Below, piece by piece: positions 1 to 64,000 of a stretch of 64,000 nucleotides of DNA (positions are counted from its first letter, which is position 1; every line of letters begins with the position of its first letter). A program made the translations under genes and the position numbers. This DNA comes from Epithemia pelagica (taxonomy: Eukaryota > Protista > Bacillariophyta), in the NCBI GenBank assembly GCA_946965045.2, contig OX337229.1:434001-498000 (forward strand), read 5' to 3'. The notes under the pieces were generated by a model. It was not told where the DNA came from and made no database searches. It worked only from the letters and a program-made list of their open reading frames with translations.

Positions 1-224
1 TAATCGTCTCACAATCATTAATATCACCATTTTAACACTCATCTTAAGACTAACCTCTTATCAGTGGACCGACTGCCCCCACCCACGGCGGACTTCGACT
101 TGCAACTCTTCTCTGACCCGTGGAGGATTGTTGTATCGGTTGGTGATTCGATTGTCGGCTCAGCGAGCCTTTTACCTATCCTACCTATCTATCTAACCCC
201 TGTTGAATCGAGAGAAGTTTATCA
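1..224 (+). repeat. 5' LTR of element 1 (3' part only)
   Basis: Matches 7563-7786 except C/T at 82 versus 7644; ends ...TTTATCA. Confidence 0.97.
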
Positions 225-237
225 GATTAACAGTCTC
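225..237 (+). promoter_or_regulatory. Primer binding site complementary to the anticodon arm of tRNA-Asn(GUU)
   Basis: GATTAACAGTCTC follows the LTR directly; its reverse complement GAGA-CTGTTAA-TC has canonical anticodon stem-loop geometry (U33, GUU, A37, A38). Confidence 0.7.
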
Positions 238-262
238 ATCGTTTATTTCCGAGAAGCTTTCG

Positions 263-1018
263 ATGTCTCACGACGATTCCAACCTCTCTATTCGACACAT
301 CTTTCATTCCTTCCAACAAAGCGGGGAGGAACTCCATCCACCCGTGGCCCATCCGGGCGAGCCCTTGATTGAAACTCCGAAACCGACCCCGACTCAGGCC
401 AGTGCTCCGAATCCCTTCCAGACTCCGGACCAAGTGGTCCAGCCTCCTTCGATCCCGACTCAACCTTCGACTCCGCCTCGCCGTTTGAACCCTACTCGCA
501 CCCGACGTACGAGCCGTCTTCTTACTGCGCATATCCGACACTTCCGCGAGCCGACTGAGTCGACTACCGACCCCGACGTGATCCGTTCCACAACCGAACG
601 CGAGATCGATTTCCAGTCCGTACAACCCGTGACTGACCTTGAGGACATCCAACGACTTCTCGACCTCTTGAACCAGTGCTCGAGACGCCGTTTCATTGTC
701 CAAGCCCTGTTGGGCAACCCTGTGGAACCCATCCGTATTCGATTCATCTCCTTTGAACGTCCAACCAACTACTTCCACACCATCTGGATCGTCAACTCGA
801 CGACGAATCCGCTACCTACCCCGACTACTCGTCTCGACGAGTACGTCTCCTTTGTTCACGAGATCCATCTCTGCCAGGATTTCCGTGCGACTATCTACCC
901 TCTCTTCACTCAACACGTGAACCACTTGTTGGAAGACGACGACGTTGAAGAACTAGCCACTACAGTGACCGATTCCGCATCTCGTCTTCAGTACCGAGCC
1001 GAAAGTGACCAAGAATAA
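263..1018 (+). CDS. Extra ORF in element 1 leader (251 aa from first ATG), Pro/Thr-rich N-half, function unknown
   Basis: Uninterrupted ORF between PBS and gag; first ATG at 263; no recognised motif. Confidence 0.5.
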   Translation: MSHDDSNLSIRHIFHSFQQSGEELHPPVAHPGEPLIETPKPTPTQASAPNPFQTPDQVVQPPSIPTQPSTPPRRLNPTRTRRTSRLLTAHIRHFREPTESTTDPDVIRSTTEREIDFQSVQPVTDLEDIQRLLDLLNQCSRRRFIVQALLGNPVEPIRIRFISFERPTNYFHTIWIVNSTTNPLPTPTTRLDEYVSFVHEIHLCQDFRATIYPLFTQHVNHLLEDDDVEELATTVTDSASRLQYRAESDQE

Positions 1019-1352
1019 GTAACTTTACGTAGTTTCTACACCAAACCAGACACAAGACCGAGTTCCGTCCAAGACTTAAACTCAACGCACATCCGGGTAC
1101 CCTTGGTCGCACAACACGCCACACATTCCCGTCAAATCGCGAAAATTCGGCGAAAATTTGTTGAAACTCGGCGAAAATTTGTCGGAATCAACGGAAATTT
1201 CCAGGAGTCGCACATCACAACACACATCCGGGTATCACATACGTGGTACATACGTGGCACACGTGGTACATCCGGGTTCACATCACATCACACATTAAAT
1301 AAACCACATCACACCGCACATTAAATAAACATCGAACCAACCAAATAACATC

Positions 1353-4300
1353 ATGGAAGCGACACCTCCCAAGACACCGTTTACTCCTCCTGAGGACAAG
1401 TCAAGTCATATAACCGACCAAGATCTCTTCGACCTTATAACTAAAGGCATCTTTGGTTGTAATGATGAACGAGCCCAATCACTTCAAAAGTGGATGCGAC
1501 ATCATGGTTTTGAACATATCCTTCATGTCCTTGACCATGTTGCAACTGATCCCGAGGAGACACTCAAGGATCTCATGCAATACAAGGTTGGAAAGCAAGT
1601 CAACGACTTACAGACAAGTACAAGATTACAACTCAAACTAATGGCATATTGGTTACTACAACAACGGCAACTCCAACATGGAAAACTACCCCGTGCTACA
1701 TGGATGAACCTCACGAGGGACCAATATGACGATTGGAGGATCAACACCGACTTTACCAAGTCTGGTATGAACCAAGACCCAGTTTCTCCTCTGAAATCAC
1801 CTGCACACTCCGTATCATCCCGATCTCCCACTACATCCTCTACAACATCTCAATCCATGTTAGATCTCTCTGCTTTCAAGAAAGGAACCAAAAGAGATGC
1901 AACAGCATTTGAATCATTCAAAGACGAATGATACTTTGATTCGTTTTGGCGTGTATTCAAATCAACTGCGAAAGCACAAGGATTGTCGAATGTTCTTGAT
2001 TTCAATTACAAGGTACCCAAGGATGACGAATGCGCAGAGTTACTTTTCCGAGAACAACAAGTCTTTGTCTATTCTGTACTTGTACGTATTATCCAAACCG
2101 ACCAAGGAAGAGCATACGTTCGAGAACATGAACATGATGAAGATGCAAGAGCCGTCTTGAAGAAACTCCATGTTCTACACACTGAATCTGATCTAGCTAA
2201 GCGAGAAGTGTTACGCCTAACAAGCTACATTTCGAATCTTCGACTGGATGACTCTTGGCGTGGTACAACTCGTCAGTTTCTCCTACATTTCCAAGAACAG
2301 CTACGACTTCTGGATAACCTTGTCCCACTGTCGGATCGTATCCATGACCATACAAGGATGACCTTCCTTATGCAAGCTGTTGAAAAGGTACCTGATTTAA
2401 GACGAGTCAAGATCTTGGATAACGTTGTCAACACAAAATCTGGAGCCAAGTCTCTCTGTTATCAATCATATTTCCGCCTGCTTCTTGATGCTGCTTTTGA
2501 CCATGACCAAGCTACCCGAACTTCTGCGTCTAACCGTCGTCGTCATGTAAAGCAACATGAATTTCAGTTGGATGAACCTTTTGAACCAGTGGAGCCCCCT
2601 GACTACCAGATCAACAACACGAATATCCAATCCGAAAAGTCCCCAACTTCGTCGAAAATCAGCCTTCCAAGAGATGTATGGTTTAAACTCTCTGAAGAGG
2701 ATCGGCAAATCATTGTCGACTTCAATAAATCCGTCCAAGATTCCCCGACAACTCCACGCAAGGTCCAAACACATTCTCTTGACATTGATCCTGAACCGGA
2801 CCCTGATCCTGATGCCAACAACGTTGGTGATACCCATCAAGATGCACCAGAACAAGATCCATTCGATACATCCTCTGATCCGGTTACCCAGTTCGTACAC
2901 CAGGCTATTGCATCGACAGATATCAATCATCCAGCATCTGACCTCAGCAACATCTTGTCAACTTCTACGACAAAGTCAAGTCCTAAAGTCAAGTTCAAGT
3001 CTTCTGCCGATCACAAGCAAAAGGTTCATATGTCACGGTATCTATTCTCCCGCAAATCCACCTTTTCTGGTAATCAACTCATCGATCGAGGTGCCAATGG
3101 AGGCCTTGCAGGATCTGACATGCGCATCCTTGCCAAAACCGGACGTCATATTACCATCGTAGGTATTGACAATCATGAATTGACTGGCCTTCCAGTTGTT
3201 ACCTGTGCTGCCAAGTTTGATACAAGTGATGGACCCATTATTGGTATCTTCAATGAGTATGCCCACTATGGAAAGGGTTTATCTATCCATGCCCCAGCGC
3301 AATTTGAACATTTCGGCCTATCTGTCGACGAACGATCCGTCAAGGTTGATGGCAAACAACGCATTACTACCCTTGATGGACGTGCATTGCCCTTACGAAT
3401 CAAGGATGGCCTTGCATACATTCAATCTCTGGGAATCCCTTCTGATGACGATATGGATAAATATCCGCATATTGTGTTCACTTCACCCCATATCTGGGAT
3501 CCTTCTGTACTTGACCATACCCATCCAGACCCCCATCAAGACCCTGCACCGAACTGGACATCTGTGGAGACTGATGGTAGTATGGAAACGTACCCCTATG
3601 ACCAATATGGGGAGTATACCGATCGCGTTGTATGCACTTTGAATCTCCTCCTTGATCTCCCATATGATCATGGCCCCGATACACCTTCCTTCTTTTCCAT
3701 CTATGCTGATCAAGATGGCAACGACCCCACACTTCATGCGTCTGTCCACAAGCTCTACAAGGAACAATACGACTGGAAGAAATTTCGCCCTTTCTTTGGG
3801 TGGCAATCGGAAGATGTAATCGCAGATACGTTCAAGCATACAACTCGTCATGGACACATTTCCTTTGACCAGGATACCTTGAAGAAACATTTTAAGGCCC
3901 GGAATCCTATCCTTAACCTACCACGACGGCATGAACCCGTTGCCACTGACTCCATCTTCTCCGACACCCCGGCTGTTAACCATGGTGGCAAGATTGCTCA
4001 GATTTTTGTTGGTCGTGATACTTTGGTTACTGACATTTATGGTATCAAGTCTACCAAGCAATTCGTCAATACCCTCCAGGATAACATTCGTACACGTGGT
4101 GTCATGGAGACTTTGATCAGTGATGGTGGTTCGTCACTTATTTCCCACAAGGTCAAGGATATTCTTCGCACCCTTCTGATTGGTGAATACCGTTCCGAGC
4201 CCTATCATCAACACCAGAACAAAGCTGAGAACCGCTACCAGACCGTTAAGCGTATGACCAACGCTATCATGAATGCCTCTGGTTGCCCTGCTTCTGCATG

Positions 4301-7034
4301 GTTACTTTGTTTAGAATATGTGTGTGACCTCCTCAATCACACTTCCTCTCCCACCCACTCTGGCCGCACCCCTCTTGAGGCTCTTACCGGTACCCCACCC
4401 GACATTACCCATCTCCTTTTCTTTCCTTTCTGGGATGAGGTCTACTATCGTGTCGACCCTTCTGAACCTACCTCCGGTTCTTACCCTTCGTCTCCCGACG
4501 AGAAGCTTGGCCACTGGGTTGGTTTTGCCCACAATGTTGGTGATGCCTTTACTTGGAAGATCCTCACTGCCGACAACGTCATCATCTACCGTTCCGCTGT
4601 CCGTCGCGTTGCCTCCACTACCCCCAACCTTCGTGTGGATATCTCTTCAGGGGAGGAGTCGCCGCATAAACCCACTGACAAGCAAGGTGACACTGTCTTT
4701 ATTCGCAGCAGAAGTGAAGACCCATCCACACCTATGCCAACAATTGACTATGACGATTTAGTTGGACGCACATTCCTTTGTGACACTGAAGAGAATGGGG
4801 AGCGCCACCGAGCACGAGTAATCAAACGAGTTGTCGACCTGGAACAAGATGCAACCAAACAAGAAGATCGACTCAAATACATCTTTCGCAAGTCTAACTC
4901 CAATGTTGATGAGATGATTTCCTACAACCAGCTCATGGAATACATTGAAAGGGATAATCAAGCCCAAACGACAGGGGATAGTCTCTTCCGATTCAGAGAC
5001 GTTATTGCACACCAAGGACCTTTGAACTCAAGCGACCCAGACTATAAAGGGAGTAAATATAATGTCCTTGTTGATTGGGAGACTGGGGAGACGACATACG
5101 AACCTCTATCTCTTATTGCAAATGATGACCCCATCACAGTCGCCATCTATGCCAAGAAAAATGGTTTGCTGGATCTACCTGGATGGAAACATCTCAAGCG
5201 ATACGTCAAGACAAGCAAAAGACTCATTCGAGCAGCTAAACAATCCAGGATCAAACAAGTTCGTCGCTCTATCAAGTACAAGTTTGGTTTCCAAGTACCT
5301 TGCACCTATGAAGAAGCAGTGGAACTAGACAAGCAGTTTGGGAACACGAAATGGCAAGACGCAACAGAATTGGAACTCTCACAGATCCAATCGTATAACA
5401 CTTTCAAGAACCATGGAAAAGCCAAGTTCATTAATGGGAAATTGGCCAATGCACCAGAAGGATATCATAAGATAAGAGTACATCTGGTCTTTGATGTCAA
5501 GCACGACGGAAGGCACAAGGCACGACTTGTCGCAGATGGACATCTCACCAAGGAACCCGTTGAGACCATCTATTCAGGGGTTGTCTCCATTCGCAACCTT
5601 CGCATTGCCATATTTCTTGGAACCATGAACGACATGGAAATATGGGGAGCAGATATTGGGAACGCATACCTAGAAGCATTGACAGGAGAGAAGATTTTCA
5701 TCATTGCAGGACCAGAGTTCAAGGAGTTAGAAGGACATATCTTGATCATCTACAAGGCATTATATGGTCTCAAATCCTCAGGTGCTCGCTGGCATGACAA
5801 ACTGTTTGATGTTCTCATTGATATGGGATTTTCTCCAAGCAAGGCTGACCCTGATATTTGGATGAAGAAGGCTCCTGGAGAAGACTGTTATGAATATATC
5901 GCTGTATATGTTGATGACTTAGCTATCGTTGCCATGGACCCTGAAGCTGTCTGCAAGATCTTTACAGAAAAATACAACTTCAAACTCAAAGGAGTCGGAC
6001 CTATCGAGTATCATTTGGGGTGTCGTTATACCAAAGATCCAGACGGTACACTTGTGTCTGACCCACGAAGGTACATCGAGAAGATGATGGATACCTATGA
6101 ACGATTGTTCAATGAGAAACCCAAGAAAGCAAAGCCGCCAGTCATTGCTAACGATCATCCTGAACTCGATGACTCTGAGCTCTTAGATGAAGAAGGGACC
6201 CAGCATTTCCAGACTCTTATTGGACAACTGCAATGGCTAATTACCATTGGCCGTTTTGATGTCTTTCCTGCTACCATGACTCTATCAAGGTTCAGAGCTG
6301 CTCCAAGGATTGGTCATTTGAAGCGAGCTAAGCGCATCTATGGATACCTCATGTCATTTCCTGATGGGTCTATCAGATTCCGCACTGGGGAGCCAGATTT
6401 ATCAGCTTTACCTATCCAAGAATACGATTGGAGTCGTACTGTATACATGGACGCCAAGGAACGTATCCCTGAGGACTGTCCAACCCCACTTGGGCGTTTT
6501 GTGACAACTATACATTATGTCGACGCAAATCTCATGCATGATATTGTTACTGGGAAAGCAGTTACAGCCATCCTGCATTTTGTAAATGGTACACCCGTGG
6601 ACTGGTACAGTAAGCGACAAGCCACAGTGGAAACAGCCACGTATGGATCTGAATTTGTTGCCGCAAGGACTGCAGTTGATCAGATCACGGAGCTACGCCT
6701 TACACTCCGATACTTGGGAGTCCCTCTGCGAGAGAAGAGTTACATGTTTGGAGATAACCGCTCTGTCGTTATCAATAGCACCACACCACACTCAATCATC
6801 TCCAAGAGGCACCATCTCCTATCCTATCACCGAGTCCGTGAAGCTATCGCTGCAAAGTACGTCGCATTCTACTGGAAAGATGGAAAGACAAACCCAGCTG
6901 ATATCCTCAGTAAACATTGGGAATTCGCCGCAGTTTGGCCCATGCTCAGATCTTTGTTATTCTGGAGAGGAAAAATCCAGGAAAGTGATGAGGGAATTGA
7001 CAATCCTCATTCGACGAATTGTGGGGAGTGTTAG
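1353..7034 (+). pseudogene. Element 1 gag-pol polyprotein with a single in-frame TGA at 1929-1931
   Basis: ORFs 1353-1931 and 1983-7034 share one frame; protease LIDRGANGG, integrase ATDSIFSD/ISDGG/QNKAENRYQ, RT YVDDL, RNase H YVDANL/FGDN/ADILSK. Confidence 0.93.
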
Positions 7035-7786
7035 GATTCTCACCGAAAACTAGGTGGCGAAACCTACAACTCATCGAATGATGCTAGTATTTTATGGCAT
7101 CCGATGACATTTTCCTAAAAGTGAGAAAAGAATGTCGGCATGCTCGCGAAACTATAAATTTGGCCACGGCATGCTCGCAGTGCACGCGTTATCGGCGACC
7201 GCTCGGATATTAACTATGGCCCAACACGTGCGCGCCCAAAACTATCAAGTGCGCGCCTCTACTATCCGAGTACGCGCATCCACGATTCGACCTAACGGTC
7301 TATGTAATCAAAGCACGAATCACGATCACGCGAGACCATATCTCTGTTCCCACAAATCCAAGAATGCAAACAGCAACGCGCCCAGGACAAGACTTATACC
7401 ACGACAAAGCAAGAGCTGTTGCATCCCATACATGTTATCCATCACCCTATACATTCAATATACACCAATGCCGGTCTACTCCAACCAGTGAGGACCTATC
7501 ACACCAGATCCATGGCCGTATGCAAGAGCCAGGACCTCGGCACCGTCAACCACCTTAGTTAGTAATCGTCTCACAATCATTAATATCACCATTTTAACAC
7601 TCATCTTAAGACTAACCTCTTATCAGTGGACCGACTGCCCCCATCCACGGCGGACTTCGACTTGCAACTCTTCTCTGACCCGTGGAGGATTGTTGTATCG
7701 GTTGGTGATTCGATTGTCGGCTCAGCGAGCCTTTTACCTATCCTACCTATCTATCTAACCCCTGTTGAATCGAGAGAAGTTTATCA
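7029..7786 (+). repeat. 3' LTR of element 1 (758 bp)
   Basis: Starts TGTTAGG after PPT 7021-7028, ends TTTATCA; last 224 bp repeated at window start. Confidence 0.95.
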
Positions 7787-8159
7787 CATGCATAACGCGC
7801 AGGATGGGCTTTTGGCGCCACAGAACGCCGGGCCATTCGCCGTTTGTGTCTACGACACTCATGTTTTGCTAACTAACCTATGACACAACAAACAACAAAA
7901 TGAGATAACTATCGTCCATTTGAATCAAGCTGTGCGTTGCAAGATAGCAGATCAATTCCTGGAAGCCAAAGCGAGGAATCAAAATGAGGAACTCAAGATC
8001 ACTTTGTTTACTCTATAGCTTTAATCATAATATCGATACAGGAGTTTTTGCAACGCAAAAGACTTCTAGGTTGGTGTGGAGACTTGATCAATCTCCACCC
8101 CGATTACGCGGTATTCCCCTAGCTATTAGTATACCCAGTGTATGCTAGTGACTCTGACA
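7787..8159 (+). repeat. Remnant (3' 373 bp) of element 2 5' LTR
   Basis: No mismatch seen against 16443-16815; followed by PBS-like GGTTATTACGCCC (8160-8172). Confidence 0.95.
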
Positions 8160-8391
8160 GGTTATTACGCCCAAATTACAGCCTAACCCGCTACCGTTTC
8201 CTCTGTTCTAGCCCAACGACCATCATCGTCGGACTACCCCTTCTCGAGATTTTTGACAGGCCAACAAGCTGTCTACCCCAAGCGACGATTCACCAACGAC
8301 TCTAGGGAGCCACTTCTCCTTTGAGCCAATTGAAGAAGAAATCGTCTTCAACAGTTCCAGTTCTCACGGAAACGCCTCGGACACCTCCAGC

Positions 8392-11300
8392 ATGGCAAGT
8401 TCTGAAACTACACCCAAGCCCACTTTCAAGCCACCCAAGCCCACAATGGGCGATCTTGTTCAACTCGACGAGTACAAGTGGGCGGCTTGGACCGGCGGAA
8501 AGCCTCTCCCCACCTGGAAAGGACTCGACCCAACCGCCAAAACCTACCCTGCAACTCCTCACCAACGACGATTCGGCAAAGACATCACCGGATTCGAGAC
8601 TCGCTGCAGTGGATTGTCAATTCGTTACAAAAAGGGAGACAACCTCCACGAATTTATGAAGCGTCTCAACGACATCTTCGTACTCCGAGGTCTCGACACC
8701 ATCTGCTACCTCGCCGATCCAGCCAACCCAGAAGAGATGCGACACATTGTCAATGAGCACACTCGCTTTAACCTCAAGCTTGTGCAGAAGGCAGCCCCTG
8801 TGCACTGCGCCAACTTCGACCCATATGATTCAGAGAACGACACCGCTGCACGCATGTGTCTCCTCGACTCTGTCGAACTGAAGATTCGCAAGATGTTAGA
8901 AACAAAGACGAACACAACGGAAACCTTTCTCGTTACCTGGATGACTTTTATTAACCTTCTCCAATCTGACTCGGTTCAGAAATACGATGCTCTATCCGCC
9001 AAGATCGCAAGCCAAACCCCATTCATGTATCCAGGGCAGAACATCTCTGAAATGGCTGCACACATGAAGGCAGATTGTGAGGATCTGTTTGCATCAGGAT
9101 TTTACAAACAAACACTTACCTTGTCCGTTCTCCAAGCCTTTGCACTCGCAAATGGAGATCCCCTGTACAACCTTGGATTGTTGAATCTGTACCCACAAGT
9201 TCAGCAACGAATTCTCGAGATTCGATACATGACGGAACAAGACCAACAAGATACTCTTGATAAAGAAGGACTCTCTTTTGCCCACATCTGTGACAAAGCC
9301 GACGCTCTGTACATGGATGCCATGAACCTCAAGAAATGGCCAGCTTCCACCCACAACAAAGACTCCAAGACACCTCCTGCAGCCTTTGCCAACCTCTCGG
9401 AAGTACAAGCCATGGCCCTTCGTCAACACATGGGCGACACCCCCTTGTCGAAAGGAGCATGTCTAATTTGTGGCAGTTTCGACCACTGGGCGAAAGATTG
9501 TCCCCACAAAAGTTCCAAGCAAGCTTCCGGACCACGCGCACACTCGCGCGGTGGCAGTCGCGGATCTCTCAACCAGAAACCCAAGGGAAACTCCAATCGC
9601 ACCTCCAGAAGCAACAACAAGACAACCACCAAATCAAACTCGGGATCCTCCGTCAACTGGAAGTACCAAGCACCCTCCCAAGGACAGTCCGAAACGAAGA
9701 CAGTTGAAGGGAAAACTTGGTACTGGTGCGCCCACTGCGGCCGATGGACCGGCACCCACTCCACGGCACAGCACTCGGATGACTACAAGGGGCACTCCAA
9801 GTCCAACAAGAAAACATCCAACCCTGGCGGAATCGCAGCCCCTCAGGCAAACATGATCTCCCTAGATCTTGATGCTGGTGCCTGGGCAGCACGATTTCCC
9901 ATCCGAAACCTCCTCTCAGTCGAAGATTTTGACTCTGTCGCTCCTGATCAAACCCAAGACGACATCGACAGCACACCATCCATCCCTGACTCGTTCTGGG
10001 ACACGTTCTCCGCATCGGGCCCCGAAGATGATGATGATAATGTGTCGATTGTTGTTTCAGAGGGAGAAGAACGTCGAGACACCACACAAAACGAGTCTCT
10101 CCTCAACAACACCGTTGAAACCACCGACATGTTGTTGGATACGAGACCGGTTGATTGTTGCGACGACGCCAAATCCAACGATGCAAGCGATGAAAGCTCC
10201 GCAACCACAGAACCGCCTCCACTGATTCCACGCTTTCAAGACGACGAAGAAGAGGATCCAGACTTGGCCTCTCTGTTCAGGAACGTCGATTCCGACCAAA
10301 CCGACGAATCGGTCGAACTTCCACCTCTCGTTCCACGACCAATCACACCCTATGGCCTTCATCAAGCTCCGGCAACATTTCGTCCCCTCACATTCATTGA
10401 CCCCGACGACCTCTCAATCGCAGAATCATCGGACGAAGAAGAAGACAACGATCCAAACGCCCCAAACCGAGATTTGATGGCTCTTCCACCCAACATCCGA
10501 CAAGCCTTCATCCAAGCTGCAACGGATGAACTACGCCGCGTCATGAACCTGCACCGCATTGTTCATCCACCAGAAGACTCCGACGACGAAGCTACCGAGA
10601 CAGGTGACACCGCAAGCACCACCGACAACGATGCAGCCGACGGAGAAAATGACCAAGACGATGAAGACGAAGATGACGAAGAGGAAGAAGATGAAGAAAC
10701 CGACGACGACGACCCAAATGGAGACGCCGACGACGAAGCAGATGACAACGATCACGATGATGACAACAACGACGGAGCCTGCCCACCTACGATGGCAAAC
10801 GAAACAAACAACGAGAGTGAGACAGATGAAGAACAAGATCCAGCACCCGAACCACCGGACATCGACTTTACCGTAGATCTAAATAAACTGAATCTCACTG
10901 CCAAAGTGGCAACCATCAACTCACCTTGGAAAGAGTACAACAACTCAAATGTCGGCGAAACTGAACGAACCGACGACACCTGGTATGACTTCTATGAAGC
11001 AACATTCACATTCGACAAGAATGCAGATCCACAGAACACTGACATCCACACGAAAATTCCGTCAGACTGTCCAGTGAATCAAGAACAAGACCAAAAAGCA
11101 CCGCCCAACTTCCATGAACAAGACCAAGCAACACCTGATAGGAAGATGCCGGCGATTCAAGACGATGAAGTATCCCCCATTGAGTGGGAAACGCCTCCCA
11201 GTACTAACAGTGCACTCTCGCCCAACAGCCTAGATCTGTCGTTCATCACCCCAACACGACTCTTCCACGCGCCGGGCGAGCCCTCAGCCCCCAAGAAACG

Positions 11301-12567
11301 TCCCTCCTCTCCCATTATTCCCTTCGCAACTCGTCAAAGGCAAATGATGGGAGAAGACGACCCAGCCATCCGTCAAGACCACATTGAGAGCCTAGTGGAG
11401 CACTTTATCCACACACACACAGCCTATCACAAAGAAGAAAATCCACGTTTGAAGAAGACTTTAGAACAACAACTACCTTCTCTCCAACAGAAACTGAAGG
11501 AAGCACTAACCGCTCTCCAACTAGACGAGCAAGTACATCACAGCCGTCTCAGCATGGAAACACCAAGTCTGAGCAGTACCCTGCACACAGCATGGGAGTT
11601 GGCCACCATCTCCGACTATGGTGCCATCATCATCAAGCAGAACAAACAAGGACTCCCTGGTCATGCCATGGATATCACCATCAATCCAAATGACATCACC
11701 CCGGACTCCCACGACGAACATCTGACCAACCTGCCCAGCAAACCAGCCGCCCATGTCGCGACCACCAAGTTTACGACAAAGCCGAAACGAAAGAAAAAGA
11801 AACCACTCCGTCTGAACCTTCCTTCTAATCCCAATCGTCATCAATTCTTCCCACCACTGACTTCTACAAGAACACTGATGATAACCGTGAAGCAAGGCGC
11901 TCTCACCGGTTTGCTCGGCACTGGGTTGTTGTATATTGGTCCACATCTGGCTCCAAGAAAGGCACTCCCATACCTCCTTTCCTGTTTTGGAGGCGCCTCA
12001 GCTGCTTTGCAGATTGTCCACTCTTTGTCGCGTCCCTCCCACTCACCCGTGGATTGTCTCACCCACCGGTTGATTGTTACATGTCTTCTACCAAACTCTG
12101 GCATGTCCTTGGTCCGCTCTGTTGGACGATGGCTGCGATCAGCACTCGGTCTCTGTACCACATCAGAGGGAGAATACCAGCCAACCCATGCCATTGCTGT
12201 GGCACCGAAACCTCGCTCCCACCACGACCGACACCGATCTCACCCAAAGTCCAAACCACGGAAACCAAAACATCGACGAAACCGTAAGAAACACAAACGA
12301 GACAGGACAAACAAGACAACGATTAGACCACTGCAAGGACCACAGCCACTTCCATCACTCATGAGCACCACCACCATACAGGCACATGCTTACACCATGA
12401 GCCAAAATCTGGCGCTCCAAGCTGCAATCAATCATCCACGAAAAATTTCAGTCAGAAATGGAAGACAAACAAGCTTTTCTCCTCATTTGGGATTCAGGCG
12501 CAAGTGTCTCCATCACGAACGACAAGAGCGATTTCATTCCAAACAAAGTGAGGGACGTACCTCCTGA
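8392..12567 (+). CDS. Element 2 gag with very long acidic/hydrophobic/basic extension (1391 aa)
   Basis: Zinc knuckle CLICGSFDHWAKDC and WCAHCGRWTGTH motif; D/E tract; open frame of 4.2 kb. Confidence 0.88.
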   Translation: MASSETTPKPTFKPPKPTMGDLVQLDEYKWAAWTGGKPLPTWKGLDPTAKTYPATPHQRRFGKDITGFETRCSGLSIRYKKGDNLHEFMKRLNDIFVLRGLDTICYLADPANPEEMRHIVNEHTRFNLKLVQKAAPVHCANFDPYDSENDTAARMCLLDSVELKIRKMLETKTNTTETFLVTWMTFINLLQSDSVQKYDALSAKIASQTPFMYPGQNISEMAAHMKADCEDLFASGFYKQTLTLSVLQAFALANGDPLYNLGLLNLYPQVQQRILEIRYMTEQDQQDTLDKEGLSFAHICDKADALYMDAMNLKKWPASTHNKDSKTPPAAFANLSEVQAMALRQHMGDTPLSKGACLICGSFDHWAKDCPHKSSKQASGPRAHSRGGSRGSLNQKPKGNSNRTSRSNNKTTTKSNSGSSVNWKYQAPSQGQSETKTVEGKTWYWCAHCGRWTGTHSTAQHSDDYKGHSKSNKKTSNPGGIAAPQANMISLDLDAGAWAARFPIRNLLSVEDFDSVAPDQTQDDIDSTPSIPDSFWDTFSASGPEDDDDNVSIVVSEGEERRDTTQNESLLNNTVETTDMLLDTRPVDCCDDAKSNDASDESSATTEPPPLIPRFQDDEEEDPDLASLFRNVDSDQTDESVELPPLVPRPITPYGLHQAPATFRPLTFIDPDDLSIAESSDEEEDNDPNAPNRDLMALPPNIRQAFIQAATDELRRVMNLHRIVHPPEDSDDEATETGDTASTTDNDAADGENDQDDEDEDDEEEEDEETDDDDPNGDADDEADDNDHDDDNNDGACPPTMANETNNESETDEEQDPAPEPPDIDFTVDLNKLNLTAKVATINSPWKEYNNSNVGETERTDDTWYDFYEATFTFDKNADPQNTDIHTKIPSDCPVNQEQDQKAPPNFHEQDQATPDRKMPAIQDDEVSPIEWETPPSTNSALSPNSLDLSFITPTRLFHAPGEPSAPKKRPSSPIIPFATRQRQMMGEDDPAIRQDHIESLVEHFIHTHTAYHKEENPRLKKTLEQQLPSLQQKLKEALTALQLDEQVHHSRLSMETPSLSSTLHTAWELATISDYGAIIIKQNKQGLPGHAMDITINPNDITPDSHDEHLTNLPSKPAAHVATTKFTTKPKRKKKKPLRLNLPSNPNRHQFFPPLTSTRTLMITVKQGALTGLLGTGLLYIGPHLAPRKALPYLLSCFGGASAALQIVHSLSRPSHSPVDCLTHRLIVTCLLPNSGMSLVRSVGRWLRSALGLCTTSEGEYQPTHAIAVAPKPRSHHDRHRSHPKSKPRKPKHRRNRKKHKRDRTNKTTIRPLQGPQPLPSLMSTTTIQAHAYTMSQNLALQAAINHPRKISVRNGRQTSFSPHLGFRRKCLHHERQERFHSKQSEGRTS

Positions 12568-15500
12568 CTATCAGGTCCAAGGTTTGGCCGAAGGAGCACA
12601 AGTCGAAAGTCAAGGAGTCGTGGAATGGTACATCAAAGACGTCCATGGACGGCTACGATGCATCGAACTCCTTGCTCTGTACATACCCGCAGCTGGCTGT
12701 CGGCTTCTCAGTACAAGCAGCCTCTTACAACGATACCAAGGGGAAACCATAAAAATCGAACCACAAGGACTCAAACTTAGCGGTGTGAGAAACGACCCTG
12801 CTCGAGGACCAATAAAAGTCGAAATCGAAGCCGAAAGCAACTTACCGAAAAGCATCTGCTACCACCGACTAGGAGTGAACCGTTCAGTCTCTGCATTCGT
12901 TGCCACTGTCACCACAGTCGACGAACGAAACATAAACCTTTCAGCGCCACAAAAGGTCTGGAGCCAATGGCACATCCGGTTTGGACATGCACCCTTCCGC
13001 GTCGTCCAGTTTGTTCTCCGCTCTGGTGTATTGTCAAATGATGAGTCGTCGCGACGACTCCACACTGCCGTCTGCAAACTGACCACTCCTCCGTTGTGTG
13101 CCGCTTGTCTTTATGGAAAACAAAAGACCAGGCACTCCCCAGGACAGAAAACCGTCAAAATACAAGACAAAGAAGGAGCCCTGAAAAAGAACCACCTTTT
13201 TCCCGGTCAACAAGTTTCAGCAGACCACTTCATCTGCTCGACAAAAGGACGCCTCTACACATCAAAAGGCAAAACCAAAGAAGAAGCAATGCTTAGCGGT
13301 GGATGCATTTTCGTAGACCACGCAAGTGGATACATCGACGTATCCATGCAAACTCACCTTAACACCCACCAAACACTAAAAGCAAAAACAGAATACGAAC
13401 AACGATGTCAGAACCAAGGAGTGATCATTCAACAATATCACACAGACAATGGCACCGCCTTCACCTCGAAGAAATACACCGAGCATCTGCAAGCCTTTCA
13501 GCAAGTAACAAGCTTTGCCGGTGTAGGCGCACACCACCACAATGGCGTGGCAGAGCGCAGCATCCAAACCATCATGTCCATGGCAAGGACCATGATGTTA
13601 CACGCCGCCACCCATTGGCCCGAAGTTGCAGACCCAACTCTTTGGCCCATGGCCGTCGACCATGCTGTTTTCATCTACAACCGACTCCCCAAGATTCAAA
13701 CAGGAATTTCCCCCATCGACCTCTTCACCAAGACAAGATGGGAGCAACGCCGCTTCCACGATCTTCATGTCTGGGGTGCACCGGCATATGTTCTGAACAA
13801 AACAATACAAGACGGTAAGAAATTACCACGATGGAAGCCAAGAAGTCAACGCTGCATGTTTGTTGGATTCTCCCAACAACATGCACTCACCGCTCCACTT
13901 GTACTTAACCTCGACACGGGCACAATCTCACCGCAATACCACGTTGTCTTCGACGACTGGTTTGCAACAGTGGCAGCAACCAACGAAAACTCCCACTCAC
14001 CACATGCAACAGTTGACCAAATCTTCGCAAACATGGACAACATTCTGCACTCACCAGGATACGACGATCCATCAGCAGACGACGATTCTCCGAATGACAC
14101 GCCCGAAGCCACTGCCTCCGAACTCACCAAAAACAAGATCTTTGAGGCCATGGAAAACGCGACCCCTCCTGTTCCACTGGAATACGACACCCCTGCCGTA
14201 CCACCAACTTCAACCACGGCTGCCCCTCCCTTGCCCCACCCAGTCAGTACTCCACGTCCAGTGTCTACCCCACCCAGTGTTCCGTCGTCGCTAGCCAATG
14301 CTCCGTCGCGCATGTCGACCAATCCTCCTCCCACCACTTTGGCTACACCGCACAAAATCCCTCCCCTTTCCATTGAAGATGATTGGACCATGCCCACGGA
14401 TCAGAGGGAGAGCACACCAACACAGGCTCCTCCTGCCCCCAAATCACAACCACCTGAACACAAGCCACAGAGGGAGCCAACCAAACAGAGGGAGCCATCC
14501 AACCAGAGGGAGCATGCCTCTCCAGCCCCTCGTCGATCCGGCCGAAACCGACGTTCACCCAATCGTCTCGTCGAATCCATGGACCCCACACACAAGTCCT
14601 ACCTTGCCCACGTCGATACTCTTGACAACCTACCCTTTCAAGCCACAATTGGACTCTTCAAGGCAACCATCGTAGACCCCGACACTCTGGGCTACGATCA
14701 AGCGTTGAAAGATGCAGACCTTCTTCACTGGCGCAAGGCAGCAAAACAAGAAATTGATGAGCTAACAGAAAAAGAGACATGGATTGAAGAGCCACAGTCG
14801 GCTGCCAAAACCAAGATTCTACCAGGCACATGGGTTTTCAAACGAAAACGCCACGCCGATGGAACAATCAAGAAGCACAAAGGACGCTACTGCGTGAGAG
14901 GCGACCTTCAAGAACAAGCACCAGACGCCTATTCACCAGTTGTAAATTGGGCAATCATCCGAATCTGCATGATCTACGCCCTAAGTCAACAATGGGTAAT
15001 GGTATGCATAGACTTCAGCAATGCCTTCGTCCAGGCAAAACTCAAGGAACCCATCTGGATCCACATACCACCTGGTTTCAAGTCAACCAGCTCAGAACCC
15101 ACCTGCCTACGTCTACTGAAGAGTCTCTACGGTTTGACCATTGCCCCTAGATTATGGTATGAAAAACTCATTGAAGCTCTTTTGGAAGATGGTTTCAAGA
15201 AAAGCGACTATGACGAATGTTTCTTCATGAAACCAGACATGCTTCTCTTCATTTGGGTGGATGATTGTGGCATCGTTGCACCCACCATGACTCTTGTGGA
15301 TGCATTCATTAAACGACTGAAAACAAAAGGTTTCGAATTGTCCAAAGACTCCGATTTCGCAGAATACCTGGGAATCGATTTCAAGCGGAACAAGGACGAG
15401 ATTGTAATGACTCAACCCGGCTTAATCAAGCGCATCCTCCAAACCACAAAGATGGAAGACTGCAACGGAAATTGGACCCCTGCAGCGCAGATTGGATTGG

Positions 15501-16285
15501 GAAGTGATCCCAACGGACCTCCCATGAAAGACAATTGGAACTATCGGTCAGTGGTTGGTATGTTGTTGTATCTCTCCACCAACACACGGCCAGATATAAC
15601 GTTTGCCGTGAGCCAAGTGGCACGTTTTTCCAATGATCCAAAACAATCGCACGCTCAAGCCGTCAAAGCCATCATCCGATATCTCTCACGGACCATCGAC
15701 AACGGCACCATCTTTCGTCCAAGCAAAGATTATCGGCTTGATTGTTATGTCGATGCAGACTTCATGGGTCTGCACGGCCGAGAACCAGAAGACGATCCAA
15801 CAAGCGCCAAGTCCCGAACTGGGTATATCATCTTCTTTGGGGGAAGTCCTCTGGTTTGGAAATCTCAATTGCAAAGCGAAATTGCAACAAGCACCTTTCA
15901 CTCCGAATACGTGGCTCTGTCCCAAGCCATGAGAGTTGTAGTTTGGTTGCAAGAAGTCTTGAACGAGTTAAACTCTTGTGTGAGAATCAATCCAAGTGTG
16001 CCACGGATTACTGCAGAAGTCCATGAGGACAACAATAGTGCTTACCTTGTGGCCACCAACCAACGTCTCACCTCTCGATCTCGCTCGCTAAACAACAAGT
16101 GGCACTGGTTTTGGTCCCAGGTGAAAGCCACAAACGCAACCATTGTGTCCTCGAAATCCGATATGGAAGACCGAACGATTACGATTTCCAAAATCGACAC
16201 CAAGTTGCAACGGGCCGACATCCTCACGAAAGGTCTGGCTCGAGAAACCTTTGAGACCATCCGAAAACTAAATCAAGGATGGTGA
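12458..16285 (+). CDS. Element 2 pol (protease, integrase, RT, RNase H), +1 frame relative to gag
   Basis: IWDSGAS protease; WHIRFGH...CAAC zinc motif; VSADHF/YHTDNG/NGVAER integrase; WVDDC RT; YVDADF/EDN/RADILTK RNase H. Confidence 0.95.
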   Translation: MEDKQAFLLIWDSGASVSITNDKSDFIPNKVRDVPPDYQVQGLAEGAQVESQGVVEWYIKDVHGRLRCIELLALYIPAAGCRLLSTSSLLQRYQGETIKIEPQGLKLSGVRNDPARGPIKVEIEAESNLPKSICYHRLGVNRSVSAFVATVTTVDERNINLSAPQKVWSQWHIRFGHAPFRVVQFVLRSGVLSNDESSRRLHTAVCKLTTPPLCAACLYGKQKTRHSPGQKTVKIQDKEGALKKNHLFPGQQVSADHFICSTKGRLYTSKGKTKEEAMLSGGCIFVDHASGYIDVSMQTHLNTHQTLKAKTEYEQRCQNQGVIIQQYHTDNGTAFTSKKYTEHLQAFQQVTSFAGVGAHHHNGVAERSIQTIMSMARTMMLHAATHWPEVADPTLWPMAVDHAVFIYNRLPKIQTGISPIDLFTKTRWEQRRFHDLHVWGAPAYVLNKTIQDGKKLPRWKPRSQRCMFVGFSQQHALTAPLVLNLDTGTISPQYHVVFDDWFATVAATNENSHSPHATVDQIFANMDNILHSPGYDDPSADDDSPNDTPEATASELTKNKIFEAMENATPPVPLEYDTPAVPPTSTTAAPPLPHPVSTPRPVSTPPSVPSSLANAPSRMSTNPPPTTLATPHKIPPLSIEDDWTMPTDQRESTPTQAPPAPKSQPPEHKPQREPTKQREPSNQREHASPAPRRSGRNRRSPNRLVESMDPTHKSYLAHVDTLDNLPFQATIGLFKATIVDPDTLGYDQALKDADLLHWRKAAKQEIDELTEKETWIEEPQSAAKTKILPGTWVFKRKRHADGTIKKHKGRYCVRGDLQEQAPDAYSPVVNWAIIRICMIYALSQQWVMVCIDFSNAFVQAKLKEPIWIHIPPGFKSTSSEPTCLRLLKSLYGLTIAPRLWYEKLIEALLEDGFKKSDYDECFFMKPDMLLFIWVDDCGIVAPTMTLVDAFIKRLKTKGFELSKDSDFAEYLGIDFKRNKDEIVMTQPGLIKRILQTTKMEDCNGNWTPAAQIGLGSDPNGPPMKDNWNYRSVVGMLLYLSTNTRPDITFAVSQVARFSNDPKQSHAQAVKAIIRYLSRTIDNGTIFRPSKDYRLDCYVDADFMGLHGREPEDDPTSAKSRTGYIIFFGGSPLVWKSQLQSEIATSTFHSEYVALSQAMRVVVWLQEVLNELNSCVRINPSVPRITAEVHEDNNSAYLVATNQRLTSRSRSLNNKWHWFWSQVKATNATIVSSKSDMEDRTITISKIDTKLQRADILTKGLARETFETIRKLNQGW

Positions 16286-16311
16286 CCTGTGACACCAAGC
16301 CCAAGAGGGAG

Positions 16312-16815
16312 AGTCGCAGTTTATGTTTTTAGCACCAGTCGCGTTTCCAAATTTGTATTTGTGTTTTGAAATATTGAATTTGCACGACTGGCAGTTTGTG
16401 TTGCATGACCCAATGATATAAGCCTACATGTCGGAATCCGCGCATGCATAACGCGCAGGATGGGCTTTTGGCGCCACAGAACGCCGGGCCATTCGCCGTT
16501 TGTGTCTACGACACTCATGTTTTGCTAACTAACCTATGACACAACAAACAACAAAATGAGATAACTATCGTCCATTTGAATCAAGCTGTGCGTTGCAAGA
16601 TAGCAGATCAATTCCTGGAAGCCAAAGCGAGGAATCAAAATGAGGAACTCAAGATCACTTTGTTTACTCTATAGCTTTAATCATAATATCGATACAGGAG
16701 TTTTTGCAACGCAAAAGACTTCTAGGTTGGTGTGGAGACTTGATCAATCTCCACCCCGATTACGCGGTATTCCCCTAGCTATTAGTATACCCAGTGTATG
16801 CTAGTGACTCTGACA
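16312..16815 (+). repeat. 3' LTR of element 2 (about 504 bp)
   Basis: Follows PPT AAGAGGGAG (16303-16311); ends CTCTGACA; left boundary inferred from the PPT and the terminal inverted match. Confidence 0.85.
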
Positions 16816-17425
16816 CTGACTATGTAGTGGCTCTCGGCGAATGCGGTTTGGACTACGTTCGTGACTCTACTTCCAAGGCGCTTCAACAACAAGTCTTTCA
16901 GGAACAGCTAATGCTTGCATGTCATCTCCAAATGCCACTATTTTTGCATGAACGCGAAGCCCATCAAGATTTCATTCGAATCCTGGACCAAGTGAGTCAA
17001 CTACCGAACCTTCCACCATTACCACCCATCCTTGTCCATTGCTTTACAGGGACTCAAGATGAAGCACAAGAATATTTGGATCGAGGATACTTTTTGAGTT
17101 TGCCGGGACCATTTGCAAGCCACAGCGAGGAGCTCTTTTGCGCGACATGATTGGCAAACTATCCTCCAGCCACGCGGCTACTTGGAAAGATCGTGTCATG
17201 GTGGAAACAGATGCACCGTACATGGGGTTTCGACGCGGTCCCAAAGGGCGGTGGGAATCTAGTGAGCCGGCCGATACTACCGGTGTGGCCAAGAAACTGG
17301 CCGAAACCATGGGACATGACTACGAAGACGTGTGCACCATGACCACTCGAACAGCTCTCAACTTTTTCCGACTTGCCATAGACGAAGAAGAGATGCGACA
17401 AGAACACATCTCTCGACAGTTGTAG
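16816..17425 (+). pseudogene. tatD: TatD family DNase, 3' part; split by element 2 and frameshifted near 17103
   Basis: GECGLDY, PLFLHEREAH and HCFTG in one frame; TICKPQRG and ETDAPY in the next; N-terminus absent at LTR junction. Confidence 0.9.
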
Positions 17426-17712
17426 ATACTGTTGCTTCTTCTCATGTTTTGACCCAAGTAATTATCTAAATGGTGTGTGCCACCAGATATTTTCTAGCTG
17501 CTTTGACCCCGTATCTAGGTAGTTTTCCCAGTAAAACATGAATTAGTCTCCAATAGATCTTGGCAAAAAGGTAGAATGGAGGAGAATGTCGAGGTAGGTA
17601 CGTATATAATCAGGATGGTACTACCAGCAACAAAGTTTCCAAAATTTTGGCGAATAACAAAAACCATGAGACATGGCGTTGAGGCACTGTATCCATCATC
17701 ATCTGGTCTCTG

Positions 17713-18129
17713 TTATGTGCCTTGGAAACCTCGTCTCGAATCACACCGCACCGAGTACCTTGTGCGATGAGCTCGGGCACCGGGGATCTTTTCTCGAGGA
17801 ACTTCTTTGAACGTGAGGCCACCCAGGAATTGGTTCTCCACCGAATCCACCGAAAATTCAGAAGGATCACTGCCATGGGCCTGGTACGTCCAGGAGGAAG
17901 AGGACGTGTCCTCTGGTATGCATCGGGTAGTCATATTGTGAGAATGATTTCTGGAATGTCTCGGCAACACTGGAGAGTTTGATACAGGCGATTTCATATG
18001 TTCAGAGCTAGATTCCGTGGTTCTCTTGAGGGAATTTCTCTTGTTAGCGTTTGTGACTGGACCATCCTCACGAGGTGCCTTGACATTCCGGAAAGAGGCT
18101 CGCAGCAAAGCGTTGGTGATGATTCCCAT
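17713..18129 (-). CDS. Hypothetical protein (138 aa)
   Basis: ATG-initiated ORF only; no motif recognised. Confidence 0.3.
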   Translation of the reverse strand: MGIITNALLRASFRNVKAPREDGPVTNANKRNSLKRTTESSSEHMKSPVSNSPVLPRHSRNHSHNMTTRCIPEDTSSSSWTYQAHGSDPSEFSVDSVENQFLGGLTFKEVPREKIPGARAHRTRYSVRCDSRRGFQGT

Positions 18130-20032
18130 GCTTGCTCGCTCTATGAGTGCAATCTGAAACTGTGAGCGAGAAGGATAATTTCGAACGATTCAAATACTTT
18201 TCTTCCGTGTAATATGGTGGGGGACGATCAAGAGAGATCAAAAGGCTCTCAAAACTTTTGCTTCGCTTGTTTGTTTAGTTAGGAGCAAGAGTCGAATCGG
18301 GCAATAAGATGGAATCGGCTGATACGGCGCAAGTTCCATAAAGGCTCTATTGTGGCATCAAGATAGCGTCTGATGATACTGATAGAGCTCTTGTAACAAG
18401 ATGGATTTCTCGCGCTTTTCGGTTAGCCCTACTCTACAGCCATACGTTGTGCGTGTATTGTGGCTTCGTCTTGGAGGGCAACCCTTGAATAGAACCCGTT
18501 CTCGCTGTCCGGGGATACGGTCAATGTTCTCGACCTTCATCCGGAGGATAATCGACAAAGAGAATAAAAAGATTAGGTAGAGTACGGGCTCACTGTTTCA
18601 TGGCATGTGATTCGGACGCGTCTGTCTTCAAGCGCAGCGTCGAAAAGATGGAGGCAATTGTAATCAGTTCCTCGGAATCTCGAGGCTTATATGAACGCAT
18701 TCCAGGGCTATTTAAAAAATCGATCGTTCATATTTATTGACATAGGAAGAACATTTATGCTCTATCATATAAGCCTTGTCGATCAAATTTCAAATAATTT
18801 GGTATTCGGAAGTGAATTATGCGTGGGCTTCAATCACATTTCACATAAGCGCAATTCTATGCTATTGCCTTCGGTCGCATTTCTTGGTTTGCTACCTCTT
18901 TCCCGGCCAGCTTCATTTTTTACTTCTTGGTTTTTTCGAAATGATGATTGGTTGCGACAATCACTGGTGAGTGGTGAGTGACAAGAAAAGACAATAAATA
19001 GTGGCATAAACGGTACTGCTTCCAGGCCATGAATTGAACGGTCCATGTTCGCATTTTCGATCCACAAGATTGGCATGATGTTTTTGTTTTTGGATGCATG
19101 TTTCATGTGCATGCTCCCTGGGTGAGCAAGTCCAGCCAACAGCTACCTCCCGCGCATCTTCACCAGTGGATCTGGTTTCGTTTGTCAACAGCATGGTTTG
19201 AAGACGCCGCTACTCGTACAAGTCGTGGCATTTTGAGTCTACCATGCCTCTTGTGCTTCATTGTTTCGATAGCTGGACACAAGAGTGATGGCAACCTAGG
19301 TAGCCACTATATACGACATCTCCAATCGTGAGACCAAATCGCCTCTTGACATGTTATCTGTTGCTTTCTTGATCGTTGATTTGAAGCCATTCCCTCCCTG
19401 GATCAACATCGAGGTGGTTATTGGCCACCTTGATTCCACCAAGAGAACGAACTCGGTATCGATACCAATGCACCTTCGATCTTGATGATATCACACCACA
19501 TGGCAGAAAATGCCAATCGACACATTTCGGCAGGTGCCATTTGCGATTTCCTCTGGACAATGGAGCGTTTTCTCGAAAGGCACATGTTGGAAACAGTGTC
19601 TGTGTCAGGTTCCTAGACATTTGAATTCGAACTGGTTTTTCTTTCAAGTTTAGTTTTGGTATCATCCTTCGCCGTATCCAATAGAAGGACCGTAAATATC
19701 GTCTTTTGTCTGTCATGTTTGTATACACTGCGACCTGCAAACTCCAGAGGATGGAGTCGCAAAGAGTTTCACGGCGACGAGGATAGGATTGTGAGGGACA
19801 TGTGTCCTGTCTATCATCAAGAATGAGATTTATTTTCTGTAGGGGTACACGAGATTGTCTCAAATACATGCACTTAATAAACAGTTGAGCTGGTGTTATA
19901 ATATACCCGCGAGGAGCGTCAGTCCAAGTCGTTGCGTTTGTTGGCGTTGTGAATTTTGAATTTTCGCATTATCCGGTGTTCCATGATTGATCAATGATTT
20001 CCTTCATTTCTTGCAGTCCTCGTTTCCGTTGG

Positions 20033-20632
20033 TTACTGCGCTGAGGCGGGTCCACTGGTAGGGGCATTGGCCATTGTGCCACGAATTTCTTCAAAGGCTT
20101 GCAGCGGCGGTTTGTTCCCATAAATCACTCCCATAATGGCTGGAAAGTATCGATCCATTGTGGCGGCGGAGACCATAATATTTGTTTCAATCATTTCCAA
20201 TGACAAGGCCGATCCTTCCACATCCACTGCCATGCGATATCTCACTTCTCCGTCGCGGAAATCCAATTCAAAGTTACCCAGTGCCAAAGTGTAGTTGATT
20301 CGCATCAAAAGTTCGGCACACGACGAGCGACTGTTTTCCGGAACCTTTACTGGTGATTCAATGAACACAAGCATGCGATCTTGGTTCACCTTGACATCAA
20401 TAAAGCTCCGGAAAGACGAATTATTTCCAGTCAAGTTTAATGAAATGACTTGGCTCCCATCCTCTCGCGGCGCTTGAAGCTGGTAGCTACGACTTCCGGC
20501 ATCCAGATATTGCTTCACCAACGCCAGCATTCCAGGCGACTCTGGACTGCTGCCGACCAACGACGAAGTGACTATACCGGGTGTTGCAGTCGAGTCTTCT
20601 TCGGGGGAGGGAGAGACAGGGTTGGTCGCCAT
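20033..20632 (-). CDS. YbjN-domain protein (bacterial sensory transduction regulator-like), 199 aa
   Basis: AELLMRINYTLALGNFELDFRDGEVRYR and MDRYFPAIM pattern typical of YbjN family; start MATNPV chosen as first ATG. Confidence 0.8.
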   Translation of the reverse strand: MATNPVSPSPEEDSTATPGIVTSSLVGSSPESPGMLALVKQYLDAGSRSYQLQAPREDGSQVISLNLTGNNSSFRSFIDVKVNQDRMLVFIESPVKVPENSRSSCAELLMRINYTLALGNFELDFRDGEVRYRMAVDVEGSALSLEMIETNIMVSAATMDRYFPAIMGVIYGNKPPLQAFEEIRGTMANAPTSGPASAQ

Positions 20633-21864
20633 GGTCCAATAGAAGATCGACAAATCTGATTTGTTGTGAAGAAGAGCGACGGCGGAGTGCGAAAGAAAAG
20701 AGCCGGGAGTCCAGGTTTGCAAAATCAGTCCCGCCGGAATAGTTTCCAGTCGCGGTCGCTTCCACGTCAGTCCAGAACGCAGCTACCTTTGTTACCTTTG
20801 TTACATGCTCAACCTCCTCCTCAAAATCAAAAGAGTAGTACGGGAAGTTGAGTAAGGCAAAGTTTGAATGACTTCTTGAAAAGAGGACAATGGAAACTTT
20901 CCACAAATGGGACGACTGTTGTCGTCACCACGATTCCACTAGCTGTTTCTTGAGAGAGCGAAGTAACGTTTTGCGTTTTCCGATAGGTCATGTTGAAATG
21001 GATAACTCCCCCGAGAAAGTTTGTCGCACAGGTTTCTAGTCCAACAAGTAATAAATAAGATATACACTGTATCAGATTGGTCCAAGCTCGATCGATCACA
21101 TTTTCTGTTCACTCACATTACTAACAGCGTCTTGGCCACACTCGTTTTCTGCTCTGAACCAAATGAACATACGGCTTCAGGTGACCACCTTCTGTGCTAA
21201 CTACAAAGGAAACGTACTGGTAGAGAAGGAAACCATCTACAACAGGGACGTACCATTTGGTAGTGGCTTCCAAAGCCCTCGAAATTGCTGTCGTCTACAT
21301 TACAGCTGGGTGTGAACAAACGTCATACCAGGCGAAACAACGCAGTCGTTTACCATAGCGATTGGGTTGAAATCTAGCTCTCATAGCTTCATTTGGTTCA
21401 TCACATCTCTCCCATCGTCGATCCGTCCGGTGCAATTGAGGAGTAGGATTCCCTTCCCCAAAAGCTAGTGGAGATTCATACAAGCACGTAGGGGTAAGCT
21501 AGCCCCGAAGACCGAAGGCGCGCGTGCTCGGGAGTTGACCTGCGTGCACCTGACCGGCAGTCGCATGTCGCATTGTCTAACGTCTAACGTCGGTCGCAAA
21601 CGGAAGAAGTGACGCAAGACCAAGACAGCGTACAACCGTGCGTACGCTTCCCCTTTAGGCTTTGTTAGTCGATGATTCTCGCTGGGAAAAGATCCCATCC
21701 TTCATGGGCAAGATTCGCTAGATGCTCTACCGTGCTCTAATGTGCTCTTGCATGTTCCAGCTGGAAACGGTGAATTCAAGAGACATGTTTCTCACAAAAC
21801 CAGAATCACAAAAATCAAACATCAACCTGTTCGGCTAACAAAAAAAACAAGTATATATCACAAA

Positions 21865-22539
21865 ATGACGACATCTGTATCATTCAAGTACCTTGACTTG
21901 GGTCACATTGGTGGCCGGGGAGGAACTCTACGCTTCTTCCTGCTCGCAAACGGCATTCCCTACGAAGAAGACTTGTACCAATACAATGATTCCGTATGGG
22001 GCGTCGAGAAGAAACGACTTATGGAGTCTGGTGAAAATCCCTGTGGAACAATCCCAGTCGCATACACCGAAGATGGCCATCATTTGAGCCAGCACATTTC
22101 CATGGCTCGTTACTTTGCTCGTGTCAACAAGTTAGATTCGGGAGATTCATGGAAGGACTACGTTCAAGATGTCGTTGCCGATGAATACCAAGGATTCCGC
22201 AACATCTGGGTCGAAAAGTCTTTTGCCAGCACGGACGAACAAAAGGCGGAATATGTTTCCAAGACTGTCCCTGACCTATTGACCAAATTTGAAGGCCTCT
22301 ACAAAAAATACAAGACGACTGGCAAAGATCAAGCATATTTGAGCACCAGTCCGTCTGGTTCTCCCTTGTGGGGAGATACAGCCATGTTCAGTATTCTGTA
22401 CGATCACATCCAATTGGGTCATTTTACGGAAGAAACATTGACTTCTTCGTACCCACACTTGTCCGCCTTGTACAAAGCATTCCTCGCCATTCCAGCCGTC
22501 GCAGAATGGATCGAACGTAAGAAACCAACCACGAAATAA
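21865..22539 (+). CDS. Glutathione S-transferase (Tyr-type N-domain), 224 aa
   Basis: FKYLDLGHIGGRGGTLRFFL, GTIPV, LSQHISMARY, WGD..F and terminal PAVAEW motifs. Confidence 0.9.
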   Translation: MTTSVSFKYLDLGHIGGRGGTLRFFLLANGIPYEEDLYQYNDSVWGVEKKRLMESGENPCGTIPVAYTEDGHHLSQHISMARYFARVNKLDSGDSWKDYVQDVVADEYQGFRNIWVEKSFASTDEQKAEYVSKTVPDLLTKFEGLYKKYKTTGKDQAYLSTSPSGSPLWGDTAMFSILYDHIQLGHFTEETLTSSYPHLSALYKAFLAIPAVAEWIERKKPTTK

Positions 22540-22788
22540 ATCAAATAGATGTTGATTGAGGATAAACGATTCATCGTAGAGGTCAGAAGAATCTCTAGGA
22601 GTAGGAGCTAGAGTCTAGGGAGAGAGGACTACCTACAATGGAAATAGAAACCTTGCATAGGCCCGAGCCCGCCCCGTGGCATACGCAGGCCACCCTTACT
22701 ACAAAAGGGATAGGGATATCAAAGTGTGGTAAAATCTTGCACCGTCTGCGCTATTTCGAGGGTTCGACTTAAAGAGATATTCACGACA

Positions 22789-23350
22789 ATGGGACTTTCG
22801 ATTTGGCATCTCTTCAAGGTACGTTATCGAATGGGTGAATGGCTACCTAAGAGGTTGAAATCATTGGCGACATCAGAGAACGAAAATTGATTGTTGCATA
22901 AACCTTTTCAAGTGCAATTCTCACGCAACTCACGATTGTATGGCTTTCCAACAACTCTGCAGACTGGATTGTTGTTTACCAACTCTCTCATGATCTTGAA
23001 TCGCAAACGTTTTTTAGCAAAGTATGGACTTAATGATTTGAATCAGATGCAACAAGGACCTCAGTATGGCGCTGCCTCCAGTAACAGTCCCTTGAAGTCG
23101 CAATTGGTTGGTCTCTTGCATGCTGTGCAATATCTCAAGGTATGTTCATGCTTGTGGTTGCGGTAGGGGTCTCATCAATTTCTCTGGAAAGATTCGATCC
23201 TTGGTTTTGATTGCAACTTATTCTTGTTCATTGTTTTTATTGTGCCTTGCGTTTGTTTGTCTCACACGTTTTGTCATGTTGTCGATTCAGGTTCCAGTCA
23301 TTGTGGCCAATGTGTTGGTGATTGTTTTCGAAATCTTGTTAGGAGGATAG
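22789..23350 (+). CDS. YOS1: Yos1/IER3IP1 ER-Golgi membrane protein, 88 aa; exons 22789-22818, 22963-23139, 23291-23350
   Basis: Spliced product MGLSIWHLFKTGLLFTNSLMILNRKRFLAKYG...LKSQLVGLLHAVQYLKVPVIVANVLVIVFEILLGG; both introns GT-AG and frame-preserving. Confidence 0.88.
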
Positions 23351-24100
23351 ACGATTTGGAAAGGATGACCGAGAATCGTTACCACGTGGAGTGTGGTGTA
23401 ATGAGATTTGGTCCGAAAGAAGACCTCCTACAATTTCAAAGCTGTCGGTGCATTGTATGTGGACCTAGCTTCAGCTTCAACATGATTCGAGACGACATCA
23501 CTGGTTTGATTGTATCCTTGATACTCTCAAGACAAGCATGTGGGAGAAAACTGCTGATCGAAGGGGTAGAGAATCGTGAAATACTCCGTGCTTCAGACAC
23601 AACAACATCGCCATTCGTAGAGCTTGTGACTCTCACTGGGTGAATAAGATAGTGCAAAAGACCTTGCGGAAGTCAACTTTGATGCTTTCATGGAATAGAC
23701 GTAGTAGGTAGGAGTAGGTAGATGTACTCCTTGGAGCATTAGACCAATGATTAAGGCGCATAGCGGCATATGAGTATACGAAGACACCTAGCCCGTTGAG
23801 GTCGCCCGCGGGCGCCTGATCATACGCGACCGGACATTTTTTCGCAATGATCACAACAGGCACAACAGGCACAACATGCACTCACAAAGAAAAAAAGGCG
23901 AGAGGCAAGCAAAGAGTCTGTTCGAGGAGCATCCCATCCCTGATATCTGGTGCCCCGATCAGGCTTTATCATTGAGTTCCCTTCAAGCCGTGGGCGAGAC
24001 CATCACAAGAAAGCCCCAAGACAAGTTCCGTCCCTTGCAGACCAGCCGTTGCCGACACGGATGTGTTATTTCTTGGCGAGGTGAACAGGCTCCATTACCC

Positions 24101-25580
24101 ATGTGTTTCACATTGCGACGACGCATTGTGCTCATTGCCTTTTGGGTAATGACGTCTTTCAACATGGTCAAGGCGACCTCCGATGGTGTAAAGGAGACTT
24201 ACTCGGCCGTAGCTGCATCGTACGTGTCATCCTCATCCTCTGTCTCGTCAAGGACGAACGCATGGACCACTGGCCATCCGAGTCGAAGCATTGCCCCAAA
24301 GGATGAGACAAGAACGACCAGCAAATCGTCCTCATTCCACAGACATACCGGGTACAGTGCAAAGGACGAACGAGAGGACAGGGCAACGTGGCCTGCTCGA
24401 TCCTTCAATGCCTCGCAATCGACAGAAGACAATTACAAACATTCCAATCAGGATACTGTAAAACCGAATCCATTCCACCAAAGAAAAGACAAGGGGAATG
24501 AAGCCCTCATTCTCAACGTTGGAAGATTTGCGGATATTCGAAAGACGCTCGATTATTCCTATCACAGTGTCTACACCTTGGAGCGACAAGCCTTTCAAGA
24601 TGATTTGATCCAATCGATTCTAGATCAGCATGAACATACAGCTGCGCAAGTACTACGGGGCGGACCTACCGATTCAACTTGCACTTCCGTGGAATCAGCC
24701 ATCAAAGGCACAACGACGGATCAATCATCAACAGTCAGTGTCAATGACATTGCATGGCACACTCCGAAACCGTCCATTTCGGATGCCGATCGACAAACAT
24801 CCACATTGTCAAGAGCGAAAACCAACAACACCCCTCAATGGATTGTCTTCACCGCCGGTGTCATGGGTGCAGGCAAAACCTATACGTTGGAATGGTTGCA
24901 TCGCCAAGCCTATTTTCCCTTGCACGATTATGTGGTGGTCGATCCGGATCACATTCGTCGCATGTTACCCGAATTTCATGTCTATGTACAAGGACCTGAT
25001 CCTCGACATTCCGAACTGGCGGGGGAACGAACTCGCAAGGAAGCCAATTTACTGACTGAAGTCTTGACCAAGGCGGCCTTGCGACAAGGACGATCCGTAG
25101 TTGTCGATGGGACCCTTCGAGATGCGACCTGGTACCAAACGTACTTTGCACAGCTGCGGAAAGATTATCCCGGTGTGGCCATTGCTATTTTACACATTAC
25201 GGCACCACCAAAGGCAGTCTATCAACGAGCCGGGGTAAGAAAGGAGTGAAACTCTATCGGTTGGTCAAGTGTTATTTCTTCCAACCGCAGTCTTGTTCTT
25301 CTTGTCTCATTGTCGAATCTTTTTGTTGTTGTTGTAGAATCGAGCCAAGGTGACGGGACGTGTGATACCTCCCGCCTTGTTGCAGTCTGTCATGGATCAA
25401 GTCCCAGCTTCGGTACAAATTTTACGTCAACAAGTGGATTTGTTTGTCGAATTGTTTAATGGCCCCGATACGACTCCACGCTTGGTCACACCCCCAGACT
25501 TGACATGGCACCAATTTACACGTCTTTGGAGAGCACCCGTGACGACGAGGACTACTACTCATCCAACAGCGCGTCTGTGA
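24101..25580 (+). CDS. Zeta-toxin-like P-loop kinase with N-terminal signal/anchor, copy 1; exons 24101-25234, 25338-25580
   Basis: Walker A TAGVMGAGKT, VVVDPDHIRRMLPE, VVVDGTLRD, RAKVTGRVIP; hydrophobic N-terminus; GT-AG intron. Confidence 0.85.
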
Positions 25581-26149
25581 AGTTACCCAGGTTGTCTTTC
25601 CCGAATATTTAACTCTTTGGTCCTTGGCTTGGATTCGAATGGCAATTGCAATTTCCATTTGGGCCGTGCATTGCGTCGCGACGGCTTGTGGAATGGAACG
25701 GTTGCGTCCAGGAAGCCGGTACCAACAGTTTGCCCCGCACTTCGTGGTATACCAAACACGCTTCCAGTGTGGCTGGTAGTATGGTGAATTATTATGGGCA
25801 GTACTGATGGGTCATGACGCCTCCTCATTATCCTCGTCGTCCACTGGAACTTGTCACGTGTCGTGGTGGACCGCAATGGATTCCAAAGATGCATTGGCAC
25901 AGGACACTGGTACCGACCACATTGTCACAGAGAGGACAACGACAACGACCACAACAAGAAGCAGGCAATCCGCACACAAAAGGATGCTGCTGCAGTGGTT
26001 CACTTTTGTATCGAACTGACCTGCCCTGTTCCTAATCGTCCGTTCCATCAACGTAATCGTTATCAAGTCAGTGCTATCCCATTTCCTGCAGTATCCCAAA
26101 CAACAACAACAACAACAACAACAACATGCCGCCGCAACCACCACAGGAC

Positions 26150-26670
26150 ACCACGAATGAGTGCTGTCGGTACGTGTTGGTGCGGGAACGCATGTCGCGG
26201 CACCACTTTTCCCTCCACGAATTGGCTCCCAACCACAACAAGAATCAGACTGTCATGGCCGGCAGTTCCCTCTATGCCTTGGTGTGGATTTCTTTGACCA
26301 CCACCACGACGTCCCTTCTGAAAACAATGACCCACAACCCGGCGCCGGCGTCCCGGTCGTGACCTGGGATGCCAATCCCAATCAAGGCTTGTGGGGATGG
26401 CTCAGTTTTGCTCGCATGGATCGGTTGCCTCTCGAACTGGTCTTGGTCCTCTTGCGCAATGTGGGCGGCGTCATGGGTTATGCCCATTGATTGCAGTATT
26501 TGGATCCGTTGGTCATTGCCGTGGCCGCGCTCATGGAGCCCGTGGTGGCCGAAGTCTTGGCCAGTCTCGCCCATGTGAGTCCCTGGCCTGGACTCACGGG
26601 ATGGACCGGCAATCTCCTTGTCACCACGGGAACCCTCACACTGGTCTGGTACAGCAATACGCATCAACCA
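26150..26670 (+). pseudogene. Degraded EamA/DMT-family membrane transporter fragment
   Basis: Hydrophobic LELVLVLLRNVGGVMGYAH*LQYLDPLVIAVAALMEPVVAE...GNLLV with in-frame TGA ending at 26490 and an upstream frame change. Confidence 0.6.
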
Positions 26671-27135
26671 CCAAAACAACCATTACAACCACCAAACAAA
26701 TCACCATCATCACCTCACACGAAAACGAAAACGAAGACGACCACTATCCACACTAACAACGACAACGACATGGACCACACACCACCAAGAACAAGAAAAA
26801 GAAGAGAGGGTGAATCTTGAAGAACGACGACGACCACCACATTTTCCTCGCGACGACCGAGCCGTAGTAGTTCTAGTAGCAACAAGAGGAGAAATCATTC
26901 CTCCACCACCACATCTCTCCGTGGCGACGACCGAGCCGTAAGAAGATGACAATGGGGATTGCAATCTTGGAACCACACCACCGCAAGTCTCCAAATAAGT
27001 TTTCCTTGCACAAATTTCTTTTGGATCATCTCTTTGGTCTCCTAGGTAACTCCTAACCCCAAGCCCTGATTTTTCCATCCAGACCACGACAACTCGGAAC
27101 TAGGTAGAAGATAGATAGTCTCTATATTGCGTACA

Positions 27136-27699
27136 GCTCTTGGTGGAAAGCCCGCTCGCGACATCAACGCGGCTGTACATTGAACGGGTAGGGCGACAGG
27201 ACATCAATGGATGCCTGTCAGGCAACTATGGCACACCCCAGAGGCTAATCAGAGGAGCCCAACTCATCCCCACCATCTGGACACGAGTGCCCAGGGTGAG
27301 TAGGCTAATCAAGAGGTAGCCCTAATCTCTATCTAGCACAGAGACCGAAGTCTCCATGCCAGATACCTGGTGACACAAGGACAAGTCCTCATGCCACCAG
27401 GGTTTTGTGATAACACCGACCAAACCGACACACCAACACCAACAAGGACGTCTCCGACAAGGACTCTAGCTAGAGACTCAGCTGATGTAGGAGTAGGAGT
27501 AGAATTTTGCAATCGGTAGAAACAGAAGAAGGGGTAGTAGGAAAGATTCATAACCGACATGACTGTGCGGACGTATACCACTAGCAACCGACAACCGACA
27601 TGTTATTTTTCTGGGTTTTTAATTTTTTTGCTTTTTCTGGGTTTTTTGGATTGTTTTGCTTTTCTTGATTTTTTTGGATTTTTTTCAACTGCACCACTA
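27136..27699 (-). repeat. Repeat R copy 1 (structured-RNA-like core 27149-27401 plus pyrimidine/A-rich arm)
   Basis: Block-by-block similarity to 34777-35492; shared ends GCTCTTGGT and GCACCACTA. Confidence 0.9.
27149..27401 (-). ncRNA. Candidate structured RNA, unknown class
   Basis: 17-bp, 12-13-bp (cUUCGg) and 11-bp stems pair fully only on minus strand via G-U; compensatory changes between copies. Confidence 0.5.
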
Positions 27700-27738
27700 T
27701 TACACGAAAGAAAGTAGAGACGACTATACACTATCCCA

Positions 27739-29010
27739 ATGATCTTTTCCAGTTCGTTCGTTGCCGTGACAACGGTTGCGGCGGCTGCGGCGATTGCGCC
27801 GCTGGCGGCTTCCGAGACCGTCCTGGAGCAGCCCGAGGCCTACCAGCAGCGCCTCGTCGACTGGATCCGCTCCGGAGAGAACGGCTTCTTTCATTCCCAG
27901 GTCCAGTGGGAGCGTTTGGGAGGCACCGGCCCGTACGCCATGCACGCCAAGGTGGACATCCCCAAGGGGGAGAAACTCATGGTGGTCCCCCGGAGCCACG
28001 TGATCGATTCCCTCAAGACGCACGACGAGTGCGTGACGATCGCCCGGATGCTCGACGAGTACGAAAAGGGTGACGGCTCCTTTTTTGCGCCCTACCTGTC
28101 CTATCTCTTTGACGACACGACGGGCGGAACGACCTCGGGATTGCTGCCCGGCTCGTGGTCCGGCGAGGGACAGGAGCTTCTGAGACAGGTCCTCGGCCAC
28201 ACGGAACAGAGCGGCCTGTCGCCGCGGGATTTTGCCAAACCGAGCGTCTTTGAGGAGTGCGGGGAGAACTTCCGGGCCGAAAGGTCCAACATGAAGCTCG
28301 ACGACGAGGAGGACCGGCAGCGCGCGGAGGACGCCCACCTGTTTCTCATCTCGCGGAGCTGGACCGACAAGATGGTTCCCGTCCTGGACATGTGCAACCA
28401 CGGCAACGGAAAATCGCTCAACGTCGAGTCGACGAGCGTCCACGACACGGAACAGGACATTACCGCCTACGCCCTCCGCGACATCAAGGCGGGAGAGCAG
28501 CTTCAAAACACCTACAACGAGTGCATGGACCACGATTGCGACTTTGGTGAGATGAAGTACTCGTACGACACGTCCATGATGTTCAACGACTACGGCTTTC
28601 TCGAGTTTTACCCCCGCCGGTGGCCGCTGCGACCGGACGGACAGGGCTCTCTGATTGCCGAGGTCGACGAGGACCTCGAGACGGGCGCAAAGTCCTTCCG
28701 GTGGATCTTTGAAAAGCCGTCCGAGACGACCCTGGAGTGGATGTCCCTCCAGCTGAACCGACTGAAAACCATGGAATCGGCCTTTCGAAAATCGGTCGCG
28801 GCGCACCGGACCAGCGGCGCCGGTGGATCGCACAACAACATTCCCCACGAGGCGGACAGCCTTTTGGAAATGTTTGACGGATACGTCGAGGTACTGGAAA
28901 TGGCCCTGGAGCACAAGGGCGATGCTCTCGGGGTCTCCTTTCAGGATTTCGAGGAAGAACTCGATCAAATGAGACATCGGGTTACCCATCTGGACGAAGA
29001 GGAACTGTAA
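27739..29010 (+). CDS. SET-domain (Rubisco LSMT-like) methyltransferase with signal peptide, GC-rich, intronless, 423 aa
   Basis: AKVDIPKGEKLMVVP, MVPVLDMCNHG, ALRDIKAGEQLQNTY, YGFLE motifs; hydrophobic N-terminus. Confidence 0.9.
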   Translation: MIFSSSFVAVTTVAAAAAIAPLAASETVLEQPEAYQQRLVDWIRSGENGFFHSQVQWERLGGTGPYAMHAKVDIPKGEKLMVVPRSHVIDSLKTHDECVTIARMLDEYEKGDGSFFAPYLSYLFDDTTGGTTSGLLPGSWSGEGQELLRQVLGHTEQSGLSPRDFAKPSVFEECGENFRAERSNMKLDDEEDRQRAEDAHLFLISRSWTDKMVPVLDMCNHGNGKSLNVESTSVHDTEQDITAYALRDIKAGEQLQNTYNECMDHDCDFGEMKYSYDTSMMFNDYGFLEFYPRRWPLRPDGQGSLIAEVDEDLETGAKSFRWIFEKPSETTLEWMSLQLNRLKTMESAFRKSVAAHRTSGAGGSHNNIPHEADSLLEMFDGYVEVLEMALEHKGDALGVSFQDFEEELDQMRHRVTHLDEEEL

Positions 29011-29214
29011 ATCGTCGGTTGCAACGAATTTGAGTTTGGTACTGCTCAATTGGTGCCAAAGAGACGCCGGGATGGTGTGACGGGCGGAAAGAAATCCATT
29101 GCAAACAATCATTTCGAAGCCTTCCATTGACTATTCGCTGTAAAGTTAGTACACCAGAGCCAACTACGTTTTGATTTCACAACAGAAGCAAGCAATCCTA
29201 TAGGAAAGAACAGT

Positions 29215-29657
29215 TGTTTGGCACTTCTCTTGTTCGAGCCAATCCCAACGATGAATGCCGTATCGAAGAAAAGCCCGTGGAACCCTTGCCTCCCATGCCC
29301 ACACTTTTGTACAGTTTGACCGCGACCAGTCGACCAATGTGAACCGCATGCGGAATGAATTGAATGCCATGGTACAACAACAACAACCCTGCCAACACCA
29401 ACCAGAACAACGTTCTACTGTTGGCCGTGTATTTTGATGGAACGACCCAGACCTTTTCCATTCATGCCGTCTTTCTCGATTGCACGGTCGTGGTGCCCAG
29501 TGGATGCAATTTGCCACCTTTGGAACCTTTTGTCATTTTGGATGGCAGCGAAACGGCTCGACAAGCCATTGCCAACAAGGGCTTGATGGTCGAATTGGCC
29601 ACCTTGGATAAGGGCATGGAACGAGCCTTGCTCTGTTGTGATATCGACGCAGAGGAC
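29215..29657 (+). pseudogene. Frameshifted partial copy of unknown gene A (36749-37211)
   Basis: Aligns to 36749-37211 with 1-, 11- and 10-nt deletions. Confidence 0.85.
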
Positions 29658-29699
29658 ACGGATGTGTTAGTTCTGGACGAGGTGAACATATTGTTACCC

Positions 29700-31151
29700 A
29701 TGTGTTTCACATTGCGAGGACGCATTTTGGTCGTTGCCTGTTGGGTAACGACATCGTTAAGCATGGTGAAGGCGACCTCCGATGGTGTACAGGAGACTTA
29801 CTCGGCCGTAGCTGCATCGTACGTGTCATCCTCATCCTCTGTCTCGTCAAGGACGAACGCATGGACCACTGGCCATCCGAGTCGAAGCATTGCCCAGAAG
29901 GATGTAACACGAACGAGCAGTGAATCATCCTCATTCCTCAAACATACTGGGTACAGTGCAAAGGACGAACGAGAGGACAGGGCAACGTGGCCTGCTCGAT
30001 CCTTCAATGCCTCGCAATCGACAGAAGACAATTACAAACATTCCAATCAGGATACTGCAAAACTGAATCCATTCCACCCAAGAAAAGACAAGGGGGATGA
30101 AGCCCTCATTCTCAACGTTGGCCGATTTGCGGATATTCGAAAGACGCTCGATTATTCCTATCACAGTGTCTACACTTTGGAGCGACAAGCCTTTCAAGAT
30201 GATTTGATCCAATCGATTCTAGATCAACATGAACATACGGCTGCGCAAGTACTACGCGGCGAACCTACCGATACACATTCAACTTGCACTTCCGTGGAAT
30301 TAGCCTACAAAGACACGACGACAGATCAATCATCAGCAGCCAGTGGCAATGACAATACACGGAACACTACGAAACCGTCCATCTCCGATGCCGATCGACA
30401 AACATCCACATTATCAAGAGCGAAAACCAACAACACCCCTCAGTGGATTGTCTTCACGGCCGGTGTCATGGGTGCAGGCAAAATCCGGATCAACCACCAC
30501 ATAATCGTGCAAGGGAAAATAGGCTTGGCGATGCAACCCGAATTTCATGTCTATGTTCAAGGACCTGATCCTCGACATTCCGAACTGGCGGGTGAACGAA
30601 CTCGCAAGGAAGCCAATTTACTGACTGAAGTCTTGACCAAGGCGGCCTTGGGACAAGGACGATCCGTAGTTGTCGATGGGACCCTTCGAGATGCGACCTG
30701 GTACCAAACGTACTTTGCACAGCTGCGGAAAGATTATCCCGGTGTTGCCATTGCTATTTTACACATTACGGCACCGCCCCAAGCAGTCTATCAACGAGCC
30801 GAGGTAAGATAGGAGTGAAACTCTATCGGTTGGTAAAGTGTTATTTCTTTCAACCACAGTCTTGTTGTTCTTGTCTCATTGTCGAATCTTTTTGTTGTTG
30901 TTGTAAAGAATCGTGCCAAGGTGACGGGACGTGTGATACCTCCCGCTTTGTTACAGTCTGTCATGGATCAAGTCCCAGCTTCGGTACAAATTTTACGTCA
31001 ACAAGTGGATTTGTTTGTCGAATTGTTTAATGGTCCCGAAACGACTCCACGCTTGGTCACACCCCAAGACTTGACATGGCACCAATTTACACGTCTTTGG
31101 AGAGCGCCCGTGACGACTACGACTACTACTCATCCAACAGCGCGTCTGTGA
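29700..31151 (+). CDS. Zeta-toxin-like kinase copy 2, P-loop region damaged by micro-inversion; exons 29700-30803, 30909-31151
   Basis: Paralog of 24101-25580 with same intron; GAGK followed by inverted 56-nt segment. Confidence 0.8.
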
Positions 31152-31478
31152 AGAGTCTCTATGACGTTTGGAACGCGTGGGTAAATCAAAGATTTGTCGT
31201 CTGGCATTCATGCCTTCGTCTTGTGTGAACTCATATGAATGGTCTCTACCTTTGGAGCACACTCTTGTCTTGTCGGATGTACAAGATTGCCGCGCATTGC
31301 GTCAACGGTCGCCCAACCGGTCAAGAGCAACAAGGGTGTACAATGCCAATGCCAAGAGTCGTCCACTTCCACAATGGACTGGCATAATCCGATTGGCGTG
31401 TGACCCAACCATGCCATGTCGGGCTTTTTTGTTCGAGCTACCGTATAGCTAGAGAAAACCATTTGGCCCGAATTTTCC

Positions 31479-32264
31479 TTACTCTTGTTCCTCTTCCTCT
31501 TCTTCTGCGGTTGCTGCTAGAGGACGAGCTGCGATTGCCACGGGATCCCAATTCTGGCTGACAAACCAATAAATTTCCGATCCATTCGAAGTATCATCAA
31601 CATTCGTTGCAGAATTGGTCACGGAGACATAGTGAGGTACCACGTTGTGGACCGTTTCTTCTTCCTGTTGTTGTTGCTGCTGTTGTTGTCGTTGTGGTGG
31701 TACCCAATTCATGGAACACAAGGGTCGAAGTCCAAATTCGGCAAAGGTGGCCACCAAGGCACTGGCGCGACGTTGGGGATAACAAATGAGCATGGGTGGT
31801 AAAGGACGACGATGGTCATTGTTGTTTCTCGACGACGACAACAAGACTTGGATAGCTCGATACAATTGATCACACTTGACGGTATCAAAGGGTGGATCCA
31901 AAACAAGGAGATCGTAGTCCATGCCCTCATCCATGGGCGGTCGCACGGGACGCCATACATCAAAGAGTTGAAAACAGTGACGATTCTCCGTCGGACACGA
32001 GAGAAATCGGTCGTCAATGTCCAAAATTCGTGTTTGGGGAGGCAAATTGGCATCCAACAACAAGGAGGGTGTAAACAAACAACAGGGATGTTGATAGTGA
32101 CGCAATAGATTCAAGATAAAGGTGCGAGTGTCGGGGGTCCACCAATATTGTTCTCGTCGGTGGTTTTCGTGAGGGAGTTTGTCAAACGACAACAAAACGT
32201 TTTCTGGAGCACCACCGTGTTTGTGGCGCTTGCTTTTCGAGGATGAAGTATCGGCCTTGGTCAT
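31479..32264 (-). CDS. EEF1AKMT1/N6AMT2-like methyltransferase, 261 aa
   Basis: EQYWW, CLFTPSL, ILDIDDRF, FDVWRP, LVLDPPF motifs in family order. Confidence 0.8.
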   Translation of the reverse strand: MTKADTSSSKSKRHKHGGAPENVLLSFDKLPHENHRREQYWWTPDTRTFILNLLRHYQHPCCLFTPSLLLDANLPPQTRILDIDDRFLSCPTENRHCFQLFDVWRPVRPPMDEGMDYDLLVLDPPFDTVKCDQLYRAIQVLLSSSRNNNDHRRPLPPMLICYPQRRASALVATFAEFGLRPLCSMNWVPPQRQQQQQQQQEEETVHNVVPHYVSVTNSATNVDDTSNGSEIYWFVSQNWDPVAIAARPLAATAEEEEEEQE

Positions 32265-32863
32265 TTTCGGAGCTTGGACTTTGTGGTTGGTACGGACGCA
32301 ACAGACTTGGGATGACCACGTCTCCGTTGGCAAACGTGCCGAGGAGCGAGTAGATGGAAGAGTCCAGCACGGCTCTACCAGAAAGGATGATACGACTTGG
32401 ATCCAAGAACCAGCACCAAGGGCAATCAAGATTCCAAATACCACAACAACGAAACGTAGATCAAGGATGGCCCAGTGTCCAGAATGGCCGACCACGACCA
32501 TCGTCATGGCTCGATATGTGTGGGTTTGGATTTGACATCCTCCACATTGGTCGTGGATAGGTCGCTTTAACGAAAGATCCATTGGCAAAGGAATTCGCTT
32601 TGACCGAACTTCAGACCAGTCATGTAGCAAGGCGGCGTATGACACTGCCGTAGTTCGACCAGATAGTGCCTTTGTCACAATGAAGGACGGCAGTAGTGCA
32701 TTCAATCATTGCAGCACGAGTCTCAGACCCTGAAGATGCGCGTGAGAAAAATCTGATGTATTTCGGGGAGGGTAATCCCCCAACCATACGAAAGATATCG
32801 TCAATCGTCAACTTCCAAAAATCTTTCGAGAGAGAGATTTTGCACATCACAAACCGAATCACA

Positions 32864-33990
32864 ATGGCATTCTACCTTTCCGTTCGCCTTGTTTTGATTC
32901 TCTCATGCTTGTTTTGGCCGCGTTCTACAACATGTTTTGTGCCTCCCAGAGATTCGTTTTCGAATACCAGGTTTAGGAATAGCATATCCCCTTACTCGAC
33001 AAAACCAACCACCACCTTGTCGAACAACAAAAACAACAACGACGACAACACGGCTGCTTCTTCCGCCGCCTTGAATGGATTGACGGTGGCGATTGTGGGT
33101 GGAGGTCCTTCGGGGTTGTTATTGGCCCACAAATTGGTATCGAATGGAGCCCATGTATCCTTGTTAGAATCGCGATCACGACCTCAAAAGCAAGTATCGA
33201 AAGAATCTCGAGCCTATGCCTTGGGCATTGGTAGGCGAGGACGAACGGCGATTCAATCCGTCGACCAAGATGACGACAATCAAGAATCATCCTTGTGGAA
33301 GGCGGTGCAACAGGTTGGCTTTGCCAGTGAACGATTTCATCTTCATATCGGACCGTTTCGGTTGCGATTGCGAGATGGCCCAAAAACGAAAACCACAGCC
33401 ACAAATGAGACAGCCGCCGAACCGTCCATGCTCTTGTACCAAAGTGATTTGTGTCGTGTCTTGTTGGAGGAATTGGAACACTGTTGGAAGGACGAACAAC
33501 AACAACAACAACCAAGAGTGTCGATTCAGTACGATACCAAAGTGACCCGTGTGGATCTGCGGCAGGGTCGGATCTTGACGACGAGAACAACAACCAGTAG
33601 CAGCAATCTTGAAACGCCAGACTCGTCGTCGTATGATTTGATTGTGGGTTGCGATGGTGTCAATTCCATTGTACGACAAACCCTCCAAGAGACGTGGCCC
33701 GCCTTTGCAACGACCAAATCCATTCTGCCCGGTGTGTTCAAAGTCGTTCAACTCGGTCGCATGTCACCCAAATTGGATCCCATGGCCGTGGCGCTCCTGT
33801 TGCTCTAATCCGGGACCTGAACCGCCTTTGTCGAACCCATGGTAGATCAAGGATGCTGTGTTTTGGTGGCCAGTCGATCGGCCAGTCGATCGGCCAGCGA
33901 TACACTGCTTGCTTGGACGAATCCAACCCAACTCCAAGAGGAATTGTCAATGCGATTTCGGTGGCGGCTCCTACCAAGACTGTCCAACGA
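32864..33990 (+). pseudogene. FAD-dependent monooxygenase (kynurenine 3-monooxygenase-like) with bipartite targeting peptide; two in-frame stops, 3' end lost
   Basis: VAIVGGGPSGLLLA, RAYALGIGRRG, LIVGCDGVNSIVR; TAA 33806-33808 and TGA 33818-33820 then TAFVEPM in frame; no GDAAH motif seen. Confidence 0.75.
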
Positions 33991-34776
33991 ACCAAGAGCA
34001 GCAAGTCCTCGTCGTCGTGGGTGGTGTCCTCCTCCTCCTCCTCCACTGCATCCACCTGTTCGATGGATTCTGCCTCGATTGGCGAACGCGTCTCGCAACG
34101 CAAACGACGCTCATGTCTTTCGACACGAAACAACCACAACAACGACAAGGATCACCCCTCCATCACTTTCATGGCTTGCGCGAGGACTATCACCGTGTCT
34201 TGGACATTACGGCGGTCGAATATTACGATGTCATAATCCCCAATGTCCTCAACCAAGCCCAATTTTATGTTCGGCAAACAACCTTTCCACCTCTCGACCA
34301 CATTGCAGCAGCAGCAGCAGCAGCACCGTCTTGGGGCAGTCCCAGGAACTCTTCACAAAACACGCACAGGGTGGAGAGGGATAGAACGTCGTCCTCTGTT
34401 GTTTTACCAAGAAAAGCCGGTACAACACCACAAATCTACCACTCCTGCAACCAACATTCTTCATGTCTTACCATTCAGAATGCTGCTGCACCACGAGGTA
34501 TGGATCAAGACAAATGGTGGACCAAGCGGCGCCAAACGACGAACCATGCACGACGGAAGCAGCCGAATTTTTTGCCTACACCACCTTTTGCGAAGCGCCC
34601 GGTCCGGTCAATCCCAGTCAAGAAGAAGTTATGTAGATTCTGCAGTCCTCCATAACAGTATTCATTGTCGAACGCTCACTGCTGACAGTATGCTCCAAGT
34701 TATTCGACTTTTTCTAGGCGTAGGAGTATAGTGTGTCGGCGCAAGTTCTTATTTGTGTGAAATTTTTTTTCGTGTG

Positions 34777-35492
34777 GCTCTTGGTAAGGAGATTGGCATC
34801 TCCCGCAAGCCCGCTGGCGTCGTCAACGCGGCCACAAATACAGCGGGTAGGGAAGCGGAGGAATCAATGGATTCTCCAGGGGCAACTATGGCTCTCTTCC
34901 CTAATGGCACAGAGACCGAAGTCTCCATGCCATACCTGATGACACAAGGACAAAGTCCTCGTGCCACCAGGGTTTTGAATAAGCACAGAGACCGAAGTCT
35001 CCATGCCAACAAGGACATCTCCGACAAGGGCTCTAGCTAGACTCAGCTGATGTAGGAGTAGGAAGTTATTCACAAATACAGCGGATAGGGAAGCCCGGAG
35101 GAATCAATGGATTCTCCAGGGGCAACTATGGCACTCGTCCCCAATGGTACAGAGACCGAAGTCTCCATGCCATACGCCATACCTGATGACACAAGGACAA
35201 AGTCCTCGTGCCACCAGGGTTTTGTGATAACACCGACAACCGACACACCAACAAGACAAGGACTCTAGCTAGACTCAGCTGAAGTAGAATTTAGCAAGAA
35301 ACAGAAGAAGGGGTAGAGTGTAGAGTGAGAAGGTTGAGTAGGAAAGATTCATAACCGACATGACCGTGCACACGTACCACTGGCAACCGACAACCGACAT
35401 GTTATTTTTTTTTTGGATTTTTTACTTTTTCTGGGTTTTTTGGATTTTTTTGCTTTTTCTGGGTTTTTTGGATTTTTTCATCAGCACCACTA
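34777..35492 (-). repeat. Repeat R copy 2, with internally duplicated core (R2a 34777-35065, R2b 35071-35492)
   Basis: Same blocks as 27136-27699; UUCG hairpin block occurs three times (34912, 34988, 35152). Confidence 0.9.
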
Positions 35493-36307
35493 CCCCTACC
35501 CGTACCCGCGGAAAAAAGACGAGCGGATCGTCGAACGTGCACCATTCGGCCTGCCTTTGGGGAGTAGGCAACAGCAAGGATCCTGCCCAAACGCGGGGAG
35601 TCCTCGGGGCCGGAGGAACTCTCGATCATGCTTTGGGGGGCATTCTCATCCATGTGAGGCGAGGTATCTTTTTGGGTGGGGGTGGGGGAAGGAGGGGTGG
35701 CGACCATGGAAGGAGGGGTGGAGTCTCGAGGGGGTGAGTCGTGCCCCAAAATGATCTTTTCGTCGTCGTCGGGGATGAGCGCGGGTTCAGGCTCAGGCCC
35801 ATGACGGTCGACTGGAACTGGAGGGGTCTCCTCGTCATCCTCGAGATCATCTGCGAGTGCGAGAGGAGGGAAGTCCAAGTCAGCGTCGAACTCGCAAGGC
35901 AGAACAGCAACAGTGTCGACGTCGACCTCCTCCTCGGGATCGCGAATCTCGATCTCTCCATCCTCGTGGCGACCATTCTCGGCAAGCTTCGCTTCGGCAA
36001 CTGCAAGCTGTTGTCGAAGAGTCGCATTTTCGCGTCGAAGCTTTCGCACAGACCGCACTTTCCTCACTCGAAGCGCCGCATTCTCGCGACGAAGCTTCTT
36101 GTAGGCTCGGTCCTTCTGTGCACTTTCTTTCTGCAGCTTTCGGATTGTTGCTCGGCGCTTCTTGTCAAGCTTTTCCGACTCAAGCACCGACTCATGCAAG
36201 CCATAAGCGAAAGCGATAATCAGTAGGAGAAGAACAAAAGGAGCACAGAGCTGAGCCCACCAGAGCAGGTTCGACAAGACTTCGTAGATATCAATTTCAC
36301 ACATCAT
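35402..36307 (-). CDS. GC-rich hypothetical protein: TM helix, coiled coil (KLRRENA x2), acidic/Pro region, RRSARL motif; stop lies inside repeat R
   Basis: 301-aa ORF from MMCEID; last codons derive from the A-rich arm of R. Confidence 0.6.
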   Translation of the reverse strand: MMCEIDIYEVLSNLLWWAQLCAPFVLLLLIIAFAYGLHESVLESEKLDKKRRATIRKLQKESAQKDRAYKKLRRENAALRVRKVRSVRKLRRENATLRQQLAVAEAKLAENGRHEDGEIEIRDPEEEVDVDTVAVLPCEFDADLDFPPLALADDLEDDEETPPVPVDRHGPEPEPALIPDDDEKIILGHDSPPRDSTPPSMVATPPSPTPTQKDTSPHMDENAPQSMIESSSGPEDSPRLGRILAVAYSPKAGRMVHVRRSARLFSAGTGRGSGADEKIQKTQKKQKNPKNPEKVKNPKKK

Positions 36308-36585
36308 GGTCAATCGTATTTTGGTCAATCGTATTTTTTGTTTTTGTGCGTGTTGGATTGTCGCGTGTTGTTGTTGTTGTTGGCGTTTCGTGTTGTTGGC
36401 GATCAGTGTACGATTGGACCGAGGCAGCGGGGCCGGTTTATGTCCACCGTCGGGGCATTGTTGCACGCACCTCGAGGGTCGAGGGCCGCAACACAGCGCA
36501 ACTACACAACAATCAACCGTCGGGGCATTGTTTTCTGCAACGAAACCAAAACCAAGATGACGACGACAAGAACAAGAGCAAGCCG

Positions 36586-37491
36586 ATGACGACGGCACAA
36601 CAACAACACGAGGACATGGCTCCTCTGCAACGAAACCACAACCAAGACGACGACGACAAGAACAAGAGCAAGTCGACGACGACACAACAACAACAACAAC
36701 AAGACGACGAAGAAGAGGACGAAGACTATGTTGGTGTTTTGCTTTTGGTGTTTGGCACTACTCTTGTTCGAGCCAATCCCAACGATGAATGCCTTATCGA
36801 AGAAAAGCCCATGGAACCCTTGCCTCTCATGCCCACACTTGTGTACAGTTTGACTGCGACCAGTACGACCAATGTGAACCGCATGCGGAATGAATTGAAT
36901 GCCATGGTACAACAACAGCAACCGCAGCAAGACTCTGCCAACACCAACCAGAACAACGTTCTACTGTTGGCCGTGTATTTTGATGAAACGACCCAGACCT
37001 TTTCCATTCATGCCGTCTTTCTCGATTGCACGGTCGTGGTGCCCAAACTCGACCAGTGGATGCAATTTGCCACCTTTGGAACCTTTGCCATTTTGGATGG
37101 CAGTGAAACGGCGAGACAAGCCATTACCAACAAGGGCTTGACGGCCAAATTGGCCACCTTGGATAAGGGCATGGAACGAGCCTTGCTCTGTTGTGATATC
37201 GACGCAGAGGATGGTGATTCTGGATTGGAACCGCACACCCGATGGTTGCATGGCACCCACAACGACAACGAGCGGTGCGATCCAGCAGATCATGCCACCC
37301 CGTTGCGGAACAAACCCTTTGGTCCGCACCAGTTTATTTACTTTTTCTTTGACACGACCGTACCGGGATATGGAGCCTCCATTGCTCTCTTGACCCTGTT
37401 ATTTGCCTTGATTCTCTTTTTTGTCTTGTTATCGACGGTGGCTTGGCCGCGAGCCTTGGCTTTGTCGGGATTCTGTGTACCGCCGTCATGA
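36586..37491 (+). CDS. Unknown gene A: low-complexity N-terminus, two hydrophobic segments; start uncertain
   Basis: Long ORF; differences to copy 29215-29657 include synonymous changes in this frame (AGT/AGC, GCG AGA/GCT CGA). Confidence 0.55.
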   Translation: MTTAQQQHEDMAPLQRNHNQDDDDKNKSKSTTTQQQQQQDDEEEDEDYVGVLLLVFGTTLVRANPNDECLIEEKPMEPLPLMPTLVYSLTATSTTNVNRMRNELNAMVQQQQPQQDSANTNQNNVLLLAVYFDETTQTFSIHAVFLDCTVVVPKLDQWMQFATFGTFAILDGSETARQAITNKGLTAKLATLDKGMERALLCCDIDAEDGDSGLEPHTRWLHGTHNDNERCDPADHATPLRNKPFGPHQFIYFFFDTTVPGYGASIALLTLLFALILFFVLLSTVAWPRALALSGFCVPPS

Positions 37492-37964
37492 GATTTCGAG
37501 ACTGACGAAAAACAAGAGAGGTGTCGTTTGTGTAATAGCGGGATTTGTGTATGATAGGATGATGGGGGATCATTCATCGAGAGGTCTCTCAAGCAGTCTC
37601 ACTGTATAATAGAATGTGTTGGTGCGAGGCAGTCGTCGGGAACCAATTTTGTGACAGAACAACGGCTTTCTGGGGAGGAGAAACGATAATAGGTAGATCT
37701 AATAGACCTTGGGCAGTATTCAAATGCATTGGCCGCATCCCCCGAAGGATCCGCTAGCCAGATCGACGAGGGCGACACTCCAGTCACTGGGTTACTCCTC
37801 TACTAGATTCGTTTGCTGTTCACAGCGCATAGTGGGGCTAGCATCAAATATTTTTTCCGTGATCTTTATACTTTTCATCGCCTTTTGTGGTAACAGTCAG
37901 TTGCCAGCCGGGGTCCTGTTCTTCTCGTGTATGCAACAACTACAACAACAGAGACGAAGAGACC

Positions 37965-39498
37965 ATGAGTAGTGCTGCGTCTCCATCATTGACCTATCTT
38001 CGTCCACAAGTTGCGGAGTTAAAGCGTCGACTGGATGCCTTTGTCGAAAACGAATGCATCCCAGCCGAAGACGAACATGCCGCTCATTTACGTCATCGCG
38101 AGGGCAAGGATCGGTGGACCCTGTCGGCCGTACCACCCTGTATGGATCGACTCAAGCGCCGAGCCCAACAATTGGGATTGTGGAACTTGTTTATTCCACC
38201 GCATTCCATACCCAAAATTCCCGATAATTACCGATCGTTGGGACCCTCCATTGAGGGTGGATTGACCTATCGGGAATATGGTATCTTGTGTGAATCCTTG
38301 GGTCGCAGTCCGCACATTGCACCCGAAGCCTGTAATACCAGTGCACCGGATACCGGCAATATGGAAGTCTTGCTGGAATTTGGGACTCCTCAACAAAAGC
38401 AAGACTATTTAATTCCCTTGCTTCAAGGAAGGATCCGATCCACCTTTCTCATGACAGAACCCGAAGTGGCCAGCAGTGATCCCACCAATTTACAAACACG
38501 ACTTCTCAAAACGAAAAAGACACATCCCACTGATCCAGATGAATATGTCTTGACTGGACGAAAATGGTGGAGTACGGGAGCCATGGATCCTCGATGTCGC
38601 ATGGCTCTAGTAGTGGCACGCATGGAATACCAAGATGCGGACGACAAGGAACAGTCATCATCCTCCAATAATAAGTATGGAGCTCATACCATTGTCCTCG
38701 TACCCATGCCGCAAAAGGGCGTGATTTTGAAACGACCGTTAAAGTTGTTTGGCTATGACGATGCACCGTCCGGTCATGCCGAAGTCGTGTTGGACAATGT
38801 GTTGTTAACATCTGCTCATTTGATTTCCGGAGAGGGCAGTGGGTTTCGTGTTTCGCAAGCTCGATTGGGACCTGGACGAATTCATCATTGTATGAGAGCT
38901 ATTGGCATGGGTAAGAGATTATATCGTTTGTGTCGTTTGTCATTCAGTTTATTGTTGTTGTTTTTGTCTCTTCTTGTTGTATGATCCTTTTCCTCAACTT
39001 TGAAATGGACCACCTCACACTCACTGTTTTGGATTCACTGTCATTGACTCTCTTGTTCCACAACGTGAAACAGCGGCACGAAGTTTGGAACTCATGTTAC
39101 AACGTGCCGCGGAACGCCAAACGTTTGGAAAGTATCTGTGGGAGCACGGTGGATGTCAAGAAATGATTGCCGATGCGGTGGCCGATTTGGAAGCGGCCCG
39201 GCTCTTGACCTTGAATTGCGCCGCGGCCATGGATGCGCAGGGTGGGGCCCGTTTGGTTCGGGATCAAGTGGCCCTGATCAAATATGCCGTTCCCAATCTT
39301 ACCTACCATGTCGTGGATTGTGCCGTCCAACTCTTTGGAGGAGCCGGTGTCAGCGATGACGACCATGTCTTGGCACGATTCTTGTGTGGACTCCGATCCC
39401 TCCGCATTGCCGATGGACCCGATGCCGTGCACAAACGCACCGTGGCGTTGCGACAACTCAAAGCCTTTCATCTGAAACGGCAGAACGGAAACTTGTAG
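37965..39498 (+). CDS. Acyl-CoA dehydrogenase (ACAD10/11-type); exons 37965-38910, 39074-39498
   Basis: CNTSAPDTGNMEVL, MTEPEVASSDPTN, GRKWWSTGAMDPRC, QARLGPGRIHHCMRAIG, LRIADGPDAVH; GT-AG intron. Confidence 0.95.
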
Positions 39499-39662
39499 GT
39501 ACTGCAAACGTTTTGTCTACATTCAAAGGTCTGCAGACAAGCGTGGATGCAGAAGGTATCAATCTACAAGATACCTGTTACCAGTCCACATTTAAAGCAT
39601 TTGATACTGTCTAGAGAAGTGTATACTATATTATTATAAATCGATTCGACTATACGTAGCTC

Positions 39663-41858
39663 CTATAGCGCTTTCGACGTGGACGCGCGGATTTGTTCCA
39701 ATCGACTTTGAATAGCCCGACCCGTCAGAAACTTGGCCAATAAGGCAGGAAAATCCGGCACTTCTTTGTACGAGGGAAAGTAATTGACGTCCACCACCAA
39801 CATGCATGGCTTGTCTTCGTGATGATTCATAGAGGTACCTGCTGTTGATGCTGTGGTCTTGTTGGCCTCGATCAAGACATCAAATCCAAAGATTTCCAAT
39901 CCAAAGGCCTGTTTCAAAGCCTCGACAATCGGCCGTACTTCGTCGGGAGTGACTTCCACAGTCTTTTTGATGCTGGACAAGTCCGTCTGGAGTGGCGTGC
40001 ATGTCTCGTGTGTTACGGGAGGTTGCACTTTGACTCCTCCATTCTTTGGTTCGGTTGGACTCATGGGAGAAGGTGATGAGAAATTAGGGTGCTCTTCTGG
40101 ATGATGGAATCCAAAATCTCGCAACCGTGGATAGGGTCGTTGCGAATCAAACTCTACCACCACAGATGCGTCTTCCACCGGTTGCTTTGAGATTTGAGAC
40201 GGTAAGTTGGGAAGACTTCTGCGTTTATAGACACTGACAAAATCTCCCAATACATACACCTTGTACAAGACGGCATTATGATTGGCATATTCTTGAAACA
40301 GGCAAGGAGCACGATCGACCACATGCTCCAACCCCGAGGGATGCGTAATAACAGCCATCGAATGACTTGCTTTTGTCCCTGCTGCTGTCAACGGCTTGGC
40401 AATAAGGGGAAACGATAAATCTGCCTCGTAGACAGCATTATATAACATGCCTTTCATTGCTGAAGCTTCTTGTGCATCATCTTGATCGTCCTTATTGCCA
40501 CTACTACGAGCCACAACGGCATAATTGGGGGAGCGCACCGGCATGCCCGACAAGGAGGTGACACCGTCCAGACAATCCTTGAGGACACTGGCAATATCCG
40601 CTCGGGACATGAGCGTTTGAACACAAACGGGGTCGTCAACCAGTGAACAACCATGCAACTTTTGAAACTGACAAAGCCGATGAACGCGTCGGACAGCAGC
40701 CACATCACATTCCTCAAGGTTGGCTTCATGAAGGACCGTATCAAGAGTCGGGTCATCGAGCTGCAAACTCGTCTTCAACTTGGGATTGGTCAAGGAGAGC
40801 TGAGATAGAAGGAGAATGTCTTCTGTGAGTTTATGCAGAATGACATCAATTCCACCATGTTGTTCTTCCAGGGGGATTTCTGGATCCAAGGGTACGAATG
40901 AGACACGAATCGGGTAGGATTTCTTGTGGTTCCTCGTCTTGCTGCGTGCGGCGGCACTCCCGGCTGTAGACGTACGAGTGAGGGAGGAGGAGTCGGCCGT
41001 AGTGGTCGTGCGATGCCCCCCACTGGGGGCCCCTCCATGGGCCGAGAGGGTCCGCACACTGGCCGCAGTAGACGCTGTTCGCGTTCCAGTCGATCCCCAC
41101 GAAGATACCGAGGGAGAGGAGGATCGCAAATGCCGTACAATGCTATGAGGATGGTGACTTTGTGGATGATGGACCGCCGTGGATGCAGCCATTGTTGAGC
41201 TGTATCGATGTTCGCCAGAGTGAAAGACAACGGAAGAAGCTTGGTTGGATTCCAACGGGGTTGATTTCTTGGACGAAGAAGCATTGTCTTGGCTTTTTTC
41301 ATCGCACATTCCTTCTCCATCCAGTTTCTCACCCGTACCATTCTCAAGGAGCAGTTCTTTGCGTTGCTCGTCCGTAAAGGATGACAACACTTCTTGAGTC
41401 AAAGCCAAATTGGTCGTCAGTATAGTGGACCGTTGTTCTGGGGAGATGGAGGTCGAATCAATCTGTCCATCGCCTTCTTCTTGTTTATGATCATTAACGA
41501 CATTTCGAAGCTGATTTCGTCGTTGTTCCTTCAACGACTCGATCGATGGGACAATCACGCTTTGAGTGCTCAGTCCAGTTCTCGATGCTTCTGCCATGAC
41601 CACGCCCATGGTACTCATTTTCTTGGGACCAAAGGAATAGCCCACTACAATGGGACGACGAAGCAGCATATTCATGATATGTACATCGTCGTCCTCCTCG
41701 TCCAGTTCTTCTTCGTACGTTTGATCGAAATGGTCTTCGTCTTCGCAAGCACTGGCGCTGATCGTTGCAGCATCCACTGAGTGGTTGTCATCGTTCCCTT
41801 CAACGATCACCATTGAACACTCGCCATTGATAGTAGGAGTAGTCATTGAATTATTCAT
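39663..41858 (-). CDS. ITPK1: Inositol-tetrakisphosphate 1-kinase (ATP-grasp)
   Basis: VGYSFGPKK, DVILHKLTED, PLIAKPL..GTKASHSM, QEYANHNAVLYKVYV, FGFDV, DVNYFPSY. Confidence 0.92.
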   Translation of the reverse strand: MNNSMTTPTINGECSMVIVEGNDDNHSVDAATISASACEDEDHFDQTYEEELDEEDDDVHIMNMLLRRPIVVGYSFGPKKMSTMGVVMAEASRTGLSTQSVIVPSIESLKEQRRNQLRNVVNDHKQEEGDGQIDSTSISPEQRSTILTTNLALTQEVLSSFTDEQRKELLLENGTGEKLDGEGMCDEKSQDNASSSKKSTPLESNQASSVVFHSGEHRYSSTMAASTAVHHPQSHHPHSIVRHLRSSSPSVSSWGSTGTRTASTAASVRTLSAHGGAPSGGHRTTTTADSSSLTRTSTAGSAAARSKTRNHKKSYPIRVSFVPLDPEIPLEEQHGGIDVILHKLTEDILLLSQLSLTNPKLKTSLQLDDPTLDTVLHEANLEECDVAAVRRVHRLCQFQKLHGCSLVDDPVCVQTLMSRADIASVLKDCLDGVTSLSGMPVRSPNYAVVARSSGNKDDQDDAQEASAMKGMLYNAVYEADLSFPLIAKPLTAAGTKASHSMAVITHPSGLEHVVDRAPCLFQEYANHNAVLYKVYVLGDFVSVYKRRSLPNLPSQISKQPVEDASVVVEFDSQRPYPRLRDFGFHHPEEHPNFSSPSPMSPTEPKNGGVKVQPPVTHETCTPLQTDLSSIKKTVEVTPDEVRPIVEALKQAFGLEIFGFDVLIEANKTTASTAGTSMNHHEDKPCMLVVDVNYFPSYKEVPDFPALLAKFLTGRAIQSRLEQIRASTSKAL

Positions 41859-43098
41859 TTTTTCTTCAGTAAAACGTTTCTTCACTGTCTTTTTCTTTCT
41901 CAATTGGAAATACCGAGAATATTGGTCCACAACGAACCAAATAGTTGGCTGGAAAGCAATAGATCCTACCCAACACACGTTGACCTTAGTGTCAACCTTA
42001 TTTCATCCTTCAATCTTTAGTTCCTGAGGGCAACGGTAGGCGAAACAAATGAGAAACTTTCTCTCTCACGATATTCAAGAAGAACCCGAGCACTTCCAAG
42101 AGAAAGACTGGTACGTCGAAACTTGTGTAGGTAGTCTCTGTGGTCAATCAAACGCTAGTGGAGGATTTCATTTCACCTCTCAGGGACAAACCAATCTCTA
42201 GGAAGATGGATCCACAACGACCGGACCTTGCTTCTTGCCTAACGGATGGCAAGTTCCGTCGTGGGTTTTGGTGGTGGTAAGGAGTTGATGGTGAGACACA
42301 CGAATAGCAACGAGAAACAAAAGGAGCACACTGTTGTTTGTCTCTGGGTATGTGTTGTCCAATGGTTCTCTGTCAATTTTAGGGGTGCGCTATGTCTATG
42401 CAGCATGTGCCTTCTGTCGTTTGTGGTGGAGGGAGAAGACGCCAAAGACGCGGGAAGGCGTGCGTCCAGCTTTTTCCGCGACTCCTTTCTCCCGTATTTA
42501 TCTTAGAGCGATCGCGCACGCCAATCGTCGTCCGCGGCCGCCCCATTTGTTGTCGCCGACTGAGCATCTGACACGAAATCCGATCATCACAAATCTAAAA
42601 TGAACTCCGGCATCCGCTACCCTACGTTTACCTTCAAATCTAAAAACCTACTCCTAGGAGTAGGAGTAGGAGTACTCCTATCATGCTTGGACGTAGCAAG
42701 TACTCCTAGGAGTATATGGAGATAGGGTCCAATCCAACCATTCCCTTCCTTTCTGGTAATAATCGTCCCACAACGCATTTCAAGTAATTCTCACTTTTGT
42801 GATCCTGGTTAGAGACAGACAGTGTTCTTGGAAAAGCGTCTCTAGAGATGCTAAACGGTGTGTGAACCGAACTATTTCAAGTCGTTCCGAATTTGGCTCA
42901 TACGTTCATGGCAGTTGCGTTCCAGAACCAGGTAGCTCCGCAAGAGAGAATCCGAACTTGTTTCCTAAACGATACCACAGTGTTTCGGTTACCATCGTCA
43001 TCCTTGTACATGCGAACTGCCCCAGTCCACACCAAAGGGTCTTGATTTCCGATTCGAAAATTCGTTGGCCCTTCCCATTACGTGAATGGACGAACGAC

Positions 43099-44127
43099 CT
43101 ACAAATCATCATACAAGGCCCCTTCTTCATCTTCGTCATCGTTGTCTTCCATCATTGCAACAACGGCCGACGAATTGGTGTTTCCCGAAGAAAGACCGGC
43201 TTTTCCTACCCCTAGAGGCTCGTGGTTTCTTCTGTCTGCGGCACCCTTGGTAGATTTTTGGTCCTTCTCAGGATTGTCGTCGTCCTCTTCTTCTTTCTCC
43301 CCCACACTTTGTAGGATCGCTTCCACTTGGTGAGAATTGAGAGTTTGATTTTCGTTCAAGGAATGTTTCAAATCCAACATGCATTGCATCAAGAGTCGAA
43401 ATTGCGATTGTCGCCATGTGACATGGGCCTTGGCGATTCGATAGTCGGACCGGGTCTGTTCCACGGCGGTTTGGAGAGTTTCAATTTCCTGTTCCAAGAC
43501 GGCCGTCGACGTGGGATGTTGAGCACACAAGAGTTTGGCCGTTTGTTCGTATTCATTCTTGGCCGCCGAAGTCGAAGAAGCTCGTTGCAACTCTCGACGC
43601 AATTGTTGTACGGTAGCACGTTCCGTGTCAATCCGTTCTTGAGTGATCGGGGTGGAGGCAGTTGCGGCCTCGGAATTGTTGTGGGTTTCGTCGTCTTCAT
43701 TTTTCAATTGTTCTAATTCTTTTTGCTGTCGTTGTGCCATCCAAAACAGTTTTTTCAATTCAATCCGTGCCAATTGCAATTCACGGGTCAACGCCTGGGC
43801 GGCATCTGCCACGGTCGGTGTCGGCGTGGTGGCAGACGTAGCGTCCTTTGGAGGAGCATTGGCACTTGTTGATGATGATGATGACGGTCCTTCCTTGGAA
43901 TCTTGTGGTTTGGAACTTGTATCCGATTTGGTGTTGTCCGTTGCTGGTTTGACCGGACCATCCTCCGCGTCCAACGAACGCTTCAATCCACTCAACCGCA
44001 CGGCACATCGCGTCAAGGAGCCTCGAGCACCATCTTTATTTCCCAAGCCCGTGGCCAATCGACGCTGCAAACTTTCCACAGGATACGTCGGTGCAGGAGC
44101 AGCCGCCGCCGCCGATGATGATTCCAT
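43099..44127 (-). CDS. THOC7: THO complex subunit 7-like coiled-coil protein
   Basis: LQRRLATG, KNEYEQTAKLL..HP, RQSQFRLLMQCMLDLK pattern; coiled-coil composition. Confidence 0.7.
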   Translation of the reverse strand: MESSSAAAAAPAPTYPVESLQRRLATGLGNKDGARGSLTRCAVRLSGLKRSLDAEDGPVKPATDNTKSDTSSKPQDSKEGPSSSSSTSANAPPKDATSATTPTPTVADAAQALTRELQLARIELKKLFWMAQRQQKELEQLKNEDDETHNNSEAATASTPITQERIDTERATVQQLRRELQRASSTSAAKNEYEQTAKLLCAQHPTSTAVLEQEIETLQTAVEQTRSDYRIAKAHVTWRQSQFRLLMQCMLDLKHSLNENQTLNSHQVEAILQSVGEKEEEDDDNPEKDQKSTKGAADRRNHEPLGVGKAGLSSGNTNSSAVVAMMEDNDDEDEEGALYDDL

Positions 44128-44250
44128 AATGACGATCCGATTGATACACACTTCTCCTTACCGCATGAGACCTTGGAGGATTGCCAGTTGAGAGTTGAGA
44201 GTGGATGGAAGAACACATGAGGGGGTGAGGGTTTGAAATTTTGAGAGCTT

Positions 44251-46671
44251 TTGATCGAACTGACCCCTCTTCGTCGGTCCGCAAACCCTGAAGTTTTGAC
44301 ACGCCCCCTTTTCAAACGTGCATGTCAGTGTCTCCATTCTTCCCTCCATCATGACGACGGCTCCATCCAAAAGCCGAACTTGTTGGTTGTTGGTGATCGC
44401 TCTCCGACCGACATAGAATCACACATCTACCGACAAACAAAACGAACCCAACCAACGCATCCCCTGCTGCATCAGGCCCTGATGAATGGCGGTAGTCTCA
44501 TTGACGACGAGAAAGCAACCACCATGAGCATGAGCACGCAAGCAACAATCACCGCCGCAAATTTAGCAGACGACCATGTTACCATACCGACTCGTATCGA
44601 GTTGGTAACGGAGGACGACGACCACCCAGGCCATGCCAACCATGACATGGCGTCATCCTCACCAGCGACCCATGATTCCAACGAGGCAATGGCGGGTGCT
44701 GCCACCTTACAACAACAACGACCAAGTACCTTGAAGTCAGCAACTCAGGCCGTTCTCCGTTTGACCGCCGAAGAAGAAACCCTCTTTCGCGTCATTGTCG
44801 AAACAGCCGAAGCCTTTGCACGTGGACAAATTTCATTGCCAAGCGAAGAACCAGAAGAAGCAACCGCTTCACAAGAGCCTTCACAAGAAGAAGAACAACA
44901 ACAAGACAACCACAACGAGTCAATCCTAGAATCCAATTCCAATACAACTGCAAACGACCTTGCCGCAGAGTCTCCACCACCCACCCGTCGATGTCGTCGG
45001 AAACGTCCAACTGTGCGTGTTGCCGGTGGATGGGTCCGCGACAAATTGTTGGGGCTGTCCACACACGATGTGGACTTGGCCGTCGATACCTTGACGGGCG
45101 TCCAATTTGCCCAATTGGTCCATGCCTATGCCGATGCGACCAATCAACCCGAGATTACTCGGGGCCACAAGATTGGTATTATTGCCTGCAATCCCGAACA
45201 ATCCAAACATTTGGAAACGGCCGCCTTGCAAGTGTGTGGGATGGATGTCGATATGGCCAATTTGCGATCGCAAGAAACCTATCATCATGACAGTCGAATC
45301 CCCACCGTGTCGTTTGGAGCGCCCTTGGAGGATGCGGAACGCCGCGATTTTACCATTAATGCCTTGTTTTTCAATTTGCATTCGCGCTGCGTCGAAGATT
45401 GGACCCGTCGCGGTATGGTGGGCTTGTTTCAAGGACAATTGGTGACACCGCTGGAACCCATTCAAACCTTTTTGGACGATCCCTTGCGAGTGTTACGGGC
45501 CATTCGATTTGCGGTGCGATTTCAATTTCAAATACAGGCAGACGTGGAAGCGGCCTGTCGAAAATCGGAAATTCATCAAGCCCTTCGACGCAAAGTGTCG
45601 AGAGAACGTGTGGGCAAGGAATTGCAAGGCATGTTGTCGGGTACCCGGGCCAATCCTACCAAAGCCTTGCATACCATTCATCGATTGCAATTGTCCAGCT
45701 CCGTCTTTACCCTTCCGGTGGTGGGAGTGGATTTTGTCACGGCTGTGGAGGGACAAATCATACTAGGAGGAGGAGACGCTGGTCGACTCTATTACGACAA
45801 AAAGGACGACGACAAGGACATGCAAGACGACAATGATTCTTCCGAACATTCGACAACTAGCATTCAACAACAGGCGGGGTGGACCGAAGCCGAAAAATTA
45901 TTGTGGATTCTCCCACAGGTCTTGGAGTCGCACGAGAAGGCAGAGGTCCAATTTCGAAAAAGTCAATTGTCCTCGAGTCCACAGCCCGTGTCGGCGGTGG
46001 ATCCACAATTGTTGCCAGTAGCCGTCTTTTTGTTGCCCTTTCGTACCTTGCGCTATCAAGAAAAGAACAAGACGGAACGATCCTTTCCTGTTGCTCAATA
46101 CATTTACCAATACAGCTTGAAATTCAAACAATCCGATACCAAAGCCATGACCTTGTTACAAGAAAACGTGGATGCCATGGCCGTCTTGTTGCGTGCATCG
46201 GTATCGTCCGAATCGCCCGTGTCTCGCTTAGAGGCCGGTTTGCTCTTGAGAACCTGCAAACACTTGTGGCCCACATGTCTCTTGCTCGCCACTGTGTTGT
46301 TGGTTCGAGAACAGCATCAGGAAAACGAATCCAAGGCAATGACAACCACCGCCACCAAGGACGACCAGGATGGTAATATCGACAAGGCGAGCATCCACGA
46401 GGCGGTGGATTGGAACGCCGTCAGCAATGCGGTTTGGGCATCCATCATTGAAATGGGTTTGGATGAATGTTGGAAAATGAAGCCACTCATGGATGGAAAG
46501 GCATTGATACGTTCCTTAAAACTACCCAAGGGACCCTTGATTGGACAATTCTTGGAAGAACAAGTTCGCTGGATGCTCCAAAATCCGATGGGAACCAAAG
46601 ACGACTGTGAAGCGCATTTAAAACACTTTCAACAGAGTCTTCAACAAGAAACACAGTCCTCGATATCATGA
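44251..46671 (+). CDS. CCA-adding tRNA nucleotidyltransferase (class II); true start uncertain (ATG at 44482 possible)
   Basis: RVAGGWVRDKLLG..DVD, PEQSKHLETA, DAERRDFTINAL, DDPLRVLRAIRF, KVSRERVGKE. Confidence 0.93.
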   Translation: MIELTPLRRSANPEVLTRPLFKRACQCLHSSLHHDDGSIQKPNLLVVGDRSPTDIESHIYRQTKRTQPTHPLLHQALMNGGSLIDDEKATTMSMSTQATITAANLADDHVTIPTRIELVTEDDDHPGHANHDMASSSPATHDSNEAMAGAATLQQQRPSTLKSATQAVLRLTAEEETLFRVIVETAEAFARGQISLPSEEPEEATASQEPSQEEEQQQDNHNESILESNSNTTANDLAAESPPPTRRCRRKRPTVRVAGGWVRDKLLGLSTHDVDLAVDTLTGVQFAQLVHAYADATNQPEITRGHKIGIIACNPEQSKHLETAALQVCGMDVDMANLRSQETYHHDSRIPTVSFGAPLEDAERRDFTINALFFNLHSRCVEDWTRRGMVGLFQGQLVTPLEPIQTFLDDPLRVLRAIRFAVRFQFQIQADVEAACRKSEIHQALRRKVSRERVGKELQGMLSGTRANPTKALHTIHRLQLSSSVFTLPVVGVDFVTAVEGQIILGGGDAGRLYYDKKDDDKDMQDDNDSSEHSTTSIQQQAGWTEAEKLLWILPQVLESHEKAEVQFRKSQLSSSPQPVSAVDPQLLPVAVFLLPFRTLRYQEKNKTERSFPVAQYIYQYSLKFKQSDTKAMTLLQENVDAMAVLLRASVSSESPVSRLEAGLLLRTCKHLWPTCLLLATVLLVREQHQENESKAMTTTATKDDQDGNIDKASIHEAVDWNAVSNAVWASIIEMGLDECWKMKPLMDGKALIRSLKLPKGPLIGQFLEEQVRWMLQNPMGTKDDCEAHLKHFQQSLQQETQSSIS

Positions 46672-47535
46672 ACCGCACGGCTCTACGATTGGATCACGAC
46701 AGCAGGTGCATCAACCCGTTCTCTCCGACGCCTCAAAACGTTTCCAAGTGCCGCGGGTCATCTTGGCACCTTTTGGCTCGAACAGGATATGCTGGTAATA
46801 TGAGTGGCTATCGTACATCAAGCTTACCTACATAGTGGCTTGTCGTATCACGTATAGAACCTGGTTGTTAGCAACAAAGATCTAGAAGATGATGATGCTA
46901 TTGCATCGATAAGTGGTTTGCAGCGTTCCTACATCAACTTTTGTTTGGTTCAACGTGATCGACACAAATAGTTGCCAATACTCTTGCGATTTTCTTGCAT
47001 GAGAACAGAACAACACAATGCTATAGTAGAGCTTGCTTTCTCGATGTTTGGCATGTCAAGGTTTCAAGAGGAGCCCACATGGTACGTTTTCGACAGGACA
47101 TGAAGATGCTCTACTCGTGAAGACATTATTTGTCCTTTCTCTTCCGTTGTTGGTGTACTTCAATTAATTGCAGTGCCTATTTCGTGTCCCTGATCCAGTT
47201 GAGACGGGAGACGGCCTTCAATGGATGGACATGGTGTTTTCTCATTTCGGGCAATTTTATGCCCAACCAGTTTCTATCCCCCATCCACTGTGATCCGCGA
47301 CCGATCTTCTTTGTGACTGTGACAGCACCCAAACCGCCCCATAACGGTCCATCGAGCAACAAACTTCGTCGATACTCGTAGTCGATACCACGATCCGGCA
47401 ATCACAATCACGCCTCTGGCGAAATCAGAGCGAGAGGACAAGCATTCGAAAGGATCAAAGACGTGAACCAATCTCTGCATCAAGGTCAACGGTATCGTCG
47501 GATTGTTGAATTGAAGTTCAGAGAATCAGAGTATC

Positions 47536-48399
47536 ATGTCCGAGGGCACAAAGAAGAAAAAGTCCAAGTCCAAGTCATCCAAGGTTCGTCGTGGAAGTCG
47601 TGACAGTGAGGACGATGACCTCAACACGAATGCCAAGGTAATCCAAGAGGCATCCAACATTCAGCAAGATACCAAGGCAGCCATTCGGCGGATGCAAGCG
47701 CAAGCGGCCGAGACCAAAGAAGTGGGCGCCACCACGTTGGAAGAGTTGGAGAACCAACGGGCCCAAATGTACCGGATTCAGGATGAGGGAGACCGCGTCC
47801 AAGGACAATTGAAGACAGCCGAACGACTTCAAAACCGACTCAGTCGCTGGAGTCTCAACTTTAATGGACGAGCTGCCAGGAAGCAGGCACAGACAATGAC
47901 CGACCATGAAAAAGCCAAAGATGCGACAAAACAAAAACGACGTGAAATTGAAGCAGAGAGAGCGGAATCCAAAGAAAAGGCACAAGAACAAGCAGTTCCG
48001 GTCGTCACACCCCACGGGCGTGGCAAAAAGAATCGAAAGAATTCGAAAAAGGGTGAGGCAGATGATTCGAAACCAAAGAAGGCCACTTCCAAAGGCCTTT
48101 TATATGGAACGAAAGGCGAGACCGATCCGGATTTGCAACGTCTGGCCGACGAAGACGCCGAGATTGATGAAGGACTTGACATGGTGTCGGACCAGTTGGA
48201 TGACTTGATGCAAATGGCAGAGAGTATGGGAAGTGAGGCTAGAGCGCAAACAAGAGGTTTGAACGACTTTACCGACCAAATGGCGGAAGTGAATCACCAA
48301 CAACGAGTCGTAAACAATCGAACTGGACGCTTCTTGTCGGGCAAAGTACGAAAAAACTATGAATCCGAAAGCGCCACAAGTGCCACCGGCTTTTGGTAA
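47536..48399 (+). CDS. SNAP25-like Qbc-SNARE with two SNARE motifs, no TM
   Basis: ETKEVGATTLEELENQRAQM and IDEGLDMVSDQLDDLMQMAESMGSE heptad motifs. Confidence 0.85.
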   Translation: MSEGTKKKKSKSKSSKVRRGSRDSEDDDLNTNAKVIQEASNIQQDTKAAIRRMQAQAAETKEVGATTLEELENQRAQMYRIQDEGDRVQGQLKTAERLQNRLSRWSLNFNGRAARKQAQTMTDHEKAKDATKQKRREIEAERAESKEKAQEQAVPVVTPHGRGKKNRKNSKKGEADDSKPKKATSKGLLYGTKGETDPDLQRLADEDAEIDEGLDMVSDQLDDLMQMAESMGSEARAQTRGLNDFTDQMAEVNHQQRVVNNRTGRFLSGKVRKNYESESATSATGFW

Positions 48400-48845
48400 C
48401 ATTGCAATCTGGTTTGTTCTCTTGGAAAGGACAGAGAACAGCTTTAATACGACTACGCTGTAGAATCTTGTTACTACAGTGTTTCTCGATGTAAGCTACA
48501 GAGGCAGAACATAGTCTTGTTCATCGAGGAAAGCTACTCCAGTTATGAGAATACAGAAATTATAAACCAAGGTTATCTTACAATGCCTGTTGCAGTTATA
48601 ATTACAACCGTTGGCTCAATGACTGAAAGTCGACTGACGGCCCAACACTTCCGAAAGAGTTTGTCTTGTCCGAATTCCACAGTTAGCTTACAGAACGCGG
48701 AGACAGTAGAATTGAATGAAGCCCTGAACACCGTGGGGAATGAAATCCATCTTTAAATGGGACATCGAGGATGCTTCGAGGCCGAATCGGACAGCTGATA
48801 GGTTTCGGATGAGACGCAACAGTTCATTGCGAGTCAAGTCGATCA

Positions 48846-50048
48846 TCATTGGCGCGGACGAGCCATTTCTACATCGCTGGCGTGAGATTTGACATTGAGC
48901 CTTGTTGTTTGCTGCGTCGTCCTCTGTTTGGCGTGTTTCATTTTACACAAGGAGGCAACCAAAAGGCCTCCAAGTACAAGACACGCTCCCATGGGATAAT
49001 ACCAGGAAAATGCCTTTGGAAACAACAAAAAGCTCAAAATCAGAGTCATTCCCTTTCGTCCAGTTGCCACCAAAACTGCCGCAACTCCACCAAATCGCTT
49101 TACCACATTCATGTGCACCGAAATCGCAACTGCACGTAGATGCGATACAAACAACAGTCATAGTTTCACAGTGAACAACACCAGGCGAAAGCAAGAACGA
49201 AACAGTCAGTACCTCTTAGAGATGATCAAGAAGGACAACAGGATACACAAGGCAATGTACTTACAGTAAGCCACAATAATGTAAATCAGAAAGTACACTG
49301 CCAGGCGCTGGTCTCGCGACACAAGGGAGAGCGTTCCGGTAAGATCTCCCGAGGCGTAGGTTGTGACGGTGTACGCCATGAGTGCCAACACATTGGTGTA
49401 GAGCGTGACCTCGAGTCGTGATGCTCCCATCCCAAAGAGACGTTCTTGGGCATTGGGTAGAACAGCATCGGCAAAAACGGAGAGAGAGACCAACACCAAT
49501 CCAATCGGGTGGAACGAGGGTGCCAATTCCCAATCTGCAGCAGCAAACATAATCAGGCCAGCACATATCGAAAATGCGCAGGTGTATTCCATGGAACTAA
49601 AGACTTTTCTGTGCATTACGGAGGCAATCACCATGGTAGGAATCAGTTTGGATGATCGAAACACGACTTTTGTCGGGAAATTGATGTAGTTTAGGGCCAT
49701 GTTGGACAAGGCAGATGATCCCAACAGACACGCCGTCAAGAGAGGATAGAGACGAAGCGGTGCCACTTGACCAGTTTCGCGAAATACAAATGTTCGTTCC
49801 AGATAGGAGAACACACATACTCCAAAAACTTCAGTGTACCCCAGCATGACACCATATGACTTCTGCATCCGCTCCATGATCGCCTCTTGAAGGTAATTAT
49901 GAAGTCCAAAAAAGCAGAAAACCCCAAGCACCAGTACTGTGAATTGTAATGATGGTGGTAATTGATCAAAGAAATGAGTAGCGACCTTCTTCTCGGACAT
50001 ATTGGTTGATGAGTTTTGTTGAAAGGAATTTTGCGGCGACATCGACAT
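48846..50048 (-). CDS. PAPS transporter (SLC35B3/PAPST2, UAA family); exons 50048-49265, 49129-48846
   Basis: NYLQEAI, LSNMALNYINFPTKVVFRSSKLIPTM, VKRFGGVAAVLVATGRKGMTL; GT-AG intron. Confidence 0.9.
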
Positions 50049-50660
50049 GATGGTATTCCCACTGTGCTGCTAGAAACGACTTCTTGTCTCGGACTTGTTT
50101 CTTCTCTCTTTTGGAGACAAAGCAACCGCACGCTTCACCTTCAAGAGGGAGATGTTGGTCAATTCAAACCTCTATGCAGAATGCAGAAAGCCAATAGAAC
50201 GGCCGATGTCGATCGCGGAGCGACATTGTGCCTCCCGAATTGCCGCCGGACGCGTCAGTCGCGTGGCCCATAGACGCCCCCTCCCATAGCAACCCTAGCA
50301 CATGCTTTACTCCTACTCGTACTCCTACACCTCTGGGTACTCTCCTTTTGGAGAGAGCATCATAATTCGAAGCCTTTACTCCTCCTTGATGCTGACCTTC
50401 ACGTCGAATGTGTCTGAAGCAAAGGAGCCTCGAGACTTTTCTCTGAATATCAAGCTGACGAGATTGAGCTGTAGAAACAGTCTACCTAGAAGAGGCGTCA
50501 TGCCCTTGTGGTTCTTTCCGTAAATGGCGACGACGTTGTTAGCCCCTCTACTCCTAATGCGTAAAGTTTTGGTGGGTGGTTTATTGTAGTTTGCATCTAC
50601 TCAGCATATAGAGCAATAGCCGACCGCATTATTGATCCTACAGGTAATGTTGATAGAACA

Positions 50661-51666
50661 TTATTCTGTTTTCTTTTTCGTCGTCTTATCATCCTTGCCG
50701 TTGTAGTCCTTGGCTTCCAATCTTTTGTATAGTTTAGTCATCTCATTGGACAAACCCACTTCATCAAAATACCCTTCCTTGTCAAAGAATTTCCCCACCG
50801 ACCATACGGCCTTGACACTTTTCTCTTCTACGGAAGAAATCAACGGGTCATCCGAGGGGAATCGAAATTCCAGAATCACTGTGTAGAATTCGGAGAAGCG
50901 AGGAAAGTTCGATCTCACGCGAAGTCCATATTTATACAAAAGCGGATTGATGACATCTTCGTCCTTGCTACCGGATTGTTTGTTGCTGCCACTCTTTTTA
51001 GAGGATTCATCCTTTTTGTCGATGCCACTAGCTGTCGGCAATGGCTTTGTCAACAGAATCATATCCTTGTCGATAAAGGTTGTGATGAATTGTAGAATGC
51101 CTGACAATACAAAGTAGAGCGATCCACATATTCCCAACACCTCTCGGCTCTCCGGGAACGGAATCGGAGCAAACTGTGCCGTCATGGCAAATACGCACGA
51201 GACGAACATGAGCAACAGTTTAACATTGTCCCACCAATATCTGTTGTTCAGAACAGAGAAGAATAAAGAGATCATAGAAAAGTTGTCAATTCAAAGATGA
51301 CGGTAAGTTGAGATGCATTTCGAACAAACAAAACATCGAAGCCGTAGGTGCAACGAAAAAGGCAACAAAATAGTGGACGTCATGGGATCTCAGCCAAAAC
51401 TAGACGTACTCTTCTGGAACATGGTCCAACAGTGCCGCAGATACTCCTTCGTCTAGGACTTGTTTCATCTTGATCATGTCCCCCAAGTCCACTTGTAGCA
51501 ACTCCATTTCTTCTTCGACCGGGTCCTCATCGTAGTCTGTTTCGTTGTTGTCTTCATCGTTTGGCTCTTTTGAGGTATCAGGAACATCTTCGGGCTCAGA
51601 AGCTCCCACTGCAACGCCCTGTACTACGGGAGTCTTTTGATTCGATTTTGATTTCTTCTTTGCCAT
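50661..51666 (-). CDS. SPCS2: Signal peptidase complex subunit 2; exons 51666-51410, 51240-50661
   Basis: VDLGDMIKMKQVLDE, two TM helices, WSVGKFFDKEG; GT-AG intron restores frame. Confidence 0.88.
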
Positions 51667-52056
51667 GGTCTCCGTCTCCGTATTCACTCAGGCGATCTTT
51701 ATGTGCTGCATAATGCATTGAGTGTAGCATAAAAAAGGGGTATATCTTCCACGTGGCAGATGGACATGTCTCGCTATCGCATTATTTGGGCTAACAATGC
51801 TATGTGGATCTTCCTTCCTCTTGACCAACTTCTATCAACGGTGAAAATCCAAGATGCGTAAGAAAGAGCAATGCCTCGACAAAGCAAATGGTTCCGACCT
51901 GAAGGTGATAATTCTTCCTTAACAAAAGGCTTATGCAAGATTAGTTGCTCTTCTAAGGTAGCAGTTTCGAATGAAACCCGAGTTTTCTGAACAATTGTTG
52001 GTTCGATCACCACGGGTCCAGACGATAAATTGCCTCTCGGGAAATATTTTCAAGGA

Positions 52057-53601
52057 CTAGGTAGAGGGAGGAAACAGCATGGCAAACGGGCAGGTTGGAG
52101 CGCCCTTTGGAAGTTGCTTTTCGACTCGTTTCCGATGTTCCTCCGTCCATTTCAGGGCAAACGACTCAAGCTGGGATTGATGAAAGCGAACAATACGCTG
52201 TCGCAATGGTGACCAAGGCAGGGCCAGATATGTGTACAAGGAGATTGCCGAAAGCATGCAACTGGAAAAGATCCAGGTACGCCATTGATACCACAACTTG
52301 GGATTCAAAGGGAGTTGTAGTGCATCGGCTAGAGGATTGCCAACAAAACGACGGCACTGTAAGCATCTGTAATAAAACCAGTTTTCTTGTTCTTGCTGCT
52401 GACTTGGTTTGTTCTGCTTGTTGGTTTCATCATTCATCGACTCTGAAGAAGAAGAAGACTCTTGAACGCGACCCTGCCACAAGAGATGATGTGCCACTTG
52501 AATAGACACTTTCTCTGGATGCAGTAAATGCAATAAAATGGACTGAAACATGGCATAAGAATGCTTTAGGGAATCGGGTTGTGTTTCAACCCATCCTCGA
52601 CCACATGGATCCAAGGCACGAGGCGGCGTGGGAACGCCCGTAGGGGTATGGTTCGGCACATGATCGTTGTCCGACACTCGCACACCCAGCAACCAGCCCA
52701 AATACCGCCACAGCGCCAAGTAATCACGCCGTTCTTGAACAGACAATGGAAAACCCAACAGAATCTCCACACCCACCAATGCATTGACCGAAAAAGTCAA
52801 GAGGGTAGCCGCCATGTCCTCTTCATTGATTGGAATCCCATGTCGTTTCGTGTCCCACGAACGTTCTCCACTCCGTTGCAAGAGTGCTCGTCGAACCTTG
52901 GCATGAAGTATCCGGACTTGCAAACAGGCCTTCCATCCTGCTCCCGAACCTGGTACAATGGCAGCCCCATCTGCCATGCATTGGACCAACAGGGCACCCG
53001 TATCGGTGAGTCGTTCCATGACACGTTGTTTCGTAGCAGGAGGAGCCAAGTATCCCGTCGACAAGAGAACATGTGCCAAGGGTGGAATGGAAAATCCAGG
53101 CACCAAGCTACGATAGTACAAGGACAGCGATATTGCCGGCAAATACGCCAAAAAGACTTCTTGTCCTCGGTGCAGTTGATCCATGTCGACCCACGACGGC
53201 AATTCCGAGTATTGTTGATAAAAGTTTACCAAAGCAGTATCGAGAGCTTTTGCATCATTCCTGGGATTGTTTGTTACAGACAAGTGAACCACATCGTGCC
53301 CAGTTTTGATGGAAGCAAGTGAGGCTTGTTCCAATACATCCTGGCCAGGTTCGACAGTCCCGGATGAAGAAGTGTTCTCGTCTTTGGCAGCAGCAATCAA
53401 GTCCAGAATTGGATCGACATCGAAGTCCCCAATCTGGCGATAGACTGAAAGTTCCTCTGCTGTCAAGTGCCGTCCTCCATCGACATATCGATGCCACAAA
53501 ACATGCTGCCCAAAGTGCGTTCTCCGAACGGAGCCCAAGGGCCAATCTTTGGGATCCGGGGAGAACCATGTGGACCAAGGATTCAACGCTCGAAACCACA
53601 T
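52057..53601 (-). CDS. DUF2236 / MpaB-rubber oxygenase-like domain protein
   Basis: PSWVDMDQLHRGQEVF, RLTDTG, QVRILHAKVR, WD..RHGIPINEEDMAATL, WRYLGWLLGV. Confidence 0.85.
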   Translation of the reverse strand: MWFRALNPWSTWFSPDPKDWPLGSVRRTHFGQHVLWHRYVDGGRHLTAEELSVYRQIGDFDVDPILDLIAAAKDENTSSSGTVEPGQDVLEQASLASIKTGHDVVHLSVTNNPRNDAKALDTALVNFYQQYSELPSWVDMDQLHRGQEVFLAYLPAISLSLYYRSLVPGFSIPPLAHVLLSTGYLAPPATKQRVMERLTDTGALLVQCMADGAAIVPGSGAGWKACLQVRILHAKVRRALLQRSGERSWDTKRHGIPINEEDMAATLLTFSVNALVGVEILLGFPLSVQERRDYLALWRYLGWLLGVRVSDNDHVPNHTPTGVPTPPRALDPCGRGWVETQPDSLKHSYAMFQSILLHLLHPEKVSIQVAHHLLWQGRVQESSSSSESMNDETNKQNKPSQQQEQENWFYYRCLQCRRFVGNPLADALQLPLNPKLWYQWRTWIFSSCMLSAISLYTYLALPWSPLRQRIVRFHQSQLESFALKWTEEHRKRVEKQLPKGAPTCPFAMLFPPST

Positions 53602-53958
53602 GACACAGTAAGAGGGATAATCAGATCTTCACTTCACACTCATTAGAAGTCATCATCGTCACTGCTTGGATTTGGAGGATGCTTAGTGATTCCTCTGCGT
53701 TGTTTCTCCCGTCGTTCGTAATGCAGAATGGACATGGTAAACAGAGAGAACAGGAAACACGTACCCCTCTAGCTTGAAACTTTAAATTTTGTTTTGAATT
53801 CTGCTTCCGGATTGATCCTTCAAATGGCCATAAAGTCGCTTTTAAATCGCTGCTTAGTCCTAAAGATCACATGCTCCACAATTTTCGATAATCTTTCGTC
53901 GCTTCTCGAAGTACCACGCATCTATCATAACCATCCCGTAGATATCGAGTTAACAAGG

Positions 53959-54017
53959 TGGTTCAGGACCGGGCAGAGATTTGTCATTTGGTTCAGGACC
54001 GGGCAGAGATTTGTCAT
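53959..54017 (+). repeat. Exact tandem duplication (30-bp period)
   Basis: TGGTTCAGGACCGGGCAGAGATTTGTCAT at 53959-53987 and 53989-54017. Confidence 0.95.
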
Positions 54018-54028
54018 AGTACCCTATC

Positions 54029-54385
54029 ATGTCGGCTTCCAGTATGGGCGGCGCAGGCGCCAAGAAGCAGGTCGTTCGACCTCCACAACGCGGTATCTTT
54101 CCGTTGGATCATTTTGCCGAATGCCAAGAGCCCATGGACTTGTACCTAAAGTGTTTGGAGGAGAACAAGGATGTCCATCATGAATGTCGAGAAATGAGCC
54201 GTGAATACTTGAAATGTCGCATGGACCATGGACTCATGGCCAAGGAAAATTTGGATCAACTGGGTTTTGCATCCGAGGCAAAAGTCAAGGGCGCCAGAGA
54301 ATATGACATGGCCAAAGAAAAGGCTGGGTTTGTGGCCGGTAAGCACATTTCTGATAAACCTAAATGGTGGTTTCAGAGATGGTGA
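54029..54385 (+). CDS. COX19: Cytochrome c oxidase assembly protein COX19 (twin CX9C)
   Basis: RPPQRGIFPLDHFAEC, CX9C...CX9C, YLKCRMDHGLM. Confidence 0.95.
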   Translation: MSASSMGGAGAKKQVVRPPQRGIFPLDHFAECQEPMDLYLKCLEENKDVHHECREMSREYLKCRMDHGLMAKENLDQLGFASEAKVKGAREYDMAKEKAGFVAGKHISDKPKWWFQRW

Positions 54386-54907
54386 AGGAGCAATATTAAA
54401 CTGAGACGATTCAGACTACTGTGGACTGTGGATTGTGTCTGCGACAAGAAGCGGTACATCCTACCGCCAACCATATGAGACAAATGTACGATGAATGAAC
54501 GTTCCCTTCGTTTCAGAACATACTTGTTCAGGTATTGCTCCACCGGATCAGGCACGGGTGTCTAAGGGAAAGAGAAGTCATCGCTGTTACATGCAGTTTC
54601 TGTTGTTACAAGTTTATTTTTTCTGGTTTCTAGAGCGTCTAGTCAAAAGGAGTATAGTATGATACAAGGTTCGGTCATTACATCAACACAAACAGGCGCG
54701 ATCAGAACAGGAATCGCGTCAGCACAAGAAAGAAAGCAGCATCTTTTTTTCTGTTTTGGTATAGCGCAAGCTCAGGATGTGGCTAAAATGGGCGCGACAT
54801 GGACTTTGTGTAGTCCGTTGTCAGCGGTGAAATGTCTTGGAGCAAAAGTTCTTTTTGGTTTGGGATTATGAAGCAATGAGGGTATGTGTCACCCTTCTCT
54901 TGCCCGT

Positions 54908-56308
54908 TCATTCTTCGTCAAATTGTACGTAGTCTGATTCCATGACTTGGGCCAATGTCCAACGTTCCGACGGATTGATGTGGAAGAAATGATTGAAAAG
55001 GGTTTGCGCATTGGGCGGGAGACCCAAGTGTGCCTGTGATTGGTCTAAGAGAATATGACGGTTTTGGAGCTGCTCTTGGTCAGCAGATTCGTCCAAGACG
55101 TCATTCAAAATTTCCACAATAAGTTCGTTGGTGGGATTATGTGTAATCCCTCCAGCCACAACGTAAAAGCGGTAGGAAATGTCGGTTTGGGCATCAGGAC
55201 GACGGTAGAGAGGTACGTTGGTCAACATAGCGTATAAGATGAGTAAGGCTGACCAGAGATCGGCTGAGATACCATCGAACACCTGGAAGTTGTTGTAAAT
55301 TTCTGGACTCATAAAGGCAGGTGTTCCGAATGTTCCCATGGCACGGATCAGTGTTCGATTTCCAGTGTTTGCATCGACAGGTATTCGAACTGACATGGCC
55401 AGGTCCATCACTACCAAATGATCTGGCTCCAGAAAAATGAAATTATCTGGTGATAAATCGCGGTGATGAATTCCCTTCTGTTCGAGGTAGGCCAAGATGC
55501 GCAAGATTTGAATGAACAAATTCCGTGCTTCCCGTGGAGAAAGTTCCTTGTCTCGACGAAAAAGTGCAGTATCGAGGGACACCCTACCACATGCATATGG
55601 CATTATGATGTAGCAGTAGTCCTCATCTTGTAGAAATTCAATTTGTCGCAAAACATGGACATTGTCCCCAATCTCGTCCATGCGGGACATTTCCCGGTAG
55701 GGATTTTCGCGATCGCGTACACCAAGAACGCTTCTCAGGTATTCTTCATCGAGGAACCTCAAGTCGCGGTCCACGTATGGACCTCTGCCCTGTTGTAGGT
55801 AAGCATCCACGACACGTTTGTTCAGTTTCTTGATGGCTACAAACTGGCCAGGTGGAGGTGCTCGATACACACCATTACCAACTTGTGAAAAGGATATCCC
55901 GGACCAGAGCTCACCCCAGCCGGGTGCATGTCTCAGTCTTCGAATCTGGCGGATCAAGGCGTAACCGCCTTTGGCTTCTGTCTCATTGGCGTTCAGGAGA
56001 TGAATGGGTGGGATCATATCGGGCCGTGTGTTCGGAACAACGCTTTGACCATCTTGATCCAGAATTTGCAAGCCTTGAGGATTTATAATAGCACGTGCAA
56101 TTGGTGCAACATGAGTCTCTTCAGGGGCGTCTTGTGCGGGGGCCTGTTGCAATTGTTCAAACGTGAGACGTGCACCATTGGATGGTGTTATCACTGCCTC
56201 CCTTTGTGATCCAAATGCAGGCTCTCGCCCTTGTCCATCTTCATCTCGGCGCCTCAAACGTCGTGTGTGGTGATCTCTTTCATCGTCAATATGACGTGCG
56301 GCACACAT
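54908..56308 (-). CDS. Ser/Thr protein kinase
   Basis: VAIKK, ENPYRE, HRDLSPDN, VMDLAM, GTPAFMSPE, DLWS; start MCAARH inferred. Confidence 0.9.
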   Translation of the reverse strand: MCAARHIDDERDHHTRRLRRRDEDGQGREPAFGSQREAVITPSNGARLTFEQLQQAPAQDAPEETHVAPIARAIINPQGLQILDQDGQSVVPNTRPDMIPPIHLLNANETEAKGGYALIRQIRRLRHAPGWGELWSGISFSQVGNGVYRAPPPGQFVAIKKLNKRVVDAYLQQGRGPYVDRDLRFLDEEYLRSVLGVRDRENPYREMSRMDEIGDNVHVLRQIEFLQDEDYCYIIMPYACGRVSLDTALFRRDKELSPREARNLFIQILRILAYLEQKGIHHRDLSPDNFIFLEPDHLVVMDLAMSVRIPVDANTGNRTLIRAMGTFGTPAFMSPEIYNNFQVFDGISADLWSALLILYAMLTNVPLYRRPDAQTDISYRFYVVAGGITHNPTNELIVEILNDVLDESADQEQLQNRHILLDQSQAHLGLPPNAQTLFNHFFHINPSERWTLAQVMESDYVQFDEE

Positions 56309-56878
56309 GATTGCGTTTACAAGCGGGGAGATGAAGGAGAGCGGGTTTGCCTTTGTTGTTGCTTCCAACACGTTTAAAAAATGAAGGCGAAGTGCAACTT
56401 GCTGCGGCCAATCCACGAAAGAGAGGTTCGCGAGACGGACGTAGGACGGACGAAAGTTCGCATCTCGGACGAAGGACGGTCGATGAAAAAGGTCGCACGT
56501 TGGTCCTCTATTCACCGTAGTCGAAGCTACTTGGACTACATACATAGGAGTAGTTCATCATTCAAGCAAGTCGGGGAAAGGTACATACTCCTATATTTTA
56601 TGCAACCTCATGTAATCCGCAAGCCGAAGTCAGGAGTCTACAATATTTCTAAAACGAACTTTCTCCTCACTCACTCATTGTAAAACGTGGATCCGCTTGA
56701 AAGTTGTCGGAGTCTTCGTCTCTCTACCAGACTAACCTAGAAGCAATGCTATCGCCCACACAAAGGAAATGAAACTTCCCTCAGTACCTAGTACGTTCGC
56801 TCAACTCCATCCATGCAACCATGTTTGCTGTTTCCAAAGCTACCGCCTTAGTATTATCACCCATCTCGATCGATCCTA

Positions 56879-59017
56879 CTAGGTTTCCTGAAGTCGTTCC
56901 ATTCTCTTCAAGTCACGCAAGAGCCGGGACAGGGAGGGGTGATCTTGCCGCAAGTCCAACGCCTCATAGATATCCAGTGCTTTAAAGTAGTAGATGGTCG
57001 CTTCTTCCAGATTCCCTAACTGAACCAAGGCGTTGGCCAGAGAATGTGCGGCCACAGCCACACTGGGATGCAGGATTCCAAACACGGCTTGTCGAACCAT
57101 CAAGACTTCCATGTAGGATCGTCGGGCCTCGTTGTAATCCTGGGCCGTCATGTAAACACCTCCCAAGCAGTTTACAATGGCTGCCGTATCGGGATGCATC
57201 GGTCCCAGGTTTTCAAACCGAATTTTCAAGGCTTCTCCCAAACATCGTAGACTCTTGGTAAAGAGTATGGTAGATGTGCTATCGTTGGACCGTTGCATCT
57301 TGTGATAGGCCATTCCCAGTTGATGCAAGGCTCTCGCCAAGGCCATGGAGGAACCAGTTTTTCGAGGACGGTAAATGGCAACCGCCGACTCGAGTGCCTG
57401 TGTGGCTTCGAGGTAGCAAGAAGCGTGGAGCTGCGCAATCCCCAAATCGATAAAGGCATCCGCCACACGAATGTGGTCTTTCCCATGATGCAATATCAGG
57501 TTCTTGACTCTTCTTCCCCATGCCGAAGAAAAGCCAAAACTTTGGTCCACCACCTCAATTTCGGCTTCGGGCAGCTGGACCAACGCCGAATTCATCATGG
57601 TGCTCATAATAATGGCGGCCCCTTCCCCAAAACTCCTCGTTTCCCGTTGCAGTGTGCATTCCGAGTATTCGGTTTCCGTTTCCCGACGAACCACCATTTC
57701 CACTTCCCGGATGGGCATACTCCTCCAAAATTGGCCGGCCCGTTCCTGGGCCAAGGGTACCATGTCTCCCCGTCCCAAACTCCTCGTGCTGCCATGAGAT
57801 ACTCGCGTGTCGACGGCGGGCATTCTCCGTGGAAGCACGGCCAAGGGACCCTCGTCCGACTTGGCCCGCAGTGTTAACGTGGACGGTCGACGTGCATCGT
57901 CCATGGATTGGAGGACAAGTTTTCGTTGTTGGGAAAGAAAGGAACTGTCCTGGCTAGACGATCGAATAGTGTCATTCGCAAGACTCTTTGGTTGTGCCTC
58001 CTTCAGGACATCATTCAGGAGGAGAGTTCCTTCTTTCCAGTACGAATCGTCCTCAAGACTCTTGGCAAGGGTCTGTTTGGCATCCACGGGCAGACAACCC
58101 ACTTTGCACCCAAACGAATCGCCCGACACGGACGAACCATCCCCGACACTCAGGACACCATCGCGCTCCCCCGCACTGGTCAAACTCAAGGTGGAGGGCA
58201 GCGCCGAGGCTCGAGACGTATTAATGACGGCCCGTTGGTGGGCCTGAGGAGGGGATCCGTGGCACGAGGACGACGTGGAGGCGAACGGTCGAACCGGTCC
58301 ATCCTCGGGAACCACATGTGCAGGGTCTTCCCCCCGAAACCCATGGTGATGGTGGTGGTCCATGGTCCAGGACGGTTCCGGTGCCCAATCGGGAATCGGA
58401 TCCGCCGCCGCCATTCTCAAATTCGGACACTCCGCGTCCTCCAAGTCGACCGTCACGGGACTCACCACATCGTGGAGTCGTTCCGTCATGGGAACCACCA
58501 CCAGGGGATGCCGATGTTCCCAGTGGTGCAACTCTTCACTACTACTATTGCGACTGTTGGTGCCACAAAAGATGCGAAAGGATTTGGTGGCCGACAGAGT
58601 CGGCGAGACCTGCTGCGGTTCCCCTCCCTTGCGGGGTGTCGCCGATCGTCGCGAGGCACGGGGACTCGGTGCCGGGTCTCCTCGGCCCGGCGTGTAACAA
58701 GTGGGAGGAGGAGGATGGACTGCTGGATGCAAATTGTGCTGCCGCCAGGAAGATTCCGAGGACTGGCTGTCGGATTCCACCGTAGTCCACGTGGGAGACC
58801 GTCGATTCATGACCAACTCATTCTTGTTGCTGTCGGCGTGTCCGGGTTTCTTGTCGCTACTGGCCTGGCGTTGACGACCTCGAGAACAGGCTCGTCCTCG
58901 TCCCAGGGGAAGCGCATGCTTCAAATTCATACCGTCGTGTTGGTTTTCGTTGCGGAGAGACTCAATGGACTTGACTGGCCAATCAACAATCGACCTCTTT
59001 TCGGACGTGAGAAACAA
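56879..59017 (-). CDS. TPR-repeat protein (kinesin-light-chain-like C-terminal repeats); start uncertain
   Basis: Repeats ALKIRFENLGPMHPDTA, VRQAVFGILHPSVA; long disordered N-terminus. Confidence 0.8.
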   Translation of the reverse strand: MFLTSEKRSIVDWPVKSIESLRNENQHDGMNLKHALPLGRGRACSRGRQRQASSDKKPGHADSNKNELVMNRRSPTWTTVESDSQSSESSWRQHNLHPAVHPPPPTCYTPGRGDPAPSPRASRRSATPRKGGEPQQVSPTLSATKSFRIFCGTNSRNSSSEELHHWEHRHPLVVVPMTERLHDVVSPVTVDLEDAECPNLRMAAADPIPDWAPEPSWTMDHHHHHGFRGEDPAHVVPEDGPVRPFASTSSSCHGSPPQAHQRAVINTSRASALPSTLSLTSAGERDGVLSVGDGSSVSGDSFGCKVGCLPVDAKQTLAKSLEDDSYWKEGTLLLNDVLKEAQPKSLANDTIRSSSQDSSFLSQQRKLVLQSMDDARRPSTLTLRAKSDEGPLAVLPRRMPAVDTRVSHGSTRSLGRGDMVPLAQERAGQFWRSMPIREVEMVVRRETETEYSECTLQRETRSFGEGAAIIMSTMMNSALVQLPEAEIEVVDQSFGFSSAWGRRVKNLILHHGKDHIRVADAFIDLGIAQLHASCYLEATQALESAVAIYRPRKTGSSMALARALHQLGMAYHKMQRSNDSTSTILFTKSLRCLGEALKIRFENLGPMHPDTAAIVNCLGGVYMTAQDYNEARRSYMEVLMVRQAVFGILHPSVAVAAHSLANALVQLGNLEEATIYYFKALDIYEALDLRQDHPSLSRLLRDLKRMERLQET

Positions 59018-59721
59018 CAGCCACAGTATCCAACCCCGCGTGTCTTGCGCTCGGACGGTTTGTTTGTCCTTTTGGTTTCGTTGTGCCCTTGCGAGTACCT
59101 ACGTAGTAACAATCAATCAATAGTGGATGGAACGACACCGATGTCTCTTCTCACAAGGATGTTCCTTCACATTCAAGAGTGACGACAAGAGAGATCCGGA
59201 AACACAATCGTTTGGAAAGAGAGAGCAGTAAGACACTACGAATCGAATGAACGAACGAACTCGTTGGTTGTCTTTTTGAGAATCCACATGTACCACACAC
59301 GGACCCACCGACCCCCAAGAATGTGGAAGGGCTTGGCGGAAGCAAAATTTGGCACCTCTGCAGGCGTACGCCAGGCATAATGTCCGATGCTCCATTATGA
59401 CCGGGACCGTCCGTTGAGCACGCCCGTCCACACGGTCTGGTAGTATTCGAAAATTTGGTTCGTATTCCGTTCCCGCCCACACGCGTGCCCTGCAGGAGAA
59501 TTATACGAGCTCGCCACACGATTGGTTTTGGGAGCTCACATACATAGAGACCACTGGTGTTCGGTAGGATCCTTCCCAAGACTTGTCGGTCCGCGCGGAT
59601 TCGAAGGAGCGACTGATCCGCTGCTCGTTTGAGGAGAGAAAAAATGAGGCTTCTTCCCGTCGATCGTCGTCGAAAGAGCAATAAGACTTGATCATACTTC
59701 TTGACGAACTTGATTTGGTTC

Positions 59722-61377
59722 ATGTTGCGACGGGGTGGACCTTCTGTGGAAGAGAAGGATGATGCAGTCTTTCTAGCGGAGGATCATCATCCACGCAAAC
59801 AACATGCCAAACAACAAAACAAATCCACACGACGACGACGACGACGACAATGGAAAACCTTGTGTTGGTGGGCGTCCATTTGCGGCATACTGGTGGCTGT
59901 ACAATTTCTCGTCCGATATCATTTCCCACGGCGGGTGACCTCCTGGTATGGAATCCTTTGTCACTGGACGAAATTTCTTTGTGGATCGACCACAAAACCA
60001 CTTCCGAATGACCAAGCAACGGCAACGACGACAAGTATTGTGTGGGACACTGTGCAAGGCCGACTGGGAAACCTCTACGATCCTCCCAAGTCGATTTCAT
60101 TGTCACTCGGGGATACCGGTGGAATCGTTCCTTCCCGTCATTTGTGTTTACAGGCCATTCGGAAACGACACGAGCAAGCCTACCAGGGTTTGATACTACA
60201 AGGCGGTCCAAACCGGAACGAGATTTTGCTGGTGGATCCAGCCTATCACCCCAATGTGGGAGACCATATGATTACACTGGGAGAACAAACCTTGATCCAG
60301 CAATTTCTTGACGTCGTTGTCCAAGATCGTTCCTCACACCCATTGCACTCGTCATCCACCTATGACGAATGTTCCTACATTCAAGCCTCGACGTATGCAC
60401 CACGTTGCAGCAGCAGCATCGCGGTGGAATCGACCACGACACGGCCATACCACCACAAGGTGGCGCTGTGGCATGGCGGAGGGAACTGGGGCAATTTGTG
60501 GCCGCAAATCCAAGCGTTGCGTACCGAGTCCATGGAAGCCTTGCTGCGCGCCAACTATACGGTACTCGGCATGCCGCAAAGCCTGTACTTTACCAACAAT
60601 GAAACCGAAATGGTCAATACACGAGCCTTTCGGGAGACGGTCCAACGTGGACTGGGCGGCATACCTGACAACAAACTGAATCATGCCGCCAAGAAGAAGC
60701 TGATTTTATCCTGGCGAGAACACAAAAGTTTTGACAAGGGCCAACAACTATACCCCTACGCGACGCACCTGTTGGTACCGGACATTGCCTTTCAACTGGG
60801 ACCCTATTCACCAGTTCCAACGGATCGCACCAAGCAACTGCAGCCACAAGTGGACCTTTTGTTGTTGTTACGAAGTGACCACGAGTCCATTGTCGCTTCG
60901 CAACGCAACCGGGAAAGTATCACGTCCATCCTCTCCCATATCGTTGGCAACAACGAACAAGGCCGCCGATATTCCTTTAGCATTGTGGATTGGCCCGATC
61001 GACTCGATCGATTTGAAGATGCAAACCGTGAAACCTCCCACAACTTTTTGTTTACCGACACGGCCATTCAATTGTTGAATCTGGGACGCGTGGTCGTGTG
61101 CGATCGATTGCATGCGTCGATTCTGGCCTATCTCGGCGGACTGTCCTTTGTCTATTTGGATCAGGTGTCCGGGAAAATTGAAAAAACAATGACTGTTGCC
61201 ATGGAAAGCGATCCAGTCTGTGATCAAGACACGTGGGATGCTCGTAAAGTCGACCGCAGTCGTCCACCATGGAGAGCCAAAGCTCCAAATCTGACCGACG
61301 GTATTCGTGTTGCGGTCGACATGCTTCGCGTTCTACATCCTGGGTCCAGGAGGAACCGACGACGCCATGATCCATGA
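59722..61377 (+). CDS. Polysaccharide pyruvyl transferase family protein (EpsO-like), type II membrane
   Basis: HPNVGDHMI, HGGGNWGNLW, MPQSLYF, SWRE, PDIAFQLG, VVCDRLHASIL; N-terminal TM. Confidence 0.9.
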   Translation: MLRRGGPSVEEKDDAVFLAEDHHPRKQHAKQQNKSTRRRRRRQWKTLCWWASICGILVAVQFLVRYHFPRRVTSWYGILCHWTKFLCGSTTKPLPNDQATATTTSIVWDTVQGRLGNLYDPPKSISLSLGDTGGIVPSRHLCLQAIRKRHEQAYQGLILQGGPNRNEILLVDPAYHPNVGDHMITLGEQTLIQQFLDVVVQDRSSHPLHSSSTYDECSYIQASTYAPRCSSSIAVESTTTRPYHHKVALWHGGGNWGNLWPQIQALRTESMEALLRANYTVLGMPQSLYFTNNETEMVNTRAFRETVQRGLGGIPDNKLNHAAKKKLILSWREHKSFDKGQQLYPYATHLLVPDIAFQLGPYSPVPTDRTKQLQPQVDLLLLLRSDHESIVASQRNRESITSILSHIVGNNEQGRRYSFSIVDWPDRLDRFEDANRETSHNFLFTDTAIQLLNLGRVVVCDRLHASILAYLGGLSFVYLDQVSGKIEKTMTVAMESDPVCDQDTWDARKVDRSRPPWRAKAPNLTDGIRVAVDMLRVLHPGSRRNRRRHDP

Positions 61378-61677
61378 TTGGAATGAAAGATGGGACACCT
61401 GTTGTATTGGAGGTCGTCACATGAGCTCATGGAGAATCAAGGCCATACGCAAGATACTATACAAGGAGACCGAATGATGGCGGAAGGGCGGAATCTGTAC
61501 CCTAGCTCTAGCAAAATGCTCGAAGACCCAAATAGGAGTACTCCGTGCTATGTACAGGACCTATCTTTGAGCGAGCACAAGCTGAAGCGTTAACATTACA
61601 ACAAAAAAGGATGGTGACCTTCAGGTCCAACTTGTCTGCCTCGACTCTTTTCTCGTTGGATCGAGCTAATGAGATCA

Positions 61678-61894
61678 AGGTCGTGTGCGATTCTTGCCCA
61701 TCGACGGACTTCCCTTTGTCTATTTTTACGAGGTACCGTGTCCGTTGATACAATTTGTGATCAAGACACGTGGGGTGAGGAGAGCAAAAGCTGCGAAACT
61801 AATAGACGGAATTCGTATTGCGGTTGACATGCTTCGCTTCTTGGAGGGTGGATCTGTAGGAGGAACAGACAACGCCATACGCCATGATCTATGA
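61678..61894 (+). pseudogene. Decayed tandem copy of pyruvyl transferase 3' end
   Basis: GGTCGTGTGCGAT, TGTGATCAAGACACGTGGG and GACATGCTTCGC blocks match 61092-61377 with deletions. Confidence 0.8.
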
Positions 61895-62992
61895 TGGGGA
61901 GAGCAGAGACTCCCATCGTACGTAGAGAAGCGAAGACAAGGACCCATCTGTCCCATCTACCTATCTCTCCCAGTAGAAGAGTCGAAAGACCGGAGAGAAA
62001 CTACCTAGTAGAGGTAGACAGACGATTCGCATTATCCGAAATCCGTCCGGGTCAATTGCAATAGTCGAAGCGTGTTGTCCGAAGTCCGACGTACTGCTCC
62101 TAGGAGTAAATTCACTCCTTACGCTTGGAGTAGTACTCCTCTAGCTAGTAGTAGTGGTAGGGGCTAGCTACTCCTCTACTCCTAGTAGCTAGCTAGAGCT
62201 ACTAGAGAGAGAGCTACCAAGTAGAGAGAAACAAACGACTTCTCTCATCTTCTCTCATCTTCTCTCATCTCTCAATCACCAATCACGTGTCTGGCTTTGG
62301 GTAACTAGGAGTACGAGTGGAGAGGAGTGCGGCATCCTTTTTTAAGAGAGCACGTGCAGTTCTAAGAACATCAGGCAGCAAAACTGACCGCATTTAGCCG
62401 GAGTTTCATTATGCATTCGTATTCGAATTATTGCCCTTATCAGAATTCTCATTTATGGAAGGCATCTGGCGATGTTTACAATTTGCAACACGCGTGTCTT
62501 TACTAGCCGTGACTGCGATAGGGCACGTGTGACCTAAGAAAGGCGAATCTGTTGCACTTCAACTGTTCAAGTAGGCGAGTGCAACAATGTCCAGAAGGCG
62601 TTCGGTCGTCGCGAGGCACATTATTGCGTTTTGAATGTGCGTTGTTACGCAGCGCAATATCAAAAATCCGATCTCAAGGCTTGGCCCTGGGCCTAGTACC
62701 CCCAAGCAGGGGTGAGTGAGTCCCGCGTGATCGAATTCTCTGCGCTTGTATTCCCTTACAATACAAATCGTGTATTCTATAGCTAGTCCTCATTACTCAC
62801 CCCCGCTGGGGGGTATGGGCCCAGGACCGACAAAAGCATACGACGACGCAGTCCACTGGAAATAACGAATAACAGGAAAGCGATATCACCAGTCGAGGAG
62901 AATTGCCAGCGATCCGGTGTCCTACCTTAGTCCTGAAATGAACGATTGGCTGGATTAGTTGGCATAATTCCAAACAAGTGGTGGTTTGAATC

Positions 62993-64000
62993 ATGTCGGG
63001 TACAACGCCGCTGCTCCTCCTTCTCAATGAGTTGTTGTCGCATGATGACCATGATCGTGAGCAGCAAGAAGCAGGCATCAGATCGGCTTTGCAAGCTCTG
63101 GACGCCATGGTTAACGGGGAACTGCCTCCTTACTCGCTGCCAATGACGTCTCGTGAACTCGTGAGGATTTTGGCTAAAGTGCTGGAGGTGCACCCTCAAC
63201 TAGCTCGAAAAGCAAGCGCTCATGAGGGTTCTTTGCCCTTACATTTCGCGGCCTCTCTCGGCGACGTCAATGTTGCCTCATTGTTATTGGATTATGTAAG
63301 TTTCGCCTGCTATCGAACGGAATGCATGGTCTTTTGGCTCTAATCTGTTCCTTTGTTCGGTTCTTCAGTACCCTGAAGCTGCCGCTCGACCAAATGATAA
63401 AGGCAAAATCCCGTTGCATTACGCCGCAAGGGAAGGTCGGCTTCATATGGTTAGATTGTTCATGAAGGTTGCACCATACACTGCCGCAATCAAGTCAAAG
63501 AAAGACAAGCTGGCCTTGCACTTTGCAGCTGGAGAAGGGCATGTAGAAATTGTTCAGTCACTTTTGTCAGCCTATCCAAAAGGGGCATCCATACCTTCCG
63601 CAAAAGGAAAGGTACCTCTACATTTTGCCGCTCGATGGGGACACATGCACATTGCGCTCGATTTACTTCACTTTTATCCAAACGGAATCAAGACACTTGA
63701 TTGGGAAGGGTCTCTCCCTCTTCACGATGCAGCACGTGAGGGTCAATTTCCCATGTCTGAATTCTTGGTGCAGCGCTTCCCTGAAGCTCTTGCTGCAGCC
63801 AATCTGAGAGGCGATATCCCCCTCTTCCCAGCGGTTCGTTCGGAAAACATTGAGCTAGTGGCGTTCCTTGTACAAGTCTGGCCGGAAGGAGGTCGTCACG
63901 TTCTCCAGAGTATCCGCTCAGAGGATTGTGTTTCTGAATGGGATCAGGACGCTTTCACATTGGTTCTTCGAGGTGCAGTAGACAACTTTGATGGATGTGA
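62993..64000 (+). CDS. Ankyrin-repeat protein, runs off window end; intron 63296-63368
   Basis: Repeated GxLPLHxAA motifs (EGSLPLHFAA, KGKIPLHYAA, KGKVPLHFAA, EGSLPLHDAA). Confidence 0.9.

Follow-up and report, generated by a model that had tools for sequence, protein, structure and literature searches.

In Leishmania, the SIDER elements are repeated non-coding blocks of several hundred bases that lie in 3' UTRs and are thought to control the fate of the mRNA; they are degenerate retroposons and are spread over many unrelated genes. The attC sites of integrons are imperfect palindromes of which one folded strand is functional, and each marks the 3' end of a gene cassette, the neighbours of which undergo exchange. 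REP and BIME sequences are built from a few types of short, stable and imperfect palindromes that are joined by variable linkers into mosaic arrays; these arrays follow closely on the 3' ends of genes, in many cases where two genes converge, and a 3'-UTR action on the upstream mRNA has been reported (PMC3333891, PMC2817692, bioRxiv 10.64898/2026.03.23.713779).

By anatomy and position, REP/BIME are the closest analogue of the hairpin arrays described here, which belong to a repeat (R) present twice in the window, i.e. the whole stretch of DNA analysed, 64 kb in length. The 12 R arrays examined are likewise mosaics of short palindromes at an extragenic 3' position. The R arrays are nevertheless not members of REP/BIME. 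While REP/BIME are bacterial, the R arrays reside in a eukaryotic nuclear genome, at loci that hold eukaryotic genes and Copia elements; R units all share one orientation whereas BIME units alternate; R arrays follow one gene family whereas REP/BIME are scattered over hundreds of operons; and REP/BIME have a cognate RAYT, whereas no transposase of the RAYT type (HUH/Y1) was seen in the R loci. As in SIDERs, the repeated block is non-coding, several hundred bases long and situated in a putative 3' UTR, but R is devoid of retroposon features and follows only one family. With attC, it shares one-strand imperfect palindromes at the 3' end of a gene and exchanged neighbours, but R arrays come with no integrase and no conserved core sites, carry many hairpins instead of one site per cassette, and their exchange of neighbours, unlike that of attC, is explained by ordinary recombination between paralogous repeats.

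The two copies of R cover 27136-27699 (copy 1) and 34777-35492 (copy 2), the second being doubled internally (Table 1). The initial annotation had listed four stems, A to D, and all were located again at the same positions: B with its UUCG loop at three sites, with a single C-A mismatch in the first unit of copy 2, and C with its CAUU loop and 3' bulge in all three of its occurrences. To these a fourth, solitary B is added, and the 23-nt core of hairpin B occurs four times in the window free of mismatches.

Table 1. Parts of the two copies of R in the window, listed in gene-sense order
Copy	Feature	Position	Strand	Remarks
1	C-terminal remnant of the family gene	27546-27699	-	A-rich 9-nt repeat giving the K-rich tail
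1	Spacer ("mid"), stop codon to array	27404-27545	-	Short G/T-rich 8-nt repeat; aligned over 9 arrays
1	Hairpin A	27366-27401	-	16-17 bp; three G-U pairs in gene sense
1	Hairpin B	27331-27364	-	15-16 bp; cUUCGg loop; three G-U pairs
1	Module V	27236-27335	-	Judged by eye; type II arrays only; 7-bp hairpin at 27277-27294
1	Hairpin C1	27195-27219	-	10 bp, one bulge, CAUU loop
1	Terminal module D	27136-27188	-	7-bp outer stem around a small hairpin, 27151-27188
1	End motif	27136-27143		Common to both copies
2	Intact family gene	35402-36308	-	ORF; 9-nt repeat of the K-tail at ~35405-35490
2	3' flank ahead of the array	35230-35401	-	Section that is coding in long-form paralogues, then spacer
2	Type I array	34777-35229	-	
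2	First unit, hairpin A	35182-35218	-	
2	First unit, hairpin B	35144-35173	-	
2	First unit, hairpin C	35096-35119	-	
2	Solitary hairpin B	34982-35007	-	Middle of the array, after a partial spacer
2	Second unit, hairpin A	34935-34971	-	
2	Second unit, hairpin B	34904-34933	-	
2	Second unit, hairpin C	34856-34879	-	
2	Array end, D2	34810-34847	-	
2	Array end, small hairpin E	34788-34803	-	
2	End motif	34777-34784	-	Common to both copies

R had been taken for a self-standing dispersed repeat encoding an RNA of a new class. The data do not support this claim, as the right end of R is coding and the arrays are tied to one gene family, in the sense of that family. The copy 2 gene encodes a product with an N-terminal membrane helix, a basic coiled coil, an acidic/proline-rich region and a K-rich tail; no Pfam family was found for it, even at E = 1, and no neighbour in the ESM Atlas. 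Its homologues, at least 23 in number, all come from one related ENA metagenome assembly, with several per contig, and the family appears to be an orphan of one lineage, as far as the databases show. Exact-pattern scans for hairpins A and B in JGI metagenome contigs, and for B in viral contigs, gave no match, and further copies were therefore reached through proteins. A spurious R-derived ORF running across the hairpins matched one protein, located on a 485-kb contig of the ENA metagenome assembly (locus L001). At 9742-10297 this locus has an R array, in which three B, four A and two C hairpins are found; the remainder of R lies ~3.3 kb before the array, directly behind a homologue of the copy 2 gene.

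Eight more family members were fetched (loci L002-L009). Seven of these loci (L002-L007 and L009, with eight family genes, two of them in L004) present the gene and then tail, spacer and array, all in sense, a linkage that is unbiased only for the two window arrays and L001 because L002-L009 were retrieved via the gene; the most distant homologue, in L008 (43% identity), has no array. A covariance model of A+B recovered 23 full units in the window and the nine loci (219 kb), all inside arrays and all in gene sense, which corresponds in the window to the minus strand of R. Furthermore, the order of the parts and the gene-sense orientation are common to all 12 arrays examined (2 in the window and 10 in eight fetched loci). 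These sequence comparisons make R the 3' end of a protein-coding gene, which is multicopy and specific to one lineage, and not an independent element.

Read in gene sense, the unit is composed of a K-rich coding repeat, a stop codon, a spacer of ~150 nt and a mosaic of hairpins of variable number. The 9-nt A-rich repeat, which forms the T-rich right end of R on the plus strand, encodes the lysine-rich C-terminal tail: in at least 12 paralogues it is read in one frame and leads to a common Cys-containing end and a common TGA stop. Some paralogues lack the 9-nt repeat and stop earlier, and the length of the tail varies among the others. In both window copies, a difference in the length of an A-run brings the stop a few codons earlier; such changes toggle between a short ending and the longer Cys-containing one (27603-27699 and 35405-35490; proteins P0004-P0020). 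The spacer holds a G/T-rich 8-nt microsatellite that counts two or three units in the window (27404-27440) and ~30 in L006 (7000-7200).

Stem lengths within the arrays are 17 bp for A, 13-16 bp for B, which carries a UUCG loop, and 10 bp for both C and C1, which have a bulge and a CAUU loop. Type I arrays consist of two or three (A B C) followed by D2 and are those of copy 2, L001, L002, L004 (twice), L005, L006 and L007, while type II arrays consist of A B with one to four (V C1), then D, and are those of copy 1, L003 and L009, module V being present 3-4 times in the last two. Three kinds of array end are found, namely D2 with the small hairpin E, D, or a break immediately past C, each with its own conserved downstream flank. 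The arrays sit past the stop codon and ahead of a convergent gene. The idea that R is better conserved than the coding sequence is ruled out, the 3' half of the latter being as alike between paralogues (85-94% identity) as R itself.

As to folding, three cores of R had been proposed to form the same ordered stems, better on the minus strand than on the plus strand, and our computations bear this out: the minus-strand folds reach -119.7, -85.9 and -73.5 kcal/mol (z = -4.3, -5.9 and -6.3), whereas on the plus strand the same cores give -98.0, -72.3 and -56.3 kcal/mol (z = -2.1, -3.6 and -2.8). The strand specificity stands for A, B, D and the small hairpin of V but not for C, which folds slightly better on the plus strand. 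Over 13 distinct A+B variants from the window and eight related loci, the gene-sense consensus fold comprises 29 pairs (-49.2 kcal/mol) and that of the opposite strand 22 pairs (-25.2 kcal/mol). Array by array, the sense fold is 14-23% better than the antisense one in 11 of the 11 tested, and the 3' flank of L008, used as a negative control for the missing array, folds like shuffled sequence (z = +0.58). The asymmetry is retained with DNA folding parameters (-23.2 vs -16.7 kcal/mol for one unit), so that a role of the sense strand as single-stranded DNA fits equally well.

The differences between copies had also been said to preserve the stems through G-U/G-C and C-G/U-G switches, and this is what is observed. 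Among the 377 cells of the 13 gene-sense A+B variants, 99.5% are standard pairs and two are broken. On the gene-sense strand, none of the 13 variants departs from G-U at four of the pairs, and another seven show one-sided changes that leave the pairing intact (G-C to G-U, C-G to U-G, U-G to C-G). When all module instances are pooled, the changes that pair in sense but break the antisense pairing amount to ~8-9 events, some of them in up to 10 instances, whereas the reverse changes, which break pairing in sense, amount to 3-4 events and are singletons without exception. Among the pair-keeping changes, those from C to T are present in as many as 10 instances. Strand-biased mutation does not account for this pattern because, on the sense strand of the 3' half of the adjacent coding sequence, C>T and G>A changes are balanced (16 vs 17). 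The copies of A and B are 88-100% alike, and it is for this reason that they display no double compensatory changes and that the strand-bias statistics rest on ~12-15 events against 3-4.

Hairpin C, whose arms were described as rewritten yet still paired, offers a different kind of evidence. Between C and C1, 7 of the 10 pairs differ in both partners, including one that does so within C1, and since these differences split just two lineages they count as six or seven pair-wise events. Pairing is found in 96.3% of the cells, a level attained by none of 500 shuffles. The bulge keeps its position across C and C1, the CAUU loop is nearly invariant (CGUU in one of eight distinct sequences), and, of the three closing pairs, two are constant and the third is compensatorily changed in one sequence. 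In hairpin D, one C-G pair is swapped to G-C and one U-G pair is changed to C-G, hairpin E is rewritten in L005, and the loop of B reads UUUG instead of UUCG in three units. Altogether, the case for selection on the folded sense strand is good but not overwhelming.

What remains in copy 1 is the spacer, a complete type II array and ~30 codons of the tail. The stop codon of the family is found at 27545-27555, and the gene body upstream is absent. Copy 1 is thus an orphaned remnant, the gene body having been replaced by a SET-domain gene on the plus strand (27739-29010; Pfam SET, 1.8e-08). Indeed, the stretch between R and the P-loop gene contains the SET gene at one locus (27700-29215) and the coiled-coil family gene on the minus strand at the other (35495-36749). 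Homology between the two copies stops at ~27699, a short minus-strand ORF of copy 1 (27603-27731) terminates in the K-rich tail, and the left breakpoint of the gene exchange falls within the last codons of the family gene. The junction is no assembly error, because a contig of the source organism spans it without difference. Larger blocks, among them the P-loop gene upstream and a gene for a FAD-dependent oxidoreductase downstream, were duplicated along with the unit. Furthermore, L009 combines a gene of the copy 2 kind with an array and flank of the copy 1 kind, and the arrays therefore recombine.

Several other rearrangements were recorded at these loci. The P-loop gene, which is Zeta-toxin/AAA_33-like, is present in three copies (23876-25582, 29364-31153 and 36346-37491), and the first two differ by an inverted segment of 56 nt (24894-24949 vs 30483-30538, 98% complementary). 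In L004, a Copia-type retrotransposon (11013-17189; RVT_2, ORF of 1706 aa) separates the stop codon of the family gene from the hairpin array; its two 238-bp LTRs are identical and a target site of 5 bp (CTCTA) is duplicated around it, which indicates a very recent insertion. L001 holds an insertion of 3.26 kb (6474-9735) ~20 nt upstream of the site of the L004 Copia element, with a 5-bp duplication (ATCTT) and without terminal repeats; its ORF of 786 aa matches no Pfam family. Further long direct repeats of 99-100% identity are present in the window (1-227 / 7563-7789; 7787-8086 / 16443-16742).

Public runs of one organism carry R as DNA contigs. Over 27064-27457, one run has a summed contig depth of 16,800-18,500 (single-copy level ~130-290) and the other has 3,000-3,600 (single-copy level ~133), and over 27458-27654 the depth is ~ten times single copy, these figures being sums over contigs and not copy counts. 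Together with the many different loose contig ends inside R, the raised depth indicates that the core is repeated tens of times. In the sole RNA run, matches are confined to the low-complexity repeat. A seawater metagenome run contains a 183-nt contig identical to 27358-27540 of copy 1, and the organism or a very close relative was thus present in that sample. Regarding known RNA classes, Rfam covariance models returned no match at gathering threshold anywhere in the 64-kb window and, at E up to 10, only two chance-level matches, both outside the hairpins; this agrees with the initial annotation, in which no snRNA, SRP, RNase P/MRP, 5S, hammerhead, HDV-like or twister had been recognised. ARAGORN detected no tRNA-like part in R. 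The stems measure 10-17 bp and are thus shorter than a canonical miRNA-type precursor requires, the criterion being a stem for a duplex of ~21 nt. No such array was found described in the literature on diatom small RNAs and palindromic intergenic repeats.

A depth of 20-100 times the single-copy level over 27064-27457 might evoke a mobile element, be it a SINE, a MITE or a Helitron end, inserted beside the family genes. We hold this to be highly improbable, since the number of modules multiplied by the size of the family accounts for the excess (2-4 per array and ~10-25 genes), with no need for free copies, and, with respect to a single gene family, position and orientation are constant across the arrays. 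A tRNA-derived SINE is rejected, R having no tRNA-like head and its A-rich tract being coding and 5' of the hairpins, hence not a retroposon tail. A MITE or the terminus of a DNA transposon, in which hairpins would be DNA-level palindromes, is rejected as well: the edges of the arrays are devoid of terminal inverted repeats and target-site duplications, the flanks are homologous between loci, and 12 of 12 arrays are co-oriented with the family. A Helitron 3' end would display a single subterminal hairpin ~10 nt before CTRR and insertion between A and T, and no array end fits CTRR, the sense strand of the arrays ending in ...CCAAGAGC or ...GCTGTATTT and the opposite strand in ...CACCACTA. One or several independent genes for a structured ncRNA, located downstream of the family gene and duplicated with it, would account for the fact that structure favours one and the same strand, that the hairpins of copy 1 are intact despite the loss of the gene body, and that the sense strand of the array is free of T-runs of four or more. 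Such genes are nonetheless unlikely: no Rfam family and no tRNA-like part were found in the hairpins, the ends are undefined, and module number and order vary with three downstream junctions, unlike in a discrete RNA gene.

The asymmetry that survives DNA parameters leads to another reading, in which the sense strand would act at the DNA level, as folded single strands or cruciforms that serve as sites of recombination or replication stalling. These sites would drive the shuffling of modules and the exchange of neighbouring genes and would resemble attC, or REP/BIME with their dedicated recombinases. The mosaic arrays with recurrent breakpoints, the hybrid L009 and the replacement of the copy 1 gene exactly at the edge of R all go in this direction, but no recombinase or HUH gene was found at the loci, tandem modules of 90% identity recombine without any special site, and a DNA-level role does not predict the fixed co-orientation with the upstream gene, so that we assign it a low probability. 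The hairpins might also be a functionless, palindrome-rich minisatellite hitch-hiking with the gene family, the pairing being due to hairpin-templated repair and to youth instead of selection. In keeping with this, most pairs of the 88-100% identical copies are constant (13 of the 17 A pairs and 7 of the 12 B pairs), the neighbouring microsatellites denote a slippage-prone region, and the loop of B is not strictly conserved. However, templated correction would erase G-U pairs, whereas four are fixed in 13 of 13 variants on one strand; pair-breaking changes remain singletons while pair-keeping ones spread; C and C1 differ by six independent compensatory pairs with the bulge kept in place; and coding-sequence transitions have no strand bias. 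This explanation thus seems to us rather improbable too. Finally, the array may combine roles as a eukaryotic counterpart of REP/BIME or attC, guarding or regulating the mRNA of its cassette and, as single-stranded DNA, hosting the exchange of neighbouring genes, possibly with the participation of a recombinase. The exchange of a coiled-coil gene for a SET gene at copy 1 and the hybrid L009 are in point for an attC-like reading, which we nonetheless deem very unlikely.

The reading that we favour, with close to half of our confidence, is that the hairpins form a structured 3'-UTR array acting in the mRNA. Position and sense orientation of the array are compatible with a 3'-UTR element, and three features point to the transcript: an orientation that is always that of the gene, the presence of G-U pairs and the cUUCGg loop. 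Counting against it, a 3' UTR of 0.5-1 kb is long for a compact algal genome. The array would have been copied with its gene through segmental duplication, its modules would have been reshuffled via unequal or ectopic recombination, and the hairpins would be selected in the sense transcript, within a long structured 3' UTR. There, they may act in cis by blocking 3'-to-5' decay or read-through between close convergent genes, or by offering a multivalent platform to a protein that recognises the invariant hairpin segments next to the loops; the two options may apply singly or together.

What had been viewed as an unknown class of dispersed RNA is thus better described as the tail, rich in hairpins, of an orphan gene present in many copies, a less exotic finding and a candidate 3'-UTR system, built on the observed anatomy of the tail, its linkage to the gene in a fixed orientation and the strand-biased, pair-preserving variation of its stems. 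Its reach is limited to an orphan family of one lineage, as far as databases show. It also carries a caution, as "dispersed repeats" inflated in depth may be the multi-module tails of genes. Should the array belong to the mRNA, a diatom-like alga would present an unusually clear example of a long, modular 3' UTR selected for its structure. The number of units varies between paralogues and therefore provides a natural dosage series, which could address the effects of the hairpins on mRNA stability, on the termination of convergent genes and on the recruitment of proteins. Furthermore, this family shows how a gene and its putative regulatory tail may expand and recombine together.
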